A stretch of DNA of 64,000 nt from a virus (lineage: Duplodnaviria > Heunggongvirae > Uroviricota > Caudoviricetes), in IMG/VR virus record IMGVR_UViG_3300030616_000569, one strand, 5' to 3'. Positions within the stretch are counted from its first letter, which is position 1, and each line of letters opens with the position of its first letter. The notes under the pieces were generated by a model. The model was not told the origin of the DNA, made no database searches, and was given only the letters and a program-made list of their open reading frames with translations. Positions 1-64,000 of this stretch are shown in pieces. The translations under genes and the position numbers were made by a program.

Positions 1-37
1 TATACAAAGAAAATATCGGTATGATCGTGATAAAGCC

Positions 38-634
38 ATGGAACTTGGTGGAGCATCACTGCTTTCAGATGATGCTAGAACTGAAGAATTCCATATTGAT
101 CCAAGAAGTGGTTATCATGAGTATACGATACCGATAGAAGAATTTAAAGATCTTGTGATGTCTGATAAACTAATTGCTGTTGATATTGGAGGTGAAGCGT
201 CTGATATCCATAAAGTCCCAGGTGTTTTATTCACTGAAGAGGGATATGTGGTAAGGTCTCCATGGCGTAAAAATATGGAGCCAAAAGAAATTATTGAAAA
301 AAATGATCCGTATTATATCGAAGAAAGTAATGTCCACAAAAGAAAGGATATTCCAATTGTAGAGTCAGAATATTATGACAATTATATAAAGAAACCAGAG
401 TATGTTGAACTATCATCAAAACAAAGATTAAAAGGCGACAGTGCAAAAGAAATCGTGAAGAAATTACAAGATAAATATATGAGTGAGTTACTTATATCAA
501 CAGATAGTAAGAGTGAGGCAAACGAAACGATGAACCTCGTCAAAAATAGATATGCTAATAGATTCAGTGATTTTGCTTTGGTTGAAGGTGATGGATTATA
601 TGAAGTGTATGGTATTAAAGGAGATATTAAATGA
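38..634 (+). CDS. hypothetical protein
   Basis: 198-aa ORF in six-frame track; acidic/Lys-rich, no recognisable motif; TGA stop overlaps next start (ATGA). Confidence 0.5.
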   Translation: MELGGASLLSDDARTEEFHIDPRSGYHEYTIPIEEFKDLVMSDKLIAVDIGGEASDIHKVPGVLFTEEGYVVRSPWRKNMEPKEIIEKNDPYYIEESNVHKRKDIPIVESEYYDNYIKKPEYVELSSKQRLKGDSAKEIVKKLQDKYMSELLISTDSKSEANETMNLVKNRYANRFSDFALVEGDGLYEVYGIKGDIK

Positions 635-918
635 ATAAGGGATATATCATTGCGTTAATAATACTGCTCTTAATAGTTATATTCGTATCATTTTCTCATG
701 TGTTTGTTATTGTTGATCCCAAATATGATACTGACAATGACAACTCAATAGATATTCAAGATGTGTTTGATACGTATAATCGTATTGGTTCAACAGATCC
801 GATTTACGATGTTGATGACTCTGGAATGGTAACTATCCAAGATGTCTTTGATGTCTATTCAAATATAGGTAATGATCCAGATAATCGTGACATAATAATG
901 GATTGGTTAACAGATTAG
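631..918 (+). CDS. small membrane-anchored dockerin-like protein
   Basis: N-terminal hydrophobic helix (IIALIILLLIVIFV) followed by duplicated Ca-binding F-hand segments DTDNDNSIDIQDVFDTYNRIG and DVDDSGMVTIQDVFDVYSNIG (acidic residues at loop positions 1,3,5,9,12, Gly at 6 in second copy) = type-I dockerin pattern. Confidence 0.55.
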   Translation: MNKGYIIALIILLLIVIFVSFSHVFVIVDPKYDTDNDNSIDIQDVFDTYNRIGSTDPIYDVDDSGMVTIQDVFDVYSNIGNDPDNRDIIMDWLTD

Positions 919-922
919 TAGG

Positions 923-1729
923 TTGATAAAGATGAAAAGAAGTAATAAGATTATTGTAGTGCTTGGTGTTATTGCATTAGTATGCATTGTTTTTTATTGT
1001 TTAACTCAAGTTGAAGAGGTTCCGAATGAACCTATTTGTGGTGATGGAATATGCGACCAAGATTATGAAAATGAATCTAATTGTCCAGATGATTGTGGTT
1101 GTAACAACAATGGCATCTGTGAACCTGATCGTGGCGAAACTGTCGATAATTGTCCTGATTGTGAACCTGATCCAGTGATATGTAATGACAACGAAATATG
1201 TGAACCAGAATTAGGTGAAACAGAAGACAACTGTGGCGACTGTGGTTGCGATGATGACGATGAATGTGAGCCATTGCGTGGTGAAACTAGATTCAATTGT
1301 GAAGATTGTGTTGATAGACCACCTGAAGAAGAAGGTGTTGGTTTTAGATTACCATCACTTGATAAGAAGATTGGTGAAACATTTTGGATCAGTGTGTATG
1401 TAGATCCAGGTGCAGATAATATTGCCACATTTATCCTCGATATGTCATATGATTCTTCTATATTATCATATAAGAAACATGTCGGTGTTAATGACTGGGA
1501 AGATTGGTTCTTTGTTGGTGATACATCTACACTCGGAAAAATACTATTCTGTCAATCAATGGATATAGATGGACAATCACAAAAAGATGTAATATTGCGG
1601 ATTCAATTTATGGCGATAGCAGAGGGCGATGCGCAATTGTCATTCGATTCTGTAGAATTTGAGGATCTAGATTCTGATCCAGTTGATCTTAATGTAAATA
1701 ATGGAACAATTACTATATATGGAATATAG
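923..1729 (+). CDS. surface protein: N-terminal TM, 4 Cys-rich repeats (ICEPxxGETxDNCxDC) and C-terminal cohesin-like beta-sandwich domain
   Basis: Repeats ICGDGICD..NCPDDCG / ICEPDRGETVDNCPDCE / ICEPELGETEDNCGDCG / ECEPLRGETRFNCEDCV; C-terminal ~140 aa (FWISVYVDPGADNIATFILDMSYD...NNGTITIYGI) resembles cohesin modules; adjacent to dockerin gene. Confidence 0.45.
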   Translation: MIKMKRSNKIIVVLGVIALVCIVFYCLTQVEEVPNEPICGDGICDQDYENESNCPDDCGCNNNGICEPDRGETVDNCPDCEPDPVICNDNEICEPELGETEDNCGDCGCDDDDECEPLRGETRFNCEDCVDRPPEEEGVGFRLPSLDKKIGETFWISVYVDPGADNIATFILDMSYDSSILSYKKHVGVNDWEDWFFVGDTSTLGKILFCQSMDIDGQSQKDVILRIQFMAIAEGDAQLSFDSVEFEDLDSDPVDLNVNNGTITIYGI

Positions 1730-1737
1730 GTGAAAAC

Positions 1738-2142
1738 ATGACAAAAAATAACATAAATAGAAAATCAGGCTGGTATAATGAACCAAAACGACATTCTCTT
1801 GCTAGACGTGGTATAAAAACAACAAATAATAAAACTGATATAAAAAAACCTGATTGGGTAGAAGCATATAAAGTAGAATCCCAAGAACCTTACAAGACAT
1901 GGGTGAATGATAAATATGGAGACCTTAGTGTAAGTATCGATTCCAGAGAGCATTTAGAATATGTCGGTGTTTTACCTGAGTTAATGAATTACGATGATTG
2001 GGAATGGTTAGTTTGTTTGGAAAACCAAAGGACTGGTAATACACAATTCTATAAGGCACAAAATGAAAATGATGCTGTTTTAGTCGCAAAAGAATTAATG
2101 GACGATGATATTGCATTGGAACAATTTAGTAGAGGATTTTGA
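1738..2142 (+). CDS. member 1 of N-terminal GW(Y/H)NExxRHSLAxRGI motif family
   Basis: N-term MTKNNINRKSGWYNEPKRHSLARRGIKT; GGTGA SD-like upstream; C-terminus unrelated to paralogs. Confidence 0.7.
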   Translation: MTKNNINRKSGWYNEPKRHSLARRGIKTTNNKTDIKKPDWVEAYKVESQEPYKTWVNDKYGDLSVSIDSREHLEYVGVLPELMNYDDWEWLVCLENQRTGNTQFYKAQNENDAVLVAKELMDDDIALEQFSRGF

Positions 2143-2483
2143 TAAACATGACAAAAAAGTCTGTAAACAATAAAGGCTGGTACAACGAGTCAAAACGACA
2201 CTCATTGGCTTCAAGAGGTATTGAAACAAAGCCATTCAAAACAGAGATAAAATATCCTGATAAATTTGAAGATGTTCCTAGTGTAGAAAGTCTGTCTAAG
2301 ATTAATCGTTCTATTCATGGTGATTTAGTATCAGTGACAACATCTGGTAGATATATATGGAGAAATAGTGATGGTCTCTACAGTATTACTGAAGAAAGAG
2401 ATGGACATGTTTTAATGAAAAATATTTACCCAATCGACATAGTTGAGTTATATGAAGCTTACGAAAATGCTGAATGGAAATAA
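2139..2483 (+). CDS. member 2 of conserved-N-terminal-motif family
   Basis: N-term ..NNKGWYNESKRHSLASRGIET; ATGA overlap with upstream gene. Confidence 0.7.
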   Translation: MINMTKKSVNNKGWYNESKRHSLASRGIETKPFKTEIKYPDKFEDVPSVESLSKINRSIHGDLVSVTTSGRYIWRNSDGLYSITEERDGHVLMKNIYPIDIVELYEAYENAEWK

Positions 2484-2505
2484 TAAAATTACTTAGGGTA
2501 CTAAT

Positions 2506-3012
2506 ATGTCTAAAGGTTGGAGAAATGATTCTCATCGTCATTCTTTGGCTTCAAGAGGAATCCAAAGCACACTAAATGTAGAAACACCAATTTCAATACC
2601 ATCATATTTATGTGAATATAAACCAATCGAGAAAGGTGAGATTGAGCCACTTATTTATCCAGTAATTAAAATCCTTGAAGAGAAAGGATATGAAACAAGA
2701 TACTCATGTCAAGGTCACTCACCAGGTGAATATGGTAGTCAAAACAGAAAATCATATGGTTATGAAGATTGTTATATAACCTTTAGAACTGAACCAGAAC
2801 TTGTTGATTTGTTCGAGAGTTGTGGTTTCGAGATTGAAGAGATCGGTAGACCTCGATTCTCTGAATATACTGCTGATAATTACTCTAATGCAAGGATACA
2901 CCCATCAAAGTATCATTATCCAAAGAGATATATTGATCGTGTAGAATTGTGGGGACATGTCTATGATTTAGCAAGGAAATTACCTGATAGTGATTATAGT
3001 GATAATATATGA
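2506..3012 (+). CDS. member 3 of conserved-N-terminal-motif family
   Basis: N-term MSKGWRNDSHRHSLASRGIQST; Cys/His-rich C-terminal domain. Confidence 0.7.
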   Translation: MSKGWRNDSHRHSLASRGIQSTLNVETPISIPSYLCEYKPIEKGEIEPLIYPVIKILEEKGYETRYSCQGHSPGEYGSQNRKSYGYEDCYITFRTEPELVDLFESCGFEIEEIGRPRFSEYTADNYSNARIHPSKYHYPKRYIDRVELWGHVYDLARKLPDSDYSDNI

Positions 3013-4583
3013 AATATAAAGCATTGATAATTGTGATCATAGTTATAATAAGTTCAATATTCTTATATTCTAATATAGATAACTCTAAATATCAATATCT
3101 TACTTATGAAATGTATCTCCAAGGTGCTGGATCTGTTCCTATCTATGGAAACACAAACACAACAGATATACCACCACCTGGTCTTTACGATAATATTGTG
3201 GATATTGATGATATGGGATCTGTATCAGCTGATTATTTATTAGATGTTCCACCAATACTTTGGAATGACGGTTGTGCACCAACAGCAGTTGGAATGGTTA
3301 TGTATTACTATCATGATGTTTATGACTTAAACACAGTGAAAAATACTGTTGATGACACAGTATCTAGTGTTGAACATTATAATGACTATTCTATACCAAT
3401 AGATGAGCCTGGTGATTTAGAACCAGATAACTCATGGTATTATTCAGATGCACATCCTAATAATTGTATTGCTGATTTTTCTCACACTTCTAGATATATA
3501 GATTCAATGTCATATGGTGAAACAACAATCGAAATGACATTAAGTGGTTTGAATGACTATCTTGTATCTATGGGTTATGATTATGTTACATATGTTAGTT
3601 TTTCATATGAAACAAGTGACAATGATTACATTGTGCAACAACTGATGCATGGTAGACCAGTGCTTCTATACGTTGATGTTGTTGGTAACGATGGTCTCGT
3701 TGATCATGCAATAACGTGTTGTGGTTATGGTTATAATTTTTTCGGTGATCTCTATTTTAAGATATATGACACATGGAGTGAAACACCAGTGAATATATTT
3801 CCAGATGAAATCGGTGATGTAGATAAATGGGGAATCTATAGTGTGATGGTCCCAAATTTCGGTGATATAACAGATTCTGACGGTGATGGTTGGGCTGATG
3901 GTATAGATAACTGTCCTCACACTGCTAATCCATCACAAATTGACTCTGATGGAGATGGAATAGGTAATCTTTGTGATGATATAGATGATACTGACTCAGA
4001 TTCAGATGGTGTTCGTGATGATATAGATAATTGCCCAAACACATATAATCCTGATCAGTATGATATAGATAATGATGGTATCGGTGATTCTTGTGATACA
4101 TGTACAGATTGGGACAATGATGGCTATTGTGATGATACTGATTGTGATGATTATGATAATAAAGTGTTTCCAGGTGCATATGAGATATGTGACGGGAAGG
4201 ACAATGATTGTGATGGATTCATAGATGAGGGATGTGACTCAACAAAAGACACAGACTCAGATGGAGTATTAGATATCAATGACAACTGTCCATATGTTCC
4301 TAATCCAGATCAGTCGGATATTGATGGTGACGGAATAGGTGACAAATGTGATGTTGATGATGGTGATACACCACCTGATGGTCAAATCTATTGCTACAAA
4401 TGTAGTGGTGATGTAAGAATACGAATGTTGCATACTGGTGACAAATGTCCAGATGACTGGGTGGAATATCCATTGACTTGTGGTGACACATATCCGGATA
4501 CTCCAGATACTCCTGGATTTACTATGATTGGATTATTTGTATCTATAATATTGATTGGTATTTTGTTAAGGAGAAGAAGATAA
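3009..4583 (+). CDS. secreted papain/C39-like cysteine peptidase with thrombospondin type-3 (Ca-binding) repeats and PGF-CTERM archaeosortase sorting signal
   Basis: N-terminal signal anchor; putative catalytic Cys in WNDGCAPTAVGMVMYYY and His in LVDHAITCCGYGY; repeats DSDGDGWADGIDNCPHTANPSQIDSDGDGIGNLCDD and DxDNDCDG metal-binding motifs; C-terminus ...DTPGFTMIGLFVSIILIGILLRRRR = PGF + TM + basic tail. Confidence 0.65.
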   Translation: MKYKALIIVIIVIISSIFLYSNIDNSKYQYLTYEMYLQGAGSVPIYGNTNTTDIPPPGLYDNIVDIDDMGSVSADYLLDVPPILWNDGCAPTAVGMVMYYYHDVYDLNTVKNTVDDTVSSVEHYNDYSIPIDEPGDLEPDNSWYYSDAHPNNCIADFSHTSRYIDSMSYGETTIEMTLSGLNDYLVSMGYDYVTYVSFSYETSDNDYIVQQLMHGRPVLLYVDVVGNDGLVDHAITCCGYGYNFFGDLYFKIYDTWSETPVNIFPDEIGDVDKWGIYSVMVPNFGDITDSDGDGWADGIDNCPHTANPSQIDSDGDGIGNLCDDIDDTDSDSDGVRDDIDNCPNTYNPDQYDIDNDGIGDSCDTCTDWDNDGYCDDTDCDDYDNKVFPGAYEICDGKDNDCDGFIDEGCDSTKDTDSDGVLDINDNCPYVPNPDQSDIDGDGIGDKCDVDDGDTPPDGQIYCYKCSGDVRIRMLHTGDKCPDDWVEYPLTCGDTYPDTPDTPGFTMIGLFVSIILIGILLRRRR

Positions 4584-4648
4584 TATGTCACATAGTGATC
4601 TAATAGATATTAGTGATGGTGTATTCAATTTAATGATGAGGATATTAT

Positions 4649-5260
4649 ATGGTAAAAATGACAAATAACAACCGTGGTTGGTACAATGAGTCAAAAAGAC
4701 ATTCTCTCGCTAGACGTGGTATAAAAACAGATTCTAAATTAAGGACTCATTATAGAACAATTGATTTTAATGACGATGGGAGTCCATACGAAAGTAATGA
4801 TTATGATAGCTTTTTTAAATATATCGAAACTAAGAGGATTCAGACACCTGATAGGATGTACCATATGACAAGCAAAGAGAACCTCAAAAAGATATTAGAG
4901 AATGGATTCATTATGCAAGAAATAGATTCAGATGATAATTTTATTGGACGCCCAAATGGTACTTATTTTGCTGGTACAATGACTGGTGCAGTATCAGCAA
5001 CAGCGCATAGGGAACCTGACTCTGTGATGTTAGAAGTTGATACTAGAGATATTGAAATGAAGATGGATCCTATGTATTTCTATTTTTTTGATGGTTGTGG
5101 TAATATATATTCAAAAGAAGAAATTGATGTTAGAATAAAGGAAATACTTGATAGTCCTAATGCTATGTGGACTTACACAAGAGAACCAATAAATAAGGAC
5201 AGGATCATTAAAATATATACGTGGGATGAACTACCAAGACATGTTCAAACAGTTGGTTAA
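4649..5260 (+). CDS. member 4 of conserved-N-terminal-motif family
   Basis: N-term MVKMTNNNRGWYNESKRHSLARRGIKT; 203 aa. Confidence 0.7.
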   Translation: MVKMTNNNRGWYNESKRHSLARRGIKTDSKLRTHYRTIDFNDDGSPYESNDYDSFFKYIETKRIQTPDRMYHMTSKENLKKILENGFIMQEIDSDDNFIGRPNGTYFAGTMTGAVSATAHREPDSVMLEVDTRDIEMKMDPMYFYFFDGCGNIYSKEEIDVRIKEILDSPNAMWTYTREPINKDRIIKIYTWDELPRHVQTVG

Positions 5261-5261
5261 T

Positions 5262-5861
5262 ATGTCTAAAGGTTGGCACCGTGAGCCCTATCGTCATTCC
5301 TTAGCTTCTAAGGGAATCCAAACAAATAAAAATGTAATTACCCCTATCCATAAATTGAATCAGCCAATAGCATCAAGATTTGATGATATTACTGATAATC
5401 CATATATTGATGGGTGGATTCTTAGTGATGGTAGAAAATATGATACTGGACCACATCATATGTCAGTTTCTTCTGCTCTTCCAAAGTCGCAAGAACTTCA
5501 ACAAATGATTGATGATCCATCTATCCCAAATGATGAGTTAAATGAGATTTGGGAAGTTGAATGGGAGCAAATATCAGGTTGGCAACATAATTCTGGTTCT
5601 ATAGTATATGAATTTGAAAATATTGGTTACAAGAACATTCCTGAATACAAAATGAGAATTATAACTGGCGAGAAGCGACCAACGAATGAACAAATTGCAT
5701 TAATAGCATCTTATATACGTGAAGCACAACCATCATATATTCATATCATTCGAGCAGATAAAGGTATGTTCAATGGTGAACCAGAAATGTACACAGGTGA
5801 ATATGAAAAAACCAACCCAAAACCAATTGATTTACAAATAGCAATAAGTAAGTTATGGTAA
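5262..5861 (+). CDS. member 5 of conserved-N-terminal-motif family
   Basis: Track ORF starts 5226 but motif-aligned start MSKGWHREPYRHSLASKGIQT at 5262 lies directly after upstream stop (5258-5260). Confidence 0.65.
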   Translation: MSKGWHREPYRHSLASKGIQTNKNVITPIHKLNQPIASRFDDITDNPYIDGWILSDGRKYDTGPHHMSVSSALPKSQELQQMIDDPSIPNDELNEIWEVEWEQISGWQHNSGSIVYEFENIGYKNIPEYKMRIITGEKRPTNEQIALIASYIREAQPSYIHIIRADKGMFNGEPEMYTGEYEKTNPKPIDLQIAISKLW

Positions 5862-5966
5862 AATATAAAAGAAGGTAGTAAAATGATAGGAACAATATTA
5901 TCAATGAAATATGTAGGAAAAGAAGGGTGGGCAAGATCAATATAATTTTATTAAGGAGAAAGAATT

Positions 5967-6464
5967 ATGTCTAATGGTTGGCACAGAGAATCCAAACGTC
6001 ATAGTTTAGCACGGAAGGGTGTTAAGACTGCAAAAAAGAATGATATTGATCCTAGAATACCGAAGACACCATTAACAAGATATGATATTGAAGATTCTGT
6101 TGAATATGTGAGATCTAATAGAGATGGCAGAATGCCACTTTGGTCGCAACTGATGGCAATATTTTCTGATGATCAAAACCAATTTGAAGTTATTATCAAT
6201 GATTATGGGTGGGAATTATATTCTGATGATGAATTGTTTGGATTTTCATCTAGAAAAAATCCACATAAGACAATTACAATTTCAAACGATAATTCAGTAA
6301 CAATCTTTGACCATGATTTTTTTGGAAAGGATGCAAGGATTGAAGATGCAAAAAATTTTTATCAGATACACAAATTTGATACAGTCATTGAAGCGAATGC
6401 ATTTGCATTCCAACAATTAGCATCTGATATAAAAGAGAAGGATAAATTAAATTATAGGAGATAA
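5967..6464 (+). CDS. member 6 of conserved-N-terminal-motif family
   Basis: N-term MSNGWHRESKRHSLARKGVKT; AGGAG SD upstream. Confidence 0.7.
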   Translation: MSNGWHRESKRHSLARKGVKTAKKNDIDPRIPKTPLTRYDIEDSVEYVRSNRDGRMPLWSQLMAIFSDDQNQFEVIINDYGWELYSDDELFGFSSRKNPHKTITISNDNSVTIFDHDFFGKDARIEDAKNFYQIHKFDTVIEANAFAFQQLASDIKEKDKLNYRR

Positions 6465-6469
6465 ATGTC

Positions 6470-6910
6470 ATGAAAAACAACCGTGGTTGGCACAATGAGT
6501 CAAAACGTCATGCTCTGGCAAGAAAGGGGATTTCAACGAAATCTTCATCTAACACACCAATAAGGACACCTTCGCAAGCACCTTCATATACAGTAGAGTA
6601 TCGGTATCCTATGTATGTCAAATTGGAATTTGATAATTTTCCCGAAAAGAGTTTCATGAAATTGAGAAAATGCATAAATTCATCGGTCGGTGAAGAATAT
6701 ATAACATTTACTGATAGGTGTAGCTTGTATTCAATAGAAAAGCAAATGAATGATTACATTATTATTAGAAGAAATTGCAATAGGATGAATAATATAGTGT
6801 TCATAGATCTGGATTATGAAATCATAGATAGTGCTGATACGTTACAAATGGCACAAATTAAATTGCGTGAACAGACACAACTAGAAATAAATGGAGTGCA
6901 ACATGACTAA
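6470..6910 (+). CDS. member 7 of conserved-N-terminal-motif family
   Basis: N-term MKNNRGWHNESKRHALARKGIST; AGGAG SD upstream. Confidence 0.7.
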   Translation: MKNNRGWHNESKRHALARKGISTKSSSNTPIRTPSQAPSYTVEYRYPMYVKLEFDNFPEKSFMKLRKCINSSVGEEYITFTDRCSLYSIEKQMNDYIIIRRNCNRMNNIVFIDLDYEIIDSADTLQMAQIKLREQTQLEINGVQHD

Positions 6911-7172
6911 AGGATGGAAAGGCGACTCATATAGGCATTCTTTGTCTTCAAGGGGTATACCAAATGCTAGACAAGAGGTCAAGACATATCAAGCGAGATT
7001 TAATCCAGAAGTGCATAACTTAAATCCTCCAGTGACAGAGTGTCCAACATGTGGATCGAAATTTACAAAACGTGGTTTTTCAGATGAGTGTCCACAGTGT
7101 GAATATATAGACGATCAGTTATTTGGTGAAGATCTTCCAAGGAGAAAGCAGGAGAAATTAGAGGTGATTTAA
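6891..7172 (+). CDS. member 8 of conserved-N-terminal-motif family with C-terminal Zn-ribbon
   Basis: ..MTKGWKGDSYRHSLSSRGIPN (probable start at M 6903); CPTCGSKF...CPQCEY zinc ribbon. Confidence 0.6.
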   Translation: MECNMTKGWKGDSYRHSLSSRGIPNARQEVKTYQARFNPEVHNLNPPVTECPTCGSKFTKRGFSDECPQCEYIDDQLFGEDLPRRKQEKLEVI

Positions 7173-7438
7173 TGGGCGGAATACGTGGACTATATATAGG
7201 TAGACCAGCATTAGCTGGCGGAATAACATTCTCGTTATTTCTATTCAGAGCAGTTTATACATATAACAAACATCCAGTTATAGAATTCTTCAATGATCCT
7301 ATCGTTGTGTTTCTGTGTTTTCTAGTAGCTGGTGTTGTCATGACATATCCATACATGAAAGGTTGGAAAGCGATCGTTATAACACCATTGATGGTTGCAC
7401 TGATGCTTTTCTTCGTATATACATACTATATTTTATAA
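7172..7438 (+). CDS. small polytopic membrane protein
   Basis: 88 aa, three hydrophobic helices; ATGA-type overlap with upstream gene. Confidence 0.5.
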   Translation: MGGIRGLYIGRPALAGGITFSLFLFRAVYTYNKHPVIEFFNDPIVVFLCFLVAGVVMTYPYMKGWKAIVITPLMVALMLFFVYTYYIL

Positions 7439-7446
7439 TACAAATG

Positions 7447-7454
7447 TTTAAATA
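7447..7454 (+). promoter_or_regulatory. archaeal TATA-box-like element TTTAAATA upstream of giant-protein gene
   Basis: TTTAAATA about 17-24 nt upstream of 7471 start; the same TTTAAATACTAA motif recurs at 33231 and 34481. Confidence 0.3.
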
Positions 7455-7470
7455 ATGAATAATCGATATT

Positions 7471-10400
7471 GTGATCAATATGAAATATATAATATATATT
7501 TGTATTTTTTTTCTTGCAGCATTCTTTATGATTAGTTCAGATATGATATCAGCGTCTATACCAGATTCACACGATGAAAATACATTATCAATGAATACAT
7601 TTTATAATTCTTTTGAAGAACATGATCAGTTTGTAGATACATCGCCATGTGGTGTAACAGATTCATACCACATGTCATCTTTCTATGATAATTATCTATT
7701 TACAATTGATACAAATTGTGTGTCAAATTATCTTCGTGCATTCCGTATAAACAACGGTGATATGACTCCACTATATGCAAAAGGAACTAGATATGTTGAA
7801 CTCGGATCAAAGATATTAGGTATGAATGCATCACTGTTTTTTGTGTATCAATACCAATGGAATGTAACACAAAATCAACATAGAATCATAGTTATGAAAT
7901 ACAATACGGTGAATTCTTCTTTTTATACATTGGATTCTGTAGATGTTGATTATGAAGTTGATTATATCAGTCTTGGAAAGCATCCAGCACTCGGTTGGTA
8001 TTTTTATCCATTTCTTGATAATGATAGTGGTGGTTATGATAGTGCTTTCTATGTATACAATGGTGTAGATATTTACAAATATCCTGTTGCACAGCAACAT
8101 TACAATACAGAAATAAAAGCAGCCTCTAACTACACGATACCAAATGGTGATGATAGATCAACTCCAATTTTTGTCACTGATTACTCTATTTATAGTCTAG
8201 CATCACTGGGACTAACTTATCAATCTGGTCAACTTGTGCATGGTGGTGTTGGTGCTCATGATATCGAGTGTGTAGATTACCATGTCATTGTTGCAAATGG
8301 TCATTATGTAGAAACATATTATATATATGAAGGAGGAATACCATTTAATTATACAACTTGTGATCTAGGATCTGATGTGAGATCTATAGCATTTCAAAAT
8401 AGCACTGTTGTTGCTTGCACAAGATATGATGGTATTTATGCATTTGATTTGAACAACACTGGTGAGTTGAATGAGATTGCGCATCTCACATATGACGACA
8501 TTGGTGGTGTGCAATTGTTGTCAAATGCAATATACAAATATGATTATGTTATAACAGGATGTCTTAATTTAGCAGCTGGAACAAGTACATCTATATTTTC
8601 GTTTGAGCAATTTGACTCAGATAGAATTGTGACAAAGTCATATGAGAATATAACAACTGAATATTATTCTGTCGTGAACAAGACTTCTCCAATACTGGAG
8701 GTCCCAATGACTTATAATGTATCTGGTATAAATGAAGTTAGAGATCATACAACTGGTGAAACACTTTCAAAATCAAAAAAACTATCTGATGTTGTGAATG
8801 GGACATATTTCTATGATGTTGCATCTAACACTGTTTTTATAGGTACTGAATCAAAAACAATCGGTGATTATACATTTTATTCAGTAAATGCATCAAGAAA
8901 TTATGATCTTGATATTAATTTTCCTCTATACCTAGAAGTTGGTGACTATTATCAAGCAAGTGGATATATAACTGATCCATATGATACATTGATGTCTAAT
9001 TTTGAATATAGGGTGAACATCACTTGTGATGATGAAATTGTCATTGGACCAACATACTATAACTGTTCTGATGGTCTTATAAACATTCTCTTTTCTACCA
9101 ATATATTACCAGCAGATGAGTATATTGTTGCTATAGACTATAGAGATATGTCAAGTGGTGTGACATATACAGATGGTCATACATTTTGGTTATCAACAGA
9201 TCCAGATCCTGGTGTTTATGTTACAAGTAATGTTCATTTTAATTTTTATGATTCTAATAAAGGAACTGGTTTAGAATCAAATTTGTTCAAGATATACACA
9301 TCAACAAATTATAGTAATTTTACTGGTGGTCGTGTTTATCGTGACAACATTAAGTCACAGACGTGGAGCTTGATAAATTACAAAGTGTTAGATTATTTTG
9401 ACAATCAAATATATCCACCAATAAATGAAGGTACTTATACAACTGTTGTTGTTACATCAGTTGATTATTTTATTGATATTCCAATAAACTGGAATACTTA
9501 CTCAATAAAAAATATGAATCATTCAATCATTCGTTTTAATCTGACTAATGGGTCAAGAACAAATTCTGTATATCTTTATCCATATGAACCATATTACATG
9601 TATCTATTAAATGCTACATACACTCTTAACATAACATATTACACTGATGACAAAACAGTGGTTGGATATCTGCAAGAGAATATAACAATAGATGATGATG
9701 ATTTCTATTTTGTTCCTGGATATGATCTTAGGGATGTTATAGAAGATATCAAAAAACTAGAGAATAGGTCGACAATTGTCTTCTCATTTTTTAACACAAA
9801 TGCTGGATTGGGTCTTGATCGTGAAACAATGAAAGTATATGTTAATGGATCTAGATTGATAGGTGATAAATATTACACATACAACGAAAGTGATCTTATC
9901 AATGTTACAGTGCGTGATTACTATAACAACACATTATTCATTCGTAATTATTATATAAATTCAACAGTTGTTTATATAGATGTTGGGCTGACATTCCACT
10001 CTTATGTGTTTGGTAATCTTGACGAAAAATGGTATATGTTATCATTCAAGAAGGATGGTGCAACATATTGGTGGGAACGTCCAATTGTGACAAACAGCAA
10101 TTGTGAATTTTTGTTACCAACTGGCACATATCGCCTTCGTATTTATGACAAGCATTATACAGAGATTTATAACGCATCTGAAGCTATATCGCAGTCAAAA
10201 GGTTATATTATATATGGCGAGAACTTATCGCTTGTAATTGCTGGTTTATCGACTGTAAACGGACATATTTTGACACTCTTAGAGGATTTTGAGCCAGATA
10301 TTGTACAAGTTGGTTGTAATCTTCCAAAGGTATATTCGATATTCGATATTCTAGGATGTTCAAATACACAGAATATCACTGAAATCTGTCCTGCACAAGT

Positions 10401-11517
10401 TCTTATGGCAACCACATATAGTAAATACTGGTCAAATGATACAATCAAATCATTCATTCCTAGAAATAATTCAGAGAATGGAACAATCTATACTCTTGAT
10501 GATATCTTGATATTTGAAGGACCTGATTGTGATTGGGTTAACATCACTTATACCAATAACGGAACTAAAATTCAAAATACATCATATACTCCAAATCAAT
10601 ATGATCTCGGAAAAACACAACATAATGTAACTGTTACTGTAAATGCTTCTCACAATATAACAATAACAAGAAAGACAAGATACCAACAAGTGCAGGACTT
10701 CTATTGGACAAAATATCTTGATGAGAATAAATATCAAGCAACCGTAGAATTTAATAATCCTTTGAATGACACAGTTTGGGATTGTTATTATATTATTATG
10801 TTTGCAGATGATGACACACCTGATTATAGTACTGTTGTCGTGCATGATCAAACAAATGATGTTGATCTTGATGAAGGTGAACATTATGATTGCACAGCTG
10901 ATGGTATACATTTGATGAACGACTATATTGCTGCAAGTGGATCAAGATCCTATAAGTGTACATATTATTCACAAACTGAAAATATACAGTCATCTGATGC
11001 GATAACGAAGGTGTCTATCCCTGATAGAATGACTGTTTATGATAATCAGAATTATTACTATATGGATGCACAGTGGACTAACGATAGATCTGATCCATTT
11101 ATTGGTCAAATACATATAAAGTTCGATTTTGAGGTTACTCCTGGAATGATTTCACCTTCCACAATCGATATTTGGGATGAGATAAATAACAGATATTTAG
11201 ATGATGACGAGTTCACATACACAGGTACAAGTATTATAATCAGCCAAGAATCAGTTGGCACAGTACAATCAGGATCAACAAGGATATATAAGATATATTA
11301 CTTAAATGTAGAGACAATAAATAGTGTAGCTGATGATTTCTTTGAATCTGAATTTGCTGGTCCAATTCTTTGGATTCATGTTATTGATATTGTTATCGGT
11401 GCAATAGCAATTATGTCAGTGTATGGAAGTAAAAGAGAAAACTTCAAAGACAAGTTGTGGATATTCTGGTTGTGTTTAATTGCATTATTCTTCATAAATA
11501 TGAGGTATTACTTATAA
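7471..11517 (+). CDS. giant secreted cell-surface protein (1348 aa), N-x-S/T sequon-rich, C-terminal TM anchors
   Basis: N-terminal signal peptide (IIYICIFFLAAFFMISS), dozens of NxS/T sequons (NVT, NST, NIT...), two C-terminal hydrophobic helices; no catalytic motif. Confidence 0.7.
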   Translation: MINMKYIIYICIFFLAAFFMISSDMISASIPDSHDENTLSMNTFYNSFEEHDQFVDTSPCGVTDSYHMSSFYDNYLFTIDTNCVSNYLRAFRINNGDMTPLYAKGTRYVELGSKILGMNASLFFVYQYQWNVTQNQHRIIVMKYNTVNSSFYTLDSVDVDYEVDYISLGKHPALGWYFYPFLDNDSGGYDSAFYVYNGVDIYKYPVAQQHYNTEIKAASNYTIPNGDDRSTPIFVTDYSIYSLASLGLTYQSGQLVHGGVGAHDIECVDYHVIVANGHYVETYYIYEGGIPFNYTTCDLGSDVRSIAFQNSTVVACTRYDGIYAFDLNNTGELNEIAHLTYDDIGGVQLLSNAIYKYDYVITGCLNLAAGTSTSIFSFEQFDSDRIVTKSYENITTEYYSVVNKTSPILEVPMTYNVSGINEVRDHTTGETLSKSKKLSDVVNGTYFYDVASNTVFIGTESKTIGDYTFYSVNASRNYDLDINFPLYLEVGDYYQASGYITDPYDTLMSNFEYRVNITCDDEIVIGPTYYNCSDGLINILFSTNILPADEYIVAIDYRDMSSGVTYTDGHTFWLSTDPDPGVYVTSNVHFNFYDSNKGTGLESNLFKIYTSTNYSNFTGGRVYRDNIKSQTWSLINYKVLDYFDNQIYPPINEGTYTTVVVTSVDYFIDIPINWNTYSIKNMNHSIIRFNLTNGSRTNSVYLYPYEPYYMYLLNATYTLNITYYTDDKTVVGYLQENITIDDDDFYFVPGYDLRDVIEDIKKLENRSTIVFSFFNTNAGLGLDRETMKVYVNGSRLIGDKYYTYNESDLINVTVRDYYNNTLFIRNYYINSTVVYIDVGLTFHSYVFGNLDEKWYMLSFKKDGATYWWERPIVTNSNCEFLLPTGTYRLRIYDKHYTEIYNASEAISQSKGYIIYGENLSLVIAGLSTVNGHILTLLEDFEPDIVQVGCNLPKVYSIFDILGCSNTQNITEICPAQVLMATTYSKYWSNDTIKSFIPRNNSENGTIYTLDDILIFEGPDCDWVNITYTNNGTKIQNTSYTPNQYDLGKTQHNVTVTVNASHNITITRKTRYQQVQDFYWTKYLDENKYQATVEFNNPLNDTVWDCYYIIMFADDDTPDYSTVVVHDQTNDVDLDEGEHYDCTADGIHLMNDYIAASGSRSYKCTYYSQTENIQSSDAITKVSIPDRMTVYDNQNYYYMDAQWTNDRSDPFIGQIHIKFDFEVTPGMISPSTIDIWDEINNRYLDDDEFTYTGTSIIISQESVGTVQSGSTRIYKIYYLNVETINSVADDFFESEFAGPILWIHVIDIVIGAIAIMSVYGSKRENFKDKLWIFWLCLIALFFINMRYYL

Positions 11518-11533
11518 TATTGGAGTTGATATA

Positions 11534-12130
11534 ATGAAAAGAAATATTCAAAGCCCAAGGAAAAGCAATTCATCCTGGAAGATTAAGGGAAGTGCAATGA
11601 TTACAACAATTGTATGTTGTTTTGTTGTTTCTATGGTGTATGTTTCAATTACTCATGTTGGTATGGATCCAAGAGATTGGAGAGCATTAGGTGCTGATGC
11701 TTCTCCTGGATATGGTAATTGTGGTATCCTCAATATATTTATCTATCCACATTCTGCTGATCCAGCAACCACATATGCTAGCAACTGCTCAGAAGGAACA
11801 GCATACGCTTATGGAAACTCTCTAAACTCATCTTTGACAGGTAATGTTCCATTTCACACTTCATTTGATATAGTGTTGAAATACAGATTTAATGCATCAG
11901 TAGCTTATTGTGAAACGAATACAACGTGGATGATGAGCTGGGTCAATTATACAATAAGATCCCCAAATCTTGCGATCAACGCTAATACTACAATGCAAGA
12001 AGTCCAAGTAACCGCAAATAGCACATATATGGAAGTACAATTCTATATTAATAATGCTGGTAATGGATACAAGATAACACATGGTCAGCAAGTGAATGTG
12101 ACACACAATACACCATATGCATTCTGGTAA
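11534..12130 (+). CDS. membrane-anchored secreted protein, sequon-rich
   Basis: 198 aa; TM helix ITTIVCCFVVSMVYVSI; multiple NxS/T. Confidence 0.55.
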   Translation: MKRNIQSPRKSNSSWKIKGSAMITTIVCCFVVSMVYVSITHVGMDPRDWRALGADASPGYGNCGILNIFIYPHSADPATTYASNCSEGTAYAYGNSLNSSLTGNVPFHTSFDIVLKYRFNASVAYCETNTTWMMSWVNYTIRSPNLAINANTTMQEVQVTANSTYMEVQFYINNAGNGYKITHGQQVNVTHNTPYAFW

Positions 12131-12135
12131 TCTTA

Positions 12136-15100
12136 ATGACAAAAAAGAGATTTGGTGACTACACTTCTTTTTTTCTTACTCTTTTAGTGTGTAGTACACT
12201 TGGCACAAATCTTGTCATTCCTGTAGTACAAAGAAAAAACGATTTTATTGCTTCAGCTGAGATTGACCCATGGATTATTGATGGTGATACTGTTTATATT
12301 GATGATACAAATGTTTATGCTTCAGCAACACCACACACATTAAATGGCGACGATGAAGTCGTATTTGAATTCATGTCGAAGACATATTCGGGTGATATAG
12401 ATATAGCATGGGGATTTGATACAACCGTCATGAAACCAACTGGGATATCACTTTGGCAGAATTATGTACATAATGTGTCTTATTTATCAAAAGAACAAAA
12501 ATGGGGATGTACGACACTTTATAATGTAACTGCTATAAATCCACTTGATATCAGTGATTATGATTTGTATGATGTTTTTCTAGGTAATGAAAATAACACA
12601 TTTCTTTATGAAGTGACACATAACTGTGATGATTCAGGTGATGTAAAACAGATATACGCATTCAGTGATAGATCACCAAGTGGTCCATATACACCAGGTG
12701 TTAATTACACTATATGTGGCTACTATACGACAACAGTGATACGATCATGTGATGAAACATATTTCGATTGGAAAGATTGGGATATTGATTATACACATGT
12801 TGATTGGGAACACGAAGGAATGACAGATTGGTATGTTATCTCTGATATTCCAGTTGTTTCTGGTATCACTTATAATTGTAGTATCAATATGACTATCCTA
12901 GATTATAACAATGGGACAATTGATGGAAAATATTGGTTTGCATTTAAACCATCTTCTGAGACTTTATCAGAAGCATATTCAAATGGACATCTCTATGCAC
13001 TTGATCCTTGGTATGATGCTGGTTGGAGTCATAGAATTAACATTTCTCTTAACAGCAGTCAAGTCGAAAAGACTATGAAGGAATTCCCAGTTCTTATAAA
13101 CATCACTAATTCTAGTCTTTCTTATTTTGCACAAAGTGATGGTGGCGACATTCTCTTCACTGATTCTAGTGGAAGCAAATTATATCATGAAATAGAAGAT
13201 TATGATTCATCAAATGGAGAATTGGTTGCTTGGGTAAATATTGATACACTGACATCTTCTGTTGATACTAACATCAGTATGTATTATGGAAATCCAACAT
13301 GTGGTAATCAGTGGTCGGTTGCAAATACTTGGAACTCTGGATATTATCTAGTCCAGCATCTTCAGGAGACGTCTGGAACGCACTATGACTCAACATCTAA
13401 TGATGCTGATTCAACATCATTATATCTCACTGCACAAGGTAGTGATTATGTTATTGCAAATGGTGGTGATGATTTTGAAAGAACTGATGTGAATTATATA
13501 CTTTTTTCTGATCCTGGTGATTTTAATACATATACAATTGAGCTTCTTATTAAACCAGAATCATTGAATAATTATGAGACAATACTTGGTAAATATCAGA
13601 AATTTCATTTAGATACACAAGCAGATGCAAGATTAGCATTTTCAGTAGAGGGTACAGGGGGTGCTACTTTGACAAATGCATTGACTGCTGGATCATGGCA
13701 TTATTGTTCTGCATCTGTTGATGGTGCTACCTGTAGATTGAAATGTAATGATGATTATCTACCAAATAGTTGTACAGGAAATCTTGATATTGATTTTGCC
13801 ATTGGATTTAGATCTGGATATTGGCGTGTTGATGCTTATGATGGTCTTGTTGATGAAGTTCGTATCTCAGATGTTTGCAGAAATACAAGTTGGATAAACA
13901 CAACATATAACTCAATAATGAATGCAACAGATGGTGGGTTTTTCCTTCTTGATGCACAAGAGGAATTAGACGCAGATAAACCACAAATTTCTTATGTGTT
14001 TCCAACACCACAAAACCTGAATTTTTCAAATGTTTGGGATTATGTGAATATAAACACTTCTATAACAGATACAACCAACACATCTTCTTTTATTGATTTT
14101 AATACTTCATTGCTTGGGTACTGGAATTTTGAGTATACGAACTCTACACATGTGTTTGACAACTCTACTCATGATCATCACGCAAGATTTAAGGGTGGTA
14201 TAGATGAAACTGATATATCAGCTGGTATCCGTGGTGATTGTATGGATTTTGATGGCACAAGCGAGTGGTTACGAGCACCAAATGATATAGCAAAAAATAT
14301 GACAGAGTCATTCACATGGTCTGTTTGGATCAAAACAGCAACAACGTCTCAAGATACAATAATTGGCGTAAATCCAGCGAATGGTGCAAATAGATATATG
14401 TTATTTGTCACAGCAACAGGTGTTTTATCACTTTACTCTGGAGATGCTCACCATTATACAACGGTAACTGTCAATGATGATATTTGGCATCATATTGTTG
14501 TTACAAGAGATCATGAGACTGGTTATAACAGATTTTATATTGATAGTGTCCGTGATGATACTGGTAACTACACAACAACATCACACATTGAATCTACTGA
14601 TAATGTTAGTATTGGCCAAGAATTCGACGGTGCTGCTGCATCTGATTTTTTCGATGGATTAATAGATGAAGTTGCAATGTTTAACAGGACATTGTCATAT
14701 GATGAGATAAAATCATTATATAATAGTAGTGATTATTCTCTATCAAATAATTTCACTTCTCTAAATGAAGGAACACATACATATCAGACATATTCAATTG
14801 ACAGATCTGGTAATTTTAATATAACATTACTTCGTGAGTTTTATATAGATCTTTTTTATCCACACATATCATTTAATGAGCCTCGTGATGAAAAATATAT
14901 TTTTAAAGATAAAGATTATGCTCTTATTGATGTTGATGTGACTGATACACATAATACATCTACTTTTTTTGATTGGTGTAATTCTCTTACAGGATATTAT
15001 TCTTTTGATAATCACAATGCACATTATGTTAATGATAACTCTTCTTATGACAGAAATGCATCATTTATAAATGGTAATCTTCAAGATGGTAATTTTACTA

Positions 15101-18100
15101 TTGCAAAATATGGTGAAGGACTTCAATTTGATGGTGTAGATGATACATTAAACATATCAACAAGACAGGTAATCTCATCTGAGGGCACAGTAGAATTTTG
15201 GGTAAAATTTGATGATGTGACGAAAGATCAGATGGTTCTCATTGGTGGTGCACGTGGTGCACAAGCAAAAGGTACATATGACTGTGGGTTTATTAGATTA
15301 AAAGGATCTGATAGTAAGTTATATGCTGGATTTTATTCATCAGGTGATTTCGATAACACATCATCTGACAGTGCACTTGTTGCTGATACATGGTATCACA
15401 TATCGCTCATTTGGTCAGATAGGACAAGATTGAGGATTGATACAGTTCTTCAATCAGCCAATGATGTATTCACAAATGTATTTACTTATTGGATAGATGA
15501 TTTTGTGATAGGTAGAACAATGGCAGGTGCTGTTAATGATATGTATTTCGATGGCAAACTCGATGAGCTTCGATTTTATAACAGATCATTATCACGTGAC
15601 GAGTTAAATGCTTCCTATAATGAAGCACTATATCCATTTGTTGAAAACTACACTGGATTATCCGAAGACACATACTCAATGCGTATCTTTTCTATAGATC
15701 AATATAGTAATCTAAATATTACTCCATTAAAAGAGCTTCTATTTGATTGGACATATCCTCACATTTCATTTGTAACACCACCGACACCGAACAATAACTC
15801 ATATGTCGATGCAAATCGTGATTATATTAATGTGACAACTTCTATAAGTGATGTGCATGACACATCGTCATTTATTGACTGGAATAACAGTTTGGTTGGG
15901 TATTGGTCTTTTGATTTTGTTGAGTCTATAATTGCATATGATAATTCTTCGTATTTGAATAATGGTAGATTAATAACAATGACGACAGATAATATCACAG
16001 TAGGTATAAGAGGAAATTGCAGTGATTATTGTGCTTCGTTAGGTTCTTCGATACGTGTTGTGAATGATGATTCATTGTATTCAACACCAAACAACCAGTG
16101 GACTATTGCAGCGTGGATATATCCAGATGTATTTTCTGGCAATATGGTAATAGCAAGGAAAAAGAGTGATGGTGGAGCATACTTTATCAGACTTACTTCA
16201 GACGGAGAGTTTCAGTCATTACTCCATTTTAACACTGATTCATATACACAAATAAGTGCTGGTGACATCAATTTGTCAGAATGGAATCATGTTGCAATGA
16301 CATATGATGGGTCATATAGAAGACATTATATCAATGGTCAACTTGTGAAGAAGCACACAGATGCAAAAACACTAGAATTTTCTTCAGATGGTGATTTCTA
16401 CATTGGTTGTAATGATGGTGTAAGTGAGTATTTCGATGGAAAAATAGATGAAGTGATGGTATTTAACAGATGTCTTTCATATGGTGAAATCAATTCAACA
16501 TACAATAGTTCTTCATATGCACTCTACCACAATTTTACTTCACTATCAGGAAATCATTATCCATATCGTATTTATTCGATTGATGAAGCAGGACTTCTCA
16601 ATATAACACCAGTAATGAATTCTTATATCAATCGTCTTCCGCAATTCTCTAATGAGTTTCCATTGAATAGCACTTATTATTATGATATGAGACCAACTGT
16701 AAATGTAACAATTGTTGACGCTGATAATCAAACATTGAATGTTACAGTGTTGATCAATGCATCTGGGTCATGGACTAATGTTGACAATATATATGATTAT
16801 AACTATACAGTAAGACAACTTGATGCAGCTTATAGATGGATGTTAGATGGTGATACTGTAGAATGTATTGATTCATTCCCTAAAACAAGTGGTAATAATC
16901 CTGATAATATAACAGGTATTATTCCATGTGGTGTATTTCCACTAGCAAAGACATTTGATGGCACTGAAAAAATTGGTCTTGGGTCAAAAGCAGGTGTGAA
17001 TACTGATACTACATTAAATAGATCTTTCAGTGGTTGGTTTTCAACAAGAGAAATAGATACCAACAGTAATGGACGTATCATATGGGAAGAGGGTGGATCA
17101 TCAAACTCTATTGTCCTCTATGTTCATGAAGAAAGCGGTGAAAATAGACTATACCTTGTCTGTACAGAAGGAACAAGTATAGACTATGTCTATTATCCAA
17201 TCGAAGAAAATAGGACATATCACGTTGCCGCAACAATTTGTCATCCAGATCAAGAAATGAAACTTTACATCAATGGATCTCTAGTTGCATCTGATACAGA
17301 TGGATTCGCTACTGGTGAAATAATGGCTGCACACTCTGATGGGTGTTGTATTGGTGGACCAAATGGAAGTCCAGATGGATGGGATGGTAGTTCTGTTAGC
17401 GGTTATTTTAATGGTGTTATTTCAGACTTTATATATTGGCCAAACACATCTAGTATATTAACAAGTAGCCAAATTAGTGACATCTATATGTCAGGTTCAG
17501 GTAACTACTCATATCTTTATGATAGTGCAGATGAGGCCAACACAAAATATTATTGGAGTGTATATGTTAATGATGGTGTCAACAACATAAGTCAAGTCTA
17601 TCATTTCAACACTGGAAACAGATCATTCAAAAAAACTACATCAAGTGGATACTTTACTTTTGGGAATTTTTCTTCATTCAAAAAGACATCTTCAACTGGA
17701 TATTTTACTTTTGGCAATTTTAGTAACTACAAGAAAACTTCGTCAACTGGCTATTTCACGTTTGGAAACCTTTCATATAATAAAAAAACGTCTAGTACTG
17801 GGTATTTTATATTCGGAAACTTTTCTTACTTCCAACGGACGAGTACGGTCGGTTATTTCACGTTTGGTAATTTTTCGTCTTTTCAGAAAACTACACCAAC
17901 TGGTTATTTCACATTCGCTAATTTCAGTTATTTCAAAAAGACTTCACAATGTGGATATTTTACATTTAATACATCAAATCGTGGTGATGTATCTATTGAT
18001 GTTGATTATGAAGGTATCGTGGCTGTATTAACACCTCATTGGGATTATTCAATAACACAGTATATGTGGAATGTCTCAGAAAATGATGGCATATACAATG

Positions 18101-18501
18101 GAACAACTGGATGGGTTAATAATACACAAATTGATGAGTATAGATATGCATTTGGTGATGCCGATAGTGTCACTATTACATTATATGCAAGAAATGTAAA
18201 TTTCACAAATTCATCAACTGCAATTGTTCAATCATACTTTGATCCTAGTGTTGAATTCGAGGATTACGATATTGAAAAGACAATAGATGAGCATGGTGTT
18301 GGTCCAAAAACAGAAAAGAATCCATGGTTCCCATGGAGTGTTTATTCTATTGAAACAGGATCAATTGTATTTACATTTCTTGCTATCGTATTTTTCATTT
18401 CAGTATATTTGATATTTGTAAGAAATAAAGAAAACAAAAAGATATTCAAATATGGTGATTACATAATAGAATACATAAAAGAGAATAAAAAGAAGAAGTG
18501 A
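12136..18501 (+). CDS. giant surface protein (2121 aa) with repeated LamG/ConA-like lectin modules, N-glycosylation sequons, 7 tandem 20-aa repeats and C-terminal TM anchor
   Basis: Signal peptide; five LamG-type motifs (DGLVDEVRISDVCRNTSWINTTYNS; FDGLIDEVAMFNRTLSYDEI; FDGKLDELRFYNRSLSRDEL; FDGKIDEVMVFNRCLSYGEI; FNGVISDFIYWPNTS); 3 copies of a ~330-aa module (..PHISF..NTSSFIDxN.SL.GYWxF..); tandem xKKTSSTGYFTFGNFSx repeats; C-term TM + KKKK. Confidence 0.75.
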   Translation: MTKKRFGDYTSFFLTLLVCSTLGTNLVIPVVQRKNDFIASAEIDPWIIDGDTVYIDDTNVYASATPHTLNGDDEVVFEFMSKTYSGDIDIAWGFDTTVMKPTGISLWQNYVHNVSYLSKEQKWGCTTLYNVTAINPLDISDYDLYDVFLGNENNTFLYEVTHNCDDSGDVKQIYAFSDRSPSGPYTPGVNYTICGYYTTTVIRSCDETYFDWKDWDIDYTHVDWEHEGMTDWYVISDIPVVSGITYNCSINMTILDYNNGTIDGKYWFAFKPSSETLSEAYSNGHLYALDPWYDAGWSHRINISLNSSQVEKTMKEFPVLINITNSSLSYFAQSDGGDILFTDSSGSKLYHEIEDYDSSNGELVAWVNIDTLTSSVDTNISMYYGNPTCGNQWSVANTWNSGYYLVQHLQETSGTHYDSTSNDADSTSLYLTAQGSDYVIANGGDDFERTDVNYILFSDPGDFNTYTIELLIKPESLNNYETILGKYQKFHLDTQADARLAFSVEGTGGATLTNALTAGSWHYCSASVDGATCRLKCNDDYLPNSCTGNLDIDFAIGFRSGYWRVDAYDGLVDEVRISDVCRNTSWINTTYNSIMNATDGGFFLLDAQEELDADKPQISYVFPTPQNLNFSNVWDYVNINTSITDTTNTSSFIDFNTSLLGYWNFEYTNSTHVFDNSTHDHHARFKGGIDETDISAGIRGDCMDFDGTSEWLRAPNDIAKNMTESFTWSVWIKTATTSQDTIIGVNPANGANRYMLFVTATGVLSLYSGDAHHYTTVTVNDDIWHHIVVTRDHETGYNRFYIDSVRDDTGNYTTTSHIESTDNVSIGQEFDGAAASDFFDGLIDEVAMFNRTLSYDEIKSLYNSSDYSLSNNFTSLNEGTHTYQTYSIDRSGNFNITLLREFYIDLFYPHISFNEPRDEKYIFKDKDYALIDVDVTDTHNTSTFFDWCNSLTGYYSFDNHNAHYVNDNSSYDRNASFINGNLQDGNFTIAKYGEGLQFDGVDDTLNISTRQVISSEGTVEFWVKFDDVTKDQMVLIGGARGAQAKGTYDCGFIRLKGSDSKLYAGFYSSGDFDNTSSDSALVADTWYHISLIWSDRTRLRIDTVLQSANDVFTNVFTYWIDDFVIGRTMAGAVNDMYFDGKLDELRFYNRSLSRDELNASYNEALYPFVENYTGLSEDTYSMRIFSIDQYSNLNITPLKELLFDWTYPHISFVTPPTPNNNSYVDANRDYINVTTSISDVHDTSSFIDWNNSLVGYWSFDFVESIIAYDNSSYLNNGRLITMTTDNITVGIRGNCSDYCASLGSSIRVVNDDSLYSTPNNQWTIAAWIYPDVFSGNMVIARKKSDGGAYFIRLTSDGEFQSLLHFNTDSYTQISAGDINLSEWNHVAMTYDGSYRRHYINGQLVKKHTDAKTLEFSSDGDFYIGCNDGVSEYFDGKIDEVMVFNRCLSYGEINSTYNSSSYALYHNFTSLSGNHYPYRIYSIDEAGLLNITPVMNSYINRLPQFSNEFPLNSTYYYDMRPTVNVTIVDADNQTLNVTVLINASGSWTNVDNIYDYNYTVRQLDAAYRWMLDGDTVECIDSFPKTSGNNPDNITGIIPCGVFPLAKTFDGTEKIGLGSKAGVNTDTTLNRSFSGWFSTREIDTNSNGRIIWEEGGSSNSIVLYVHEESGENRLYLVCTEGTSIDYVYYPIEENRTYHVAATICHPDQEMKLYINGSLVASDTDGFATGEIMAAHSDGCCIGGPNGSPDGWDGSSVSGYFNGVISDFIYWPNTSSILTSSQISDIYMSGSGNYSYLYDSADEANTKYYWSVYVNDGVNNISQVYHFNTGNRSFKKTTSSGYFTFGNFSSFKKTSSTGYFTFGNFSNYKKTSSTGYFTFGNLSYNKKTSSTGYFIFGNFSYFQRTSTVGYFTFGNFSSFQKTTPTGYFTFANFSYFKKTSQCGYFTFNTSNRGDVSIDVDYEGIVAVLTPHWDYSITQYMWNVSENDGIYNGTTGWVNNTQIDEYRYAFGDADSVTITLYARNVNFTNSSTAIVQSYFDPSVEFEDYDIEKTIDEHGVGPKTEKNPWFPWSVYSIETGSIVFTFLAIVFFISVYLIFVRNKENKKIFKYGDYIIEYIKENKKKK
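17620..18039 (+). repeat. 7 tandem 60-nt (20-aa) repeats FKKTSSTGYFTFGNFS(S/N/Y) inside the 2121-aa gene
   Basis: Protein-level repeats nearly identical while nucleotide copies differ by many synonymous changes (e.g. tcaagtgga / tcaactgga / tcgtcaactggc / agtactggg). Confidence 0.7.
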
Positions 18502-20096
18502 TAATAATGTCAATATATAATATAATGGAAGATAGCCATATCAAAAAAACAATAAGTTTATTTGTCGTGTACTTGATGGTAATTTCAGTAGCAGGTGTCG
18601 TGTTTTATTTTACGTCAGATACTATAGCAAAGGGTGCAACAACAAGTGATTTTGACCATTGGCAAGAGATAACTATATCATCAGCGAAAGTTGGAAAGAC
18701 ACTTCATGATTTTCCAGTTCTCGTGTTCAACAACTCGTGGGTGATTGGGCTTGTTAGCAATGATTTCACATTTTTTCAACCAGATAATTCAACAGAATGT
18801 AATTGGGAATTAGAGAGATATAACACATCAACTGGTCAATTAATTGCTTGGGTAAATATTACAAGTGTCAGTGCTGATACTGATACAGTATTTTATATCT
18901 ATTGGGATGATGATGGAGATGGTGGTGAAAACAACCCAACAAAGACATGGGATAAAAATTATGTAACTGTATTTCACATGGATGGTGAATCAACAACTGA
19001 AGATGATTCTTCTACATATGGAAGAGATGGAACGATAGATGATTCAAACGTAAATCGTTCAAATGGAAAAATTGGATACTCACAGGAAAATCAAAATGAT
19101 AATGGTTATATTGACATATATGATTCATATGGAATATTTGACGGTGCTGCTGATTTTACGATTGAGGCTTGGGTTTTAAACACAAATCTTGGTGAAACTG
19201 ATTGGTTTTTGAAGTTTGGTGGAGAATGTGATATTCATATAAAAGTTGATGGTGACGATAATAACGATGACATTTATCTAAGAAATCTTCAAGGAGCAGC
19301 TTGGGTAAATATTGTCTATGCAACATCTATAACAGCTGATACATGGTATCATACAGCAATTGCATATGATGGTGATACTGGTTATAATCTTTATCTCGAT
19401 GGTGTTGTTGATGCAACAAATGCAGAACATGGTGCAATAGATGGGAATAATGCAAATAATGTTATCATGAATGAAGATTCTGCTTCAAATGGATGGGACG
19501 GTCGTTTTGACGAATTTCGTATATCTGATATACAACGTAATTCTAGTTGGATAAATGCAATATATAATAACACAAATGATCCATCTACATTTTTGTCTTT
19601 TGGTGAAACAAAACGTGATACTTCTCCAAGTGTTACAATGACTGATATGTCTATGACAGTTGAAGGTCAACAGAGCGAAATTGTTTATGCTAACTCATCT
19701 GGTTCTGAATATCAAACTGGTGTTATGGCGATTGGTATATTAGGAACAAACTATCTCGAAAGAATAACAATAAATGTTTCTGATATTGATGATGGAAATA
19801 TAGATGGTGATGACATATATGTACAATTTGATAACGATAACGTAAGCTGGTCTTCTAATTGGCTTCAATGTTCAGATGGTGGTACTTCTATTATAATCAA
19901 TGGCACAGAATGGGACACAAATGCCTATATGAATGGTGCTAATCCATTTACTGCTGATAATGATGGTGATGGATATGATGAGATACAGACGAATGTTAGT
20001 ATCTATATGAAGGTAAAAATGGTCATACCTAGTGGCATAGTAAATACAACATATACGAACAATGCAATGACATGGGATTCAGGAAGATATTCATAG
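18498..20096 (+). CDS. membrane-anchored LamG/ConA-like domain protein
   Basis: N-terminal TM; motif GRFDEFRISDIQRNSSWINAIYNNT paralogous to the LamG motif of the 2121-aa protein; ATGA overlap. Confidence 0.6.
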   Translation: MIIMSIYNIMEDSHIKKTISLFVVYLMVISVAGVVFYFTSDTIAKGATTSDFDHWQEITISSAKVGKTLHDFPVLVFNNSWVIGLVSNDFTFFQPDNSTECNWELERYNTSTGQLIAWVNITSVSADTDTVFYIYWDDDGDGGENNPTKTWDKNYVTVFHMDGESTTEDDSSTYGRDGTIDDSNVNRSNGKIGYSQENQNDNGYIDIYDSYGIFDGAADFTIEAWVLNTNLGETDWFLKFGGECDIHIKVDGDDNNDDIYLRNLQGAAWVNIVYATSITADTWYHTAIAYDGDTGYNLYLDGVVDATNAEHGAIDGNNANNVIMNEDSASNGWDGRFDEFRISDIQRNSSWINAIYNNTNDPSTFLSFGETKRDTSPSVTMTDMSMTVEGQQSEIVYANSSGSEYQTGVMAIGILGTNYLERITINVSDIDDGNIDGDDIYVQFDNDNVSWSSNWLQCSDGGTSIIINGTEWDTNAYMNGANPFTADNDGDGYDEIQTNVSIYMKVKMVIPSGIVNTTYTNNAMTWDSGRYS

Positions 20097-21460
20097 GTGA
20101 TAATGTGAATAGAATCATTAGTATTATTGTGGCCATCTCTATTTTGCTTTCTTTGTTTGGATTTCATTTGATAGAAGAAGCAGAATCACAAGGGGTTTCA
20201 AATATTGTCTGGATATCAGCTGATTGGCATTGTGATATAGAAGATAAAGCAAATGCAAAAGGAATACATTGGCATTGTGATTGGGGTGATTATACAAATG
20301 GTAATACATGGGATGCAGTAAATGATACTAATGATATGAAAGTTGATTATGCTTGGATTGTAGGAGATTGTATTTCGTGGTTTGATGCTGCTGCTGGGTA
20401 TCCTGGTGTTCCAGAAGCTTGGCGTAGATTTGGTATTTATTGGAGTAATCTAACTATAAAATATGCAAAAAACTTTACTATTGGTAATCATGATGGTCGA
20501 TTTTTCGATGAAGATGATACTGACACACCATACGATCTAGGTCTTCCAAGATCACAGGGTACAGGTGGTGAATGGTATAATTTTACTATTGGTAATACTT
20601 CTAGTGGTGGTGTGAAATTCATTTGTATGGCTGATGAGGATACTGCTGATGGAAGTCAATCTGGAAATGGTGTTGTATCACAAGTTCAATATGATTGGGT
20701 AAATAGATCAATATGGGATGCTTATAATAACAGTCTCAATGTTTTCATATTTATGCACCAAAAACACTCTGGATGGTTCTCTGGAAGTGAATCTTCATCT
20801 ATTGTTACAGGAAAACCAATCAATACTATTCTCAATTACTGGAATAATCAACGGAAGCCTGTATCTTTATATTCATGTGGGCATTCACATGATACTGCAT
20901 TGAATAACAATGATTGGATTGAAGTGAATTATGGAACAAATTGTATGCTAGTTGGTAGTCTTGCATTTTATTCCAGTGATGGTGGTGCACACTACCCACA
21001 ATCACGTTATCTTTATTTCACTAATGAATCAACCAGTGTTACAATAAAGACATATAATCATACAGGTAATGTATTCAATGATGCAGTCGAGTACACATTT
21101 GATATGTTGTATCCATGGAATCCAGTATATAGAGCAGTTAATGCAACACCACCAGTTTATATGAATCTCAGTGACTTTTGTGGTTTTTCAAATGGATCAA
21201 ATATCAGTTCTAAATATACATATTGGGGTAATTTCAGTGATCCAGTACATCAGAATATAAATGTCAGTGGAATACATAATAATTCTCTTATACTTGATAT
21301 TGAAAGATACGAAATAGAAATTTCTTCAAACAAAGCATTCAGTGTATTAATAGCAAATGAAGTTATGACATCAAAATGGTTTAATCTTACAACTGATATA
21401 TCAAATCGTGGTAACATGTATGTTAGATATAGAGCATATGTAAAGGTGAGATCTCCTTGA
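20072..21460 (+). CDS. secreted calcineurin-like metallophosphoesterase (purple-acid-phosphatase-like)
   Basis: Signal anchor; motifs ISADWHCD, WIVGDCISW, TIGNHDGRF, FMHQKH, SCGHSHD match DxH..GD..GNH(D/E)..H..GHxH phosphoesterase signature. Confidence 0.6.
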   Translation: MGFRKIFIGDNVNRIISIIVAISILLSLFGFHLIEEAESQGVSNIVWISADWHCDIEDKANAKGIHWHCDWGDYTNGNTWDAVNDTNDMKVDYAWIVGDCISWFDAAAGYPGVPEAWRRFGIYWSNLTIKYAKNFTIGNHDGRFFDEDDTDTPYDLGLPRSQGTGGEWYNFTIGNTSSGGVKFICMADEDTADGSQSGNGVVSQVQYDWVNRSIWDAYNNSLNVFIFMHQKHSGWFSGSESSSIVTGKPINTILNYWNNQRKPVSLYSCGHSHDTALNNNDWIEVNYGTNCMLVGSLAFYSSDGGAHYPQSRYLYFTNESTSVTIKTYNHTGNVFNDAVEYTFDMLYPWNPVYRAVNATPPVYMNLSDFCGFSNGSNISSKYTYWGNFSDPVHQNINVSGIHNNSLILDIERYEIEISSNKAFSVLIANEVMTSKWFNLTTDISNRGNMYVRYRAYVKVRSP

Positions 21461-22170
21461 TTTATCGTTCCTCTAGTATATTTTTATTATTCATATTTAT
21501 TATCATAGCATCTGTCAATGTTTCTGGTGACTCTTATGAAACAACAAATAAGGGAACATGGGGAATAAGTGCTTCTGTCATTTCACCTGATGATTATTAT
21601 GATGTTGACTCAAGAGGAACGTGGGGAATAGAAGCTAATGTGATTGATGCACCACTACCGATAACATATAAAATAGATAGAAGTGGTGTATGGGGTATAT
21701 ATTTAAATGTGTTACCACCTCCATCATATAAAATAGATAGACGTGGGACATGGGGAATTACTGTATATACTGATTATTATGTTTGGTCTAATTATTCCAG
21801 TGTGTTTTGGATAACACACGATCAATCGATATCTTCGAGTGACAAAAAAGAATATCCACAAAATGATCCAGAACCAGTTGATGAAACAATTGATGATGAA
21901 ATATCAGATGTTGATAAAGGTGATAAACAACAAACTGCCATACCACAGCTATATTTTATTATTGGTATATGTTCAACTGTTGTTTTCATTGTTGTTATTA
22001 TGACAGGAAATGTTCCCTCAATTCCTTCAATAAAGGAATCAATTCACATACCAAAAAGACCAGAAGTGCAAAATATTCAAATAAATAGAACAACAAGTAA
22101 TAAGAATAATAAAAGTATAGAGATTGACAATAATGATAAGGATATTACTACTATAAATATTAAAAGGTGA
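21457..22170 (+). CDS. membrane protein with four (R/K)GTWGI repeats
   Basis: NKGTWGISASVI / SRGTWGIEANVI / RSGVWGIYLNVL / RRGTWGITVY at ~20-aa spacing; TM helix; Lys/Asn-rich tail. Confidence 0.5.
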   Translation: MIYRSSSIFLLFIFIIIASVNVSGDSYETTNKGTWGISASVISPDDYYDVDSRGTWGIEANVIDAPLPITYKIDRSGVWGIYLNVLPPPSYKIDRRGTWGITVYTDYYVWSNYSSVFWITHDQSISSSDKKEYPQNDPEPVDETIDDEISDVDKGDKQQTAIPQLYFIIGICSTVVFIVVIMTGNVPSIPSIKESIHIPKRPEVQNIQINRTTSNKNNKSIEIDNNDKDITTINIKR

Positions 22171-24164
22171 TAATAGTGGCTAAAAAGAAAAGAATAAGGA
22201 TTGTTGATACTGATATTGGCGACTCAAAAAAAGAAACACGAATTATAAGAGAAGATGTTGTTAAACATGTTAACAATGTTAAACCAACAGCGACATTCGT
22301 CATAGTAGTTGTTATCATCGTCCTTTTCTCAAACTTTGTATTTATTCCATATTTTATTGAAAATTATGTTGATGTCAGACAAAGTGATGTATTAACACTT
22401 GAGGATTTAGCTGGATATGCAACTCGTGGTGATCTAAATAATGTTACTAAAGTTGTTGCTGTTGCAAATACAAAGAGCTATCATACTGATATGAATTGGT
22501 CTAATATAACACATATGCCATCAGGATTTGCTGACGATTCTGATAATGGTACAGGTGGTAACACATTCGATCAGGATTTGAATACAACTGATACACCACT
22601 GTTTGACTATCTACAACTGACTTCAGGATCTCTCAATCAAGATAATTTGGCAGATAATACAACTGATCAACTTTCTGAAGGATCAACTAACAAATACACT
22701 ATGTGGAATCAATCAACTGCTTCTGACATTTGGTATGATGGGTCTGTCAATATAACAGGTGTTTTAAAGATAGAGAATGAAGATGCAAATCTAACACTTT
22801 ATGCATCTGATGGGTCAAGAAATCCTCATATTAATTTTTGGCGTGGTGATTGGAAATCTGACGCTTATGTTGATTATCAATTAGAGAATGATGGTGGTAA
22901 TTTCTATCTTAGGACACTTTATAATGGTGTTGAGTTGACGCCAATAACAGTTCAGTATAACAGTCATATTGGTCTCAATACAACATCACCAGGGTATGTT
23001 CTTGATGTAGATGGTAAGACAAGATTACAAGATAATGTTTTTGTCAATGGAACACTAAACTTGAATTACATAAAAGCGAGTGATGCAAATGGACTTATGA
23101 TAGGTGATGACAGTTATGATGGTTATTTGTTTTTCGAGAATGGTGGACAGATTGGTATTAATACAGACTCACCAACTATTGACTTGCATATTTATGAAAA
23201 TTCTGGTACAGCTGGATTAAGACTACAAAGTGATAATGGTAATGCATTTGATTATTACAAAGCAGGATATCATGGTAGCCAAGAGTGGCAGGTCGGTGTG
23301 CTCAATGCTTCTAATCACTATCAAATAAACACAAATTCACCATATATACAATGTATTGATATTGACAATGAAACTGGATATGTCGGAATTGGTGATGCAA
23401 CTCCTTCATATGATCTTGATGTAGTCGGTGATATTCGTTGTACTGATGATATGTTTGTTAACGATGATCTCGGTGTCGGTGGATCAATGAGTGTTGCTGG
23501 AGGATCAATTTCTATTTCTGCTGGTGCACCAATGCTGAAATATACTGAAACAGATGACGGAAATTACGCTCGACTTGGTGTAGATTCTGGTTTTCTTTTC
23601 TATGATTATGATGTTGATCAAGATGGTGGTTTTACACCATACTCTCGTCTTATAGTCCTTGATAAAAATACGACTTATTTCAATCAAAATATGAATGATA
23701 TAAATTTTAGAATATACACGAGAAATAACATTGAGGCATTCTATATAGATGGTGGAAATAGTCGTGTTGGTATCGGAACTAATACTCCTCGTGGTCTTCT
23801 TGATATTCAAACCAAAAATTCTGGTGCTGATATTAGTCAATATTTTGGATATCTTGATTATGGATTTTATTGGACATACAATGGTGCTGCTACAGGAAAC
23901 AAAAATGCACTTGAGTTGTGGACTGATGGTGCAGGTGGATTAGATGTACCTGTATTTGAAGTAGAACAAGATGGACAATTGTCTTTTAATCAAAGTGTTG
24001 GTATTGGAACCAACACTCCATCATACGAACTTGATGTCAATGGTGATATCAGGTGCACAGATGACCTCTATGTTGATGACCAGATGTTAATGTCAAATGG
24101 TGGAACAACATGGAAAATATATGTAAATGCATCAGGTATACTAACATGGGAGATGGAAATATGA
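22167..24164 (+). CDS. membrane-anchored fibre-like protein with tail-fibre-type VGIGTxxP repeats
   Basis: GTG start; TM near N-term; repeated IGINTDSPTIDLHI / VGIGDATPSYDLDVVGDIRCTDDMFV / VGIGTNTPRGLLDI / VGIGTNTPSYELDVNGDIRCTDDLYV, a motif typical of phage/virus tail-fibre and receptor-binding proteins. Confidence 0.55.
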   Translation: MIIVAKKKRIRIVDTDIGDSKKETRIIREDVVKHVNNVKPTATFVIVVVIIVLFSNFVFIPYFIENYVDVRQSDVLTLEDLAGYATRGDLNNVTKVVAVANTKSYHTDMNWSNITHMPSGFADDSDNGTGGNTFDQDLNTTDTPLFDYLQLTSGSLNQDNLADNTTDQLSEGSTNKYTMWNQSTASDIWYDGSVNITGVLKIENEDANLTLYASDGSRNPHINFWRGDWKSDAYVDYQLENDGGNFYLRTLYNGVELTPITVQYNSHIGLNTTSPGYVLDVDGKTRLQDNVFVNGTLNLNYIKASDANGLMIGDDSYDGYLFFENGGQIGINTDSPTIDLHIYENSGTAGLRLQSDNGNAFDYYKAGYHGSQEWQVGVLNASNHYQINTNSPYIQCIDIDNETGYVGIGDATPSYDLDVVGDIRCTDDMFVNDDLGVGGSMSVAGGSISISAGAPMLKYTETDDGNYARLGVDSGFLFYDYDVDQDGGFTPYSRLIVLDKNTTYFNQNMNDINFRIYTRNNIEAFYIDGGNSRVGIGTNTPRGLLDIQTKNSGADISQYFGYLDYGFYWTYNGAATGNKNALELWTDGAGGLDVPVFEVEQDGQLSFNQSVGIGTNTPSYELDVNGDIRCTDDLYVDDQMLMSNGGTTWKIYVNASGILTWEMEI

Positions 24165-26353
24165 AAATAAGTTATATCATAATGATATTGTTGTTTGTTC
24201 TTTTGTTACTATTTGTCAATAGTGCAAATGCTGGAACTGTCGAATATAGAGGACAACTTAATACATTTACTGCTATACGTTTTTATGATCATAGTGCTGG
24301 GACATATACAGAGAGAACTGCAAGTGGAACAAGTATTCAGTATTTTGAGACTGATGCTGTTACTGGTGATGCATTGATGTTCCAGTCTAACTCATATAGT
24401 GGAAAATATGGAAACATAACATTTGATGTTTTAACAGCAGTTGTTCCTGATGGTGCATACACATATCAATGGGAATATTGTGTTCGTGGAAGTTCTACTA
24501 CTGATGATGATTGGCTTCCTCTCCATGGTGTTGTTGATGAGACAAATGGATTCCAGAATGTTGGTAAAGGAAATGTAACATTTGAGATTCCAGAGGACTG
24601 GGAGAATTTCATTAATCCTAGCAATGTCTGTACTTGGTACTGTTGGAACATAAAAATAAATATAACATCATCAACTGGTTTTTCTGGTGGTGGTGGTGCA
24701 CAGGACGCAGTTTCAATAAAAAAAGTAGAAGAGGGGTTTTACTGTTCTGGATTTAGCAGTGCTGCACCATGCACAATGAATGATATCTATAACCAAGCTG
24801 TCATTGATGGAGTTGATGGTACTGTTATTACAAGATCTGGTAGTTATTATAACGTCAATTGCACAATACGTACATCATCAACAAGTGGTGATTTTGTGAC
24901 AAAAAATGAGACAATAGAATTCAATAAAGGTTGGGACTCATTCTTTTCTGATAAAGTTCAAATCGGGCAAATATCAACTGGATCAAAATGTATGTATGGT
25001 TCAACTCTTATATATCATATGAATGATTCAAATCTAAATGGATATATCTGTGGAGCAGATTCTGAGATATATGGTGCAAATATAATTCACATTGTTGATC
25101 CTGAAGCAAATTCTTGGAATGGTCATTGGGGTGGTACATTGGGAGACAAAACAGGACAAACGATATATCAGACGTTTATTTCTGATATTCGGCATTGTCA
25201 ATTTTCACTTGATGAAAATGCAATTATTGGTATTGACATTTTCAGTGCACATGTTGAACCACCTGGTGCTATTATTCAAGATGTAACATGTTATGATACA
25301 GCACAATGTTTTAGACCAAAAAACAATAATGATGATGATTTTGTTCACCAGTGTGATATGTCAGGAACGGTATCGAATTGCATTAACCCATGGCAAGTGC
25401 ACAGTGTTGCTCCACACTGGAAAATGGATTTTGTTGATTGTAATTGGGGTACTGTTGCGAAAGCAAATCGTGCATATTGGCAATACTCTTCATCTGTTGC
25501 TTATTATCAACCAAGGTTGTATGAAACATATTCTATGGAGCTTCGTCTAATTGATGAATTAAACAATAATTTATCTGGTGCCACTGTGACATTAGATGAT
25601 AATGATGGCAACCAAATATTTTCATACACTACAAATGAAAATGGTTTTGTAGGTGTAGATAATGGAACAATAACGCAACGGACATCTAGTACAATGATGG
25701 ATAGTTCTAAGTCATGGTCTACAAATCAATGGTGGTTTCATGAAGTTCTAATAACATCTGGTAGTTGCAAAGGTGCAAGAAGAATCATTCATAAAGGAAA
25801 TAATGGAACTGAAATCACGGTTGCACCAAATTGGGCAACTGTTCCACCACTCGGATCCAATTATGTCATTATTCCATATATAAGATGTGCAAATATGACA
25901 CCAAAAACAACCAAATCAACATGCACTTCAAATTATACATATCTTGGTCCATTTACAATGAATATAACAAAAACAAATTATGAGTCGTATACTTCAGTGT
26001 TTGATATGACTGAAGCATACAAAGGCATAATTGTATTAGAGAACAGAACGTGGGATTATGATGTTGATCCAATATGGCAAGTATTGAACACAACTGACAC
26101 AACTGTCTTAAAGCTCAAGGATAGTGGTGACCTTGCTATTGCTGGTGACTTATATGAGAATACAAATAGTCCTCCTCCTGGTGCAACAATAGTGTTCCAA
26201 ATGAATGATCGAATGTGGCTGGAAGACAGTGGTGATTTATATGTGCGTGGTTTTCAGTATGATAAAATGACTTTGATTAATGGCATAGCAACAATTGTTG
26301 GAGTATGTAGTGTTGTGTATTTGCGTTTGAAGAGAAGAAAAGAAGAAGTGTGA
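24161..26353 (+). CDS. secreted surface protein with C-terminal TM anchor + basic tail
   Basis: Track start 24110 overlaps upstream gene; ATG at 24161 gives signal peptide MKISYIIMILLFVLLLLFVNSANA with ATGA overlap; Cys-rich, sequon-rich; C-term IATIVGVCSVVYLRLKRRKEEV. Confidence 0.6.
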   Translation: MKISYIIMILLFVLLLLFVNSANAGTVEYRGQLNTFTAIRFYDHSAGTYTERTASGTSIQYFETDAVTGDALMFQSNSYSGKYGNITFDVLTAVVPDGAYTYQWEYCVRGSSTTDDDWLPLHGVVDETNGFQNVGKGNVTFEIPEDWENFINPSNVCTWYCWNIKINITSSTGFSGGGGAQDAVSIKKVEEGFYCSGFSSAAPCTMNDIYNQAVIDGVDGTVITRSGSYYNVNCTIRTSSTSGDFVTKNETIEFNKGWDSFFSDKVQIGQISTGSKCMYGSTLIYHMNDSNLNGYICGADSEIYGANIIHIVDPEANSWNGHWGGTLGDKTGQTIYQTFISDIRHCQFSLDENAIIGIDIFSAHVEPPGAIIQDVTCYDTAQCFRPKNNNDDDFVHQCDMSGTVSNCINPWQVHSVAPHWKMDFVDCNWGTVAKANRAYWQYSSSVAYYQPRLYETYSMELRLIDELNNNLSGATVTLDDNDGNQIFSYTTNENGFVGVDNGTITQRTSSTMMDSSKSWSTNQWWFHEVLITSGSCKGARRIIHKGNNGTEITVAPNWATVPPLGSNYVIIPYIRCANMTPKTTKSTCTSNYTYLGPFTMNITKTNYESYTSVFDMTEAYKGIIVLENRTWDYDVDPIWQVLNTTDTTVLKLKDSGDLAIAGDLYENTNSPPPGATIVFQMNDRMWLEDSGDLYVRGFQYDKMTLINGIATIVGVCSVVYLRLKRRKEEV

Positions 26354-26354
26354 T

Positions 26355-26903
26355 ATGATGTCATCAAATAGGGATAGGATTCTTGAAAACTTAGAGATGA
26401 CAAAACGTGGTATTCCTCTAAGCAAACGTGTTAAAGATACATATACAAAAGGTCTTCAACTTCAATGGTGCTATCAAAATCATTGGGATGAGATAAAGAA
26501 GATATTCAATGACTATAAGATAGATATGCGACATCAGTCACCGATTATCACGATACAGTCACTTAAAGAAGTAAAACTTGCTAGGGAGTTAACTGAAAAA
26601 TTGAAAGATGATCCAGAGATAAGAAAGTTGGCAATGTCTGTTTCATATCCTTTAAGAAATGTATATCCCTCTCCCAATATTTCAGAGAAAGATCTAATTG
26701 ATGGAACTATTTTTATAGTAATGCTTCGGTTGATACCTTACTATTGCTTAGAATTGGGTAAAAGTGCTTTAGAATCGTTTTTCGAAAATGGTAATAGATC
26801 TAAGTTTCTATCCGATTTATTTAATACCCATGGTACAATCATAGAAACACAAAATAGCTTTGAGTTAGCTGTCAAAAATATGTTGAAAGAAAACTCTAAA
26901 TAA
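26355..26903 (+). CDS. hypothetical cytoplasmic protein
   Basis: 182-aa ORF, no TM, no motif. Confidence 0.5.
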   Translation: MMSSNRDRILENLEMTKRGIPLSKRVKDTYTKGLQLQWCYQNHWDEIKKIFNDYKIDMRHQSPIITIQSLKEVKLARELTEKLKDDPEIRKLAMSVSYPLRNVYPSPNISEKDLIDGTIFIVMLRLIPYYCLELGKSALESFFENGNRSKFLSDLFNTHGTIIETQNSFELAVKNMLKENSK

Positions 26904-27049
26904 GTGTTAGTCAATATACATCAATATTGGATTCTCAAGGTAGCAGGAAGGAATCCACTGATGAGATTATTGAGTGATATACTTATGCAATATTTTTTTG
27001 AATATTATTATATAATGTCTATCTCATCAAAATAACAGAGGAATTTAGA

Positions 27050-28345
27050 ATGATGAAGAAATTAATTTTTTTGGTGTTTTTATTGATGTTAACACCTATG
27101 GTAGCAATGACGACATCTGCAACAACAATAGACATTGATTTTCTGCATGGATCAGCTGATGTTTGTCCAATAAATAATGCAACAATAAGTAACCACACAA
27201 CAACTGGTGATTTTACTGATATCACAGTGAACATATCTCAGGTTTCATATGGTACTCTAGTTGTTGTTTCATCAAATGATATATTACCAATATCATATTC
27301 GTTTGTGAATAACACAAAATACTACAACTATATTTTGACAAATGGAACAACAACTGAACAATTGAATATATCTGTAGATTATAGCTCAATAAAAGTTCCT
27401 CAATCACCAGAGGAGATGATGATAAATAATCTTACTATAGAAATAAAGAATCTCAAAGATGTGATAGATGAATTGAATAATACTATCATAACTCTTGAGC
27501 AAATCACCAATGAAAGTAATCTTACAGTAATATCCTTGAAATCAGAACTTGAAAATAAAACGAGTGATCTTGCTGACCTTCAGTTACAATACAGTGAATT
27601 GATTGTTACACATTCTGTATTAGAAAATGACTATGATATTTTAGATCAAGAGAATGATGTTTTAAAAAGTAATGTTTCTTCACTAGAACAATCAAATAGT
27701 GCATTAGCTGTTTTAGTGAGTTCACAAAGTGATGATATAGATGCACTAAATGATAAGATCGATGATTATAAATCGTTCGAAGATCAAGTTCTTAGTCCAT
27801 TCGTAATGGGATATGATAATGTTGATACTGGTGATGGACACATATTTTTTAATGTACCATCATTTGTTATTGGTGGAGGAATATTTTCTGCACTTGTTGT
27901 TATTATGATGAATTTTAATTCATTCAGTAGTGGAAAGACAATAAGAAGTGTTGGAAAAACAATTCATTTTCCATTTCTATCCAAGGGTGATAAATTAACA
28001 CCACAAGAGTGGGACATGATTGATGATAATGATCCTATGCCAAATGTAGAAAAGGAGTTTTTAGAATATAAGGGTCCAGCAAAGGATAGTGACAAAAACA
28101 TTAGTGATGCTACTGACACTAATAATATTGAAAAAAAGGATAACAATGTGAGTAGTGAAACAAATCATGAAGAGAGTTCAACCGATAAAAATTCTGAAGA
28201 ATCAGACAAAAAGAAATCAGAAATTGCTGATAATACCAAAGTTGTGAAGAAGAAACAGAAATTAAATCCAAGTCAAAAAGAGTATTGGAAAACACCGAAA
28301 GGAATGGCACATAGAAAAAGATTAAGTGAAATGGCAAAGGAATAG
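27050..28345 (+). CDS. secreted coiled-coil protein with TM segment and acidic/Lys-rich C-terminal tail
   Basis: Signal peptide; long heptad-like region (LTIEIKNLKDVIDELNNTIITLEQ...); hydrophobic segment FVIGGGIFSALVVIMM; KEKE-like tail. Confidence 0.55.
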   Translation: MMKKLIFLVFLLMLTPMVAMTTSATTIDIDFLHGSADVCPINNATISNHTTTGDFTDITVNISQVSYGTLVVVSSNDILPISYSFVNNTKYYNYILTNGTTTEQLNISVDYSSIKVPQSPEEMMINNLTIEIKNLKDVIDELNNTIITLEQITNESNLTVISLKSELENKTSDLADLQLQYSELIVTHSVLENDYDILDQENDVLKSNVSSLEQSNSALAVLVSSQSDDIDALNDKIDDYKSFEDQVLSPFVMGYDNVDTGDGHIFFNVPSFVIGGGIFSALVVIMMNFNSFSSGKTIRSVGKTIHFPFLSKGDKLTPQEWDMIDDNDPMPNVEKEFLEYKGPAKDSDKNISDATDTNNIEKKDNNVSSETNHEESSTDKNSEESDKKKSEIADNTKVVKKKQKLNPSQKEYWKTPKGMAHRKRLSEMAKE

Positions 28346-29051
28346 TGATACTGTGGAATTCAAGGTAGCATATTTGTATTACATAATGATTGCTGCTGCT
28401 GTTGGTTTTTTGTTTGTAGATGACAGTGTGATGGAAGTTCCTACAATGGCAACCGCCTGTGCTTTTTTTCTTATGTTGATAATATCAGCAGATCAATCTT
28501 GGAAGGCATTCAGAAGACAAGGTAGAGCAGCAATTATAAAAACACTAAAACCAGATGATGGTGGTCATTCTACAATTCATCCAGATGATATATCGATCGC
28601 TATGTCACCATCTGATGATACGTCTAAACTCCCGAATTTTGCAGTTTTTGCAACTGGTGGTTTTGTTCATGGTGGTGTAGAATGGCAAGGTGATGAAAAT
28701 TATTTTGTATGTCCACCAGAACATATTGAGCAAACTGGTTCAGCGTTGATATGTAGTACAAAATTTAGAAAGGTTGATTTTGATGACTTACAAGATTATA
28801 TCCAAGCTGAGTTATTGAAACTTAAATTCTTTTCTAAGAAGATGGTTTCACTTAAACATAATTTATGGTTTGGAATGACAAGTAAACTTGATGGTACATC
28901 AACAACGAATATGCTTACCGCTGAATCTGGATTTCTTGATCAGACTGCATTCATCAATCAACTTAAGAAATTAATACGTGATAAGAGTGATGCTACGACA
29001 CCAAGTGGAAAATCATCATCACCAATAACATTTAATATTCCGGAGAGATAA
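28326..29051 (+). CDS. membrane protein
   Basis: 241 aa; two N-terminal hydrophobic helices. Confidence 0.45.
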   Translation: MKWQRNSDTVEFKVAYLYYIMIAAAVGFLFVDDSVMEVPTMATACAFFLMLIISADQSWKAFRRQGRAAIIKTLKPDDGGHSTIHPDDISIAMSPSDDTSKLPNFAVFATGGFVHGGVEWQGDENYFVCPPEHIEQTGSALICSTKFRKVDFDDLQDYIQAELLKLKFFSKKMVSLKHNLWFGMTSKLDGTSTTNMLTAESGFLDQTAFINQLKKLIRDKSDATTPSGKSSSPITFNIPER

Positions 29052-29052
29052 T

Positions 29053-29247
29053 ATGGCATTAATATCGAAAGTATCTTATTGTAGATATTGCAGTGCAGAT
29101 GCTCACGATCTTAGAGTGATATATTCAAGCAAGTATACATCAAAATGCGGGTTCTGCGGAAAGATGTTATTTAGGATTCCAGCTGATAATCGCAAACCAT
29201 ATTACTATTTAAAGGAGATGCCAAAATATGAAAGAGGATTTAGGTAA
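29053..29247 (+). CDS. small Zn-ribbon protein
   Basis: CRYCSADAH...CGFCGKM (two CxxC pairs), 64 aa. Confidence 0.45.
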   Translation: MALISKVSYCRYCSADAHDLRVIYSSKYTSKCGFCGKMLFRIPADNRKPYYYLKEMPKYERGFR

Positions 29248-29764
29248 TCCACAAGAAGATATCCAATATATGATTGAGCCTCCTCGTGATCTTCATGAGT
29301 TGTATATGAGGTTGAGGGCACAACTTTCTTCCTCTAAATCATTTCATAGTTATTACATGAAGTTGATATCAATCGTAAAAGTCGGATCAAAACTCCTTCC
29401 AACAACAAAGGATTGCACTAGGATATCGAATGATATAAAAGAGTATCTATCTAGTCCAGAAGCTTATCCTGGAAAAAGACAGATGGAGAGAATAGGTGAT
29501 ATGTATCAGATGGGAAATGATTCTACTGGTCTGATCTGTGTTAATCAACATGATATTGAGATTGGTCTTAATGAAGCATTAGAGCAACAAATGACACATC
29601 TTCTTCCAAAACTAAATAGACTTGACAGTGATACAATGGACGCATTGATTGAGCATGGTATAATTGAAAAGAAAAGACCAATTCTTGAGGATCTTTTGAT
29701 TGATCAAACTATGAATGAATTAAGTTCAATGATACAGGCTAAGGCAAGTGAAAGGAATGAGTGA
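29228..29764 (+). CDS. hypothetical protein
   Basis: 178-aa ORF. Confidence 0.45.
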   Translation: MKEDLGNPQEDIQYMIEPPRDLHELYMRLRAQLSSSKSFHSYYMKLISIVKVGSKLLPTTKDCTRISNDIKEYLSSPEAYPGKRQMERIGDMYQMGNDSTGLICVNQHDIEIGLNEALEQQMTHLLPKLNRLDSDTMDALIEHGIIEKKRPILEDLLIDQTMNELSSMIQAKASERNE

Positions 29765-30161
29765 ATTACTAAAGGAAGAAGCAAAAGTAGGTGCAATGCT
29801 CAGATATATGACTGGTGATGTTGCATTATCTCTCAAACGTGATTTACAGAATTTATATGATAATTCAGATGTTGGGAAAATGTGCGCAAAGTGGCATTGG
29901 CTTTTGGTAAAATACTCTCCAGATCCTGTCATGGTAAGGAAATATATATCTATTATAGAATTTGCATATGAATATGGTATTTCTCTTGAAGACATGAAAT
30001 CATGGAAGAAAACTATGAGAATTGTGTTACCTGAAGAGTTTATGTACAAAATGGCCAAATTCACTCAAGTTCCACAGATTGCTGTTATGGATGACACACA
30101 CGCTGAATCAAGAGAGAATTTTATAAAAGAGTCACGTGACTCATCTGAGGTCGTATGGTAG
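29748..30161 (+). CDS. hypothetical protein
   Basis: 137-aa ORF overlapping neighbours. Confidence 0.45.
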   Translation: MKGMSELLKEEAKVGAMLRYMTGDVALSLKRDLQNLYDNSDVGKMCAKWHWLLVKYSPDPVMVRKYISIIEFAYEYGISLEDMKSWKKTMRIVLPEEFMYKMAKFTQVPQIAVMDDTHAESRENFIKESRDSSEVVW

Positions 30162-31138
30162 AATTTCCAAACTTTGAACGTGAACGTGTAGACAAAAATA
30201 TCCCATTAAAAAAGACACCATTCACTACGAAACTATTTCATGAAGGTTGTATTAGCACATTGTATGGATTGCCAGAAAGTGGAAAAACTAACTTTATGGT
30301 ATTTCTTTCACAGTGTGCAGCAATGAATAAATTTAACATATTCACTGTGATACACTTTTTTGATATGTCACAAGTTGAAGAAGCAATACAAGAAAAATTG
30401 CTTCCACCTGGAATAAAATACATACCTGTTCCAAAAAGAATACACACAGTAAAAAAAGTGAGTGAGCTTATACTAGGTGTTTTGGATGGTACTAACAATG
30501 CTACGATTCTTGATGAAGCTGGTCTATTTGCATCTACACGTGCTCCAATGTCAAAAAAACTGAGATATATATTGAATCTATCGTATATTATACGTCACTT
30601 GAGATCTTCATTTGTTTATGTAACTCAAACTAAAAGATCTATTCCACCAGAGATGCGTGAGTCTCTTGTGACATATGAGATGAACATAAAGAAAACAACT
30701 GAAGAAATTAGGACACTCGTTATAAAGAAGAGAAAGACTTACCATGACATGCACGGAAATGACTATATAGATTTTGTTCCTATAGATACTGTTCATAGAT
30801 TGCCACTGACAGTTCTTCCTTGGGATGGACATTATATTCCTAAATTTGAATTTGATATAGATTTAGATAAGACATGGAATATTCTTGGTGATTACAATTC
30901 TTTAGATGTACGAAAAGTTGGAAGAAAGGTTGTCCAAGAAATGATAGATTCAAGTAAAGAAGAGGATAATACTAAAGAATCAGCAGAAACAAGAAGAATA
31001 CGTGCTAGAAAAAGATTTGAAGAGATGTATGAAGACGAAGAATTTGAAACAAGAAGTGAAGCAGTTACAAAGCTTTCGAAGGAATTTAATAGATCATACC
31101 AATGGGCTTATCAGCTTACAAAGGACATGTTTCTGTGA
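30155..31138 (+). CDS. P-loop NTPase (Walker A/B; RecA/FtsK-HerA-like, candidate packaging or DNA-processing ATPase)
   Basis: Walker A LYGLPESGKTNFMV, Walker B ATILDEAGLF; acidic/basic C-terminal tail. Confidence 0.55.
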   Translation: MVEFPNFERERVDKNIPLKKTPFTTKLFHEGCISTLYGLPESGKTNFMVFLSQCAAMNKFNIFTVIHFFDMSQVEEAIQEKLLPPGIKYIPVPKRIHTVKKVSELILGVLDGTNNATILDEAGLFASTRAPMSKKLRYILNLSYIIRHLRSSFVYVTQTKRSIPPEMRESLVTYEMNIKKTTEEIRTLVIKKRKTYHDMHGNDYIDFVPIDTVHRLPLTVLPWDGHYIPKFEFDIDLDKTWNILGDYNSLDVRKVGRKVVQEMIDSSKEEDNTKESAETRRIRARKRFEEMYEDEEFETRSEAVTKLSKEFNRSYQWAYQLTKDMFL

Positions 31139-31222
31139 TTTATATTTATTTTTTTAAAATGCAATTAGAGGATAGTTGGTTCAAAGGTTTCAAATTTTTG
31201 AAATAATTATAGGAGTAACAGC

Positions 31223-31366
31223 ATGTATATAAAACGATGTGGGACTTGCAGATTTTTTTCCATTCCAATTAAAAATGAGAAGTATGGTTGGTGTCAAATA
31301 CATAAGATTCAACGTTCAAAATTTCAGAAGCATTGTAGTCATTATATTGTGAAGGTGATAAAATAA
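31223..31366 (+). CDS. small Zn-binding protein (not in ORF track, <60 aa)
   Basis: AGGAG SD 8 nt upstream; CGTC...C..HC..H pattern, 47 aa. Confidence 0.3.
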   Translation: MYIKRCGTCRFFSIPIKNEKYGWCQIHKIQRSKFQKHCSHYIVKVIK

Positions 31367-31571
31367 ATAAAGGAAATATACTAATATTCATTGGCGTTAT
31401 ATTGATGCTCATTGCAATATTCATTGGTGTTGATTGGTCATTACCTACTGATTCATTCAGTGGTGACTCATTATATTTCTTCATTAGTATTATTAATATT
31501 ATTATATCAGGTTTTGCAATTTTTCTCGGTGTAGTATCTGGTATATTGATACAAAAAGGTGTGCATGAAAA

Positions 31572-32435
31572 ATGAATGTCATATCATTTATATTCACCAT
31601 CTCATTATTTGTTATATTGTTTATACTTAGAAAACCAATTATTGAAATTTTGAGGAAGAATGATATTGGTCTAGTCATACTAGATCACAAAGAGAAGTTA
31701 GTTATTATCACATGTGTTTCTTTTATATTATTTATATTATCAACCATTGTTGTGTCAATACCAATAGGAACAACTGGTGTTGTTGTCAATGGGTTTGGCA
31801 TTGGATCTACTATTGATCATGGCATACATGTGAAGAATATATTCGACGATGTGGATATTGTCCCTTGGTATAGTCAAACGATAGATATGAACATTCTAGT
31901 AAACTCAAATGATTCCATTCCAGTTAATATACGAGCTAATGTTGTATATAGAATAGAAAGAGGGAATATAGGAGAAACAAGGATAAAATATCCAAATTAC
32001 GAGAATATCATTGAGCAGAGCACAAGGAGTATTTCTAATGCATATGCATCTGAATATGACTCTCTTGAGTTGACTGGTGAAATGAAGATTGATTTTATAA
32101 ATAAGACAAAGAGTGATTTATCGGATCTATTATCTACAATGCATATAAATTTGGAGATATTGAATATAGAATCTATAAGTCTCCCAGATTCATATCAGAA
32201 TGCAATAATATCAGAGAAGTCCGCACAGAAGGAACGTGAGGCAATTGTATCAAAGGCATTGGCTGATGCTGAATCAATTGGTATAATTGACGAAAAATTA
32301 TCGAGTGTTTCTGAGTCATTTCTAAAGTGGTATTACATAAGTGCAATCATAGATGAAGATTCGAATGTTAATTGGATTTTACCATTTGGTAATTTTAATT
32401 TTGATTTAGGTGAAGATGTTAGAATCACGGAATAA
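31572..32435 (+). CDS. SPFH/band-7 (stomatin/prohibitin-like) membrane protein
   Basis: Two N-terminal TM helices; SPFH-like core (VYRIERGNIGETRIKY...ILNIESISLPDSYQNAIISEKSAQKEREAIVSKALADAESIG). Confidence 0.55.
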   Translation: MNVISFIFTISLFVILFILRKPIIEILRKNDIGLVILDHKEKLVIITCVSFILFILSTIVVSIPIGTTGVVVNGFGIGSTIDHGIHVKNIFDDVDIVPWYSQTIDMNILVNSNDSIPVNIRANVVYRIERGNIGETRIKYPNYENIIEQSTRSISNAYASEYDSLELTGEMKIDFINKTKSDLSDLLSTMHINLEILNIESISLPDSYQNAIISEKSAQKEREAIVSKALADAESIGIIDEKLSSVSESFLKWYYISAIIDEDSNVNWILPFGNFNFDLGEDVRITE

Positions 32436-32871
32436 AGATGGATTAGTATTCGGTGTTGTTGATATGACTGTCACACTGTTGGGTGTGATTATTGGGTTAT
32501 CTTTCTCATGTGATTATAATATTATTATAACTGCTGTTATTGTTACTGGTGTTGCTGATTCATTTGCAAATGCATCAGGTATCTTTGCAATTTCTAATGT
32601 AGATGACAAAAAAACAAATTATACATCTTCAATCTATTGTTTTATATCAACATTTCTGACAATGATTATTATATTGTTTCCTTTTTTTATCTATGATGTT
32701 TCACAGGCGATATATATTTCATCATTCATTTCAATAATTCTCCTTGTCATCCTTGGTTATTATGTCATGCCAAAAGATTATAAGTATAATTATTTGGTGC
32801 CTTTGAGATTTGTTGTCATTGCGTTAATAGTTTCTGCAATATCTTATGTGATTGGTTTTGTCTTTTTATAA
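32410..32871 (+). CDS. polytopic membrane protein
   Basis: 153 aa, 4-5 hydrophobic helices. Confidence 0.45.
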   Translation: MKMLESRNKDGLVFGVVDMTVTLLGVIIGLSFSCDYNIIITAVIVTGVADSFANASGIFAISNVDDKKTNYTSSIYCFISTFLTMIIILFPFFIYDVSQAIYISSFISIILLVILGYYVMPKDYKYNYLVPLRFVVIALIVSAISYVIGFVFL

Positions 32872-33003
32872 AAACAAAAAATTTAAGTACCAATATAAGA
32901 TACTTTTATATAAGTACACAAATCCACACAAAATCCATTGAAAATAGGATATGTTAGTATCAGATTCCATTAATTCTTGGTCGTGGCTCTTTGTGTACAT
33001 AAT

Positions 33004-33078
33004 AAAGAGTTGTTTTAGCTTGGTCTATTCTCCTGGACCCATAATCCAGGGACAGAGGTTCAAATCCTCTACTCTTTA
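33004..33078 (+). tRNA. degenerate tRNA-like element / possible tRNA pseudogene or att-site remnant
   Basis: Perfect 7-bp acceptor (AAAGAGT/ACTCTTT), canonical T-arm AGAGG-TTCAAAT-CCTCT, anticodon-like stem CCTGG/CCAGG, but 9-nt loop and extra nt between acceptor and D-stem. Confidence 0.3.
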
Positions 33079-33084
33079 TAAATC

Positions 33085-33216
33085 ATGATGGATTATTGTT
33101 TTAAATGTAATATGTATACAGAGTGTTTTTATATTACATTACCTGATGGTGATTATCCATATTGTAAACATTGTATAGATAGATACTCAAAGAAATGTTT
33201 TGAGTGTTTTCATTAA
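33085..33216 (+). CDS. small Zn-ribbon protein (not in ORF track)
   Basis: MMDYCFKCNMYTECF...CKHC...CFECFH, 43 aa. Confidence 0.3.
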   Translation: MMDYCFKCNMYTECFYITLPDGDYPYCKHCIDRYSKKCFECFH

Positions 33217-33290
33217 TTTTAAACAAAAACTTTAAATACTAACTTTTATATACTAAAGTTTACTTTAATAAAGTAAAGTAGGAATTAACA

Positions 33291-34475
33291 ATGAAAGAAT
33301 TAGGTGAATTTATAGACAAGATAGGAAATGAGTATGAACTTGGTGATCCATGGAAGTTCTCTAAGAAATCTATTGGTGTTATTGTTCCAATTATAACCAA
33401 AAATCAATTACGACGTGATTATATAACATATCCAGAAGTGAAAGATGATGTTAATGTTATCGATTCTGGAAGTATTGATAAATTGAAGATAGATGGTATA
33501 GACAAAAGTGTGTTTATAAAAGGTGGTACAATTTTTTCAGGTGTTGGTACACAGAGTAGAAGTATTGAACACTCGATTGTTTTAGATCCAAACTCTAAAA
33601 TTGATATAGATGTAAAATGTGTTCATGCTTCACATGGAATTCATCATGGATCAAGATTTGAATATAAAGGTGTTTCACCAAGAGTTGTTAGGTCAGCACT
33701 CAGTAACCCTAACTCTTATGGGAAACAGTCTAGTGTATGGAATAGTGTGAGTTCATATAATCTGTGTTCTAGAAATATGACTGGTCATGTTGGTAATAGA
33801 GTAGAAAGTGAAATAAGAAATGATGATCTTGTTGGTGTTCGTAATGCATCAAAGAGATTGGGATCAAAAATTGAAGATATATTAAATGAGGTTCCTGTAT
33901 TTGAGAATCAAATTGGTGCAATTATAATAGGATCAAATGGAATTGAAGGAATCGAAATGTTTGATCATCAGGATTCATGGAAGGCACAATATAAAGATGT
34001 GATTGAGTCCTATGATGATGTTTTCAATGATGAACAAAGTCTCTTTTCGATTGATGAGACAAAGATAAATGATTTTATTATTGGGTTTATTAATAAGATA
34101 AAGAAATCAGATTCTACAAATGTTGGAAATAATTGTTTTGTGATCAAATTCAAAGGGTATATTGGTGAGTATGTTATTCACAATAACCGTATAATTCATC
34201 TGTTTGTTATGAAGTATGATGAACCAACAAAAAATGATCAACAGTCTCTTCAATATCAATCATTTGGTCATCGTCCATCTGGACTCGATCATATTGTTGG
34301 ATCACTTAACAATGGTCCAAAAACATGGAGTGAATTATTTGAGTCGTCTAAAGTTAGCACATCTACACTTTCTTCTCGGTTGAAAGAACTTGAGAAAAAT
34401 GGTTTTGTAAAAAGAACACTAAGAAAAAATGGGTCAAAAACAAAGAATGTTTATAAATTGAATGATATAAAATAG
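33291..34475 (+). CDS. protein with C-terminal winged-helix HTH (putative transcription regulator)
   Basis: C-terminal GPKTWSELFESSKVSTSTLSSRLKELEKNGFVKR typical wHTH; N-terminal 300 aa unknown. Confidence 0.5.
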   Translation: MKELGEFIDKIGNEYELGDPWKFSKKSIGVIVPIITKNQLRRDYITYPEVKDDVNVIDSGSIDKLKIDGIDKSVFIKGGTIFSGVGTQSRSIEHSIVLDPNSKIDIDVKCVHASHGIHHGSRFEYKGVSPRVVRSALSNPNSYGKQSSVWNSVSSYNLCSRNMTGHVGNRVESEIRNDDLVGVRNASKRLGSKIEDILNEVPVFENQIGAIIIGSNGIEGIEMFDHQDSWKAQYKDVIESYDDVFNDEQSLFSIDETKINDFIIGFINKIKKSDSTNVGNNCFVIKFKGYIGEYVIHNNRIIHLFVMKYDEPTKNDQQSLQYQSFGHRPSGLDHIVGSLNNGPKTWSELFESSKVSTSTLSSRLKELEKNGFVKRTLRKNGSKTKNVYKLNDIK

Positions 34476-34644
34476 TAAAATTTAAATACTAATATGACAT
34501 ACTATATACGATGTTATATGGGCGGACTTTGTTCGCCTCCATTGCATCCCCTAATGTGATTACTATGACACTATCGTGTTTATCAAGTTTGCTCAGTTCC
34601 TGAGCATGCATTTGCCTTTAGTGTCACCTCTTTTTTGTCTTATT

Positions 34645-34779
34645 ACCGATGTGCCTGAGTGGATTATGGACCAGACTTAAATTTTTTGACTATTATCGAT
34701 TTAAGGGTTAAACTCAAAATCCATTGATGAGATATCTGGGTGGGCAGCCACAACGTCGGTTCGAATCCGACCATCGGTA
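34645..34779 (+). tRNA. tRNA-Leu(TAA) with 52-nt archaeal-type intron (34682-34733) at 37/38
   Basis: Acceptor ACCGATG/CATCGGT; anticodon stem CCAGA/TCTGG with loop CT-TAA-A|intron|A; 15-nt extra arm; T-arm GTCGG-TTCGAAT-CCGAC; no encoded CCA. Confidence 0.6.
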
Positions 34780-34782
34780 TTT

Positions 34783-34867
34783 GCCAGTGTAGTCAAGTGG
34801 ACGATGACGGTATGTTTAGAACTTACTTTCCGAAGGGAACGCACAGGTTCGAATCCTGTCGCTGGCA
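34783..34867 (+). tRNA. tRNA-Leu(TAG)
   Basis: Acceptor GCCAGTG/CGCTGGC, D-stem GTCA/TGAC, loop TT-TAG-AA, long extra arm, T-arm ACAGG-TTCGAAT-CCTGT. Confidence 0.7.
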
Positions 34868-34871
34868 CTAT

Positions 34872-34956
34872 GTCCATATGTCGGAGTGGTTTAACGAACT
34901 TGGTTGCTAACCAAGTTGATGGAGACATCACTCAGGTTCGAATCCTGATATGGACG
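34872..34956 (+). tRNA. tRNA-Ser(GCT)
   Basis: Acceptor GTCCATA/TATGGAC, anticodon stem CTTGG/CCAAG loop TT-GCT-AA, 16-nt extra arm, T-arm TCAGG-TTCGAAT-CCTGA. Confidence 0.75.
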
Positions 34957-34962
34957 TCATTT

Positions 34963-35046
34963 GCTGGTGTGCCAGAATGGGATTGGCACGGTCTTGAAAA
35001 CCGTTGGCTCTGTTAAGAGATGCAGGTTCGAATCCTGTCATCAGCG
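34963..35046 (+). tRNA. tRNA-Ser(TGA)
   Basis: Acceptor GCTGGTG/CATCAGC, D-stem CCAG/TTGG, anticodon stem ACGGT/ACCGT loop CT-TGA-AA, 17-nt extra arm; followed by T6 tract. Confidence 0.75.
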
Positions 35047-35270
35047 TACAGAACGTGTTTTTTCTATCTTTAAAAACCATAAAGTTTTTATACCCTTAAC
35101 ATATATTATATTTAGATGACTATGTATAATAAACGTAATCAATGGCATTGTGCACCATATCCAACCTTTATAGGTGTGGATAGAGCCACAATTGTCGAGT
35201 GATTATGATGGTCGTCTCTTGTTTTTGTGATTGTCTATCTCCTTCAATGGGAGACGATGCATTGTTTGTT

Positions 35271-35343
35271 TGCTCTCATAGTGTAGCCAGGAATCATCTC
35301 TGACTGTCTATCAGTGGACTGGGGTTCAAATCCCCATGAGAGC
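35271..35343 (+). tRNA. tRNA-Asp(GTC)
   Basis: Acceptor GCTCTCA/TGAGAGC, anticodon loop CT-GTC-TA, T-arm TGGGG-TTCAAAT-CCCCA. Confidence 0.65.
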
Positions 35344-35348
35344 GTAAG

Positions 35349-35702
35349 GTGAAAGAGCCTATGAAAAAATATGTAAAAAATATAATTGATCTAAAAGAAC
35401 AGAAAACGATAACGTATAGTTTGGAAAATAAAAAAGAAGAATACAAGTTGATCATAACATTTGACCATAAACCAAATATTGTCGGTCCAAGAAGTGAATA
35501 CAATGGTCTTCCAATATGGATTGGTAAAACAATCGCAACTGCTAAATTCGATGGTAAAACAATTAAAAAAGAAGCATTCTGTTGGTTAAATGAACCATTC
35601 CAATATGAGCAAGCAAGAGTTGTTTGTGCAGGAAGAATCCTCAAAGCTGCAAAACTTCCAACAGCACTATCTGAACAAGTGAAGGACAAACCCCTTCACT
35701 GA
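35349..35702 (+). CDS. hypothetical protein
   Basis: 117-aa ORF right after tRNA-Asp (ATG at 35361 also possible); antisense ORF 35294..35689 considered a shadow. Confidence 0.4.
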   Translation: MKEPMKKYVKNIIDLKEQKTITYSLENKKEEYKLIITFDHKPNIVGPRSEYNGLPIWIGKTIATAKFDGKTIKKEAFCWLNEPFQYEQARVVCAGRILKAAKLPTALSEQVKDKPLH

Positions 35703-35706
35703 TTCT

Positions 35707-35837
35707 GTTCCTGTGGTCTAGTGGCCAATGATTTCTGGCTTTCACAAAGAGAGTGGGGTAGCGTGCACACAATCAGAAAGCTATACCCTGCTTTGAAGTT
35801 ACCAGGAGATCGGTGGGTTCGAATCCCCCCAGGAACA
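35707..35837 (+). tRNA. tRNA-Glu(TTC) with 56-nt intron (35745-35800) at 37/38
   Basis: Acceptor GTTCCTG/CAGGAAC; anticodon stem TCTGG/CCAGG; loop CT-TTC-A|intron|A; intron end GAAG pairs loop TTTC (BHB-like); T-arm GTGGG-TTCGAAT-CCCCC. Confidence 0.65.
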
Positions 35838-35847
35838 CTATGTAACT

Positions 35848-36063
35848 ATGTCAAGAACGTATAGATTAAAAAAATATGAAAACGGAAAGCCGATATACAC
35901 AAGACATGAGAATAAGTATCCACCATATAGATGGTATAGACATGAATTCTCAGAAGTTCGAAGAAGTATTTACCGATCATATAGAATGAAACAAAAACAG
36001 TATTTCAAGAGATTCGGTGAATATTTACCATTCAATCCAACAAATGGTTGGGAGACATGGTAG
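35848..36063 (+). CDS. small basic Tyr/Arg-rich protein
   Basis: 71-aa ORF ending at the G-1 of tRNA-His. Confidence 0.4.
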   Translation: MSRTYRLKKYENGKPIYTRHENKYPPYRWYRHEFSEVRRSIYRSYRMKQKQYFKRFGEYLPFNPTNGWETW

Positions 36064-36132
36064 AGGTGGTGTAATTGGCAAGCATTGCAGACTGTGACTT
36101 TGTAGGAGTGGTTTCGAGTACCGCCCTCTACC
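36059..36132 (+). tRNA. tRNA-His(GTG) with encoded G-1:C73
   Basis: G-1 + acceptor GTAGAGG/CCTCTAC + discriminator C; anticodon loop CT-GTG-AC; T-arm GTGGT-TTCGAGT-ACCGC. Confidence 0.7.
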
Positions 36133-36136
36133 CTTT

Positions 36137-36209
36137 GTGTCAGTAGAACAATTGGGAGTTCGCCATCCTGAAGAGGTGGATATTGTCGGTTCAAGTCCGA
36201 TCTGACACA
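36137..36209 (+). tRNA. tRNA-Phe(GAA)
   Basis: Acceptor GTGTCAG/CTGACAC, D-stem GAAC/GTTC, anticodon stem CCATC/GGTGG loop CT-GAA-GA, T-arm GTCGG-TTCAAGT-CCGAT. Confidence 0.75.
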
Positions 36210-36211
36210 CT

Positions 36212-36715
36212 ATGAAAGTAACGTTACATGTGCCTAGAAAGGAGAGTAAATATATGCTAATATCATTCATAGAGCGTGAATTAACACAAGCTCGTAATAT
36301 TAGGTCAAAAGAAACGAGAGAGTCTACATTGTCCGCATTAGAGATGATAAAAAAGAATCTTATTCAACATGGTAGTGGCAAAGCATACAACTGTGATGGC
36401 GAATCAATAAATGTGTATGATTATGAAGGAAACACAAAGACATATTACTGTGGAAATAAGTATATAAGTCACAATATACCAGAGAAATATAGATGACTGC
36501 TCGTTTGTTTTGATGCAAATGATTTGTATGTCGGTGAATCAAACATGAAGATAGTGAGATTAATACTCCATAAAGAAAGTCACGTTCCAAGAAAACATGG
36601 AAAAGGTGGCCAATCACAAAGAAGATTTGAGCGTGGTAGATTAGAATCACTAAAACATTGGTTTAAAACAGTAGCAGAAATAACATACGAGACACATAAT
36701 GACAAACTGATATGA
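36212..36715 (+). CDS. miniature aRF1/eRF1-like release factor (N-domain + GGQ motif), interrupted by one in-frame TGA at 36494-36496 (pseudogene or programmed readthrough)
   Basis: Part 1 (36212-36493): ARNIRSKETRESTLSALEMI and YYCGNKY align to eRF1 TASNIKSRVNRLSVLGAI and YLCDNKF. Part 2 (36497-36715, same frame): VPRKHGKGGQSQRRFERGRLESLKHWFKTVAE aligns to [32 protein letters not shown]. Alignment is continuous across the TGA; C-terminal domain absent (~167 aa vs ~410). Confidence 0.6.
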
Positions 36716-36842
36716 CTAGGGTGTAACTCTATTTACAAATCTCAGATCATGAAGTATATGAGTAATGAACTCAGAATAACGTGGAAACAATCTGTTTCCA
36801 TTGATGATAATTGCCTTTGGCAACTTGCTGGAATATCTAGAA

Positions 36843-36916
36843 GCACAGATAGCACAATCTGGTAGTGCATCACGTTTACACCGTGACGGTTGTCGGTTCG
36901 AATCCGTCTCTGTGCA
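36843..36916 (+). tRNA. tRNA-Val(TAC)
   Basis: Acceptor GCACAGA/TCTGTGC, D-stem GCAC/GTGC, anticodon stem TCACG/CGTGA loop TT-TAC-AC, T-arm with TTCGAAT. Confidence 0.75.
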
Positions 36917-36919
36917 TTT

Positions 36920-36991
36920 GCCGTTGTGACGGAGTGGTAACGTCTCTGGCTGCAAACCAGATGTTCGCCTGTTCAATTCAGGTCGACGGCT
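36920..36991 (+). tRNA. tRNA-Cys(GCA)
   Basis: Acceptor GCCGTTG/CGACGGC, anticodon stem TCTGG/CCAGA loop CT-GCA-AA, T-arm GCCTG-TTCAATT-CAGGT. Confidence 0.7.
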
Positions 36992-36993
36992 CT

Positions 36994-37104
36994 ATGAAAT
37001 GTCTAAAATGTAATAACACATGGAAAAGGACAAAAGTTAGTGAGTATATATCATTCGCTTCAAAGTGTCCAAAATGTGGATCAAGATCATTGCTAAGGTA
37101 TTAA
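36994..37104 (+). CDS. small Zn-ribbon protein
   Basis: MKCLKCNNTW...CPKCGS (CxxC..CxxC), 36 aa, starts 3 nt after tRNA-Cys; upstream part of track ORF 36865..37104 overlaps tRNAs and is rejected. Confidence 0.35.
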   Translation: MKCLKCNNTWKRTKVSEYISFASKCPKCGSRSLLRY

Positions 37105-37105
37105 T

Positions 37106-37180
37106 GGATCTTTAGCTCAGTCAGGTCAGAGTTGCAGACTCTTAATCTGTTAGTCACGGGTTCGAATCCCGTAAGATCCT
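37106..37180 (+). tRNA. tRNA-Lys(CTT)
   Basis: Acceptor GGATCTT/AAGATCC, D-stem GCTC/GAGT, anticodon loop CT-CTT-AA, T-arm ACGGG-TTCGAAT-CCCGT. Confidence 0.75.
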
Positions 37181-37187
37181 CTTATAT

Positions 37188-37261
37188 GAATCTGTAGCTC
37201 AGCTAGGTAGAGTACTCGGCTTTTAACCGAGTGTGCAGGGGTTCGATTCCCCTCAGATTCG
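37188..37261 (+). tRNA. tRNA-Lys(TTT)
   Basis: Acceptor GAATCTG/CAGATTC, anticodon stem CTCGG/CCGAG loop CT-TTT-AA, T-arm AGGGG-TTCGATT-CCCCT. Confidence 0.75.
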
Positions 37262-37267
37262 TTTAGT

Positions 37268-37343
37268 GGTGCTGTAGCTGAGTCTGGTCTAAAGCAGACG
37301 GCTGTTAACCGTCCGACCATCGGTTCGAATCCGATCGGCACCG
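37268..37343 (+). tRNA. tRNA-Asn(GTT)
   Basis: Acceptor GGTGCTG/CGGCACC, anticodon stem GACGG/CCGTC loop CT-GTT-AA, T-arm ATCGG-TTCGAAT-CCGAT. Confidence 0.75.
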
Positions 37344-37344
37344 T

Positions 37345-37572
37345 ATGAGTCAAATACCAGAAAATGTAAAAGAAGAGTCTATCAGAATTAAAAAAGATCT
37401 TTCAATGATAGAAAAAGGGTTTCGAAGATGCCCAGAATGTAATAAATGGGTGAAGATGAAACATCATCACAATGTGAATGGTATCATTATGAATCCATTC
37501 AAAGATAATGGTATTCGCAATGTTGTTGATTATGAATGTGAATGTGGACACAAATGGACAAATAGATACTAA
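37345..37572 (+). CDS. small Zn-ribbon protein
   Basis: CPECNKW...CECGHKW, 75 aa, between tRNA-Asn and tRNA-Ala. Confidence 0.45.
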   Translation: MSQIPENVKEESIRIKKDLSMIEKGFRRCPECNKWVKMKHHHNVNGIIMNPFKDNGIRNVVDYECECGHKWTNRY

Positions 37573-37574
37573 AT

Positions 37575-37648
37575 GTGCCTGTAAGTCAGCCTGGAAGACT
37601 ACCTCATTTGCAATGAGAAAGCCATGGGTTCAAATCCCATCAGGTACA
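37575..37648 (+). tRNA. tRNA-Ala(TGC) with G3:U70
   Basis: Acceptor GTGCCTG/CAGGTAC gives G3:U70 identity pair; D-stem AGTC/GACT; anticodon loop TT-TGC-AA; T-arm ATGGG-TTCAAAT-CCCAT. Confidence 0.75.
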
Positions 37649-37764
37649 CTATGACGAAAATATATGATAAAGAATTAAAGAAGTTCAGATCTTTGCGAGA
37701 AGGTGAAGATCCATCTATTACATGGGCAGAAGCAATGTCTCGTGGTGGAAGAAAGTATTAAATT

Positions 37765-37890
37765 GGGACTTTGACCAAGAGGTAAGGTGCTCGGCTCATA
37801 TCTGTGTGTCTGAGATTAATCCGTGTGTGGTTACTTAATTTACACAGTGAGAAACCGAGTTATGCACAGGTTCGATCCCTGTAAGTCCCA
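37765..37890 (+). tRNA. tRNA-Met(CAT), elongator type (G1:C72), with 53-nt intron (37801-37853) at 37/38
   Basis: Acceptor GGGACTT/AAGTCCC; anticodon stem CTCGG/CCGAG; loop CT-CAT-A|intron|A; T-arm ACAGG-TTCGATC-CCTGT. Confidence 0.65.
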
Positions 37891-38080
37891 CTATGGAGAA
37901 TATAGTACATGTTCAGTGGATTGGTTCAGTTGATGGATTAACCAATGAAGAAATAAAAAAGAATGCAATAAAGAAGATTCTAGATGAAGGATATTGGGAA
38001 ATAAATGATGAAAGTGTATGATATATATGTGATCAAATGATAATGTCAATACTAATATTAAATGATAAATACAGAAAATT

Positions 38081-38155
38081 GGTTGTGTAACACAGTCTGG
38101 TTAGTGTGCATGTCTGATAAGCATGTGGTCGTTGGTTCGAATCCAGCCACAACCA
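38081..38155 (+). tRNA. tRNA-Ile(GAT)
   Basis: Acceptor GGTTGTG/CACAACC, D-stem ACAC/GTGT, anticodon stem CATGT/GCATG loop CT-GAT-AA, T-arm GTTGG-TTCGAAT-CCAGC. Confidence 0.75.
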
Positions 38156-38157
38156 CT

Positions 38158-38319
38158 ATGAAAACAACATATAACATTGATGGAACTATTACGATCGATA
38201 TGTATAGAGACTTCAAGAAATTCCTCTGGAAATCTCGTTTCATGATGTGGCGACTTTCAATAGATAGAGATTTCACCATTAAAGAGAAGATAAAAATATT
38301 TATTACAGGAAGGATATAA
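38158..38319 (+). CDS. small hypothetical protein
   Basis: 53-aa ORF beginning right after tRNA-Ile (track ORF 38062..38319 trimmed to first ATG outside the tRNA). Confidence 0.3.
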   Translation: MKTTYNIDGTITIDMYRDFKKFLWKSRFMMWRLSIDRDFTIKEKIKIFITGRI

Positions 38320-38475
38320 ATGGTAACTGAAAATATTAGAGATATGAGTAATTGGGAATATGCATGGCGACATAACAAGCCTCAGTATAAGTGTGTCACA
38401 TGTGGTCATATTCAAGATCATGATGGTGGTCCAACTGGGAGATGTGACAATTGTCACAGAGAGTGGAAGAAATGA
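38320..38475 (+). CDS. small Zn-ribbon protein (not in ORF track)
   Basis: CVTCGH...CDNCH, 51 aa; its TGA overlaps ATG 38472 of next gene. Confidence 0.3.
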   Translation: MVTENIRDMSNWEYAWRHNKPQYKCVTCGHIQDHDGGPTGRCDNCHREWKK

Positions 38476-38906
38476 GGTTCCCAGAAAAATACATAAAAAA
38501 TGGAAGATTCAAACTTCACAGTGGTGATCTATCTAATATATTCTATGATGTGAATGAGTTACTTACTGATTGGGATCATCTTCATGGTGTTATTACAAGA
38601 TATATAGACAATTTCAGGTGTACCAAAAGGTATTTTGACACCCATGTTGGTATAGCAACAGGTGGTGCGATAATTGCATCATCATTTATTCCATATGCAA
38701 TGATAAAAGATGATGAGTTAAAAGGCAAGTGTGAAGGTCGTTATTGTCTTATAGATGATGTGGTAACAACTGAAACAAGCATCAGGAAAGCAATTGATAT
38801 GATTGGTTATGATCCTGAAGTTATCATTGTTTGTATAGATAGGAGAAAGAAAAAGAAACTTGACATTGTATCAATATATAACATTGAAGAGAATTGGATA
38901 GAATAA
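38472..38906 (+). CDS. type-I phosphoribosyltransferase, orotate-PRTase-like (short)
   Basis: FKLHSGDLSNIFYD resembles OPRTase FTLKSGRKSPYFFD; PRPP-binding loop YCLIDDVVTTETS; track start 38451 (in-frame alternative). Confidence 0.5.
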   Translation: MRFPEKYIKNGRFKLHSGDLSNIFYDVNELLTDWDHLHGVITRYIDNFRCTKRYFDTHVGIATGGAIIASSFIPYAMIKDDELKGKCEGRYCLIDDVVTTETSIRKAIDMIGYDPEVIIVCIDRRKKKKLDIVSIYNIEENWIE

Positions 38907-38909
38907 CAT

Positions 38910-38980
38910 CTCCGCTTGGTGTAATGGCAACATAGGTGGCTGTAGACCATCTGTTATCGGTTCAAGTCCGATAGTGGAGA
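38910..38980 (+). tRNA. tRNA-Tyr(GTA) with C1:G72 (archaeal/eukaryal identity)
   Basis: Acceptor CTCCGCT/AGTGGAG, anticodon stem GGTGG/CCATC loop CT-GTA-GA, T-arm ATCGG-TTCAAGT-CCGAT. Confidence 0.65.
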
Positions 38981-38983
38981 CTT

Positions 38984-39056
38984 GGGTGTATAGCACAACT
39001 GGAAATGCGTCTCCCTTCGAAGGAGTTGATTGAGGGTTCGAGTCCCCCTATACCCG
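38984..39056 (+). tRNA. tRNA-Arg(TCG)
   Basis: Acceptor GGGTGTA/TATACCC, anticodon loop CT-TCG-AA, T-arm GAGGG-TTCGAGT-CCCCC (one mismatch). Confidence 0.65.
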
Positions 39057-39104
39057 CTGAAAAGATGATGGTTATTCGTGATTAATCTTTACAATGGTCT
39101 AACT

Positions 39105-39178
39105 GGGAATATAGTTCAGTTTGGAAGAACAGGAGGCTCCAACCCTTCAGGTCATGCGTTCGAGTCGCATTATTCCCA
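39105..39178 (+). tRNA. tRNA-Trp(CCA), no intron
   Basis: Acceptor GGGAATA/TATTCCC, D-stem GTTC/GAAC, anticodon stem GGAGG/CCTTC loop CT-CCA-AC, T-arm ATGCG-TTCGAGT-CGCAT. Confidence 0.7.
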
Positions 39179-39223
39179 CTAATACTGTAAAAGATACGTT
39201 TATTCCTGATATTAGGACAGATT

Positions 39224-39296
39224 GCCACTGTAGCAAAATTTGGCGTTGCGTCTCCCCTGTAAGGAGATAAAGTGGGTTCGATTCCTGCCAGTGGCT
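39224..39296 (+). tRNA. tRNA-Thr(TGT), unusual C33
   Basis: Acceptor GCCACTG/CAGTGGC, D-stem GCAA/TTGC, anticodon stem TCTCC/GGAGA (perfect) with loop CC-TGT-AA, T-arm with TTCGATT. Confidence 0.55.
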
Positions 39297-39433
39297 TATG
39301 TTATAAGGTGTAGCAACAGGAAGTTGCAGTCTTAAGGAAATGAGTATTGAGAAGACATAGCGGAAAGAAATATTGCGCAAGAAAATTTAATCAACAGAGA
39401 CAAAAGTGGATAAAAATATTCAATAACCGAAAA

Positions 39434-39520
39434 AGTCCCATAGGTTAGTGGTAAACCACCTGACTTTGAAAACAATGTTGAAGACATCAGGTAATATGAG
39501 TTCGATTCTCATTGGGACTG
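39434..39520 (+). tRNA. tRNA-Gln(TTG) with 16-nt intron (39470-39485) at 37/38; A1:U72
   Basis: Acceptor AGTCCCA/TGGGACT; D-stem GGTT/AACC; anticodon stem CCTGA/TCAGG; loop CT-TTG-A|intron|A; T-arm ATGAG-TTCGATT-CTCAT. Confidence 0.65.
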
Positions 39521-39521
39521 T

Positions 39522-40346
39522 ATGATTTACAAATGTAAATATTGCTCAAAGGAACTTGATTCAGTTTCTTCTATTGGTGGACACACGGCAACATGCAAAT
39601 TCAATCCAAATTACGAAAAAAATAAAAAGAACATGTGGAAGATTACAAAAAATGAATATACTATGATCTGTAAAAAGTGTAATACTGAATATACTGTGTT
39701 TGAGACACCAGAAGCAATTTCAAGGGGAAAATACAGAAAGTATTGTTCAAGAAAATGTGCTAATAGTAGAATGTGGAATGATAATGACAAAAAGAAGATT
39801 AGTTTTGGTATGACAGGAAAACATTGGTATTATGTTGAATCACCATGCAAAAATTGTGATATACACTTCATACATAGAAGTGATGATAATAGAATGTATT
39901 GTTCAAGTTTTTGTGCAAGTTCTCACATTGGAAGAAAAATTGGTGGCAGAAGCGAAATTGCATGCAGAAAAATTCGTGAACAGTTTAGAAATGGTAGAAA
40001 AGTAAAGGGTGGTTACACAAAATGGTACAACTACAAAAACATTCGAGTCCAAGGAAACTTAGAACTCCGTATGTGTAAAATCCTTGACAAAATGAAATCA
40101 TTAAACCTCATAAAAGATTGGGAATACACTAATGATAGGTTTCCATATACTGGACTTGATGGAAAACAACACACATACTTAGTTGACTTCAAAGTATGGC
40201 GGAATGATAACACATCATTCTATGTCGAAACAAAAGGATATGAAAGAGAAAATGATAAAATTAAGTGGAAAAGTGTTATTAATACTGGATATTCAATAGA
40301 AATATATAAGAGAAAGGATTTAAAAACAATGGAAAATATATTATGA
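39522..40346 (+). CDS. triple Zn-finger protein with C-terminal PD-(D/E)xK-like nuclease motif
   Basis: Three C-x2-C..(Y/F)CS-x2-C-x3-H units; C-terminal LVDFKVW...FYVETKGYE fits D..(D/E)xK; located inside tRNA array. Confidence 0.45.
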   Translation: MIYKCKYCSKELDSVSSIGGHTATCKFNPNYEKNKKNMWKITKNEYTMICKKCNTEYTVFETPEAISRGKYRKYCSRKCANSRMWNDNDKKKISFGMTGKHWYYVESPCKNCDIHFIHRSDDNRMYCSSFCASSHIGRKIGGRSEIACRKIREQFRNGRKVKGGYTKWYNYKNIRVQGNLELRMCKILDKMKSLNLIKDWEYTNDRFPYTGLDGKQHTYLVDFKVWRNDNTSFYVETKGYERENDKIKWKSVINTGYSIEIYKRKDLKTMENIL

Positions 40347-40972
40347 AAATATGTGCAATGTCCGACTTGCATGGGCATGAAGTTCCTATTCCTAAATGTG
40401 ATGTATTAGCAATAGCTGGAGATATTAGTAAATTTGGAGATGTTGAATGGTTTAACACACAATTTATCTCCTATCTAAACAAATACAAGAATAAATTTGA
40501 TAAATGTATTATGGTGTTCGGTAACCATGATGATAACTTTATGACGCAAAAAGATGAATTAAAAATTCCTGAATACCTCGAAATTCTTTATTCTAAAGGA
40601 TACAACTATAAAGGATATATATTTTGGGGATCACCATTCATTGTTGATTCACCTGAAATTGTTTCATCATTATATTCAGTACAGGAAAAGACTCTAAAGA
40701 AAATATTTCAAGAAATGAATCCAAACACTGATGTACTTATAACACATTCACCACCATATGGTATTGGTGATACATTGAAAGATCAATCTTATCATCTCGG
40801 TAGTGAATCATTGATGGACAAAATCATGGTTGTTCAACCCAAGATACATATCTTTGGACATATTCATACTGGTGAAAAATACACAAAAGGAATGTGGACC
40901 AAATTCTATAATGTTTCTATTCTTGATGATTGGTATAATGTTAGATACAAACCAACAATGATTAATTTATAA
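40343..40972 (+). CDS. calcineurin-like metallophosphoesterase
   Basis: Motifs MSDLHGH, IAGDIS, VFGNHDD, ITHSPP, GHIHTG. Confidence 0.65.
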   Translation: MKICAMSDLHGHEVPIPKCDVLAIAGDISKFGDVEWFNTQFISYLNKYKNKFDKCIMVFGNHDDNFMTQKDELKIPEYLEILYSKGYNYKGYIFWGSPFIVDSPEIVSSLYSVQEKTLKKIFQEMNPNTDVLITHSPPYGIGDTLKDQSYHLGSESLMDKIMVVQPKIHIFGHIHTGEKYTKGMWTKFYNVSILDDWYNVRYKPTMINL

Positions 40973-40973
40973 T

Positions 40974-41048
40974 GAGCTTGTGGTGTAATCTGGTTATCAT
41001 CCTCCGTTTGGAGCGGAGAGATTGCAGGTTCAAATCCTGCCTTGCTCA
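40974..41048 (+). tRNA. tRNA-Pro(TGG), acceptor stem with two U-U mismatches (possibly degenerate)
   Basis: Anticodon stem CTCCG/CGGAG loop TT-TGG-AG; T-arm GCAGG-TTCAAAT-CCTGC; acceptor GAGCTTG vs CTTGCTC pairs 5/7. Confidence 0.45.
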
Positions 41049-41055
41049 CTCATTT

Positions 41056-41126
41056 GCGACGGTTGGTTAATGGCAAACCGTGAGCCTTCCAAGTTCATAC
41101 TGTGGGTTCGATTCCCTCTCGTCGCA
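41056..41126 (+). tRNA. tRNA-Gly(TCC)
   Basis: Acceptor GCGACGG/TCGTCGC, D-stem GGTT/AACC, anticodon stem TGAGC/GTTCA loop CT-TCC-AA, T-arm with TTCGATT. Confidence 0.7.
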
Positions 41127-41132
41127 TCATTT

Positions 41133-41206
41133 GTCCTCGTGGTCTAACTGGATGGGCACCAGACTTCTAATCTGTGAACATAGGGGTTCGAGTCCCCTCG
41201 GGGACA
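41133..41206 (+). tRNA. tRNA-Arg(TCT)
   Basis: Acceptor GTCCTCG/CGGGGAC, anticodon loop CT-TCT-AA, T-arm AGGGG-TTCGAGT-CCCCT. Confidence 0.7.
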
Positions 41207-41207
41207 T

Positions 41208-41471
41208 TTGATTTTAATTCTATTCTTCTATTGCGAAAGACTCATAAACCCCTATACTGATATATATTCAGGTGTATTAATTATGGTATACAAACAAGAC
41301 GGATATACTCTGTATAATATGGATGTAAAATTAAAGAACACAGACAAAGTTCAACCAATATATTTCTTTGCGAAGAAAACACCAAAAAAAGGAACACCAT
41401 GTGATTTACCAGATATATATAAAGTTGGTAAAAATAAGAGAACAGGATTCCTTTATATAAAGAAAAAATAA
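41208..41471 (+). CDS. small hypothetical protein
   Basis: 87-aa ORF (non-ATG start in track; ATG alternatives downstream). Confidence 0.35.
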   Translation: MILILFFYCERLINPYTDIYSGVLIMVYKQDGYTLYNMDVKLKNTDKVQPIYFFAKKTPKKGTPCDLPDIYKVGKNKRTGFLYIKKK

Positions 41472-41480
41472 AATCTATTT

Positions 41481-41505
41481 TCGTGGGTAGTTGGATCTAC
41501 CCACA
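41481..41505. terminator. inverted repeat GTGGGTAG-n6-CTACCCAC after T-tract
   Basis: 8-bp perfect stem downstream of 41471 stop; could be terminator or regulatory hairpin. Confidence 0.25.
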
Positions 41506-42012
41506 TTAATTTCTATTGTGGTGTGTATGGAAAGAAAACTTAAGATTAAAATTGCTATAATTTCTGTAATTGTTATATTGATTATTTCTTATTTTGTATT
41601 CTTATTTTTTCCGCAATATTATCTTTACATCAATGATGATATTGTTGACGATAACACCATTTGTTTCAATGAAACTGAGTTTCAATTGATATATGGAAAT
41701 TCAACCGAATATTATAAGATTGGTGATTTGATAGTTGGTGGATTAATAGATGTTAGTGTTGAAGTTGATACACTACATTTTATTGATCAACAAAATCAAT
41801 TTGTGCCAACTAATGTAACTATATTGTGGTTTGGTGATAATGAACATTTCATTAAACATAGATTCATAGGTGTTAATCCATTGCTAATTTATCAATTCAT
41901 AGGTGCAAAAACAAGGATTGATACAAGTGAGTTTATTTCAGGAGACGGTACAAAATTCTATCAGATAAATTCAATTGAGTTTAAACTTCCACCAAGTATA
42001 TTTTATACGTGA
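41491..42012 (+). CDS. membrane-anchored hypothetical protein
   Basis: 173 aa; N-terminal TM IAIISVIVILIISYFVFLFF. Confidence 0.45.
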   Translation: MDLPTLISIVVCMERKLKIKIAIISVIVILIISYFVFLFFPQYYLYINDDIVDDNTICFNETEFQLIYGNSTEYYKIGDLIVGGLIDVSVEVDTLHFIDQQNQFVPTNVTILWFGDNEHFIKHRFIGVNPLLIYQFIGAKTRIDTSEFISGDGTKFYQINSIEFKLPPSIFYT

Positions 42013-42362
42013 TACACATGAACAAATCTTGTTTTGTTTTTATTATTGGTGTTTGTTTTGCATTAATTATTTCAACTATGGGTTATATTATATATGATCA
42101 ATACAAAACAATAAATGAAGATATTGATTATAATTATTATAACTCTCGATTTCATTATCAAGCATTATCTGATTTTTGGTTGATTCAGTTGTATATGTTT
42201 CCCTTTAATGATAACGATACAGTTAGTATGTATTTTGAAGGTGAGTATGATGAGGTGATATTTATCAGTCATACACAACCAAATCCTGATTATTTACCGA
42301 GGGAAGTGTATAAATATCGTTTTCATTTTGATAGGGAATTGACAATTGAAGAGATTCTTTGA
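42009..42362 (+). CDS. membrane-anchored hypothetical protein
   Basis: 117 aa; ATGA overlap; TM near N-term. Confidence 0.45.
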   Translation: MIHMNKSCFVFIIGVCFALIISTMGYIIYDQYKTINEDIDYNYYNSRFHYQALSDFWLIQLYMFPFNDNDTVSMYFEGEYDEVIFISHTQPNPDYLPREVYKYRFHFDRELTIEEIL

Positions 42363-42411
42363 TAATAGTGACCACTAAAGATATTTATAGTAATATTATA
42401 TACGTTAAATT

Positions 42412-42654
42412 ATGAAAAAATGGCAAGATAAGGTAATGATGATACTCGGATTTGGATTTGGTTTTATGCTGATACCAATGCTTTTAGATTCTTTAAACGG
42501 TAATACTGTAAATATTATAACAGCATGCTTAACGTCTATTGCATTATATATAACAGCATATTGTATGTACACACTTGATTTAAAACTTTCATTCACTTCT
42601 AATATGTTTTCTGCATCAATGTGGGGTATTTTAGCGATACTTTCATTTTTGTGA
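42412..42654 (+). CDS. small membrane protein
   Basis: 80 aa, three hydrophobic segments. Confidence 0.4.
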   Translation: MKKWQDKVMMILGFGFGFMLIPMLLDSLNGNTVNIITACLTSIALYITAYCMYTLDLKLSFTSNMFSASMWGILAILSFL

Positions 42655-42995
42655 CAATAATTATTATAGAAATGTTTTTGATAACATAATTTATATATGA
42701 CATGGAGAAATGAAAAATGAGAAGAAGAATATTGTTTGGAAGAAAAGATGGTAGTAGAATAGGTGAAAAGTCAGGTGGTCGTGGGAGAAATAAGACAGAT
42801 AAATGTCGCCATCCAACTAAAAAATCAAAGTAATTTTGTGTTGTCATGCAAGCAATTAAAGACATGTTGATTAATATTGTCTTATTTGGGATTTGGGGAA
42901 CATTTTGTTTTTTGCTTGGGATGTATTTCGCATTAAATTAAAATCTTCTTTTTTTCAATTTTGAATTTATTTTTATTTTGTTGACTAAATATTTA

Positions 42996-43092
42996 ATAAC
43001 TATATCATATAAATGATATAGTGCTATTATTTCGCACCTTTTGTAAGTGTAATTTCTAAAACCAAAATAACTATATAGTATAAAGTATATAG
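42996..43092. repeat. cluster of short direct/inverted repeats (AATAACTATAT x2; CTATATCAT-ATAA-ATGATATAG palindrome; TATATAG x3) upstream of recombinase gene
   Basis: Read directly in the 440-bp AT-rich intergenic spacer preceding 43100. Confidence 0.4.
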
Positions 43093-43099
43093 CTATTTT

Positions 43100-43654
43100 A
43101 TGTCAAATTTGTATGTAAATGACGTTAGAATTTTTCGTCCGTGGGAAGTCACAAAATTAATTGACAATATTCCAAAAGACGAAAATAGATGCAAATTTGA
43201 AGTTTTATTGTATACAGGCGGTAGATATACAGAAATACAATCATTATATGACAATCCAAAATGGTTCAATGGTGTTTCTATACAGATGCCAAACACAAAA
43301 CATCTTGTAAAAAAGAAACAGAAGACTAGAAATATACGTCTAAACCCAAAGGGACAAAGAGCTGTTAATGAATATTTATATAGATGTGAAACAGGATTAC
43401 CGCATTATACAAATTGGTATAGAGATCTAAAAAGATGGTGTAGATATGCTGAGATCGGTGATGATAATGTCGGAATTACGTCAACAAGAAAGACATGGGT
43501 TTCATGGCTTGTATCAAAATATGATACGAAGACAATATACATATTTACATCGATGGGACATACAATAAATACATCTATAAATCATTATCTAAACCTTGGA
43601 TTCACTGAAGATGATCTTTCTCAAATGGATACATATGTTAGTGGGTGGATATGA
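43100..43654 (+). CDS. short tyrosine-recombinase (integrase)-like protein
   Basis: EVLLYTGGRYTEIQSL (box I Arg) and ..SMGHTINTSINHYLNLG (H-x-x-x-Y region); only 184 aa (catalytic domain only); 3' of tRNA array. Confidence 0.4.
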   Translation: MSNLYVNDVRIFRPWEVTKLIDNIPKDENRCKFEVLLYTGGRYTEIQSLYDNPKWFNGVSIQMPNTKHLVKKKQKTRNIRLNPKGQRAVNEYLYRCETGLPHYTNWYRDLKRWCRYAEIGDDNVGITSTRKTWVSWLVSKYDTKTIYIFTSMGHTINTSINHYLNLGFTEDDLSQMDTYVSGWI

Positions 43655-43709
43655 TGTGTACCATGATAGTATATTACAACACAGGAATTAAATTATTAGA
43701 GGAATCAAA

Positions 43710-44477
43710 GTGAGACATGTAATAATTGGATCTGGGTCTACAGGCCAAGTCACTGGAGAATTTCTTGAGGCACATGGTGAAGATGTTATTTATCATGATA
43801 TAGATTATGATGTTGTTGATAGTCTAAAATCAGTCGGAAAGAAAGCGACTGAGGTACTGCCATCATCATGGGATATTGCATGGGTGTGTGTAAGTCAAGA
43901 TGATCTATCAAAAGCAATTCCTCCAAGACCATCAGATGATTCTACAATTGTAATAAGGAGTAATGTATCACCAGATGTATTCGAAAGACTTGATGTCGGT
44001 TATATACTTCACATGTGTATATATAATATTGAATTCAATATATTAGATAATGTGTTTTATCCACCGAGGATTGTTATAGGTGGTGTTCATGATAGTGTAC
44101 ACAGTGAAAGGTTATTATCATTCATGTCTGATATCATTCCGAATGTACCAATTTTTGTTGTGCCACAGAGGATATCATCTATGATATCAATAATATCTGA
44201 TGCTTGGTTTAGTACTCAAACATCTTTTTGGAATGAGGTTTATCTTATGTTATCATCAGACGAAAAGTACAGACAATGCGTTTCAAGTATTATTACAACT
44301 GATAAAAGAATATCTAAACATGGATCAACAATGATTGGAATGCCATATTTAAAGAAGACCCAATGTGATAATATAGATAGGATCATAGATCTTTGTGGGT
44401 CTCCCAATCTGTTTGAAAGCGTAAAAAATACGAATAACAAAATTATTAGTAAAAAAAGTAATATAAAACAAAAATAA
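43710..44477 (+). CDS. NAD(P)-binding Rossmann-fold protein
   Basis: N-term VIIGSGSTGQVTGEFL (GxGxxG), GTG start. Confidence 0.4.
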   Translation: MRHVIIGSGSTGQVTGEFLEAHGEDVIYHDIDYDVVDSLKSVGKKATEVLPSSWDIAWVCVSQDDLSKAIPPRPSDDSTIVIRSNVSPDVFERLDVGYILHMCIYNIEFNILDNVFYPPRIVIGGVHDSVHSERLLSFMSDIIPNVPIFVVPQRISSMISIISDAWFSTQTSFWNEVYLMLSSDEKYRQCVSSIITTDKRISKHGSTMIGMPYLKKTQCDNIDRIIDLCGSPNLFESVKNTNNKIISKKSNIKQK

Positions 44478-44506
44478 ACGATAAAATAGAAAATTAAAGG
44501 TGTAGT

Positions 44507-45847
44507 ATGAGTGATGTGTATATTGTTCATTGTATAGATACAGAGGGTCCACTTTATGAATCACTAGATGCAACATTTGAAAGGATCAAACATGTATATC
44601 ATTTGGATATTGAACCAAGTGCTGAAAATCTTAAAAAATTACAACTTGGTGAAATGGCTATTCCCGATGACTTGATTGAACCATTACGGATGATGTTGGA
44701 TCCAAATATATTGTCATACAATACAACATGGAAAGATATAGATTATATGCTTGATATTGTACATAATAATACTTTTAGGAATTCATTATTAGATTCAGAT
44801 AATAATGGTTGGAAATACAATTGGTTCTGTTGTGATTTTGTCGGTTATGATTACAACCCAAGAAGAAGAGATATGGGATATCATGCAATATTTGATCATT
44901 ACTCAAAATATATGAAAAATGATTTTATTGGATTCCATTATCATCCAAGACCGTTTAAATCAGAGGCACATATATGTGCTACAAATTGGCTTCACACGGA
45001 TTATCTATTTCAAATATTGTCTAGGCGCATTATAGACAGGAATTGGTTTCCTGCTGTGAATAGACCTGGATTCCAGGTGAATAGACCAGATTCAAATTGG
45101 TTTCTTGAACAGTATATTCCATTTGATTATTCTAACATGTCTTGCAAAATAACAGATCATGATAATAAACAATCTGATTTTTCACATGGGAGATCTGGTG
45201 ATTGGAGAAGGGCACCAATGAGTTGGGTTCCATATCATCCTTCACATGATGATTATCAAATCCCTGGTGATTGTAGACGTTGGATTGCACGTTGCCTTAA
45301 TATTGGTACAAGGTCTTATTTAATAGATCAAAATGAGGTCAATAAGTCATTTGAACTTTCAAGTGATCAACCACAGATATTATCATTCACTAATCATGAT
45401 TTTCGTGACATAAGTATTGATATTGATAATATGAGGAATATGTTATCAGTTGCAAAGGAGAAATATCCAGATGTTAAATTTCATTATTCAGATCCAATAT
45501 CTGCCATACGGAATGCAATGAACATCAAAAAAGAAAATAAATGTGAGTTTGAAACATCTATTGATGGTGATAATCTATATTCTAAATTATCTATAAGTAC
45601 AAAGAATCCAACATTTGGTCCTCAACCATATTTTTGTATAAAGACAAAGTCCAATCAATATTTCCATGATAATCTTGATTTTCAGGTTCCATTTCATGAT
45701 TGGACATATGTGTTTGATATGGAAACATTCAATATAGATTCAATAGATAAGATTGGGATAGCCTCGAATAATAGTTATGGTGTTACATCTGTATGTGTTA
45801 TTGACCCAAATGATGGTAATATAAATAAAACATATTATAATCTTTGA
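44507..45847 (+). CDS. hypothetical protein (446 aa)
   Basis: GGTG SD upstream; no motif recognised. Confidence 0.5.
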   Translation: MSDVYIVHCIDTEGPLYESLDATFERIKHVYHLDIEPSAENLKKLQLGEMAIPDDLIEPLRMMLDPNILSYNTTWKDIDYMLDIVHNNTFRNSLLDSDNNGWKYNWFCCDFVGYDYNPRRRDMGYHAIFDHYSKYMKNDFIGFHYHPRPFKSEAHICATNWLHTDYLFQILSRRIIDRNWFPAVNRPGFQVNRPDSNWFLEQYIPFDYSNMSCKITDHDNKQSDFSHGRSGDWRRAPMSWVPYHPSHDDYQIPGDCRRWIARCLNIGTRSYLIDQNEVNKSFELSSDQPQILSFTNHDFRDISIDIDNMRNMLSVAKEKYPDVKFHYSDPISAIRNAMNIKKENKCEFETSIDGDNLYSKLSISTKNPTFGPQPYFCIKTKSNQYFHDNLDFQVPFHDWTYVFDMETFNIDSIDKIGIASNNSYGVTSVCVIDPNDGNINKTYYNL

Positions 45848-45973
45848 TATTGAATAATTATTATATGGTGTTAATTTGAAAATATTTGTTAAAATCAAAA
45901 AATTTATACACGATCTTTTTACATTCAGTGAAGATGAAGATTATAGTGATGTTGATTTTCTTGAATTTAGTAG

Positions 45974-46267
45974 GTGGAAATAATGAAAAAATATGTTAGG
46001 TATTGTGACACATGTGGCGAAGAAGTTGATCCATATAAAAAAGGTTCGGTGACACTATTTCGTGATATTAGAATAGGTGTAGGAAAACGATATAAAGATG
46101 TACTTACTACTATGAAATATACAATTAGACCAGATGATTTTGATGGATTCAGAAAGGGATATAGTGACAATAATGATCAGGAATTCACCTTTTGTAGTGT
46201 TGAACATTGTATATCATTTCTTATAAATAAACAGATTGAAGTCTTTAAGGAGTTAGGAAAAAAGTGA
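45974..46267 (+). CDS. small Zn-binding protein
   Basis: CDTCGEE...CSVEHC; GGTGG SD. Confidence 0.45.
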   Translation: MEIMKKYVRYCDTCGEEVDPYKKGSVTLFRDIRIGVGKRYKDVLTTMKYTIRPDDFDGFRKGYSDNNDQEFTFCSVEHCISFLINKQIEVFKELGKK

Positions 46268-47208
46268 AGATCTTAATAACTGGTTGCTATAGATCAGGAA
46301 CTGAGTACGTAACACAATTACTGAATAATCATCCAAATCTTGCTGCAAAAATGTATACGACAAATTTTATGCGTTATTACTTTAAAAAATATGATCCGAT
46401 TGCTGAAAATTACTTGAAATTAATAAATAATGCGTATGATACGATAAAAAGTCGTCATAAAATAAAATTTAACTTAAAAAATGTTATAAATAACATTGAT
46501 AAACCATCATATGGTTCTATTTATGATGCAATAATGTCGGATTTGTACATAAATGATGAAGTCAAGCACTGGGGAGAGAAAACACAACTTGTTTGGAGAG
46601 AGATCCCACAATTTCTTAATATGTTCCCAGATGGTAAATGTATAAATATAATACGTGATCCAAGATCGGTTCTAGCATCCTTTAAAAAACACACTTATGC
46701 AAAAAAACCACTTTATCTTGGTGCAATCTTCAATTGTTTTGATTCTATGAAACATTCTGTAACTTATACAAATTATTATCCGAATAAATTTCTGAATGTG
46801 AAATATGAGGATGTCCTTATGAATGAAGAAGATGAACTTAAGAAAATTTTTGACTTTCTTGGTCTTTCTTCTGATCATGATCTAACATCTAGAGTTGGTT
46901 GGGTAGATACATCTGGAAATCCTTGGAAAGATAACACTGAATTTGGCAAGTTCTCGAAAACTAGCTCTGTTAATAGATGGAAAAAGAATCTTCTCACTTG
47001 GGAAGTAGACATGTGTGAGACTATAAATGACAAGTACATGAAGAAGTTCGGATATGAACGTGATATAAAACCAAATATAACCATAACATGGAAATATAAT
47101 AAACATCCAAAGGTAATTGAGTATCTAGATTTGTGGCGTATGAATAAAGGTATCCAGGAGTTTCCGACAGATCCAAATGATCCAAGCAATTGGAGTGAGA
47201 ATCAGTGA
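46264..47208 (+). CDS. sulfotransferase
   Basis: 5'-PSB motif ITGCYRSGTEY and 3'-PB motif IIRDPRSVLASF. Confidence 0.65.
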   Translation: MKILITGCYRSGTEYVTQLLNNHPNLAAKMYTTNFMRYYFKKYDPIAENYLKLINNAYDTIKSRHKIKFNLKNVINNIDKPSYGSIYDAIMSDLYINDEVKHWGEKTQLVWREIPQFLNMFPDGKCINIIRDPRSVLASFKKHTYAKKPLYLGAIFNCFDSMKHSVTYTNYYPNKFLNVKYEDVLMNEEDELKKIFDFLGLSSDHDLTSRVGWVDTSGNPWKDNTEFGKFSKTSSVNRWKKNLLTWEVDMCETINDKYMKKFGYERDIKPNITITWKYNKHPKVIEYLDLWRMNKGIQEFPTDPNDPSNWSENQ

Positions 47209-48128
47209 TACCAGATACTCTTCTTAAAAAATTACGTTGTGTAAATGTAGGAGGTGGACATCTCAAATATGGCCCATCTGTAAATTCACTTCAGTGCGAG
47301 CATTGTGAAACAATATATCCATCAATCAATGGAATACCAATGATTATGTGGAATGACCCTTCGAATGAAAATTGGAATACTTGGAATATTGACGAGACAA
47401 AGATGTCTGCTGATTCATATTACAAAAGATCAAATGGTGACCTTCCAGAAAAGGAGTCTTCAAAAAGTTTTGCTCATTTATTGCATGATTCAAATATATA
47501 CAAAAAGGGTGATTCTCTTCTAGACTATGGATGTGCATCTGGTCACTTTTATCGTAGCTTTCGTGATCATTTAGATAAAAATGTTGTATATACAGGAATT
47601 GACTCAAACATGGAATTTCTTCAATGGGGCAGAAATATATTTGGTATATCTGATAAATGTAATTTTGTTCAGTGTGACTGTAATCATCTTCCATTCCACA
47701 ACAATTCATACGATATCAGTGTTGTTAATTTATTTCATTTTTTCCCAATAATAGAAAGACCACTAAAAGAGGCAATACGTGTAACATCAAAATATCTTGT
47801 ATGGAGAACACCAATTTCTGATATAACAAACTATGTAGTACACCAATATCTAGATAAGTCATACGACAAACTCGGAAACCTTCATTTTGATCGCAAAGAT
47901 ATATCTTATGATATATGCAACATATTCACAAAGAAGTATATAACAGGATTAATCGAAGATTGTGGTGGCACTATTTTGTACACAAAAAGAGATACTGATT
48001 TTAAATCATTTGATAATACAAAAATAAAATCATTTAAGAACATACCTGCAACAAAAGTTGTTAATGGTTATCAAATAAATGATAGACTTGTGTTGGATTG
48101 GACATATTTTGTGATTGATTGTAGGTGA
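47205..48128 (+). CDS. class I SAM-dependent methyltransferase
   Basis: Motif I LLDYGCASGHF; motif post-I/II present. Confidence 0.55.
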   Translation: MIPDTLLKKLRCVNVGGGHLKYGPSVNSLQCEHCETIYPSINGIPMIMWNDPSNENWNTWNIDETKMSADSYYKRSNGDLPEKESSKSFAHLLHDSNIYKKGDSLLDYGCASGHFYRSFRDHLDKNVVYTGIDSNMEFLQWGRNIFGISDKCNFVQCDCNHLPFHNNSYDISVVNLFHFFPIIERPLKEAIRVTSKYLVWRTPISDITNYVVHQYLDKSYDKLGNLHFDRKDISYDICNIFTKKYITGLIEDCGGTILYTKRDTDFKSFDNTKIKSFKNIPATKVVNGYQINDRLVLDWTYFVIDCR

Positions 48129-49212
48129 TATTTTGGAAATAGATCAACAAGCTATTGATGAAGTTCGTGTTATTGGACGTGTTATTTCTGGAAAGACATT
48201 TTCTGGAAAGGAACAAAAACTTGATATTCCAGAGATTTATAGTGTGCAGAATCCATCGATCAAAAAAGCCAAAAAATGTTTGTTAGAATCGATGCAGGAT
48301 CTAGATGATATTGCATTATTATTAAGTGGTGGAAAAGACAGCAGAATGCTTGGTGTATTGCTGAAGGAACTTGGCAAAGATGTTACGTGTTATACATATA
48401 TTGGTAGACATAATAAATATGAAGAGAATGAGTTGAAAGTCTCTAAAATCGTTGCAAAGAAACTTGGATTTCGACATTCTGTGATTGATATTGATTGGGA
48501 ATCGAAAGAAGATAATGGTTTTTATGATCGTAAAATGATACCAGAGATTGTGAAAAAAACAGATGGTTCACCAATATTTCAGACAGTCTTGACAATGTCA
48601 TATGCTCGACCAAAGATACAGGAGAAAATCCTTATAACAGGTGATTTAGTTACTGAATTGTTAGACACAGGTGAATATAGACCTTGGTATCATGGAAAGG
48701 ATATTAAAAGATTTCTGTTCGACTGTGAAAAGTGTATTATTGATACTGTAGATGATCTTGAATCTTATAACAGATTATCTGACATGTATGAGTCGACAGA
48801 TGTTAATAATCTTCTTATTGTCAGAAAGAGTGATAGGATAAATAGAAAATCAGTGTATAAAGATCTCGGATGGAATGTATTTTTCCCTGCCTTGGATGTT
48901 GATGTTCTTAGTAATGTATTTTCACTTCCTTATAAATTTAGAACTGATGGTAATTTGCCAAGAATGATTGTTAAAATGACGAATAAAGAGTTATATAAGA
49001 CAAGGACTACAAGATCGCCATTCTCTCTTAAATATCCATTGTCATTTCATATTGCATATGGAAGAGTATTTAAGACTGGTGTAAATAATACACCAATAAT
49101 TGGATCATTCAATGATGATATTAGAATTATCGAAAACAAACACAAGAGAGAAAGATTGGATAATTTACAATGGTGGAAGTTCGCCAATGGTGTTAAAGAT
49201 GAAAAAAATTAA
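48115..49212 (+). CDS. PP-loop ATP pyrophosphatase (asparagine-synthetase-like synthetase domain, no glutaminase domain)
   Basis: IALLLSGGKDSRMLGVLL (SGGxDS). Confidence 0.55.
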   Translation: MIVGDILEIDQQAIDEVRVIGRVISGKTFSGKEQKLDIPEIYSVQNPSIKKAKKCLLESMQDLDDIALLLSGGKDSRMLGVLLKELGKDVTCYTYIGRHNKYEENELKVSKIVAKKLGFRHSVIDIDWESKEDNGFYDRKMIPEIVKKTDGSPIFQTVLTMSYARPKIQEKILITGDLVTELLDTGEYRPWYHGKDIKRFLFDCEKCIIDTVDDLESYNRLSDMYESTDVNNLLIVRKSDRINRKSVYKDLGWNVFFPALDVDVLSNVFSLPYKFRTDGNLPRMIVKMTNKELYKTRTTRSPFSLKYPLSFHIAYGRVFKTGVNNTPIIGSFNDDIRIIENKHKRERLDNLQWWKFANGVKDEKN

Positions 49213-49918
49213 AAGTATTGCTGGGATCTGCCGCAACAAATGTTTTTATGCTATGCATGATCTTGATGAAAATGATGACGAGATAAGGAAACTTAAAAAT
49301 TCTTATAAAGACAAAAGATGCTTTTTAATAGGATCTGGACCTTCAATTAATAAAACAAACCTTAAACTATTAGATAATGAAATAAAAGTCGGTCTTAACC
49401 TTATATATAAAACTGGGATGAAATTCCAATTATATTTTGTCGTAGGAAATAAAATACCTAAAAATAACACAAATGATCTTTTGGATTTGACTGATGAAAC
49501 ACAGTTATTTCTTGGATGCAGTGCTGGTCGCTGGTGGTTAAAGAACATGGAACATATATTTCCACCATACATACTGAGAGATTATGGTGAATTACATGTT
49601 TGGGATAATTTTCCTCTTGATATCACAAAGGGTGTACGTGGTGGACATACTGTTACTTCAATTGCACTCCAAACGTTGTTATATCTAGGATTCAAAGAAG
49701 TTTATCTATTAGGTCATGATTGTGATTATAGGACAAATGGTTTGTATTTCAATGATAACAGAGATATTGGTTATGACAGAGATTGGGATATCATATTTAA
49801 ATCATATGAAGTGATTCGTAGAATTTATGAAAGACAAGGTGCAAAGATATATAATTCGACAATTGGTGGAAAACTTGAAGTATTTGAGAGAATTGATCTT
49901 AATGAGGTATTTAAATGA
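49199..49918 (+). CDS. DUF115 / MptE-like / Maf-like protein (candidate nonulosonic-acid transferase)
   Basis: CFLIGSGPSINKTNL and VYLLGHDCDY motifs; track ORF starts 49100 inside upstream gene, in-frame ATG at 49199 preferred. Confidence 0.5.
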   Translation: MKKIKSIAGICRNKCFYAMHDLDENDDEIRKLKNSYKDKRCFLIGSGPSINKTNLKLLDNEIKVGLNLIYKTGMKFQLYFVVGNKIPKNNTNDLLDLTDETQLFLGCSAGRWWLKNMEHIFPPYILRDYGELHVWDNFPLDITKGVRGGHTVTSIALQTLLYLGFKEVYLLGHDCDYRTNGLYFNDNRDIGYDRDWDIIFKSYEVIRRIYERQGAKIYNSTIGGKLEVFERIDLNEVFK

Positions 49919-50571
49919 TTGATGGAGACAGAACATTATGTGTAATTCTTGCACGTGGTGGAAGTAAAAGAATACCAAGAAAGAATATCAAAGAAATGTG
50001 TGGAAAACCCCTAATATATTATACAATAAGTGAAGCTTTAAAATCAAATGTCACTTCAGTTGTTGTATCATCAGATGATGATGAAATACTAAAAATTTCA
50101 AAAAGATTTGGTGCTGCTGTAATAAAAAGACCTAAATCATTAAGTAGTGATAAATCACCATCATATCTTGCACTTAGACATGCACTTTTTGAATCTGAAG
50201 CAATAGAGGGTTTTTATTTTGATAGGGTATTGTTGTTGCAACCGACATCTCCATTAAGAACATATGAAATGATCAATGATGCATTGTCTATACCATGTGA
50301 TGCTGTGATGTCAGCAGAAAGAGTATCATTGACTGAATTTAAATTAAATGGTGCTATATTTTTGGTCAGTAGGCAAGTTTTTAAGATGATAAAAGAACCA
50401 GAGCAGTACTTAATTGATGATATTATGAAGTTAAATATATATACCTCATTACTAATTACTAATAATTGTGTAGATATTGATACGATTGATGATTTTACAA
50501 AGGCTGAGGTTATGATGATGACAAGAGATGAAAATGATAAAAATGGAGTAATGCATGATAAAAGTAAATAA
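49915..50571 (+). CDS. acylneuraminate (CMP-nonulosonate) cytidylyltransferase, NeuA-like
   Basis: LCVILARGGSKRIPRKNIKEMCGKPLIYYTI classic CMP-NeuAc synthetase N-terminus. Confidence 0.7.
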   Translation: MIDGDRTLCVILARGGSKRIPRKNIKEMCGKPLIYYTISEALKSNVTSVVVSSDDDEILKISKRFGAAVIKRPKSLSSDKSPSYLALRHALFESEAIEGFYFDRVLLLQPTSPLRTYEMINDALSIPCDAVMSAERVSLTEFKLNGAIFLVSRQVFKMIKEPEQYLIDDIMKLNIYTSLLITNNCVDIDTIDDFTKAEVMMMTRDENDKNGVMHDKSK

Positions 50572-50758
50572 ACTCAATAAATCACTATTTTTTGTTTTCT
50601 TAACATCATCTGTTGTAACACTAATATTTGGTGTATTATGTTCAATGGTTCCTGAGTGGTATATAGCTCCATCAATATATGCTGCAATATTTGCTACATC
50701 GTTTTTCACATCATATTTTGTTTGGTTAACATATTTTTGCGGTCGTGATAAAAAATGA
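50555..50758 (+). CDS. small membrane protein
   Basis: 67 aa, two TM. Confidence 0.35.
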   Translation: MIKVNKLNKSLFFVFLTSSVVTLIFGVLCSMVPEWYIAPSIYAAIFATSFFTSYFVWLTYFCGRDKK

Positions 50759-51021
50759 TATTAAATAACACAACAAAGGTATTTTTAGTAATATGGTTGT
50801 TGATTGGAGTAGTTGTCTTTGCAAACATAGTTACATATGATAAACATAAAGTGATAACAAGTGATCTGACTGATGAAAGTCTAAGATATTGGGAATTTGA
50901 GTATGTCTCTGGAATAAAACATCCTGATTTTCCATTTTTGGTCCTGGTTTATTTTGTGTCGATGATAATGATATGTATATTACTACAAGGTGAACCAAAT
51001 GATAAAAGGAAGGAATCATGA
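50755..51021 (+). CDS. small membrane protein
   Basis: 88 aa, two TM; ATGA overlap. Confidence 0.35.
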   Translation: MILNNTTKVFLVIWLLIGVVVFANIVTYDKHKVITSDLTDESLRYWEFEYVSGIKHPDFPFLVLVYFVSMIMICILLQGEPNDKRKES

Positions 51022-51803
51022 AGATATTTGTAGCTTCTTTCAATAGGGCATCAAATGGTGCGATAAGTAAGTTAGTACGTGTGATGTCAGAGGAAAAAAT
51101 ATATACAAAGACACCTATTTCTGCTGATTACATAATGATTGTTGGTGATAGAGTTGAATCTTTTGATTTTGCACTAAATTGTTTTAGATCCAATATTCCA
51201 ATTATACATCTTTGGGCTGGTGAAAAGAGTAGTTGGGCGACACACGACGATGTGTATCGTCATGCTATAACAATGATGAGTACGATGCAACTCTGTACGA
51301 ATGATGATGCACAAAAAACTGTAAGAGATCTTTTAAAATCTGTTGGAAAAAAGTCAAATGCACATATTGTTGGTAATTTGATGTTTGACAATCTTGAAAT
51401 TGATGAGTCAATTGTCCCTAATTATCCATATGATGTTGTTTTGTACAACCCAAAGACAGTTGGAACTGAAAAGGATGTTCTTGATGATATAATGGATATT
51501 CGTATAATATTAAAAGACCACTATTTCTGGATTGAACCAAATGGAGATAAATATAGTGAATTATTATCTGATTTTATAACAGATAAGACTTTTCCAAGAC
51601 CACAATTTCTTGGTCTACTGAAACATTGTGATAGATTTATCACAAATTCATCCTGCCAATATTATGAGGCACCATTTGTTATGAAGGATGGTGACATTAT
51701 ACAGATAGGTGATCGTAATAAGACACGTTCTTCTTCTAAATCTAACATGAAGATACCTGATGCAACTGACAACATTATCAAGTTATTGAGGTCATTAAAA
51801 TGA
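51018..51803 (+). CDS. short UDP-GlcNAc 2-epimerase (hydrolysing, NeuC-like)
   Basis: ADYIMIVGDRVESFDFALNCFRSNIPIIHLWAGEKSS aligns with epimerase PDxVLVxGDRxE..A.AAxxxxIPVxHxxGGE core; only 261 aa. Confidence 0.5.
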   Translation: MKIFVASFNRASNGAISKLVRVMSEEKIYTKTPISADYIMIVGDRVESFDFALNCFRSNIPIIHLWAGEKSSWATHDDVYRHAITMMSTMQLCTNDDAQKTVRDLLKSVGKKSNAHIVGNLMFDNLEIDESIVPNYPYDVVLYNPKTVGTEKDVLDDIMDIRIILKDHYFWIEPNGDKYSELLSDFITDKTFPRPQFLGLLKHCDRFITNSSCQYYEAPFVMKDGDIIQIGDRNKTRSSSKSNMKIPDATDNIIKLLRSLK

Positions 51804-52000
51804 ATGAGGAATCTATTGACTTTATAACTAATATCTTTATTGGTGCATTATTTTTTGGTTCAATCGATCAAATTTTTAAATTTTTTGGATTCAATTGGGG
51901 TGATTATATATTTGCCACAGTTATTGTTGTATTCTCAATATTTATGATTTATAGATTTATACATACATTTGGATTATTTAGGAGACAAAGTAATGAGTAG
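51800..52000 (+). CDS. small membrane protein
   Basis: 66 aa, 2 TM. Confidence 0.3.
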   Translation: MNEESIDFITNIFIGALFFGSIDQIFKFFGFNWGDYIFATVIVVFSIFMIYRFIHTFGLFRRQSNE

Positions 52001-52439
52001 ATTTAAGAATTGGAAAGCACCTAGATTTGATGCTATGGGTAATGCTTATCCTAGTAGTGATACAACGATGATTGGTATACTTAATTCGTATGGCTGGAGA
52101 TGTCAACATTATGGGAATCTAAAACTAGGAATAGGTGTTGATATTGGTTGCTTTTCTTACCTAAATGCAAAATATGGAATAAAACTAGGTGACAATGTTC
52201 AGGTTGGATCACATTGTTCTTTATACACAGAGTCTACGATAGATGGTAACATTGGTGAAATAGACATTGGAGAAAATTCATGTATTGGAACTCACTCAAC
52301 CATTATGCCAAATGTAAAAATAGGAAAAAATTCAATTATTGCAGCACATTCATTTGTGAAAAGCGGATCAGTGATACCATCATTTGAGCTTTGGTTAGGT
52401 ATTCCAGCAAAAAAACAAAAGAGGATCAACCATGGTTAA
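51969..52439 (+). CDS. left-handed beta-helix (hexapeptide-repeat) acetyltransferase
   Basis: Repeats IGVDIGCFSY..IKLGDNVQVGSHCSLY..IGENSCIGTHSTIMPNVKIGKNSIIAAHSFV. Confidence 0.6.
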   Translation: MDYLGDKVMSRFKNWKAPRFDAMGNAYPSSDTTMIGILNSYGWRCQHYGNLKLGIGVDIGCFSYLNAKYGIKLGDNVQVGSHCSLYTESTIDGNIGEIDIGENSCIGTHSTIMPNVKIGKNSIIAAHSFVKSGSVIPSFELWLGIPAKKQKRINHG

Positions 52440-52620
52440 ACTCTATGAGTCGTTTTATGAAATAGTTGGTAATAAAAAATCTTATTTTAGATGTGGAACA
52501 ATTGAAGGCGCAAGATCAAAAAAAGAAAAAATAGATAAAAGGATTATACATAGATTGTTAAATCTAAAGACAAAGATAATCTATGTTGATAAAGTCTTAG
52601 AGTGGCTTGATGTCGAATGA
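52432..52620 (+). CDS. small hypothetical protein
   Basis: 62-aa ORF. Confidence 0.3.
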   Translation: MVKLYESFYEIVGNKKSYFRCGTIEGARSKKEKIDKRIIHRLLNLKTKIIYVDKVLEWLDVE

Positions 52621-52669
52621 TATTGATAAGAAGATATATTATGGATAGTGAAGATAAAGAGGAATTTAA

Positions 52670-53770
52670 GTGAAATATTGTAAAAAATGCGTCATGAATG
52701 ACAAAAGACCAGGAATAAAATTTAATGATGAGGGAATATGTTATCCTTGTCTAAATGCAGAGAAGACGAAAACTACTGATTGGGACAAACGTGATGTTGA
52801 GTTAAAACGTCTTGCAAAAAGATATCATAGAGGTGATAATTACTATGATTGTATCATTCCAGCATCAGGTGGAAAGGATAGTTATTTTCAGACGTTTGTA
52901 ATGAAAGAATATCTTGGTATGAATCCACTAATTGTTTGTGTCAAAGATCCATTTTCACATACACAAACTGGTGAGGAAAATCTCTATAACATGTGTGATT
53001 CATTTGATGTTGATTTGATAACATACACATTGAGTCCAGATACGACAAGAAAGATGGTTAGACTTGCATTTGAAAATTTTGGTTCGCCAAATTGGCCAAT
53101 AGATCTTGCTATCTATTCTGTACCTCTAAAAATGGCACTGCAATTAGGGATTGAACTCGTTGTCTATGGTGAAGATATATCTTATACATATGGTGGACCA
53201 GATGCAGTTGAAACATACTCTGCAAAAAATCAGATAAAAAATAATGTTGTTCAACCAATAGATTGGAAATGGTGGTATTCTAATGGTATCAATAAGAAAG
53301 ATGTTGAATTCATCAAGTATCCATCTGGTAAATTGATCGATGAGCTTGAACCCATTTATCTAAGTTACTTTTTTGATTGGAATGGAAAGACAAATGCTGA
53401 GTTTGCAAAAAATTATGGATTTAAGACATTGGATCATGAATGGATAAGAAATGGGTTTATTGAGCAATATGATCAGATAGATTCTGTTGGATATCTTCTA
53501 CATCCTTGGTTGAAATATCCTAAATTTGGACATGCTCGTGCAACTGATGTTGCTTGTAATTGGATTCGTAATGGTGATATAAAAAGGGAAGAAGGAATAA
53601 AACTTGTGAATGAAAACGATCATAAACTTGACGAACTTATTGTTGAAGATTTCTTGAATTTCACAGGATATTCATATAATGAATTTTATGAAATTCTGAA
53701 TAAGTTATACAATCGTGATTTATTTGAGTTTAAGAAAAATGTGTGGACTAAAAAATTTAATTTAAAGTGA
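52670..53770 (+). CDS. N-acetyl-sugar amidotransferase (PP-loop, WbuX/PseA-type)
   Basis: N-terminal Zn-ribbon CKKCVMNDKRP...GICYPC plus PP-loop IIPASGGKDS. Confidence 0.6.
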   Translation: MKYCKKCVMNDKRPGIKFNDEGICYPCLNAEKTKTTDWDKRDVELKRLAKRYHRGDNYYDCIIPASGGKDSYFQTFVMKEYLGMNPLIVCVKDPFSHTQTGEENLYNMCDSFDVDLITYTLSPDTTRKMVRLAFENFGSPNWPIDLAIYSVPLKMALQLGIELVVYGEDISYTYGGPDAVETYSAKNQIKNNVVQPIDWKWWYSNGINKKDVEFIKYPSGKLIDELEPIYLSYFFDWNGKTNAEFAKNYGFKTLDHEWIRNGFIEQYDQIDSVGYLLHPWLKYPKFGHARATDVACNWIRNGDIKREEGIKLVNENDHKLDELIVEDFLNFTGYSYNEFYEILNKLYNRDLFEFKKNVWTKKFNLK

Positions 53771-53774
53771 TAAT

Positions 53775-53969
53775 ATGAATTATTGGCAATCGATATTTCT
53801 TTGTGCATTTATATTTATATGTACAATGAATATTATAAATGTTATTCGTGAACATGATTTTCTATTTATCTGTGGAATGATTGGCATGCCGATTGTTGGA
53901 TTCATGTTTGCTTTATTTTCTGATGACTTACCATTTTATAAAAAAGTCAGGTGGTTGATAATAAAATGA
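53775..53969 (+). CDS. small membrane protein
   Basis: 64 aa. Confidence 0.3.
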   Translation: MNYWQSIFLCAFIFICTMNIINVIREHDFLFICGMIGMPIVGFMFALFSDDLPFYKKVRWLIIK

Positions 53970-54643
53970 CGTTTATAATAGCTGAAGCTGGTATAAATCA
54001 CAATGGTGATTTAAAACTAGCAAAGGATCTTGTTGATTCTGCTGTTTCTTCAGGTGCTAATGCCGTGAAGTTCCAGACGTTCTGGAATATAGGAAGACTA
54101 GAAAAATATGAATTTTCATTTCGTGATTGGATTTCACTAATCAATTATTGTGAACATAGACACATATATTTTATGTCAACACCACATTGTTTTCAAGCAA
54201 TAGATTTTCTTGATGAATATGTTAGTATTCATAAGATAGCAAGTCCATATATCAGTGATCCACTATTTGTCAAATTAGTTGCAAGTAAAAATAAGCCAAT
54301 GTTGATTAGTACAGGCAATATAAAGAACTATAATAAAATGGCATCAAATAAATCAATTAGAGAATGTATTGGATATATCGGTGATGACAGGATTAAACAT
54401 GTTGTTTTACTTCACTGTGTATCTGAGTATCCATGTGAAGATGGTCATTATGAGAGAATTGATCAAATAAAAAGGTTGACTGGTATTGCAGTAGGTTTAT
54501 CAGATCACACTAAAAATATTGAGTTACCGAAGGGACTTCCAGTCTATGAAAAACATATAATGTTAGAGGATATAGATTGTGTTGATAAATGTGTGTCTTT
54601 GACACCTAATGAATTTAAGGAGATGGTAAAATGGTTAAGGTAA
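53951..54643 (+). CDS. nonulosonic (sialic/pseudaminic/legionaminic) acid synthase, NeuB-like TIM-barrel domain without SAF domain
   Basis: MTFIIAEAGINHNGDLKLAKDLVDSAVSSGANAVKFQTF is the NeuB/PseI N-terminal signature; only 230 aa. Confidence 0.65.
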   Translation: MVDNKMTFIIAEAGINHNGDLKLAKDLVDSAVSSGANAVKFQTFWNIGRLEKYEFSFRDWISLINYCEHRHIYFMSTPHCFQAIDFLDEYVSIHKIASPYISDPLFVKLVASKNKPMLISTGNIKNYNKMASNKSIRECIGYIGDDRIKHVVLLHCVSEYPCEDGHYERIDQIKRLTGIAVGLSDHTKNIELPKGLPVYEKHIMLEDIDCVDKCVSLTPNEFKEMVKWLR

Positions 54644-55266
54644 ATGATTCACAAGTAGTTGATATATTTGAAAAAGAAGTAGCTAAATATGCAGGTGCAA
54701 AATACGGTATTGCAGTTTCGAGCAATACAAACGGTATCTTTTTGTGTCTTGAGTATTTGATTTATTTAGGTGAATTGAAGGCTGGAATGGCTGCTGATAC
54801 AATAGAAATTCCTGAACGAACATATATGAGTGTTCCAATGAGTATTTTGAATGCGATGGTTAAATTAAGGTTTCGAGATGAGAAATGGTCTGGTGTATAT
54901 AACTTATCACCAACACGAATTTGGGATTCAGCTGTTCGTTTCACAAAGGATATGTATATTGAGGATTCTCTTTATGTTGTATCATTTCAATACAAAAAAG
55001 GTATTCCTATAGGTCGTGGTGGAATGATTTTGACTGATAATAAAGAAGATTATGAGACACTCAAGAAGATGCGTTTCAATGGTAGAACAGATGGTATATC
55101 ACAAGCTGAAGATGTTTATACAATCCAGGGATGGAATATGTATATGACTCCTGAGCAAGCAGCACGTGGACTCACACTTATGACATTGCTCCCTGAAAAG
55201 AATAAAGATGTTGCTGGATATCAGGATTATCCTGATCTTAGTAGGCAGATGATATTTAATGTCTAA
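54631..55266 (+). CDS. truncated DegT/DnrJ/EryC1-like (sugar aminotransferase fold) protein
   Basis: N-term KEVAKYAGAKYGIAVSSNTNGIFLCLEY and VVSFQYKKGIPIGRGGMILTDNKEDYETLKKMRFNG match DegT blocks; ~211 aa vs ~370, middle region missing. Confidence 0.45.
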   Translation: MVKVNDSQVVDIFEKEVAKYAGAKYGIAVSSNTNGIFLCLEYLIYLGELKAGMAADTIEIPERTYMSVPMSILNAMVKLRFRDEKWSGVYNLSPTRIWDSAVRFTKDMYIEDSLYVVSFQYKKGIPIGRGGMILTDNKEDYETLKKMRFNGRTDGISQAEDVYTIQGWNMYMTPEQAARGLTLMTLLPEKNKDVAGYQDYPDLSRQMIFNV

Positions 55267-56581
55267 TTTATCAGATATGTTTGTAGGAGAGGATTGCACA
55301 ATTGGAGATGCAATTAAGATCATAGATAAAACAGAAAAGAAGACTGTATTTGTTGTCCGTGATTACAATAAACTTGTTGGTGTTGTGAATGATGGAGATG
55401 TCCGTCGATCTTTACTTCAAGGTAATGATCTTTCTAGTCCTGTAACAAGCATTATGAATGATAATCCAATCACTGATGTTAACACTGCAAAAGATAGACT
55501 AAAACTTGTTGATGTGTCTTATATATTGGTTCCAATTGTCGATGGTAATAATCGTATTATTGATTGTACTGTTGTAACTGACAGTGATGAAGTGTCAATA
55601 AACGAAAAGGATATGAAGAGACATCGTCGTGTTCTTGTTATAGGTGGTGCAGGTTATTTAGGGTCTGTTTTGTGTGAAAAGTTGTTGCATAACGGTTATA
55701 ATGTCCGTGTTCTTGATGTATTGTTATATGGTGATGATGGAATCAAACATCTTTACAAAGATCCTTCATTTGAATTTATTAAAGGTGATGCTCGTGATTT
55801 ACAAACACTTGTAAAATGTGTACATGATGTTGATGCAGTAATCCATCTTGCAGCAATAGTCGGAGATCCTGCGAGTTCGATTTCTCCTGAAGATACGATA
55901 CAAACAAATTATTTTGCTAGTAAAATGATAGCAGAGGTCTGTAAATATAGTCAAATAAACAGATTTATTTTCGCGTCAACTTGTAGTGTGTATGGTGCAA
56001 ACAAGCCTGGAAAAACACTTGTTGAATCTTCAATGTTAAATCCTGTATCACTTTATGCAAAAATGAAATTGAAATCAGAAGGTGCTATACTTGATATGAC
56101 AGATGATAGATTCAAACCAACTGTTTTTAGGATGGCAACACTTCATGGTGTTTCACCACGAATGAGGTTTGACCTTGTTGTGAATTTGTTTGCTATCACT
56201 GCAATATATAAGAAAATGATCACTGTGAATGGTGGTGAACAATACCGTTCTTTCTGTCATGTTGATGATGCTGCTCAAGCATATATAAATTGTCTTGAAA
56301 AACCAATAGACAAAACTGATACAATATTCAATATTGTAAGTGAAAACCTTAGTATAGGTGAGTTAGGCAACAAAATAAAGAGTGTATTCAAGTGCAAAAT
56401 TAAAATAAACCCTGTTGAAGATATTCGTGATTACAAAGTTTCTAGCATATGGGCAAATTCTACCCTTGAATTATCATACGGAAAGACTATTGATGATACA
56501 TTACAGGAAATAAAAGAAATGAGTGAATTATACAAGGATTATACTAATCCAATCTATAGTAATGTGGAATGGTTGTCTTAA
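55259..56581 (+). CDS. CBS-pair + NAD-dependent sugar epimerase/dehydratase (extended SDR)
   Basis: Two CBS-like segments N-terminal; VLVIGGAGYLGS Rossmann; catalytic SLYAKMKLK (YxxxK). Confidence 0.65.
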   Translation: MSNLSDMFVGEDCTIGDAIKIIDKTEKKTVFVVRDYNKLVGVVNDGDVRRSLLQGNDLSSPVTSIMNDNPITDVNTAKDRLKLVDVSYILVPIVDGNNRIIDCTVVTDSDEVSINEKDMKRHRRVLVIGGAGYLGSVLCEKLLHNGYNVRVLDVLLYGDDGIKHLYKDPSFEFIKGDARDLQTLVKCVHDVDAVIHLAAIVGDPASSISPEDTIQTNYFASKMIAEVCKYSQINRFIFASTCSVYGANKPGKTLVESSMLNPVSLYAKMKLKSEGAILDMTDDRFKPTVFRMATLHGVSPRMRFDLVVNLFAITAIYKKMITVNGGEQYRSFCHVDDAAQAYINCLEKPIDKTDTIFNIVSENLSIGELGNKIKSVFKCKIKINPVEDIRDYKVSSIWANSTLELSYGKTIDDTLQEIKEMSELYKDYTNPIYSNVEWLS

Positions 56582-57538
56582 ATGTCATATTGGTTTGTAG
56601 ATGGTGGTGGAAATTGGAGGAAATTACTTCCACTACTTGGTAAAGATGATGTTATTATAGGTAGTAATGATAATATAAACAATTTCTTTGATGAGTTCTC
56701 TGATGCTTCAGTTATCAGACTTGAAACACCAACATCATTGTATGGTGGATCTGTTGTAAAAAACATTATTAATGCAAAACGTGAATATAAAAAATACTTT
56801 AAGGATATAGAGAATGAGAAGATATGTCTATTTGGTGGTTTAAAGACCATAACATTTTTTTCATACATGAAGAAATTGTCTAAATCAAATATGATATTTT
56901 TTGTTGTACCAGATAGACCAGACTTTAGTTTTTTCAGACAAACTGATTCTTGGTTCCTGAAATCAATACCAATGAAATTGATTGGATACTCATTGGGAAT
57001 AGATATTGGAATAACGAAATTATTGGATAAACCAATGTGGTATCTAAAAGAAAAGACAATACCAAAATATGGATTGATGAAATATAGTGATAAAGAACCA
57101 GTTGTTGAAATGCCTGATAAATATAAGAAATTACTTTCAGGTAAAGATACACTTTTGTTATTGAATGATCTTGGTACTTTGGTCCACAGTCCACATATTG
57201 TTTCTAAAATGATCTCTGAAAGTGTTGATTTTGATAAGACAATAGTAAAAAATCATACACGTGATCCAGAGATATTTGGTAAATTGAATGAATTTGACAG
57301 ATTTCCTTCATTTGTCCCAGCAGAGATTTTAATTAATAACCACGAATGGAAGTATATTATATCTGTTTATATATCAAAATCAATGATGACTGATATAGAT
57401 ACAAAGAAACTGTCATTATATAAAATATTTGATTGGAAGATACCAGTCTCTGTGCAATGGATTGGAAAATGTGATGAATATAATGTGAAACTTCCAAAAA
57501 ATATAGAAGAATTAGAGGTGATGTTACATGAAGAATAG
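56582..57538 (+). CDS. hypothetical protein (318 aa) in glycan island
   Basis: No motif recognised. Confidence 0.45.
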   Translation: MSYWFVDGGGNWRKLLPLLGKDDVIIGSNDNINNFFDEFSDASVIRLETPTSLYGGSVVKNIINAKREYKKYFKDIENEKICLFGGLKTITFFSYMKKLSKSNMIFFVVPDRPDFSFFRQTDSWFLKSIPMKLIGYSLGIDIGITKLLDKPMWYLKEKTIPKYGLMKYSDKEPVVEMPDKYKKLLSGKDTLLLLNDLGTLVHSPHIVSKMISESVDFDKTIVKNHTRDPEIFGKLNEFDRFPSFVPAEILINNHEWKYIISVYISKSMMTDIDTKKLSLYKIFDWKIPVSVQWIGKCDEYNVKLPKNIEELEVMLHEE

Positions 57539-58007
57539 ATATGAGAGATATAGAGATGATATATATGGTGCTGGAAAACAAATTGTATTGAAGGATGTTA
57601 CAATCTCACCTTCTAATAGTTTTCTAGGGAAATTTCGTGATAAAGCAACATTCTATAAAGCAGCTTGGCAATCTGCTACTGGTTGGATATCGTTCCCTAA
57701 GGAATTTGTATATTGGACGAGTTTGACTCCATTGAGTATTGCCTCAGTTAATGAATTTCTTAAAATTATTCATTTTCCATTTTATATACCTTTAAGTTGG
57801 GGTTCTGTTATAGCTATTGGTTTAATTATATCAGTCATGGCATTAGGTATATGGTCTTGGACAAAAATGGGTTTAACAAAAAGAGGATCCGAAATAAATG
57901 CACTACAGAATAGCTCTCAATATCTTTTATACTCGCAACATATTGATATAGTTGAACAGAATGATAAAATTATACATATTTTAGAAGATATCCGTGATAA
58001 ACTATGA
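57528..58007 (+). CDS. membrane protein
   Basis: 159 aa with TM (IPLSWGSVIAIGLIISVMALGIW). Confidence 0.4.
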   Translation: MKNRYERYRDDIYGAGKQIVLKDVTISPSNSFLGKFRDKATFYKAAWQSATGWISFPKEFVYWTSLTPLSIASVNEFLKIIHFPFYIPLSWGSVIAIGLIISVMALGIWSWTKMGLTKRGSEINALQNSSQYLLYSQHIDIVEQNDKIIHILEDIRDKL

Positions 58008-59770
58008 AAATACTTGATTGTACTATACGAGATGGTGGGTATACAAACCATTGGGGTTTTACAGAAAAAGATGTCATCCGTGTATATGAGTCGATATCAT
58101 CTGCTGGAATTGAGTATTTTGAGGTTGGGTTCATTGGACCAAAGAAGGAAAAAGGAAAGTGGCAACATCTCTCGAAACATGAGATTATAAAGGTGTTCGG
58201 TGAAACATCTGGATCTGATATCGGTGTTATGATAAATTACAAAACAAAAACTACAGAGATACCAGACGGTGTTAAAATGGTTCGTGTTGCTACACATAAA
58301 GACACTGCCATTGATGCTATATTATTTTCAGAGGGTATAAAAGAATCTGGATATGTGACAAGTCTACAGTTAATGGGATATTCGACAATGTCTGATAAAG
58401 AAGTGAATTCTATTTGTAAGCAATTGAATAGAACTTCAATAGATTATGTATATGTTGCTGATAGCTATGGGTCAATATATCCACATGATATGAAAGATAT
58501 ATTGGATCCACTTCTATCTATAAAAAATATAAAGGTTGGATTTCATCCACACAATTCATTACAGCTTGCATTTGCCAACTCCCTAAAAGCAATAGAAATG
58601 GGTGTAGACATAATTGATGCTTCTTTAATGGGTATTGGTAGGGGTTCTGGTAATTTACCTCTAGAGCTTATTGCAGCTTACTTTAGAAGCAAATATAACG
58701 TAATACCGTTATTAAATTGTATAGATGATGTAATAGCGAAATATAGATACACGAATTATTGGGGATATGATCCTAGATATATGCTGTCTGGGGTGCTAAA
58801 TATTCACCCATATTATGCGAAACAAAATAGATCACTTGAAAGGGTTTGGAGATTAATAAATGAAAAAGATAGAAATTCTATTGGCTTTTCACAAGATGTA
58901 TTAGATGATTTATTGGACAAGGAATCAGATATGAGTAAAAACAAAATTGGTAAAGATGGTCTTCTTAAGACACCATTATCAAATGAATTTAGGAATGTAT
59001 TATCTAATAAATTCAACTATGGTCGTCACACAAAAAAGGCAATTAGAACACTTTCGAATATTGAGAGATTTAAAACATATTACAAGTATGACAAATACAC
59101 AGAAAAATTAGATGAGTTAGATAATAAACACAGTGGTGAAAGAGCATTTCTTATTGGAAATGGTCCATCATTGGTCGACACAAATCTAGGTCTATTGAAA
59201 AATGAGATTACATTTTGTGCAAATACGTTTTTCAACGCAATGAAAAATACTGTTATGAAACCAACATATTATGTTGTCAGTGATCCATGTGTTTTAGAAA
59301 GTTATCATAATGAAATATTAAGTTTGGATACCACAGTGATTCTAAACAATGGTGCTGCACACTTACAAATGAACAGATGTTATCCATCAAATGCAAAAGA
59401 TATTCATATGACAAAAAAACTTGGATTAAGTTATTTCAAGAATGATTTTTCCAAAGATGCTAGACATGGGATATACTCAACAAAGTCTGTTTTGTATGTG
59501 ATGTTACAATACGCATATTTTATGGGTTTTAAAGAGGTATATCTTGTTGGTTGTGATTTTTCATTTTCTGGTGAAAGATTTGATAAAAGTGAAACAACAA
59601 GAAAAGAAGGAGATGCTATGGCAAATCCTGATTTTTATAAGATTATTATGGAAGGACTTGAATTTGCAAAGTATAATTATGAATGTGATGGAAGGAAAAT
59701 AATAAATTCAACAATAGGTGGAAATTTGACTATGTTTGATCGAAAAGAACTTGAGGAAGTGATAAATTGA
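58004..59770 (+). CDS. fusion: DRE-TIM metallolyase (HMGL-like aldolase) domain + DUF115/Maf-like domain
   Basis: N-term MKILDCTIRDGGYTNHW (LRDG motif); C-terminal AFLIGNGPSLVDTNLGLL ... VYLVGCDFSF like second DUF115 gene at 49199. Confidence 0.55.
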   Translation: MKILDCTIRDGGYTNHWGFTEKDVIRVYESISSAGIEYFEVGFIGPKKEKGKWQHLSKHEIIKVFGETSGSDIGVMINYKTKTTEIPDGVKMVRVATHKDTAIDAILFSEGIKESGYVTSLQLMGYSTMSDKEVNSICKQLNRTSIDYVYVADSYGSIYPHDMKDILDPLLSIKNIKVGFHPHNSLQLAFANSLKAIEMGVDIIDASLMGIGRGSGNLPLELIAAYFRSKYNVIPLLNCIDDVIAKYRYTNYWGYDPRYMLSGVLNIHPYYAKQNRSLERVWRLINEKDRNSIGFSQDVLDDLLDKESDMSKNKIGKDGLLKTPLSNEFRNVLSNKFNYGRHTKKAIRTLSNIERFKTYYKYDKYTEKLDELDNKHSGERAFLIGNGPSLVDTNLGLLKNEITFCANTFFNAMKNTVMKPTYYVVSDPCVLESYHNEILSLDTTVILNNGAAHLQMNRCYPSNAKDIHMTKKLGLSYFKNDFSKDARHGIYSTKSVLYVMLQYAYFMGFKEVYLVGCDFSFSGERFDKSETTRKEGDAMANPDFYKIIMEGLEFAKYNYECDGRKIINSTIGGNLTMFDRKELEEVIN

Positions 59771-60510
59771 ATATAATTGGTGTTATTCCTTCAAGATATG
59801 ATTCCACAAGATTTCCTGGAAAACCACTCAAAAAGATAAATGGCAAAGAGATGATTGATATTGTTTATGAAAACTCTATGAGATCAAACAAATTAAACAA
59901 TGTCATTGTTGCAGCAAAAGACAAAGTGATATATGATCATTGCAAAAAGAGGGATATTAATGTTTTTTTGACTTCTGGAAAGGACAGATGTGGAACAGAT
60001 GCAGTATATGAAGTATCAAGAAAGCACGATGCAGATTTTTATGTAAATATACAAGGTGATGAGCCTATGTTAAAACCAAAGACTATTGGTGATTTTGTAA
60101 CTTCATTAGTATCTGAACACAAAATATATCATTTGATTGATACATTTAATTCTATGACAATATGTTCAAAGGATGATTTGAGTAATAAAAATGTTCCAAA
60201 GGTTGTAGTAAACAAACATAATTTTTGTATTTTCATGTCTAGGTTTGCAATACCATACAAAAAATCTTCATATTCTCCAATTCGGTATAAAGAGATTGGC
60301 TTGCATGCATATTCTGAATCATCACTTGAGAGATTTAAGAGACATGAAAAAAGATATATTGAAAAAGCAGAATCAATTGAATTTTTAAGGTATATTGAGT
60401 ATGATGAAATTGTTAAAATGATTTATCTTGATATAGATTATATAACACATGCTGTTGATGTACCAAGTGATATTGAATTAGTAGAGAAGTTGATTGGTAG
60501 CCAGGTGTAA
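59767..60510 (+). CDS. 3-deoxy-manno-octulosonate cytidylyltransferase-like (KdsB family)
   Basis: IIGVIPSRYDSTRFPGKPLKKINGKEMI and NIQGDEPML match KdsB. Confidence 0.65.
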   Translation: MNIIGVIPSRYDSTRFPGKPLKKINGKEMIDIVYENSMRSNKLNNVIVAAKDKVIYDHCKKRDINVFLTSGKDRCGTDAVYEVSRKHDADFYVNIQGDEPMLKPKTIGDFVTSLVSEHKIYHLIDTFNSMTICSKDDLSNKNVPKVVVNKHNFCIFMSRFAIPYKKSSYSPIRYKEIGLHAYSESSLERFKRHEKRYIEKAESIEFLRYIEYDEIVKMIYLDIDYITHAVDVPSDIELVEKLIGSQV

Positions 60511-60512
60511 TT

Positions 60513-61088
60513 ATGTCTTACGAAAGTAATATATATTCTGGTATCATATTTGATGTTGATGGTGTTATAATAGATTCTGTTAAAATAAAGACTGATGCAA
60601 TGAGACGTCTATTTCGTAATAATGAATCCAGTATTGATATGGATCTTGGTGGAAAATCAAGAAGTGAAAAAATATCCTATTTTTATAAGAAATTCAATAA
60701 TAAAGAAATATCTAAAGAGAAATTGGAGTGGATGGTAGGGAAATACTCTCTATATGTATATGATAAGATTATTAATGCAAATATATCACAGGATATTCTT
60801 TCTTTACTGGATAATGATAGTTATAATTTCTATGTAGTATCTGGAACACCTGATTCTGAATTAAAAACAATATTAAGTGATATTGGAATTATAGATAAAT
60901 TTAAGCATGTGTATGGATCAGATAATAAAGAGAAATACGAGATTTTATCTGATATTAAGGCACGTGAATCACGTGTGATATACATTGGTGATACAGAAAA
61001 GGATCGTTATGAGTCAAGAAAAGCAAATGTTGATTTTTTGAAATATAAATTTGGAGATGATGTGTTATGCAACATGTTTTGCCATTAG
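60513..61088 (+). CDS. HAD-superfamily hydrolase (KdsC-like sugar phosphatase candidate)
   Basis: Motif I IFDVDGVIIDS; motif III/IV region IYIGDTEKD. Confidence 0.55.
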   Translation: MSYESNIYSGIIFDVDGVIIDSVKIKTDAMRRLFRNNESSIDMDLGGKSRSEKISYFYKKFNNKEISKEKLEWMVGKYSLYVYDKIINANISQDILSLLDNDSYNFYVVSGTPDSELKTILSDIGIIDKFKHVYGSDNKEKYEILSDIKARESRVIYIGDTEKDRYESRKANVDFLKYKFGDDVLCNMFCH

Positions 61089-61849
61089 ATCGTGATTGGG
61101 AGATTTTGTTATTTATGGATGCTTGCCGTTATGATTATTTTGAGAAATGTAATACATTCGATGGGAATCTTGAACCATATGATATCGGGTGCAACGGAAC
61201 ACTAAAATATTTTGATTTTTTGTTCAGAGATCAAGATTGTAGTGATGTGATCTTCATAAACCATTTATTTTGGTTTCATAAATGGTATGACAAAAGTAAA
61301 TTCTTTAAGGTTCACGATGCTTGTAATACACATTGGAATCAGGATTTTGGCACTGTGTTACCAGAAGATATGTCAAAATTGGCACTTGAATATGCCTTGA
61401 AATACCCAAATAAAAGAGTTATTGCACATTATGCACAACCACATATCCCTTATCTTGATAGGCCAAAGAATCTTGTGAAGAAAAAGACTGAGCAACAATG
61501 TGTCTATTCTACACCAATGAAGGGATCTATTGCAAAACTCTTAAATAAGTGTAAGAACATATTCCCTGCTATGCCTTTTTGGATGATAGAGCGGATTTTC
61601 GGTGGAAATGCAGGTGTCGGTGAGATATATTTCAGTGAAGGGTTTGCAGGTTTAAAAAAATCATATGAGTATAACATAAGACGTGTTTTAAAAAGTATTG
61701 AGGAAATTATTGATAAAACGGATAGATTAACAGTTATTACATCAGATCATGGCAAACTGATCGGTGAGTATTTCATGTTTAGTCATGGATGGTGGAAACC
61801 AAAAGCTGTTACTACTGTTCCATGGTTTGAAGTTAAGAGAGGTGAATAA
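61067..61849 (+). CDS. alkaline-phosphatase-superfamily-like (metalloenzyme) protein, low confidence
   Basis: MDACRYDYF and ITSDHGKL motifs. Confidence 0.35.
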   Translation: MQHVLPLDRDWEILLFMDACRYDYFEKCNTFDGNLEPYDIGCNGTLKYFDFLFRDQDCSDVIFINHLFWFHKWYDKSKFFKVHDACNTHWNQDFGTVLPEDMSKLALEYALKYPNKRVIAHYAQPHIPYLDRPKNLVKKKTEQQCVYSTPMKGSIAKLLNKCKNIFPAMPFWMIERIFGGNAGVGEIYFSEGFAGLKKSYEYNIRRVLKSIEEIIDKTDRLTVITSDHGKLIGEYFMFSHGWWKPKAVTTVPWFEVKRGE

Positions 61850-62580
61850 TGAAAAGTAAAGAACATTTTGATAAAGTCGCAGATCAATGGAATAATAAAG
61901 TATGGGCAAAAGACAAGCAATTTGCATCAGACATCGTTCAATTTGCTGATCTTATGGGGTATGAATCTTCACTTTATGTTGGTATTGGTACAGGTGAAAT
62001 TGCAAAAAGATTTAATTGTGGAAGCATGATTGGGATTGACATATCACGCAAAATGTTAGAACAGAATAAAGTTATGAGTAAGGATAGACTTATTATTGGT
62101 AGTGCATTGGAAATTCCATTTTTAGATAATACATTTGATTTTGTTTTTGCACGTAATCTTCTGAAACATGTTGAAGATCCGAATGTAGTTCTTGGTGAAA
62201 TGAAAAGGGTTACAAATTCTGGTGGATATGTCATGACAGTTGAGTCTTGTGTATCAAAAATTTCTGATAAGAAATATCCTAATTTCTGTGTTAGGACGAT
62301 GGAACCAGATCACAATTCATTTAAAACACACTCTGAAATTATTAATATGTATGTTAACAACAATTTTTTTGCTATTGATGATTTATTATATACCCAAAAT
62401 GCAAAGTGGTTGAAGAAGTGGATTGAATCATCCAAAGCAACTAAATCAGTTTCTGATGACATACTAAATGTTTATAGAAATGCATCAAAATCATTTCTGA
62501 AGAGACAAAATGTAGTATTTACAGATGATGATGATATTAAAAGTGATATATTATGGTCTTTTATTAGGGCAAAAAAATGA
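61849..62580 (+). CDS. class I SAM-dependent methyltransferase
   Basis: VGIGTGEIAKRF motif I; DFVFARNLLKHV. Confidence 0.55.
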   Translation: MKSKEHFDKVADQWNNKVWAKDKQFASDIVQFADLMGYESSLYVGIGTGEIAKRFNCGSMIGIDISRKMLEQNKVMSKDRLIIGSALEIPFLDNTFDFVFARNLLKHVEDPNVVLGEMKRVTNSGGYVMTVESCVSKISDKKYPNFCVRTMEPDHNSFKTHSEIINMYVNNNFFAIDDLLYTQNAKWLKKWIESSKATKSVSDDILNVYRNASKSFLKRQNVVFTDDDDIKSDILWSFIRAKK

Positions 62581-62879
62581 TACAATGGTTAATAGAACAG
62601 ATAGAATATTTCGTAGACCAATTCTGGAGAGCACCAGGTCATGGAAGTGGCGATGGTGGAATACCTTTTACTTTGGAGTACATAATAAGGTGCGAATCAA
62701 CCCACTTCCTATTCTCTTTGTTTATGGGATGGCTGGTGTTCTCATTGATCTTGACCATCTTGTCATCCAACAGATTCAAAGGGTACGACCATTTCATGTT
62801 GAATATCTCATTGCTATGGGGATTATTTGCTTCTGTTACAACACATATGCTTATAGATGCGTACACAAGAATAGCTTAA
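62577..62879 (+). CDS. small membrane protein
   Basis: ATGA overlap; TM FLFSLFMGWLVFSLILTIL; alternative overlapping frame 62525..62905 not preferred. Confidence 0.3.
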   Translation: MIQWLIEQIEYFVDQFWRAPGHGSGDGGIPFTLEYIIRCESTHFLFSLFMGWLVFSLILTILSSNRFKGYDHFMLNISLLWGLFASVTTHMLIDAYTRIA

Positions 62880-62882
62880 ATA

Positions 62883-63086
62883 TTGGTGAACAAAATGAAA
62901 AGTAAAAATACATTAGGTGATAAACTTATCATGGGTGCGATATCACTATTAGTTTCTACAATTATTATTGCAGTCAATATACTATTTTTGATTTATATAT
63001 TGAAACCAGAAGATTTACTAATGTCATTTATGATGATGATGATACTAGCAATCTTTTTCCACTGTGTTTATAATACATTCAAATAG
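62883..63086 (+). CDS. small membrane protein
   Basis: 67 aa, 2 TM. Confidence 0.35.
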   Translation: MVNKMKSKNTLGDKLIMGAISLLVSTIIIAVNILFLIYILKPEDLLMSFMMMMILAIFFHCVYNTFK

Positions 63087-63095
63087 ATAAAAAAG

Positions 63096-63836
63096 GTGAA
63101 AAATATGAATATTGTTGTAATTGGAAACGGAATGATCGGATCAAATATTGCAAAACAAATGCGTGAAAGAAATATTGATGACATCTACACTGTTGATATA
63201 GATCCAAAAACAAAACCAGATTATACGAATATGTTGGATTTTTATAATGACAAAGGTGTCGCTGATGTTTACATTATTGCTGTATGGACACAGGATCAGG
63301 TCTTAAAGATTACTGGTTCGATTGTGTATAGAAATCATCCATTGATATCACTTGAGACGGCATGTGATATAGGTACATATCATGAAATGAAAAAGATTGT
63401 TAAGAATAATGCAGATCTTGTTGTTTTTCATGAGAGGTTTGTTGATCGTGATCCTAGTCATAATATCTTTAATCAACCACGTGTTATGGGTGGTGATTAT
63501 ATCTCTGGTCGTAGATTCTATTTGAGATATATGTTATGGGAAAATATAATTGTTACAAATGATCCTGAACTTGCTGAGATATGTAAAGTTGCTGAGAATG
63601 CATATAGATATGTTGAAATTGCTACTGCACAGGAGTTGAAGATGATGGTTGATGAAAGATTTGATGAGTTAAGACGTCTCATGAACACCAAATGGAATAT
63701 CAACATGCTTGAGGCACGTGATGGTATAGGTGGACATTGTTTAGGTAAAGATATTAATATTATAAATAAAAGGTGGAATAAGAATGACATATTCAAAGCA
63801 GCAGAAAAATCAAACAAAAAATATGTATCACATTAA
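63096..63836 (+). CDS. compact UDP-sugar 6-dehydrogenase-like protein
   Basis: N-term NIVVIGNGMIGSNIA Rossmann and catalytic-Cys motif GIGGHCLGKD (cf. GGSCFPKD); only 246 aa. Confidence 0.45.
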   Translation: MKNMNIVVIGNGMIGSNIAKQMRERNIDDIYTVDIDPKTKPDYTNMLDFYNDKGVADVYIIAVWTQDQVLKITGSIVYRNHPLISLETACDIGTYHEMKKIVKNNADLVVFHERFVDRDPSHNIFNQPRVMGGDYISGRRFYLRYMLWENIIVTNDPELAEICKVAENAYRYVEIATAQELKMMVDERFDELRRLMNTKWNINMLEARDGIGGHCLGKDINIINKRWNKNDIFKAAEKSNKKYVSH

Positions 63837-64000
63837 TATATTGCCTTTTAGTCTACATAAGGGACTAGGCAAACATGCAAGGTTTGATGATAATGGTGTG
63901 CTACAAAGCAGAATACCATATAACAACTTTTTTTCTTACCATGCGACTGCAATATCCTCATTTGCTATTACAACAGATGACACGAATAAAATGTATGATC

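Follow-up and report, generated by a model that had tools for sequence, protein, structure and literature searches.

A short conserved peptide on otherwise unrelated proteins of uncultured virus-like elements, a candidate address tag

Short terminal peptides are known to bring different proteins to a common place. PIP boxes dock ligases, nucleases and polymerases on PCNA, and in eukaryotic ligase I the PCNA-binding peptide lies at the extreme N-terminus. Encapsulin cargo-loading and microcompartment encapsulation peptides, which are terminal (N or C) and partly helical, send different enzymes into one shell, and the RXLR and PEXEL motifs of eukaryotic pathogen effectors provide large repertoires with a conserved N-terminal address. 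The T4 capsid-targeting sequence is about 10 residues long. In T4, a short N-terminal peptide is the only common part of hypervariable, clustered, host-directed proteins (PMC3012670). Polyvalent proteins, which occur in phages and in conjugative elements (Iyer et al. 2017), carry GNAT, Pol-beta nucleotidyltransferase, ART, ParB-like DNase, peptidase and DNA-binding domains (PMC5512222).

Here we describe an unannotated tag-plus-variable-cargo design that was found in 139 or more stretches of environmental DNA and whose recurrence suggests a new address label that sends many proteins to one destination. The window analyzed, the whole stretch of 64,000 nucleotides, comes from a virus-like element of 98 kb that is probably archaeal. 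Within 1738-7172 we verified eight plus-strand ORFs, all bearing the tag 3-10 residues from the start Met, and a six-frame scan of the 64 kb revealed no copies beyond these eight. The array and its surroundings contain the following features.

38-634, plus strand: C-terminal part of a ninth member (343-aa gene), with its start and tag outside the window, about 400 bp upstream
631-918, plus strand: non-member, small membrane-anchored protein with two repeats read as dockerin-like (EF-hand-like)
923-1729, plus strand: non-member, Cys-rich membrane or secreted protein with a cohesin domain
1738-2142, plus strand: member 1, 134 aa; tag codons 1768-1821; orphan cargo, acidic
2148-2483 (ORF from 2139), plus strand: member 2, 111 aa; tag 2175-2228
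2506-3012, plus strand: member 3, 168 aa; tag 2515-2568; orphan cargo containing Cys/His
3009-4583, plus strand: non-member, papain-like (C10/C39_2-like) cysteine peptidase with TSP3 and MopE repeats
4649-5260, plus strand: member 4, 203 aa; tag 4676-4729; weak Tpt1/KptA-PARP cargo
5262-5861, plus strand: member 5, 199 aa from the ATG at 5262 (ORF opens at 5226); tag 5271-5324
5967-6464, plus strand: member 6, 165 aa; tag 5976-6029
6470-6910, plus strand: member 7, 146 aa; tag 6485-6538, RHALA variant
6903-7172 (ORF from 6891), plus strand: member 8, 89 aa; tag 6912-6965; zinc ribbon cargo
7172-7438, plus strand: small hydrophobic protein closing the array
7471-20096, following 7172-7438: giant ConA-like lectin (Laminin_G_3) surface proteins

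These results agree with the sequence-only reading in its description of eight genes that share an N-terminal motif and then diverge: all eight ORFs and the motif were recovered, the C-terminal parts of the eight members showed no BLASTP similarity to one another, and the predicted Zn-ribbon was seen as CxxC…CxxC in member 8, which also has the most divergent tag of the eight. Its member lengths of 93-211 aa are replaced by 89-203/211 aa when likely true starts are used, and its motif expression, although it captured a real motif, was too strict, since D for E, RHALA or RHSLS, GV, and S or N for T also occur; the members fit G-W-x-x-(E/D)-(S/P)-x-R-H-(S/A)-L-(A/S)-x-(R/K)-G-(I/V). The array is also not confined to 1738-7172. 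The ninth member, at L001 4955-5986, reads 'DNRGWHNESKRHALASKGIKTKRD…' and continues into the window as ORF 38-634, and at least 14 tagged genes are present on the source contig. Thus, the peptidase is the sole non-member inside 1738-7172, as had been stated, but the whole array is also broken by the genes at 631-918, with weak EF-hand matches and an N-terminal hydrophobic segment, and 923-1729, which matched Pfam Cohesin (1.1e-05, 26.1 bits).

No hydrophobic segment was predicted in the window array members. Weak but concordant matches to Tpt1/KptA-PARP, of the ADP-ribosyltransferase fold, were obtained for the cargo of member 4 (Pfam 0.042, PHROG 0.001, NCBIfam 0.0094), which contains 'MYHMTS…NGF'; a sequence homologue search with it found none, and a related 'LYHGT' cargo family is present in 8 other members.

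The tag of about 22 residues (M-x-K-G-W-x-N-E-S-x-R-H-S-L-A-x-K/R-G-I-K-T) is constrained as a protein, as had been claimed. Written as a degenerate DNA pattern, the motif matched the window 8 times compared to 0.00 expected (100 shuffles), nucleotide identity was 65% under the motif and 32-33% in the flanks, and 178 of the 307 codon pairs for identical residues (58%) used different codons. These values are hard to reconcile with a conserved 60 nt that serves at the DNA or RNA level as a recombination handle or translation-control element. The related possibility that the members are ordinary paralogues, with the tag as the last trace of tandem duplication, draws on the tandem gene order, and identical runs of about 21 nt, seen by inspection in some copy pairs, could support cassette shuffling. 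Nevertheless, the known folds among the cargos (GNAT, ligase, lipocalin, papain-like, wHTH) are unrelated, so that the cargos are not descended from one ancestor, and the tag is present at C-termini as well, making both versions highly improbable.

A search with a tag profile, as the sequence-only reading had proposed, revealed a large family beyond this locus, with 3,191 protein clusters (50% identity, E<=1e-3) of proteins of 30-670 aa in which the tag is nearly always N-terminal. A DNA-pattern scan of environmental sequence identified 451 members at 139 loci, the loci ranging in GC content from 28 to 57%. Two or more members were present at 103 of the 139 loci, with array members co-oriented throughout (zero mixed-strand loci), a median spacing of 644 bp and, in the densest array, 17 members in 10.8 kb. 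Two IMG/VR viral contigs contained at least 7 and at least 11 tag copies in a six-frame scan. Among 185,579 species genomes, only 7 contigs carried the tag, and their taxa bins were mutually inconsistent; cellular genomes almost completely lack the family, which is confined to mobile-element-like contigs. No other gene common to these elements is as conserved as the tag, and the lectin domain is the sole domain besides the tag that the window element has in common with the other loci. Thus, the family is found well beyond this locus, and no known domain explains it: the tag had no match in Pfam, NCBIfam, PHROGs, PDB or deposited phages and plasmids.

Comparison of 366 cargos, which formed 258 clusters, revealed 5 similarity links within loci and 169 between loci. 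Cargos therefore almost all differ within an array, indicating that different proteins have been tagged rather than one gene duplicated. The cargos, of 90-660 aa, include GNAT, DNA ligase, ParB-like, Tpt1/ART-like, nucleotidyltransferase (among them Pol-beta), wHTH and other DNA-binding, Zn-ribbon, lipocalin, papain-like peptidase and DUF5661 types. Among them are two independent tagged ATP-dependent DNA ligases. A repertoire of this kind (GNAT, Pol-beta, ParB-like, ART, peptidases) has been described for proteins co-delivered with invading DNA (PMC5512222).

The AlphaFold2 model of member 2 (pLDDT 83-88 across residues 11-40) places Gly-Trp before one short helix (residues 14-22) that is followed by Arg-Gly-Ile, and the tag as a whole is predicted to consist of Gly-Trp, a three-turn helix and a Gly-Ile-Lys-Thr turn. 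Over a 24-residue segment its net charge is +3 to +7, and in many members a Lys/Arg-rich stretch comes after it. These features raise the possibility of a basic, Trp-containing helix that binds DNA or RNA directly and tethers cargos to element or host nucleic acid, which could also take them passively into particles. Such an arm would be in keeping with the invariant Trp, Arg and His, which are typical nucleic-acid contact residues, with the enrichment of nucleic-acid enzymes among the cargos and with tandem tag duplication, which would increase avidity; short, strictly conserved DNA-binding peptides exist, for example the AT-hook core. However, invariant Leu and Ile and selected array-specific residues are unexpected for backbone binding, comparison of the tag with the lambda N arm and eS30 gave no score, Pfam models at E<=10 gave no match, including to HhH or AT-hook, and a search of the window for a repeated DNA or RNA target element found none. 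We therefore regard direct nucleic-acid binding as unlikely.

Identity at non-invariant tag positions was 0.51 within arrays and 0.35 between arrays, and 51% of the array-specific shared residues were encoded by different codons. That array-specific residues are kept at the protein level suggests one shared, co-evolving receptor per element. The position of the tag is free, occasionally C-terminal or duplicated (P0011, P0094, P0138, P0016, P0032), as expected for a docking peptide. We give a probability of roughly two in three to the proposal that all these proteins use the tag as a docking or address peptide recognized by a single common receptor. The earlier proposal of an N-terminal targeting module on variable cargo is thus strongly supported at its core, but of the analogies offered with it, that to bacteriocin leaders is not supported and that to polymorphic toxins fails. 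For the latter, interleaved immunity genes are absent and array members lie back to back.

The common receptor might be a conserved host hub, such as the sliding clamp or replisome, RNA polymerase, the ribosome or the proteasome, on which a short linear motif docks viral enzymes in the infected cell. Retention of the tag across elements with almost no other common genes and widely differing GC content would fit such a hub, as would the two tagged ligases, the many nucleic-acid cargos (ParB-like, nucleotidyltransferase, wHTH, Zn-ribbon, Tpt1-like), the occurrence of the tag at either protein end and the invariant Trp, Leu and Ile, which resemble the hydrophobic anchors of a protein-protein motif; array-specific residues could follow hub variants of host lineages. 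However, no catalogued motif, PIP and APIM included, resembles the tag; the peptidase, lipocalin, GNAT and membrane-protein cargos would be odd clients of a DNA-bound hub; and a true host hub would normally have clients among cellular proteins sharing the motif, none of which were evident given the near absence of the family from cellular genomes. A host hub thus appears rather unlikely.

The peptidase at 3009-4583 had suggested leader processing of the C39 type, in which the tag would be an export leader cut off during secretion. The protein matched Peptidase_C39_2 barely above threshold (24.8 compared to 24 bits) and lies inside the window array, and the tag stands where a signal peptide would on a C10/C39-like peptidase (P0003) and a lipocalin (L145), families that are normally secreted. 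Several results argue against this role. The peptidase scored higher as C10 (29.3 bits), an ABC transporter fusion is absent, the tag lacks a double-glycine end, and the cargos are large enzymes rather than peptides. With a hydrophobic anchor at its N-terminus and one of PGF type at its C-terminus, the peptidase is predicted to be extracellular, whereas the members lack hydrophobic segments; the PGF-CTERM tail (…PDTPGFTMIGLFVSIILIGILLRRRR) noted earlier matches by eye, although the NCBIfam scan gave no hit to such a model. No homologue of the peptidase was found at the other 138 array loci, so that it is not a conserved array partner, a result that largely refutes the idea. Finally, the same type of peptidase carries the tag in another metagenome (P0003), indicating that it is a type of cargo and not a processing enzyme. 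An export leader is accordingly very improbable.

If the receptor of the address peptide were part of a particle, tagged proteins would be loaded into it. By this scheme, uncultured virus-like mobile elements, probably archaeal, would put the tag on 5-17 accessory or effector proteins per genome, usually at the protein start and occasionally at the end, and the loaded proteins would reach the next host cell along with the DNA and act there on the host. Loading into a transmissible particle is the destination that we favour, tentatively and by analogy. It is in keeping with the cargo repertoire and with the tag's occupying the place of a signal peptide on the C10/C39-like peptidase P0003 and the lipocalin. 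In the window and at other loci the arrays lie among giant proteins of adhesin-like or fibre-like type (PKD, Laminin_G_3, beta-helix), suggesting that they adjoin a likely structural or adsorption module. However, the particle is an assumption based on the IMG/VR classification and on two structural matches in PHROGs, as neither the window nor 109 neighbouring proteins yielded a recognizable capsid, portal, terminase or prohead-protease gene. A particle receptor would also have to match the conservation of the tag, for which a universal host protein is the simpler account, and tagged DNA ligases and small membrane proteins are atypical as packaged cargo.

Comparison with known systems revealed several partial likenesses. 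Double-glycine bacteriocin leaders are likewise conserved N-terminal peptides, and in this one window the tag also has a gene for a papain-like peptidase close by, but the leaders differ in their GG site, transporter fusion and small cargos. PIP-box and other clamp-binding peptides, RXLR and PEXEL likewise place one short terminal motif on many functionally different proteins, but the tag resembles none of them in sequence and lacks cellular client proteins. Encapsulin and microcompartment peptides are similarly short, terminal and partly helical, but differ in sequence and serve few cargo types, and no such shell gene was found among the scanned neighbours. The T4 capsid-targeting sequence, found on IPI-III and Alt, is the best functional parallel of the three analogies offered, as an analogy only: it too is a short conserved N-terminal peptide on otherwise unrelated proteins. 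The tag shows no sequence similarity to it, is about twice as long and strongly basic and may be C-terminal, its arrays hold up to 17 members, its elements probably belong to archaea rather than being T4-like, and T4-type prohead protease, scaffold and capsid genes and an obvious cleavage site were not found here. Alt is a packaged ADP-ribosyltransferase (PMC5512222), and one window cargo appears ADP-ribosyltransferase-like. The proposed logic would be that of hypervariable internal proteins and Alt in T4, or of 'unlinked' polyvalent proteins: the domains fused in one giant polypeptide in the latter overlap those found here in separate genes with the same tag, and both suggest early-acting effectors delivered with DNA.

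Analysis of the segment 1738-7172 revealed eight + strand ORFs, all eight of which (8/8) carry the motif G-W-x-x-(E/D)-(S/P)-x-R-H-(S/A)-L-(A/S)-x-(R/K)-G-(I/V) 3-10 residues from the start Met. A six-frame scan of the 64 kb found zero copies of this tag beyond the eight, and a degenerate DNA pattern for the tag matched the window 8 times, compared to 0.00 matches expected from shuffled sequences, bearing out the earlier observation, made from the sequence alone, of eight genes with a common N-terminal motif. The window is contained in a 98,148-bp metagenome contig (ENA ERZ27252234 k141_2182633), in which a 343-aa member that runs into the window is preceded by five more, giving at least 14 members in about 12 kb of the source contig. 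The following genes accompany the eight members:

38-634, + strand: C-terminal part of the 343-aa member, with its tag just upstream of the window
631-918, + strand: non-member inside the array, dockerin-like gene, membrane/secreted
923-1729, + strand: non-member inside the array, cohesin gene, membrane/secreted
3009-4583, + strand: non-member inside the array, papain-like peptidase, membrane/secreted
7172-7438, + strand: small hydrophobic protein after the last member

Thus, the peptidase is the only non-member within 1738-7172 but not within the whole array, which also holds the genes at 631-918 and 923-1729; all non-members within the window array are membrane or secreted proteins. At 631-1729, a membrane-anchored protein with two dockerin-like repeats adjoins a Cys-rich protein with a cohesin domain, and these two could be a self-contained docking pair inside the tag array. 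The cargos of the eight members, that is, the sequence beyond the tag, are all acidic (8/8, pI 4.3-5.3) and devoid of hydrophobic segments (0/8), compared to 38% of the other window proteins with a pI below 5.5. This acidity is restricted to the window, the cargos of other loci showing no such bias. A 'salt-in' halophile host, an idea that arose from the acidic window cargos, was rejected because the window proteome is bimodal with a median pI of 6.2 and because cargos elsewhere are not acidic.

The constraint on the tag acts on the peptide and not on the DNA, because different codons are used in 178 of the 307 identical-residue codon pairs among the window tags (58%) and because the window copies share 65% of their nucleotides under the tag, as against 32-33% in the flanking sequence. 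Downstream of the tag, BLASTP found no similarity between window members. Both selection on the peptide and divergence after the motif, as proposed in the sequence-only reading, were therefore upheld. That the tag is a trace of duplication and divergence, or an element acting at the DNA or RNA level, seems very improbable. Window tags have a net charge of +3 to +7, and 151 proteins, a set biased towards the query, gave the consensus M-x-K-G-W-[RKHYF]-N-E-S-x-R-H-S-L-A-[SRA]-[KR]-G-I-K-T-[GA]-[QR]-K, with G, W, R, H, L and G invariant. An AlphaFold2 model of member 2 from a tag-anchored alignment reached pLDDT 83-88 over residues 11-40, with a predicted helix spanning E-S-K-R-H-S-L-A-S and with G-W and R-G-I on either side; outside the tag the model was poor, and a fold search with this model returned nothing below E=0.5. 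The tag is occasionally duplicated in tandem, and some small proteins, membrane or soluble, carry it C-terminally (examples of one or the other are P0011, P0016, P0032, P0094 and P0138); it therefore behaves like an autonomous module, unlike a classical signal peptide. Some lineages have a longer tag, with 'KY…' added upstream and a 'NYAK'/'YxAxK' element downstream.

A word-indexed search with the tag alignment found 13 short metagenome proteins, and an exhaustive profile search of 1.84 billion cluster representatives, of the kind suggested from the sequence alone, gave 3,191 matches at E<=1e-3, each representing a cluster at 50% identity, indicating that the family is widespread beyond the window. 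The matching proteins are 30-670 aa long with the tag N-terminal in nearly all, and the cluster members that were looked up are metagenome-only and unnamed. The DNA pattern found seven contigs among 185,579 species genomes, two viral contigs in IMG/VR (with at least 7 and at least 11 copies in a six-frame scan) and at least 120 stretches in JGI metagenomes. The seven contigs carry MAG labels as discordant as Woesearchaeota, Methanosarcinales, euryarchaeote, 'archaeon', WOR-3, Burkholderiales and Ectothiorhodospiraceae, and such conflict usually signals mis-binned mobile DNA. Array-bearing elements also include the 91-kb ZHAN22-2 scaffold_77 and the IMG/VR records UViG_3300035701_000031 and UViG_3300029267_002600. 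The possibility that the motif belongs to a characterized domain found no support: the tag had no match in Pfam, even at E<=10, nor in NCBIfam or PHROGs, nor in a profile search of the PDB. Searches with tblastn found nothing in INPHARED phages and only a chance-level match (E=2) in PLSDB plasmids, and full-text literature searches for the tag strings 'RHSLAARG' and 'RHSLA' and for DUF5661, a cargo family, retrieved nothing relevant. As candidate relatives of the tag, eS30 ('HGSLARAGK') and the arginine-rich arm of lambda N gave negative profile scores, and Kemptide gave no reported profile match; all three resemblances were dismissed as noise.

Among the matches listed, 451 members fall in 139 loci, 103 of which have at least two members and none of which mixes strands; the median member spacing is 644 bp, and the two biggest arrays pack 17 members into 10.8 kb and 15 into 9.2 kb. 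The loci range from 28 to 57% GC. Clustering of the 366 complete cargos by BLASTP gave 258 clusters, including 208 singletons, with 5 similarity links within loci and 169 between loci; therefore, the proteins within an array differ from one another, and cargo types reappear from one array to the next. The largest cluster, DUF5661, has 14 members, with no more than one in any locus listed. Other recognizable cargos include GNAT acetyltransferases, wHTH proteins, nucleotidyltransferases, DUF6876, DUF4241, DUF7417 and a matrixin-type peptidase, with weak evidence for a ParB-like domain. A minimal ATP-dependent DNA ligase is directly fused to the tag in two unrelated loci, L069 and L145, and a lipocalin domain is directly fused to it in L145:

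L069, 390-1301: tagged DNA ligase
L145, 13401-14561 and 18614-19177: tagged ligase and tagged lipocalin

A further cargo family, 'LYHGT', resembles the NAD-binding lobe of Tpt1/KptA, and three weak but concordant hits suggest that the window member at 4649-5260 may belong with it; a homologue search with this cargo recovered only itself. A PDB sequence search for cargo identification found nothing, and a single-sequence AlphaFold2 model reached pLDDT 30. About 85% of cargos have no match, and the length from tag to stop has a median of 178 aa and a maximum of 664 aa. In several members (P0039, P0076 and P0085, members of L025 and L073, and L001 4955-5986, the member that runs into the window), a single thrombospondin-type-3-like loop (DxDGxPDxxDCxPxNPKKQ) follows soon after the tag, and the untagged window peptidase contains several copies of the same kind of repeat.

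The gene at 3009-4583 scored above the gathering cut-offs of both Peptidase_C10 (29.3 bits, cut-off 26) and Peptidase_C39_2 (24.8 bits, cut-off 24), confirming by sequence its earlier assignment as papain/C39-like; it is a papain-like peptidase of clan CA. It also contains TSP3 and MopE repeats, begins with a hydrophobic segment and ends in a PGF-type anchor. Substrates of archaeosortase A carrying PGF-CTERM (TIGR04126) end in a C-terminal Pro-Gly-Phe, a hydrophobic helix and a basic tail; the tail PDTPGFTMIGLFVSIILIGILLRRRR fits this pattern by eye, and an NCBIfam scan at E<=1 listed no such model. The sequence-only reading had cast the peptidase as a possible processor of a leader attached to variable cargo. 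The targeting-module part of that reading stood, given arrays of unlike cargos in many loci, and the C39 part did not, since the remaining 138 array loci yielded no homologue of the peptidase with a threshold as lax as E<=10. A search with its catalytic region found nothing, and the 'GCAPTA' Cys region aligns with P0003, a protein with a related C10/C39-like catalytic region that is itself tagged. The peptidase is therefore better regarded as one more accessory protein than as the tag processor, because it is absent from the 138 loci and has tagged kin in P0003. Export by C39 enzymes (PCATs) differs in several further respects. These peptidases are fused or adjacent to an ABC transporter and are kept with their substrates, whereas the window peptidase has no ABC domain and is not kept with the tag; their cargos are small peptides, whereas tagged cargos have the above median length and include enzyme domains; and double-glycine leaders end in Gly-Gly, Gly-Ala or Gly-Ser directly ahead of the mature peptide, whereas the conserved part of the tag ends as G-I-K-T-(G/A)-(R/Q)-K with no conserved double glycine after it. 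A C39-processed export leader is accordingly given hardly any weight here.

The surroundings of the array revealed more about the element that carries it. All real-looking ORFs of the window (1-64000) are on the + strand, the short − strand ORFs lying inside longer + ORFs or the tRNA cluster, and cumulative GC skew rises steadily across the window at a G+C of 30-39%. A bacterial promoter and terminator scan was uninformative. Genes with assignable functions include the following:

7471-20096: three giant proteins of 1,348, 2,121 and 532 aa, the last two with Laminin_G_3/ConA-like lectin, pentaxin and DUF2341 matches
30155-31138: Zot-like P-loop ATPase, before the tRNA cluster
31572-32435: SPFH/Band 7 protein, before the tRNA cluster
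33291-34475: ARPP-1 domain fused to a winged helix, before the tRNA cluster
43100-63836: sugar-modification cluster with a sulfotransferase, a methyltransferase, two MptE-like proteins (one with an HMGL-like domain), a UDP-GlcNAc 2-epimerase, a CBS-epimerase/dehydratase and a QueC/Asn-synthase-like protein

Six tandem repeats of 51 nt (17 aa) lie within the 2,121-aa protein (17623-17967), and the commonest array neighbours in other loci are likewise PKD, lectin and beta-helix giants. With its sugar-modification genes, the element may produce or alter a glycan of the nonulosonic-acid type. A dense tRNA cluster at 33003-41207 (21 tRNAs by ARAGORN and 3 more by Rfam) covers nearly all amino acids, a set unusually full for a 98-kb element, and several of its tRNAs are followed by one shared short sequence (…CACTATG). 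Two Rfam matches, at 34645-34779 and 37765-37890, have lengths of 126-135 nt that point to archaeal-type intron-containing tRNAs. We consider the window DNA to come from a virus-like mobile element whose host is probably an archaeon, an assignment based on these intron-like tRNA insertions and on the PGF-type anchor of the peptidase. Pfam and PHROGs detected no HK97-type capsid, scaffold or prohead protease in the scanned window ORFs and 109 neighbours, in libraries that cover archaeal virus capsids poorly and with all but 31 kb of the source contig within reach, and no hallmark capsid or terminase genes among the large neighbours; nor did any such gene emerge when the P-loop ATPase and a 431-aa ORF were compared with phages by tblastn. 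A conserved P-loop ATPase adjoins arrays in 13 loci (including L139, 6610-8118 in array-strand coordinates; L021, 4299-6293; and L048, 1-2859), several with an intein inserted beside the Walker A motif, and LAGLIDADG homing-endonuclease matches occur among the neighbours. Assigned from motifs by eye, a Cas4-like nuclease (L007, 2250-3119) and a small primase-polymerase-like protein (L094, 12008-12547), both in array-strand coordinates, are also conserved neighbours in this group of elements.

We take as established a modular tag selected as protein, tandem arrays of unlike cargos, array-specific tag versions and occurrence on mobile-element-like contigs only, and we infer that a single receptor is shared by all the cargos, which dock on it through the tag. 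Comparison of 18 arrays with at least six members showed that tags from one array have an identity of 0.51 at non-invariant positions, against 0.35 for tags from different arrays, with array-specific residues exemplified by EPARHALAAKG (L005), DSWRHSL (L008), GESRRHSLSRKGIKTN (L009) and GESHRHYLAAKGI (L114). Tag position 6 is W, F, Y, H, A, R or K, depending on the array. Since 51% of the within-array identities are encoded by different codons, recent gene conversion does not explain them. All the tags of one element thus appear, from these sequence comparisons, to be held to one lineage-specific version, in keeping with the prediction of one co-evolving partner per element. The same residues fit poorly with a tag that binds the backbone of nucleic acids unspecifically, and a role of the tag as a nucleic-acid-binding arm is accordingly improbable.

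We propose, with a probability of about 35%, that the tag serves particle loading: tagged proteins would be loaded into a transmissible particle and delivered together with the DNA. This reading is favoured because, by analogy, the internal proteins of T4 offer a precedent in sharing a capsid-targeting sequence (CTS), because the cargo repertoire is effector-like, because the tag replaces signal peptides on normally secreted families and because the arrays stand among giant adhesin-like genes. Against it, capsid and prohead-protease genes were not found in the scanned ORFs, the tag is conserved above any other gene common to these elements, and the tagged DNA ligases would be better suited to a replication hub. 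The ligases instead speak for docking on a conserved host hub, an unlikely alternative to particle loading that still outranks the nucleic-acid arm. Part of the probability is assigned to none of these readings.

If the receptor resides in a particle, the tag would represent a CTS-like co-injection system without precedent beyond T4-like phages, as well as a naturally occurring handle for programmable protein delivery, by which foreign proteins could be loaded into the particle, as with the T4 CTS; if it is a host hub, the tag would be a previously undescribed short linear motif used to take over archaeal hosts. More broadly, tag and receptor may constitute a previously unrecognized, widespread addressing system of uncultured virus-like, probably archaeal elements, in which one code serves up to 17 interchangeable effectors per genome, a proposal we hold at somewhat under even odds. 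The tag is among the better conserved features of a large environmental 'dark matter', yet is missing from the annotation libraries tested, and its 22-residue profile provides a simple handle for finding such elements and for flagging fast-evolving accessory or effector genes. In archaeal systems, novel functions in counter-defence or host takeover are most likely to be found among the tagged genes, and the array-specific residues, in predicting one co-evolving receptor per element, pose a question that can be taken to experiment now.

The tag is best read as an address peptide, conserved at the termini of a diversified set of effectors, with no match in the libraries and records tested, and it resembles several known systems in part. 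The CTS of T4 is likewise N-terminal, with about 10 residues ending in the prohead-protease site Leu/Ile-x-Glu, whereas the tag, G-W-x-N-E-S-x-R-H-S-L-A-x-K-G-I-K-T, contains no Leu/Ile-x-Glu and does not resemble the CTS. T4 internal proteins have only a capsid-targeting sequence in common, and foreign proteins, GFP among them, have been encapsidated by means of it (PMC3012670). Encapsulin cargo-loading peptides go with an adjacent HK97-fold shell gene, whereas no such gene was seen by the scanned tag arrays, and Linocin_M18/encapsulin was absent from the 25 most frequent of 42 neighbour families and from the window scans. In polymorphic toxin systems, an immunity gene follows the toxin and the N-terminal trafficking domains are of types such as LXG, PAAR, RHS or WXG; in contrast, tagged members run directly on with few interleaved ORFs, the tag lacks a Pfam match even at E<=10, and the cargos include non-toxin folds (ligase, lipocalin, wHTH). 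Finally, polyvalent proteins, which are thought to be delivered by phages and conjugative elements along with the DNA (PMC5512222), overlap in repertoire with the recognizable tagged cargos, but they join 2-15 effector domains in one polypeptide, whereas each tagged gene carries a single cargo domain.

What the first reader, a model, noticed from the sequence alone, without database searches (positions are those of the whole stretch)
22167..31138. Virus-like signatures beside cell-surface genes: tail-fibre-type repeat protein and P-loop ATPase
The 22167-24164 protein carries VGIGTNTPSYELDVNGDI-type repeats characteristic of phage/virus fibre proteins. 30155-31138 is a stand-alone Walker A/B ATPase of the RecA/FtsK-HerA kind used for genome packaging. 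The downstream tRNA array, mini release factor, recombinase-like gene and many miniaturised enzymes add to this. The uniform + strand coding suggests this window may be part of a large archaeal virus or integrated element rather than core chromosome.
Basis: inference. Interest (0 to 1): 0.6.

Follow-up and report, generated by a model that had tools for sequence, protein, structure and literature searches.

The report
Large archaeal virus-like element, surface-protein and ATPase module
The region lies in a 98-kb, still incomplete, AT-rich mobile genome of an unknown archaeon, most likely a large virus: it holds a membrane-anchored fibre-like protein and a conserved seven-gene block ending in an ATPase whose only characterised relatives are the ATPases of membrane-enveloped archaeal viruses.

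Summary
Both observations are real. The 22167-24164 protein carries five copies of a VGIGT-TP-LDV motif (0 hits in 20,000 shuffles). It matches a tail-fibre PHROG and a 1364-aa protein of two IMG/VR viral genomes. It is anchored by an N-terminal transmembrane helix and lacks the S74 chaperone domain of its distant relatives.

The 30155-31138 protein is a Walker A/B ATPase. It is not a capsid-packaging type. Profile comparison links it to pleolipovirus VP8/ORF33 ATPases (98%, E 7e-14) and more weakly to inovirus pI/Zot, not to STIV B164.

It is the last gene of a seven-gene module (26355-31138) that is syntenic in about ten divergent metagenomic elements. ATPase- and p241-based scans found the module in neither 185,579 GTDB species genomes nor IMG/VR.

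I rebuilt the whole 98,148-bp contig:
- It is compositionally uniform.
- 104 of 112 ORFs are on one strand.
- It starts with a PolB/clamp-loader replication module.
- It carries 25 tRNAs for all 20 amino acids, four with archaeal-type introns.
- It has no rRNA, ribosomal-protein or other housekeeping gene.

No capsid, portal or terminase was recognised either. Best reading: part of a large, unclassified archaeal virus or virus-like element.

The parts
22167..24164 (+). Fibre-like repeat protein, 665 aa (public gene call 22176-24164, 662 aa). It has a basic N-terminus, one TM helix and a long external region with five fibre-type repeats. It has no Peptidase_S74 domain.
22269..22367 (+). N-terminal hydrophobic anchor (aa 35-67), consistent with a type II membrane topology
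   Evidence: Kyte-Doolittle window >1.6; topology is inferred
22968..24086 (+). Repeat region with five copies of the VGIGT-TP-LDV motif, starting at 22968, 23151, 23382, 23766 and 23997. The third and fifth copies extend to 30-aa units that are 21/30 identical.
24161..26353 (+). 730-aa protein with a signal peptide and a C-terminal TM anchor plus a short basic tail (type I membrane protein). It occupies a variable slot: related elements have unrelated 900-2100-aa giant proteins here.
26355..26903 (+). Module gene 1, p182. It is conserved (33-72% identity) in L005, L007, L010 and L020. No known domain.
27050..28345 (+). Module gene 2, p431: signal peptide, sequon-rich ectodomain, long coiled coil, TM helix (aa 265-292) and a charged C-terminal tail.
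28386..29051 (+). Module gene 3, p241 (221 aa in the public gene call): two N-terminal TM helices plus a highly conserved soluble domain (GGHSTIHP, VCPPEH motifs).
29053..29247 (+). Module gene 4, p64: small CxxC...CxxC zinc-ribbon protein
29228..29764 (+). Module gene 5, p178: soluble, conserved, no known domain
29748..30161 (+). Module gene 6, p137: soluble. Its end overlaps the ATPase start. After the ATPase it is the most widely conserved module gene (14 loci).
30155..31138 (+). Module gene 7: 327-aa P-loop ATPase of the pleolipovirus VP8/ORF33 type. It has an ASCE core, a beta-hairpin domain (aa 172-214, ending in the PWDGHYIPKFEFD motif) and a C-terminal helical, HTH-like domain.
30266..30289 (+). 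Walker A, GLPESGKT (aa 38-45)
30500..30517 (+). Walker B, ATILDE (aa 116-121)
41208..41471 (+). p87, a small conserved gene. In eight related loci it lies about 0.1-0.8 kb after the ATPase; here it is displaced by about 10 kb.
31139..41207 (+). Variable, inserted block relative to the related elements. It holds Band7/SPFH, VIT1-like and ARPP-1+wHTH genes, and the array of 25 tRNAs (33003-41207) interleaved with mini-ORFs.
7471..22170 (+). Context: an uninterrupted run of secreted or membrane-anchored proteins of 1348, 198, 2121 (5x LamG), 532 (LamG), 462 and 237 aa, leading into the fibre gene.
43100..43654 (+). Context: 184-aa tyrosine-recombinase-like protein, conserved in L005, L019 and L020

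Best explanation
The region is part of the genome of a large (>98 kb), AT-rich, strand-polarised virus-like element of an uncultivated archaeon. It is not a host chromosome.

Within the element, 7.5-26.4 kb encodes a battery of secreted or membrane-anchored, fast-evolving surface proteins. One of them is the fibre-like protein 22167-24164. I infer that these decorate a lipid envelope, or the infected cell's membrane, and mediate attachment.

Immediately downstream, 26355-31138 is the element's conserved core: two membrane proteins, a zinc-ribbon protein, three small soluble proteins and a VP8/ORF33-type P-loop ATPase with a C-terminal DNA-binding-like domain. By analogy with the collinear 'membrane proteins + ATPase' block of pleolipoviruses and with pI/Zot of filamentous phages, I infer that this module works at the membrane. 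There it would couple ATP hydrolysis to loading of the DNA into, or assembly and release of, a membrane-bound particle.

Shown:
- the repeat motif and its viral relatives;
- the membrane anchors;
- ATPase family membership;
- module conservation;
- the absence of cellular core genes;
- the element's own replication module and tRNA set;
- the archaeal-type tRNA introns.

Inferred:
- that a virion exists;
- that it is enveloped;
- what the ATPase does.
For: 1. Non-cellular element.
- The whole contig was rebuilt: 98,148 bp, GC 33.0%, GC skew positive in all 49 bins of 2 kb, and 104 of 112 ORFs of at least 80 aa on one strand.
- Tetranucleotide correlation is 0.93-0.97 for every 6-kb bin over the 84 kb tested.
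- No Rfam family is found other than tRNA.
- No ribosomal, RNA polymerase, aaRS or metabolic housekeeping Pfam hit is seen for any gene.
- The ATPase and p241 families are absent from 185,579 GTDB species genomes.

2. Virus-like content.
- A clustered replication module holds PolB, ERCC4, HD, an RFC-like protein, a Cas4-like nuclease and an AAA protein. The best viral matches are large haloarchaeal tailed viruses, at 30-38% identity.
- There are 25 tRNAs, one per codon box, for all 20 amino acids. They match a codon usage with 78% A/T at the third position.
- An integrase-like gene, HNH genes and related genes are present.

3. Archaeal host. Four tRNAs carry short introns next to the anticodon. 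The intron of the CAT tRNA folds as a canonical helix-bulge-helix-bulge-helix.

4. ATPase family.
- hhalign against five pleolipovirus ATPases gives 98.1%, E 7.4e-14 over 178 columns.
- Its more distant relatives (A2) all hit phrog_1979 and match His2 ORF33, including the C-terminal HTH (98.6%, E 6e-16).
- M13 pI gives 89%, E 2e-6.
- Controls are not significant: STIV B164, SSV1 B251 and the contig's own RFC-like and AAA proteins.
- The top Foldseek hits in BFVD are Inoviridae Zot.

5. Module conservation. The order [giant protein]-[160-200 aa]-[390-490]-[230-250, 2 TM]-[~70]-[170-200]-[130-145]-[ATPase] is the same in L005, L007, L010, L013, L016, L020, L021 and L023. All of these have 33-37% GC and are almost entirely single-stranded in coding.

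6. Fibre protein.
Against: - No major capsid protein, portal, terminase or known envelope-fusion protein was recognised anywhere on the contig (and the precomputed Pfam).
- The other six module genes and the 730-aa protein show no similarity to pleolipovirus VP3, VP4, ORF6 or ORF7 (all probabilities below 5%).
- Relatives of the ATPase and p241 are absent from IMG/VR, so no independent viral call exists for this lineage.
- The role of the VP8-type ATPase is unknown even in pleolipoviruses.
- An ATPase with an HTH domain could equally be a replication initiator or a partition protein.
- PolB, RFC and ERCC4 are also cellular archaeal genes.
- The genome is incomplete: the PolB ORF is cut by the contig end.
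- The fibre structure could not be modelled (pLDDT 31).
Confidence: 0.6

Rival explanations
1. It is a large plasmid-like extrachromosomal element with no virion of its own. The surface proteins and glycan genes remodel the host cell envelope or mediate cell-cell contact. The ATPase with its HTH domain acts in replication initiation, partition or DNA transfer.
For: - No capsid, portal or terminase was recognised.
- The ATPase carries a C-terminal helical, HTH-like domain.
- Distant relatives also hit the PHROG 'DnaA-like replication initiation protein' (8 of 31).
- Weak PDB sequence hits are IstB-like ATPases.
- An integrase-like gene is conserved.
- Long stretches encode surface and glycan genes.
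Against: - The ATPase's specific relatives are virion-associated or virus-core ATPases, not SSV1 B251 (13%).
- It sits behind membrane proteins in a fixed block, far (about 57 kb) from the replication module.
- No conjugation genes such as VirB4, TraG or a relaxase are on record.
- A complete tRNA set is typical of large viruses. That it is rare in plasmids is my own knowledge and was not tested here.
Confidence: 0.2
2. It is a large tailed archaeal virus (Caudoviricetes) whose head-tail module lies beyond the contig ends. On this reading 22167-24164 is a genuine tail or side fibre.
For: - The best viral matches of PolB and the RFC-like protein are haloarchaeal tailed viruses of 102-144 kb.
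- Large archaeal tailed viruses can carry near-complete tRNA sets: one carries 29 tRNAs for 19 amino acids (DNTV-1; 10.1101/2025.02.15.638363).
- The fibre matches the tail-fibre phrog_9942 and a protein in large IMG/VR genomes.
- The contig is incomplete.
Against: - 98 kb holds no recognisable HK97 capsid, portal, terminase, tail tube or baseplate gene (all family searches and the precomputed Pfam).
- The fibre and most of its neighbours have TM anchors or signal peptides, which is unusual for tail components.
- A VP8-type ATPase block is not a feature of tailed viruses (my own knowledge).
- IMG/VR, which is rich in tailed viruses, holds no relative of the module.
Confidence: 0.1
3. It is a hypervariable cell-surface and glycosylation island of the chromosome of an unbinned small archaeon, for example a DPANN lineage. 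The fibre protein would be a cell-surface adhesin and the ATPase module a cellular or domesticated system.
For: - The window is dominated by giant LamG, PKD and TSP3 surface proteins and a nonulosonic-acid and glycosyltransferase cluster.
- Such islands assemble and bin poorly, which could explain their absence from GTDB genomes (inference).
- PolB, RFC and ERCC4 are cellular genes too.
Against: - There is not one ribosomal, rRNA, aaRS, RNA polymerase or central-metabolism gene in 98 kb (and the Pfam tables).
- Coding is near-total on one strand and GC skew is positive throughout.
- The replication genes are clustered.
- A set of only 25 tRNAs, one per codon box, is not known as a sufficient archaeal cellular set (my own knowledge).
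- The module is conserved across elements that are otherwise highly variable.
Confidence: 0.1

Closest known systems
Pleolipoviridae (HRPV-1 VP8, His2 ORF33 ATPases and their collinear core block)
   Same: - The ATPase is a detectable homologue: 98.1%, E 7.4e-14 against five pleolipovirus ATPases, and 95%, E 3.7e-8 for A1 against His2 ORF33.
- The more distant relatives (A2) align with His2 ORF33 through its C-terminal HTH region; the window protein has a helical, HTH-like C-terminus.
- As in pleolipoviruses, the ATPase closes a co-directional block that starts with a signal-peptide, TM-anchored protein and contains a protein with two TM helices.
   Different: - The genome is over 98 kb, against 7-17 kb (PMC7547991).
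- There is no detectable homology to VP3, the VP4 spike, ORF6 or ORF7.
- GC is 33% and the samples are non-haloarchaeal in type.
- It has its own PolB/RFC replication module, 25 tRNAs and a glycan cluster.
Inovirus morphogenesis ATPase pI / Zot (PF05707)
   Same: - It is the top structural match among viral proteins (Foldseek E 6.7e-9).
- hhalign against M13 pI gives 89%, E 2e-6.
- There is a weak Pfam Zot hit.
[quoted passage not shown]
   Different: - The Pfam score is below the gathering cut-off (18 against 20.3 bits).
- There is no C-terminal TM segment.
- The context is not inovirus-like.
Large haloarchaeal tailed viruses (HVTV-1, HCTV-1/-5, HGTV-1)
   Same: - PolB and the RFC-like clamp loader are clustered, at 30-38% identity.
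- Genome size is 100 kb or more.
- A large tRNA complement is known in related large archaeal viruses.
   Different: - No head-tail genes were recognised in 98 kb.
- It carries a membrane-protein and VP8-type ATPase module.
- Its GC content is very different.
Phage tail fibres or spikes with a C-terminal Peptidase_S74 intramolecular chaperone
   Same: It has the same repeat unit (VGIxDxTPSYxLDVxGxIRxTxD...), which in P0163, P0164 and P0166 directly precedes the S74 domain. It also hits phrog_9942.
   Different: - It has no S74 domain; the protein ends 25 aa after the last repeat.
- It has an N-terminal TM anchor.
Borgs (giant linear elements of Methanoperedens)
   Same: GC is about 33%, long stretches code on a single strand, most genes are hypothetical, and many are surface or glycosylation genes (the comparison to Borgs is from my own knowledge).
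   Different: There are no pervasive perfect tandem repeats: only 13 weak TRF rows in 64 kb. No Borg marker was tested.

Membership tests
Pleolipoviridae | Putative NTPase of the VP8/ORF33 type | tested here: met
   hhalign gives 98.1%, E 7.4e-14 against five pleolipovirus ATPases. A1 against His2 ORF33 gives 95%, E 3.7e-8. Controls are not significant.
Pleolipoviridae | Conserved collinear block with homologues of VP3 (membrane protein), VP4 (spike), ORF6 and ORF7 | tested here: not met
   Profiles of all six other module genes and of the 730-aa protein were compared with alignments from five pleolipoviruses. All probabilities are below 5%.
Pleolipoviridae | Genome of about 7-17 kb (PMC7547991) | tested here: not met
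   The contig is 98,148 bp and incomplete.
Pleolipoviridae | Pleomorphic membrane-vesicle virion | not testable with these tools
   This needs particle isolation or electron microscopy.
Capsid genome-packaging ATPases (A32/FtsK-HerA type, e.g. STIV B164/B204, PRD1 P9) | Specific sequence or structure similarity to a packaging ATPase | tested here: not met
Capsid genome-packaging ATPases (A32/FtsK-HerA type, e.g. STIV B164/B204, PRD1 P9) | Co-occurrence with a jelly-roll or HK97 capsid gene | tested here: inconclusive
   No capsid family hit was found on the 98 kb (and precomputed Pfam). However, the genome is incomplete and most proteins have no recognisable homologue.
Zot / inovirus pI (PF05707) | Pfam gathering score reached | tested here: not met
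   The score is 18.0 bits against a cut-off of 20.3.
Zot / inovirus pI (PF05707) | C-terminal transmembrane segment after the ATPase domain | tested here: not met
   There is no hydrophobic segment in the 327-aa protein.
Tail fibre with Peptidase_S74 chaperone | Fibre repeat units | tested here: met
   Five motif copies are present. The protein hits phrog_9942 at E 5.6e-13 and aligns with P0163, P0164, P0166 and the L035 protein.
Tail fibre with Peptidase_S74 chaperone | C-terminal S74 intramolecular chaperone domain (PF13884) | tested here: not met
   There is no Pfam hit. The alignment shows that the protein ends where the relatives begin SDxRLKxN...IAQE.
Caudoviricetes (archaeal tailed viruses) | HK97-fold capsid, portal and large terminase | tested here: inconclusive
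   None was found in 98 kb by Pfam or PHROGs. The contig is truncated inside PolB.
Borgs | Pervasive perfect tandem direct repeats | tested here: not met
   TRF found 13 short, imperfect arrays in 64 kb.
Cellular archaeal chromosome | rRNA, ribosomal proteins, RNA polymerase, aaRS and other core genes at normal density | tested here: not met
   Rfam finds only tRNA. No such Pfam family is on record for any gene of the contig.

The most novel reading that the evidence does not exclude
The contig represents a previously unrecognised lineage of very large, membrane-enveloped archaeal viruses.
- Genomes exceed 98 kb and have their own PolB/clamp-loader replisome.
- They carry a complete tRNA set, one tRNA per codon box, including host-spliced (bulge-helix-bulge) introns.
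- They carry glycan-synthesis genes and a variable arsenal of envelope fibres and adhesins.
- Their morphogenesis core shares only its ATPase with the tiny pleolipoviruses.

On this reading they would be a 'giant' counterpart of vesicle-like archaeal viruses that current virus-detection pipelines and genome binning both miss.
Probability: 0.35. Interest if true: 0.8.

Novelty: new variant of a known kind. Interest (0 to 1): 0.62.

Why it matters
If the reading holds, there is a family of large archaeal viruses or virus-like elements in saline and anoxic metagenomes that is invisible to IMG/VR-type detection and to MAG binning. At least about ten divergent lineages were seen here.

Its conserved core is seven genes. 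Six have no known relatives. The seventh links it to the ATPase of pleolipoviruses, whose function is still unknown. That gives a new and much larger comparative set for working out what this ATPase does.

It also extends virus-encoded complete tRNA sets to intron-bearing, host-spliced tRNAs. In addition, it offers a family of at least 14 paralogues sharing one N-terminal leader as a candidate targeting signal.

Tried and rejected
- tblastn of the window ATPase and of distant relative P0070 against 50,697 phage and archaeal-virus records found nothing.
- phmmer or profile searches against PDB sequences for the ATPase, fibre, p241 and the 730-aa protein gave nothing significant.
- AF2 of the fibre with a 5-sequence alignment failed (pLDDT 31), so no fold search was made on it.
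- The afdb50 fold library was unavailable.
- The Borg hypothesis was rejected because tandem repeats are lacking.
- A 'pleolipovirus-like core block' was tested gene by gene. Only the ATPase holds.
- No common promoter motif was found upstream of the tRNAs.
- Sample identifiers (SRR8554435, 3300028920, 3300028883) were not found in the paper library. The environment is known only from contig name prefixes, which I cannot verify.
- PHROG and Pfam scans of 12 genes upstream of the window and 56 neighbour proteins of related loci gave mobile-element genes only: resolvase, integrase, TnpB, LAGLIDADG and DUF5131.
- Alignment A2 and the 10-sequence p241 alignment were too divergent for collection scans.

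Full report
**1. The observation**

Both features exist as described. ORF 22167-24164 (+) encodes 665 aa; the public gene call starts at 22176 and gives 662 aa.
- The motif [IV]G[ILV][GN][TD]x[TS]P(x3-4)[LI][DH][IV] occurs five times, at nt 22968, 23151, 23382, 23766 and 23997.
- It occurs nowhere else in the six-frame translation of the whole 98-kb contig.
- It never appeared in 20,000 shuffles of the protein.
- Two extended 30-aa units are 21/30 identical.

ORF 30155-31138 (+) encodes 327 aa. Walker A is GLPESGKT (aa 38-45) and Walker B is ATILDE (aa 116-121), invariant or nearly so among 12 homologues. The tRNA array, the mini eRF1-like ORF, the recombinase-like gene and the one-strand coding are also real.

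**2. The fibre-like protein**

Pfam finds nothing. PHROGs gives phrog_9942 'tail fiber protein' (E 5.6e-13, aa 268-471) and several motif-only hits.

In a 5.8-billion-protein collection it has essentially no close homologue. The weak hits P0163, P0164 and P0166 carry the same unit (VGIxDxTPSYxLDVxGxIRxTxD) directly in front of a Peptidase_S74 chaperone domain. The window protein lacks that domain and ends 25 aa after its last repeat.

IMG/VR holds two large viral genomes (119 and 158 kb) with a 1364-aa protein. That protein is 28% identical over aa 262-624 and contains a near-identical stretch (GFVGILDSTPSYTLDVNGDIRCTDDMFVNDDL). The motif is therefore genuinely shared with viral fibre proteins.

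The window protein differs in one respect: it has a basic N-terminus followed by one hydrophobic helix (aa 35-67). It is therefore a membrane-anchored fibre, not a classical tail fibre. AF2 modelling failed (pLDDT 31).

The gene is the last-but-one of an uninterrupted run of secreted or anchored proteins (7471-26353). That run includes a 2121-aa protein with five LamG domains.

**3. The ATPase**

- Pfam gives only a sub-threshold Zot hit (18 against 20.3 bits).
- PHROGs gives phrog_1979, of unknown function (E 3.3e-8).
- The AF2 model (pLDDT 85.6) shows an ASCE P-loop core, a beta-hairpin domain and a C-terminal helical domain.
- Foldseek against viral models puts Inoviridae Zot first (E 6.7e-9).

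A full HMMER scan of 1.84 billion representatives finds a small family: 46 clusters at E<1e-30. Beyond it lies a tail of 370-450-aa proteins. All 31 of those that I tested match phrog_1979, and 9 also match 'Zot-like toxin'.

I fetched five pleolipovirus genomes and ran profile-profile comparisons. The results for the window family were:

| Compared with | Probability | E-value |
|---|---|---|
| Five pleolipovirus ATPases | 98.1% | 7.4e-14 (178 columns) |
| The phrog_1979-type set (A2) | 100% | 3.9e-41 |
| M13 pI | 89% | 2e-6 |
| STIV B164 (control) | 3% | not significant |
| SSV1 B251 (control) | 13% | not significant |
| The contig's own RFC-like protein (control) | 38% | not significant |
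| The contig's own AAA protein (control) | 6% | not significant |

The A2 set against His2 ORF33 gives 98.6%, E 6e-16, and the alignment includes the C-terminal HTH.

The protein is therefore a divergent member of the pleolipovirus VP8/ORF33 ATPase lineage, related to pI/Zot. Roux et al. place pI in the FtsK-HerA superfamily (PMC6813254). It is not demonstrably a capsid-packaging enzyme.

**4. A conserved seven-gene module**

Public contigs carrying homologues show the same gene order: [giant variable protein]-[160-200 aa]-[390-490 aa: signal peptide, coiled coil, TM]-[230-250 aa: two TM helices]-[~70 aa zinc ribbon]-[170-200 aa]-[130-145 aa]-[ATPase].
- All or most of this order is seen in L005, L007, L010, L013, L016, L020, L021, L023 and L025.
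- Identities range from 24 to 76%.
- The eight related loci whose composition was measured have 33-37% GC and, apart from L021 (10 of 15 ORFs), are almost entirely single-stranded in coding.
- In the window the module is 26355-31138.
- The large protein in front of it (24161-26353 here) is not conserved.
- None of the six non-ATPase genes resembles pleolipovirus VP3, VP4, ORF6 or ORF7 or any PDB sequence.

In eight relatives a small gene (p87 in the window, 41208-41471) follows the ATPase after about 0.1-0.8 kb. In the window about 10 kb is inserted between them: Band7, VIT1-like and ARPP-1/wHTH genes plus the tRNA array.

Neither the ATPase nor p241 has a relative in 185,579 GTDB species genomes or in IMG/VR.

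**5. The whole contig**

The window is ENA ERZ27252234 k141_2182633 (98,148 bp), read in reverse. By walking with exact-protein look-ups I recovered all of it.
- Window position 1 is contig position 31403.
- GC is 33.0%.
- GC skew is positive in all 49 bins of 2 kb.
- 104 of 112 ORFs of at least 80 aa lie on the + strand.
- There are no terminal repeats.
- Tetranucleotide correlation of each 6-kb bin with the rest is 0.93-0.97 over the 84 kb tested. Nothing sets 22-31 kb apart.

Gene order along the contig:
1. A family-B DNA polymerase, whose ORF is open at the contig end, so the genome is incomplete.
2. ERCC4 nuclease, an HD protein, an RFC-like clamp loader, a Cas4-like nuclease and an AAA protein.
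3. Unknown proteins, a CBM96 protein, a Zn phospholipase C and an Rce1-like protease.
4. Small ORFs and PKD/TSP3 surface proteins.
5. At least 14 paralogues sharing an N-terminal GW(H/Y)xExxRHSLAxRGI leader.
6. Giant LamG proteins and the fibre protein.
7. The ATPase module.
8. The tRNA block.
9. An integrase-like gene.
10. A roughly 20-kb nonulosonic-acid and glycosyltransferase cluster.

The best viral matches of PolB and the RFC-like protein are haloarchaeal tailed viruses of 102-144 kb, at 30-38% identity. No rRNA or other Rfam family is present. No ribosomal protein, RNA polymerase, aaRS or central-metabolism family is found. No capsid, portal or terminase family is found either (and the precomputed Pfam columns).

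**6. Host domain**

ARAGORN with introns allowed finds 25 tRNAs for all 20 amino acids, one per codon box.
- Four have short introns beside the anticodon: Leu-TAA 52 nt, Glu-TTC 56 nt, CAT 53 nt and Gln-TTG 16 nt.
- The CAT intron folds as a canonical helix-bulge(3)-helix(4)-bulge(3)-helix. Glu and Gln fold as relaxed variants. Leu is unclear.
- Such introns need the archaeal/eukaryal splicing endonuclease (established knowledge), and the gene organisation is prokaryotic. The host is therefore most likely an archaeon.
- Codon third positions are 78% A/T. ATA is the commonest Ile codon, which fits a CAT tRNA acting as tRNA-Ile2 (the assignment is inferred).
- L013, a relative, also carries tRNAs.

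**7. Interpretation**

The data fit a large virus-like element of an archaeon, not a chromosome.

I propose that the surface-protein run, including the fibre, supplies variable attachment proteins of a membrane-bound particle or of the infected cell. I further propose that the conserved module is a membrane-associated assembly or DNA-loading machine driven by the VP8-type ATPase. Both points are inferences, and the ATPase's role is unknown even in pleolipoviruses (PMC7547991).

Rivals:
- a virion-less giant plasmid in which the ATPase serves replication or partition;
- a tailed archaeal virus with its head-tail genes off the contig;
- a chromosomal surface or glycosylation island of an unbinned archaeon.

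**8. Novelty**

The kinds are known: archaeal virus or mobile element, fibre repeat, pleolipovirus-type ATPase. The combination matches no described family that I could find. It comprises:
- a genome over 98 kb;
- a private seven-gene core with six genes that have no known relatives;
- a complete, intron-bearing tRNA set;
- a membrane-anchored fibre;
- absence from both IMG/VR and GTDB.

Noticed in passing
window 1738-7172, continuing upstream to window -4337 (L004 3926-8897): At least 14 tandemly arranged paralogues share an N-terminal roughly 20-aa leader, GW(H/Y)xExxRHSLAxRGI, followed by unrelated C-terminal domains. One C-terminus is RNA 2'-phosphotransferase-like (4649-5260, weak PHROG hit) and one is DUF5661. 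This looks like a common targeting, packaging or processing signal on a set of effector proteins. The motif was not seen in the fetched parts of related loci.
   Followed up: partly
window 33003-41207: 25 tRNAs, one per codon box, cover all 20 amino acids. Four carry introns at or near position 37/38: Leu-TAA, Glu-TTC, CAT and Gln-TTG. The CAT intron forms a canonical bulge-helix-bulge. The tRNAs are interleaved with mini-ORFs, several with CxxC motifs, and have no obvious individual promoters.
   Followed up: yes
window 31139-41207: Relative to eight related elements, about 10 kb is inserted between the ATPase and the small conserved gene p87 (41208-41471). The insert holds Band7/SPFH, VIT1-like and ARPP-1+wHTH genes and the tRNA array. 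In relative L013 the tRNAs lie downstream of p87 instead.
   Followed up: partly
window 36545-36715: A 56-aa ORF inside the tRNA array has eRF1_2 and acVLRF1 Pfam hits on record.
   Followed up: no
window 43710-64000 and on to the contig end (L037): A roughly 20-kb glycan cluster holds NeuB, two CMP-sugar cytidylyltransferases, UDP-GlcNAc 2-epimerase, DegT aminotransferase, an SDR epimerase, a sulfotransferase, methyltransferases, HAD, MptE-like proteins, C5-epimerase and GT1. Several enzymes are much shorter than their Pfam models or appear split: NeuB 230 aa, epimerase 261 aa, DegT 211 aa, and UDP-glucose dehydrogenase in two pieces at 43710 and 63096. In relative L005 the two dehydrogenase-flanking ends are adjacent, so the nonulosonic-acid genes look like a second insertion.
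   Followed up: partly
contig upstream of the window: L042 1-7354 (window about -31400 to -24050): A clustered replication and repair module holds a family-B DNA polymerase (cut by the contig end), ERCC4 nuclease, an HD protein, an RFC-like clamp loader (314 aa), a Cas4-like PD-(D/E)XK nuclease, a second AAA protein (266 aa) and a 442-aa unknown. The best viral matches of PolB and RFC are haloarchaeal tailed viruses.
   Followed up: partly
L042 9742-14196 (window about -21660 to -17200): A 780-aa CBM96 protein, a zinc-dependent phospholipase C (329 aa) and an Rce1-like CPBP intramembrane protease. Membrane-active enzymes of this kind would suit entry or egress through a lipid membrane.
   Followed up: no
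window 17628-17765: A 51-nt tandem repeat (2.7 copies, 77% match) lies inside the 2121-aa LamG protein gene. It is the only sizeable tandem repeat in the window.
   Followed up: no
window 33227-33279: An AAAGTTTATATACT unit is repeated about 3.4 times just upstream of the ARPP-1/wHTH gene (33291). It resembles a TATA-box and may be a regulatory site.
   Followed up: no
L026 (Ga0190360_1001108, 14.2 kb, GC 51%): A far more distant ATPase relative (29-32% identity) sits on a small GC-rich contig with mixed-strand genes. Its tetranucleotide composition is unrelated to the window's (r 0.006). It may be a small pleolipovirus-like or plasmid element that bridges the two groups.
   Followed up: no
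window 3009-4583 and 923-1729: A secreted 524-aa protein combines a C10/C39-like cysteine peptidase domain with thrombospondin type-3 and MopE-like repeats and a C-terminal TM anchor. A nearby 268-aa Cys-rich protein carries a cohesin domain.
   Followed up: no

Follow-up and report, generated by a model that had tools for sequence, protein, structure and literature searches.

Tyrosine recombinases are usually described as requiring a second, N-terminal DNA-binding domain, and to our knowledge the one well-known exception, with the catalytic domain only, is the FimB/FimE pair of the E. coli type 1 fimbrial switch. Cre and the Xer recombinases have a core-binding N-terminal domain, which makes up the C-shaped clamp on the DNA, and Cre/loxP and XerA/dif use as target a 28–34-bp inverted repeat around a short central region; in phage P1 the gene for Cre lies beside its loxP site. 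SSV-type and other archaeal integrases, as described in a review of archaeal tyrosine recombinases, are proteins of ∼300 aa or more that have an N-terminal domain and integrate at tRNA genes, with the attP of the SSV type lying inside the int ORF (PMC8371274). The fold has also been put to use in regulation, as in MrpR, which consists of core-binding and catalytic domains, retains only three of the seven catalytic residues and binds a repeated element at many promoters (PMC10516654).

The locus described here lies within a 64-kb window, that is, the whole stretch of 64,000 nucleotides of viral DNA that was analysed, and combines the gene for a 184-aa protein (43100–43654, plus strand) with two inverted-repeat sites immediately upstream, site A (42995–43028) and site B (43066–43097). 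By analogy, the module resembles Cre/loxP or Xer/dif in its logic and FimB/FimE in its architecture. As in FimB/FimE (∼200 aa), there is a catalytic domain only, with the Pfam profile PF00589 covering residues 12–181 of 200 in FimB and 14–166 of 184 here, the N-termini align from residue 9, and the recombinase gene adjoins the DNA sites on which its product acts or, here, would act. In contrast to FimB/FimE, which reach 7 bits against the profile of the present family, the Pfam score is 20 bits here and 197 bits for FimB, H-x-x-R is replaced by K/T-x-x-R, the family occurs in archaeal or viral hosts, an invertible segment was not found, and the sites take the form of a pair of palindromes, 71 bp apart, at the promoter of the recombinase gene itself.

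With Cre/loxP and XerA/dif the locus shares the form of the target, inverted arms around a short central region, and with Cre/loxP the position of the recombinase gene beside the sites; XerA is moreover the closest match in structure and in NCBIfam. Systems of this type do not alter a monomeric genome, and the lack of variants reported below agrees with that. In ∼75 kb of the 98-kb contig the sites occur at one locus, as two in tandem. It differs from them in the missing core-binding domain, in the placement of two tandem sites over a promoter and in spacer lengths that vary among lineages. An archaeal mobile-element context and a fold match to the SSV1 Int catalytic domain are shared with the SSV-type integrases, but the sites here lie outside the ORF and remain intact in integrated elements with their own integrase, and the gene is not split. 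Unlike lambda-type integrases, the recombinase has neither arm-binding nor core-binding domain, and no flanking att repeats were found at the proposed ends, one at 33003 and the other at the recombinase. MrpR, YopR and SroF of SPbeta-like phages share the recombinase fold and sites at promoters, so that self-repression is likely; in contrast to these, the small family retains its catalytic residues and, within the ∼75 kb read, the site motif is limited to the recombinase's own promoter. Finally, integron cassettes and Cryptons are likewise portable units, with an edge at the outer arm of a palindrome, and the Crypton also carries a tyrosine recombinase as its only gene, but here there is no attC-like two-box palindrome, no cassette array and no site at the other end.

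Results

A small protein with a predicted tyrosine recombinase fold

A first-pass annotation of the window had proposed that 43100–43654 encodes a short tyrosine-recombinase-like protein, and both fold and family matches support this. The Pfam Phage_integrase profile aligns over positions 5–168 of 172 (residues 14–166 of the protein) with E = 5e-4 and 20.3 bits, which is below the curated threshold of 27.1 bits, and all eight of eight close relatives also give weak Pfam matches, the best at 2e-5. The PHROG_1 integrase family matches with an E of 5e-9, and XerA, the top match in NCBIfam, reaches ∼14 bits against a cut-off of 220 bits. Searches of solved structures by sequence, with the single protein and then with a profile, gave no match, and PADLOC found no match to a defence system.

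The evidence from the fold is stronger than that from sequence matches. The AlphaFold model of the protein (pLDDT 86.5) was matched by Foldseek to PDB structures of XerA (4a8e), XerH (5jk0), Tn1549 Int (6en0), SSV1 Int (3vcf) and lambda Int with probabilities of 0.99–1.0 and TM scores of ∼0.5–0.6. The top structural match is to XerA; the catalytic domain of SSV1 Int appears at ranks 9 and 12, and SroF of Phi3T at rank 14. As modeled, the product of 43100–43654 is thus a tyrosine recombinase catalytic fold of unusually small size. The catalytic domain begins at about residue 14, and an N-terminal DNA-binding domain, whether core-binding or arm-binding, is absent; an in-frame extension of the ORF is impossible. 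The C-terminal G-W-I tail is conserved.

Candidate active-site residues, assigned by motif position in alignments, are R42, E45, T127, R130, K131, H154 and Y163. In an alignment of 54 diverse family members Arg-130, Lys-131, Leu-137 and Gly-153 are invariant, and Arg-42, Glu-45, His-154 and Tyr-163 are each conserved in at least 90%. The norm in the family is K127-x-x-R130, with a lysine replacing the histidine of the HxxR motif in most members, a variant that is also the form found in type IB topoisomerases; the 184-aa protein itself has a threonine (T127) at this H/K position. A β-hairpin lysine is expected in the active-site set, and the Lys-rich residues 64–76 have low pLDDT in the model.

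The upstream spacer contains two inverted-repeat sites

The ORF is preceded, as annotated, by an AT-rich spacer, which extends over 445 bp (42655–43099) to the previous sizeable ORF and has a GC content of 25.4%, compared with 32.8% for the window. Gene calling yields a 38-aa ORF within this spacer, at 42719–42835; the small upstream ORFs in relatives show no homology to it, and no partner gene is supported. The repeats that had been noticed in the spacer are also there. The direct repeat AATAACTATAT occurs exactly at 42995 and 43066, with a one-mismatch copy on the other strand at 43087 and no further exact copy in the 64-kb window, TATATAG or its complement CTATATA is found at 43071, 43072 and 43086, and there are several perfect palindromes of 8–11 bp.

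Repeats and motif searches, together with the positions of equivalent sites in relatives, define two inverted repeats of 32–34 bp each. The distal site A (AATAACTATATCATATAAATGATATAGTGCTATT, 42995–43028) has a perfect 10-4-10 core, ACTATATCAT-ATAA-ATGATATAGT, centred ∼90 bp before the ATG at a position that is kept in relatives. The proximal site B (AATAACTATATAGTATAAAGTATATAGCTATT, 43066–43097) stops 2 nt before the ATG, includes the TATA-like CTATATAG / TATAAAG, and has an equivalent ATG-adjoining site in relatives. The two centres are 71 bp apart (70–95 bp in relatives), and the central sequences of the sites are in direct, not inverted, orientation. The motif ACTATAT-N6-16-ATATAG occurs in the 64 kb only at these two sites, with 0.09 occurrences expected from shuffles and none of 100 shuffles reaching the observed count. 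When a second copy of the site that could serve inversion or deletion was sought within ∼75 kb of the 98-kb contig, only a weak palindrome was found, at 1708–1729 inside a coding 3′ end, which probably arose by chance but is a possible third site.

The earlier interpretation of these repeats as att-like or arm-type binding sites stands in part. Since the same two-site layout recurs upstream of homologues with lineage-specific sequences, the repeats are very probably protein-binding sites tied to the recombinase; they are not of the arm type, however, being core-type inverted repeats next to the gene for a protein without an arm-binding domain. The AT-rich non-coding stretch between the 38-aa ORF and site A (42836–42994) may also belong to the recombinase module, because the homologous DNA of the two closest high-identity pairs reaches back to about −267 to −270.

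The family and its sites in other lineages

The family numbers at least 596 clusters of proteins at 90% identity, or 471 representatives at 50% identity, and all of its members are 178–216 aa long. They come almost wholly from archaea and archaeal viruses, are present in viruses and mobile elements across many archaeal phyla, including relatives in Heimdall- and Loki-type genomes, and are annotated just as "integrase" or "hypothetical." Methanosarcina and Thermococcus have family members of their own (L035 and L017). Term searches of the review of archaeal tyrosine recombinases (PMC8371274) and of a general classification (PMC8138268) did not find the family, and in the former, terms for short or domain-lacking forms led to no relevant passage. 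SsrA of Methanosarcina pC2A was considered as a described relative and ruled out, with a gene of ∼970 bp that is not of the short type (PMC9569500). The window points to a large, uncharacterised family of archaeal recombinases with the catalytic domain only.

The two-site layout was seen in Asgard, Thermoplasmatota, Thermococci, Archaeoglobi, Methanomicrobiales and viral lineages. In many lineages the distal palindrome lies ∼90–120 bp upstream and the proximal copy (∼−38 to +17) covers a TATA-like box and the start codon, with half-site sequences that differ by lineage (for example TAACGTTTT, TACATTTCT, CTATCGTTTT, GCATAGGTTT, ATCTTAATGT and ACTATAT) at positions that do not, the distal site lying at ∼−100 to −120 in these comparisons. 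The inverted-repeat score averages 7.8 upstream of family genes and 6.3 in control intergenic DNA, and scores of at least 9 are reached by 10 of 30 family upstream regions compared with 12 of 204 control regions. A crude automated test counts a locus as positive when the arm of a distal inverted repeat recurs in a proximal copy, and 20 of 59 loci are positive, against 16% of shuffles. The spacers between the arms range from 2 to 13 bp across lineages, which is unusual for crossover sites. In many lineages the distal palindrome carries A- and T-run extensions, and the palindrome could partly serve as a transcription terminator or insulator.

The module occurs in unrelated contexts

Recombinase modules that are 77–96% identical in DNA occupy unrelated flanks, with homology ending near the distal palindrome on one side and near the stop codon on the other. 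In many pairs the edges fall ∼0–13 nt outside the distal palindrome and a few nt from the stop codon, and for one pair of loci (L072 and L069) indels lie exactly at both module edges. In the pairs of highest identity the edges are found at −115, −125, −267 and −270 upstream and at −6, +418 and +511 downstream. An all-against-all BLAST of the ORFs within 5 kb of 32 loci revealed no conserved neighbour gene, and of all the ORFs in the 64-kb window only the recombinase is shared with the contigs that carry its closest relatives. As judged from these comparisons, the module behaves as a portable unit across unrelated genomic contexts.

Seven archaeal loci have a separate integrase of 300–430 aa at a distance of 2–5 kb, and several have a primase or helicase gene next to them. 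The chromosomal copies, including those from a genome scan with an 18-sequence alignment, are complete, unsplit ORFs of ∼190 aa with unbroken palindromes upstream. Restriction-modification genes adjoin five recombinase loci. A single locus (L047) has its cassette flanked by perfect 69-bp inverted repeats, one copy of which is at a contig end, so that the arrangement may be an assembly artefact.

Contigs from another three samples are co-linear with the region and differ from it by no more than two mismatches. Source samples include ERZ27252234, JGI 3300028920 and SRR8554435, and one contig from the last begins at 43021, within site A. The recombinase protein of a relative is indexed in 44 blocks of the collection, and its 10.5-kb context is 100% identical across seven contigs from seven samples. 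Neither the region contigs from the four samples nor the relative's seven contigs contained dimers, circles, or rearranged or inverted variants, and a context this constant would be expected if the system serves resolution or regulation and leaves the monomer unaltered. DNA and protein searches of 50,697 phage records with the region and the protein gave no match, and IMG/VR searches with two neighbouring proteins found no close relatives of the virus.

The neighbouring tRNA array

The recombinase gene is located downstream of a viral array of 25 tRNA genes on the plus strand, 24 of them called between 34644 and 41207, and three or four genes of the array bear short introns after position 37/38. 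The remaining tRNA-like element had been annotated at about 33004; ARAGORN places it at 33003–33079 as a tRNA-Met(CAT) whose acceptor, anticodon and T arms are perfect and whose degenerate D stem consists of U-U mismatches. The Rfam tRNA model misses it at E ≤ 0.1 and finds the other 24. It is the only Met tRNA among the 25, and the array otherwise covers the other 19 amino acids.

The first-pass annotation had likened this element to the tRNA-fragment duplications left at integration sites and had suggested that, together with the recombinase, it could bound a mobile tRNA island of ∼10 kb. The data speak against both proposals. The element has the shape of an entire tRNA gene, CAU anticodon included, and is not a duplicated 3′ fragment, and no copy of 14 nt or more of it was found elsewhere in the 64-kb window. 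The two supposed ends (32950–33130 and 42600–43110) share no repeat; the longest string common to both has 9 nt, exactly the median length in 300 random controls. With no shared end repeats, a complete Met tRNA and a protein without an arm-binding domain, the island does not hold; the tRNA array simply neighbours the recombinase, and the reading of it as a recombinase-delimited island was a false lead, now removed. Among 30 other recombinase loci scanned, five have a tRNA gene within the fetched flanks, and a link between the small-recombinase family and tRNA arrays is not supported.

Discussion

Our best explanation, in which we have middling confidence, is that 42995–43654, possibly from about 42836, constitutes a self-contained site-specific recombination module of an uncultured archaeal tailed virus, and that it is probably self-repressing. 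Dimers of the protein would bind both sites, as the co-occurrence and co-variation of gene and sites suggest. The proximal site B would then act as an operator: bound over the TATA-like box and up against the start codon, the recombinase would repress its own promoter. The distal site A would be the main binding or crossover site of the recombinase. Touching on this proposal for site A, there is also the observation that the homology edges in other lineages coincide with the outer arm of the distal site. By recombining copies of the site carried by sister or multimeric replicons or by co-resident elements, the module would keep the replicon monomeric and might occasionally exchange flanking DNA. 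Several points count against this reading: a pure resolution function does not explain the homology edges at the stop codon, the Pfam score is below its threshold and solved structures gave no sequence match, the H/K position is a threonine here, the core-binding domain is missing, spacer lengths vary, the distal palindrome could have a terminator or insulator role, a weak third palindrome is present at 1708–1729, and no dimer, circle or rearranged variant was seen.

Given the position of both sites at the gene's own promoter, with the proximal one covering the TATA-like box and start codon, the protein could alternatively have ceased to recombine DNA and only repress its own and perhaps other promoters. 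There is a precedent for a repressor with the recombinase fold (PMC10516654), Phi3T SroF is among the fold matches, and a rearrangement was seen in no sample. Nevertheless, we consider pure repression unlikely, since R, E, K/H-x-x-R, H and Y are kept in at least 90% of the 54 diverse members of the family, against three of seven catalytic residues in MrpR (PMC10516654), and the site motif is present at no other promoter in ∼75 kb of the genome. It is moreover hard to see what selective value an autoregulator without further targets would have, and yet the module is common and passes between elements by exchange. This exchange raises the question of whether the module is itself a minimal mobile element, a cassette of ∼0.7–0.85 kb that its recombinase cuts out and reinserts, comparable with eukaryotic Cryptons or integron cassettes. 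The modules of 77–96% identity in unrelated flanks with edges at the distal palindrome and stop codon, the indels exactly at both edges in the L072/L069 pair, and the recombinase as the sole gene common with otherwise unrelated viruses all favour such mobility. However, no site or half-site was found past the stop codon and no target-site duplication, the variable edges of the highest-identity pairs fit homologous or illegitimate exchange equally well, and the context of the relative is one and the same in all seven contigs, so that self-mobilisation of the cassette seems doubtful. Equally doubtful is the broader proposition that the 0.7–0.85-kb unit is an autonomous mobile element that spreads among the viruses, plasmids and chromosomes of archaea, the Asgard archaea among them, and creates mosaic junctions at its palindrome.

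Three further functions that are familiar from other tyrosine recombinases appear improbable to differing degrees. A role as the integrase with which the virus itself enters lysogeny, attP being site A or site B, would agree with the SSV1 integrase catalytic domain being among the fold matches and with the lack of any further integrase in what was read or scanned of the contig (∼75 of 98 kb read). We nonetheless hold it to be quite improbable, because integrated chromosomal copies keep both sites intact and carry a separate full-length integrase, and the palindromic sites have no similarity to tRNA genes. A FimB/FimE-like inversion, either of the promoter segment between the sites or of a larger segment with distant inverted repeats, is very improbable: the centres of the sites are just 71 bp apart (70–95 bp in relatives) and in direct orientation, and no inverted variant is present in the contigs from four samples or in the relative's seven. 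In its favour are the catalytic-domain-only architecture, the five loci adjoining restriction-modification genes and the L047 cassette between perfect 69-bp inverted repeats, although one of these repeats lies at the contig end and may be an assembly artefact. Finally, it is highly improbable that the recombinase is the integrase of a ∼10-kb island that ends at the degenerate 33003 tRNA and at att- or arm-type repeats in 42650–43100. The gene does lie 1.9 kb past the last tRNA, the 33003 tRNA is aberrant, and a distant virus contig (L005) also has the recombinase amid tRNA genes. Against this stand the 9-nt longest common string, which equals the control median, a full-length CAU tRNA that completes the 20-amino-acid set, the missing arm-binding domain, and an unbroken strand orientation and base composition, apart from the GC of the tRNA genes themselves. 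Most family loci, moreover, have no nearby tRNA, and the family is found together with real integrases.

Whether as the self-repressing recombination module that we favour or in another role, the archaeal family to which this recombinase belongs exposes a gap in the classification of tyrosine recombinases, with catalytic-domain-only enzymes that are even smaller than FimB/FimE, have the K-x-x-R variant of the active site and come with their own lineage-specific pairs of palindromes. If the mobile-element reading were true, no tyrosine-recombinase transposon or cassette known from prokaryotes would be smaller than this unit. Should the enzymes prove active, they would represent the simplest natural recombinase-plus-site pairs from archaea and would be candidate orthogonal tools for archaeal genome engineering, with dozens of ready-made specificities, and they would also be a source of mosaicism in archaeal viruses.

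Identity of the Small Recombinase

The ORF at 43100–43654 (+) encodes a protein of 184 aa that the first-pass annotation had described as tyrosine-recombinase-like, an assignment borne out by weak profile matches, by the modeled fold, and by conserved residues. The Pfam Phage_integrase profile matches at E = 5e-4 with 20.3 bits, below its 27.1-bit cut-off, in an alignment that covers nearly the whole profile (positions 5–168 of 172, residues 14–166 of the protein), and a PHROG integrase family matches at 5e-9. Sequence searches of solved structures with the protein, and of deposited phages with the region and the protein, gave no match. The AlphaFold model (pLDDT 86.5), for which 8 homologues were used, retrieves from the PDB by Foldseek almost exclusively tyrosine recombinases down to E about 1, with probabilities of 0.99–1.0 for archaeal XerA (4a8e, 5hxy), XerH, Tn1549 Int, the SSV1 Int catalytic domain, and lambda Int; XerA is the closest in fold. 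In a 54-sequence alignment of the family, R130, K131, L137, and G153 are invariant, and R42, E45, R77, H154, Y163, and a C-terminal G-W are conserved in at least 90% of members. K-x-x-R takes the place of H-x-x-R: most members have Lys at the third position before R130, where the window protein has Thr. The K-x-x-R variant is also the form used by type IB topoisomerases. Judged from the alignment, the family appears to retain the R...E...(K/T)xxR...H...Y set that an active tyrosine recombinase should have.

A word-indexed search returned only 8 close homologues, all of 184–191 aa. At E ≤ 1e-3, an exhaustive profile search gave 471 representatives of 50%-identity clusters, with very few outside 180–220 aa; a second, at E ≤ 1e-10, gave at least 596 clusters formed at 90% identity, which range from 178 to 216 aa and are named only "integrase" or "hypothetical protein." Scanning one genome per prokaryotic species identified 32 loci, almost all archaeal, the top match (51% identity) lying in a Heimdallarchaeota genome and others in Promethearchaeota, Thermoplasmata/DHVE2, Thermococci, Archaeoglobi, Methanomicrobiales, Halobacteria, and Methanosarcina. 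By structure, the closest viral protein is AMDV4_10; its source record, of an uncultured virus, carries a name suggestive of the acid-mine-drainage virus set. Searched by term, a review of archaeal tyrosine recombinases (PMC8371274) and a general classification (PMC8138268) yielded no archaeal class consisting of the catalytic domain alone.

Two Inverted-repeat Sites Upstream of the Gene

The gap upstream of the ORF spans 445 bp at 25% GC, and the repeats and palindromes noticed there at first pass are indeed present, resolving into two inverted-repeat sites, site A (distal, 42995–43028, AATAACTATATCATATAAATGATATAGTGCTATT) and site B (proximal, 43066–43097, AATAACTATATAGTATAAAGTATATAGCTATT), the latter ending 2 nt before the ATG. 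The motif ACTATAT-N6–16-ATATAG occurs in the 64 kb at these two sites only, well beyond the 0.09 occurrences expected by chance (0 of 100 shuffles reach the count), and the 11-mer AATAACTATAT has no exact copy elsewhere in the window. The sites had been likened to arm-type sites, a description we abandon because the protein lacks an N-terminal core-binding or arm-binding domain. A weak third palindrome at 1708–1729 (AATTACTATATATGGAATATAG) combines the same 7- and 6-nt half motifs with a 5-nt spacer; it sits 41 kb away from the recombinase, in the 3' end of a coding region, probably by chance.

The upstream regions of the family allow no overall alignment; one layout recurs in lineage-specific sequence. 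The distal inverted repeat, whose arms measure 9–13 bp and spacers 2–13 bp, starts about 100–120 bp before the ATG; downstream, from about -38 to the ATG, comes a full or half copy of its arm, over a TATA box of the cTTTATATAgt type. At locus L017 (L-numbers denote genomes or metagenome contigs carrying homologues), TAACGTTTT-acaag-AAAACGTTA at -119 is followed by TAACGTTTT at -34; at L020, TACATTTCTAT-ac-ATAGAAATGTA at -117 is followed by TACgTTTCTT-ca-AAGAAAtGTA at -21; and L022, L023, L024, L028, and L035 are arranged likewise. A dozen metagenome loci have a distal ATCTTAATGT-N13-ACATTAAGAT and then AATCTTtatatagt-N7-ACATTAAGAT before the ATG, often with an extra ACATTAAGAT within codons 3–6. 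The lineage closest to the window (L046, L086, L008, and L005) aligns directly with sites A and B. Inverted-repeat scores average 7.8 in family upstream regions and 6.3 in control intergenic DNA of the same loci, reaching 9 or more in 10/30 and 12/204, respectively. A deliberately crude automated test, which missed several manually clear cases, found the distal inverted repeat with a proximal arm repeat at 20 of 59 non-redundant loci, compared with 16% of shuffles. Given that the recombinase is the sole gene conserved at these loci, the simplest inference is that the family protein recognizes its upstream palindromes. Runs of A and T often border the distal palindrome, which could also function as a terminator. 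Between the sites, many relatives (L056, L064, L068, L074, L076, and L097) carry a conserved TATAAGGAGT / TATATGGAGT element and then a GGAG...CTCC hairpin (AAGGAGTAG-N9-CTACTCCTT in L068); a clear equivalent of the element is missing in the window.

Portability of the Module

On contigs of the closest relatives (47–65% identity), no ORF other than the recombinase resembles anything in the 64-kb window. Between loci with 77–96% DNA identity across the module, which comprises the palindromes, promoter, and gene, homology does not reach beyond it, and the contigs of such pairs extend past both of its edges. Homology starts 0–13 nt outside the left distal arm in L075/L079, L069/L072, L064/L069, L019/L020, L029/L030, and L022/L024; for L046/L086 and L057/L085 the start is at about -267 to -270. 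The downstream edge is generally a few nucleotides from the stop codon at most. L072 and L069 also share flanking blocks and differ by two indels, one of 3.3 kb precisely at the module's upstream edge and the other, about 480 nt long, at the stop codon.

Three further samples contain contigs of the same region, all co-linear with the window, and the 10.5-kb context of a relative is 100% identical across the seven contigs compared (seven samples); no rearrangement was seen in either set. Same-virus contigs from three other samples break repeatedly around the cassette, at 42066 (two samples), 42441/42573, 43021 (one contig beginning here, inside site A), and 44218 (two samples), which suggests strain-level variation or rearrangement. 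At L047, the cassette and a small AbrB/SpoVT-like ORF lie between perfect 69-bp inverted repeats (1–69 and 1141–1209), representing either an invertible segment or an assembly artifact, one copy being at the contig end. A 166-bp segment just upstream of the module is inverted between the related contigs L080 (642–807) and L084 (7502–7667), at 74% identity.

The tRNA Array and Other Genes of the Virus

The window, part of a 98,148-bp metagenome contig, has all sizeable ORFs on the + strand and about 33% GC. From its sequence, it looks like an archaeal tailed virus, with 25 tRNA genes (three or four with short introns), an eRF1-domain fragment, TATA-like promoters, and giant tail-fiber-like and lectin-domain proteins. 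The tRNAs cover all 20 amino acids (33003–41207; ARAGORN, introns allowed). Introns of 52, 56, and 16 nt follow position 37/38 in Leu(taa) (34644–34780), Glu(ttc) (35707–35838), and Gln(ttg) (39434–39520), pointing to an archaeal host; with a fourth, ambiguous case (37765–37891), these were missed by default ARAGORN and found by Rfam.

The aberrant tRNA-like element noted at 33004 is the only CAU tRNA of the array (33003–33079). The acceptor, anticodon, and T arms are complete, there is a CCCAUAA loop, and in a reading from 33004 A1 could pair with U72; its D stem is degraded to U-U pairs, presumably the reason that Rfam misses it. It had been proposed to delimit, with the recombinase, a mobile tRNA island of about 10 kb. 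We found no support for this island: the element and the recombinase upstream region share no direct repeats or other sequence beyond chance, and 5 of the 30 other family loci scanned carry any tRNA gene in the fetched flanks (L005, L021, L034, L084, and one at the contig edge), with an array at L005 only. In that distant virus, the recombinase lies between similar Pro-Gly-Arg and Leu-Ser-Ser sub-blocks, the tRNA sequences showing only generic similarity to those of the window. No close relatives of the window virus were found in the collections searched.

Beside the first tRNA, an ARPP-1 domain protein is fused to a winged-helix (MarR/TrmB-like) domain (33291–34475). Within the array lie a 56-aa ORF with eRF1 domain 2/acVLRF1 similarity (about 36545–36715) and an HNH-type endonuclease-like ORF (39522–40346), adjoined by a metallophosphatase (40343–40972) that matches the PADLOC candidate defense family PDC-S10 at 2e-47. 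A 2121-aa protein (12136–20096) with five Laminin_G_3/concanavalin-like lectin domains and pentaxin- and sialidase-like parts, and a following 532-aa protein with one more such domain, are probably host-recognition fibers. Genes from 46264 to 64000 and beyond, to the contig end (L090), form a very large cluster for sugar modification or nonulosonic-acid-type biosynthesis. Among their products are a sulfotransferase, several methyltransferases, MptE-like proteins, two CMP-sugar synthetase-like proteins, UDP-GlcNAc 2-epimerase, a hexapeptide acetyltransferase, NeuB, a DegT aminotransferase, a Polysacc_synt_2 dehydratase, an HMGL-like plus MptE fusion, a HAD phosphatase, UDP-glucose dehydrogenase, a C5-epimerase, and a GT1 glycosyltransferase.

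Proposed Function of the Module

Given the observed fold, conserved residues, site layout, and portability, the module is most likely a self-contained recombination cassette, for which we infer site binding, self-repression, and a reaction type as follows. Transcription would start from the TATA-like element inside site B; dimers of the recombinase would bind sites A and B, binding at site B shutting off its own promoter; and site A would serve as the crossover site between copies on multimeric or co-resident replicons, leading to dimer or cointegrate resolution. Crossover at site A would also explain mosaic junctions close to that site. The site-plus-gene logic is that of Cre/loxP and Xer/dif; the defining features of lambda-type integrases, SSV-type integrases, and MrpR-type repressors are missing from the window protein.

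A protein acting solely as a repressor, like MrpR (PMC10516654), seems unlikely to us, given that the catalytic residues are conserved and that no other operator turned up in about 75 kb of the contig. We are equally doubtful of a self-mobile mini-element, which the sharp homology edges would favor, but which lacks a right-end site and has variable edges in the most recent pairs. That the small recombinase is the viral integrase is more improbable still. Chromosomal, evidently integrated elements keep both palindromes intact, which are therefore not used as attP, and seven archaeal loci (L023, L025, L029, L034, L037, L040, and L042) encode a separate integrase of 300–430 aa that matches Phage_integrase strongly and in one case also has a SAM-like N-domain; it lies 2–5 kb from the small recombinase, in several loci near primase or helicase genes. 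By these comparisons, we take the module not to be the integrase of its element. FimB and FimE of E. coli resemble the family in their catalytic-domain-only build (Pfam residues 12–181 of 200 in FimB) and align with it from residue 9 onward, with remote sequence similarity; an invertase of this type is very unlikely. At five archaeal loci (L019, L020, L022, L024, and L032), the small recombinase gene adjoins restriction-modification genes of type I (HsdM/HsdS) or type IIG.

Of the first-pass interpretation, recombinase identity thus finds support, and the arm-type sites and tRNA island find none. The small recombinases are a large uncharacterized family whose cis architecture is both conserved and unusual, and their value for work on archaeal mobile elements and site-specific recombination lies mainly in this family-level pattern, rather than in the single locus of the window.
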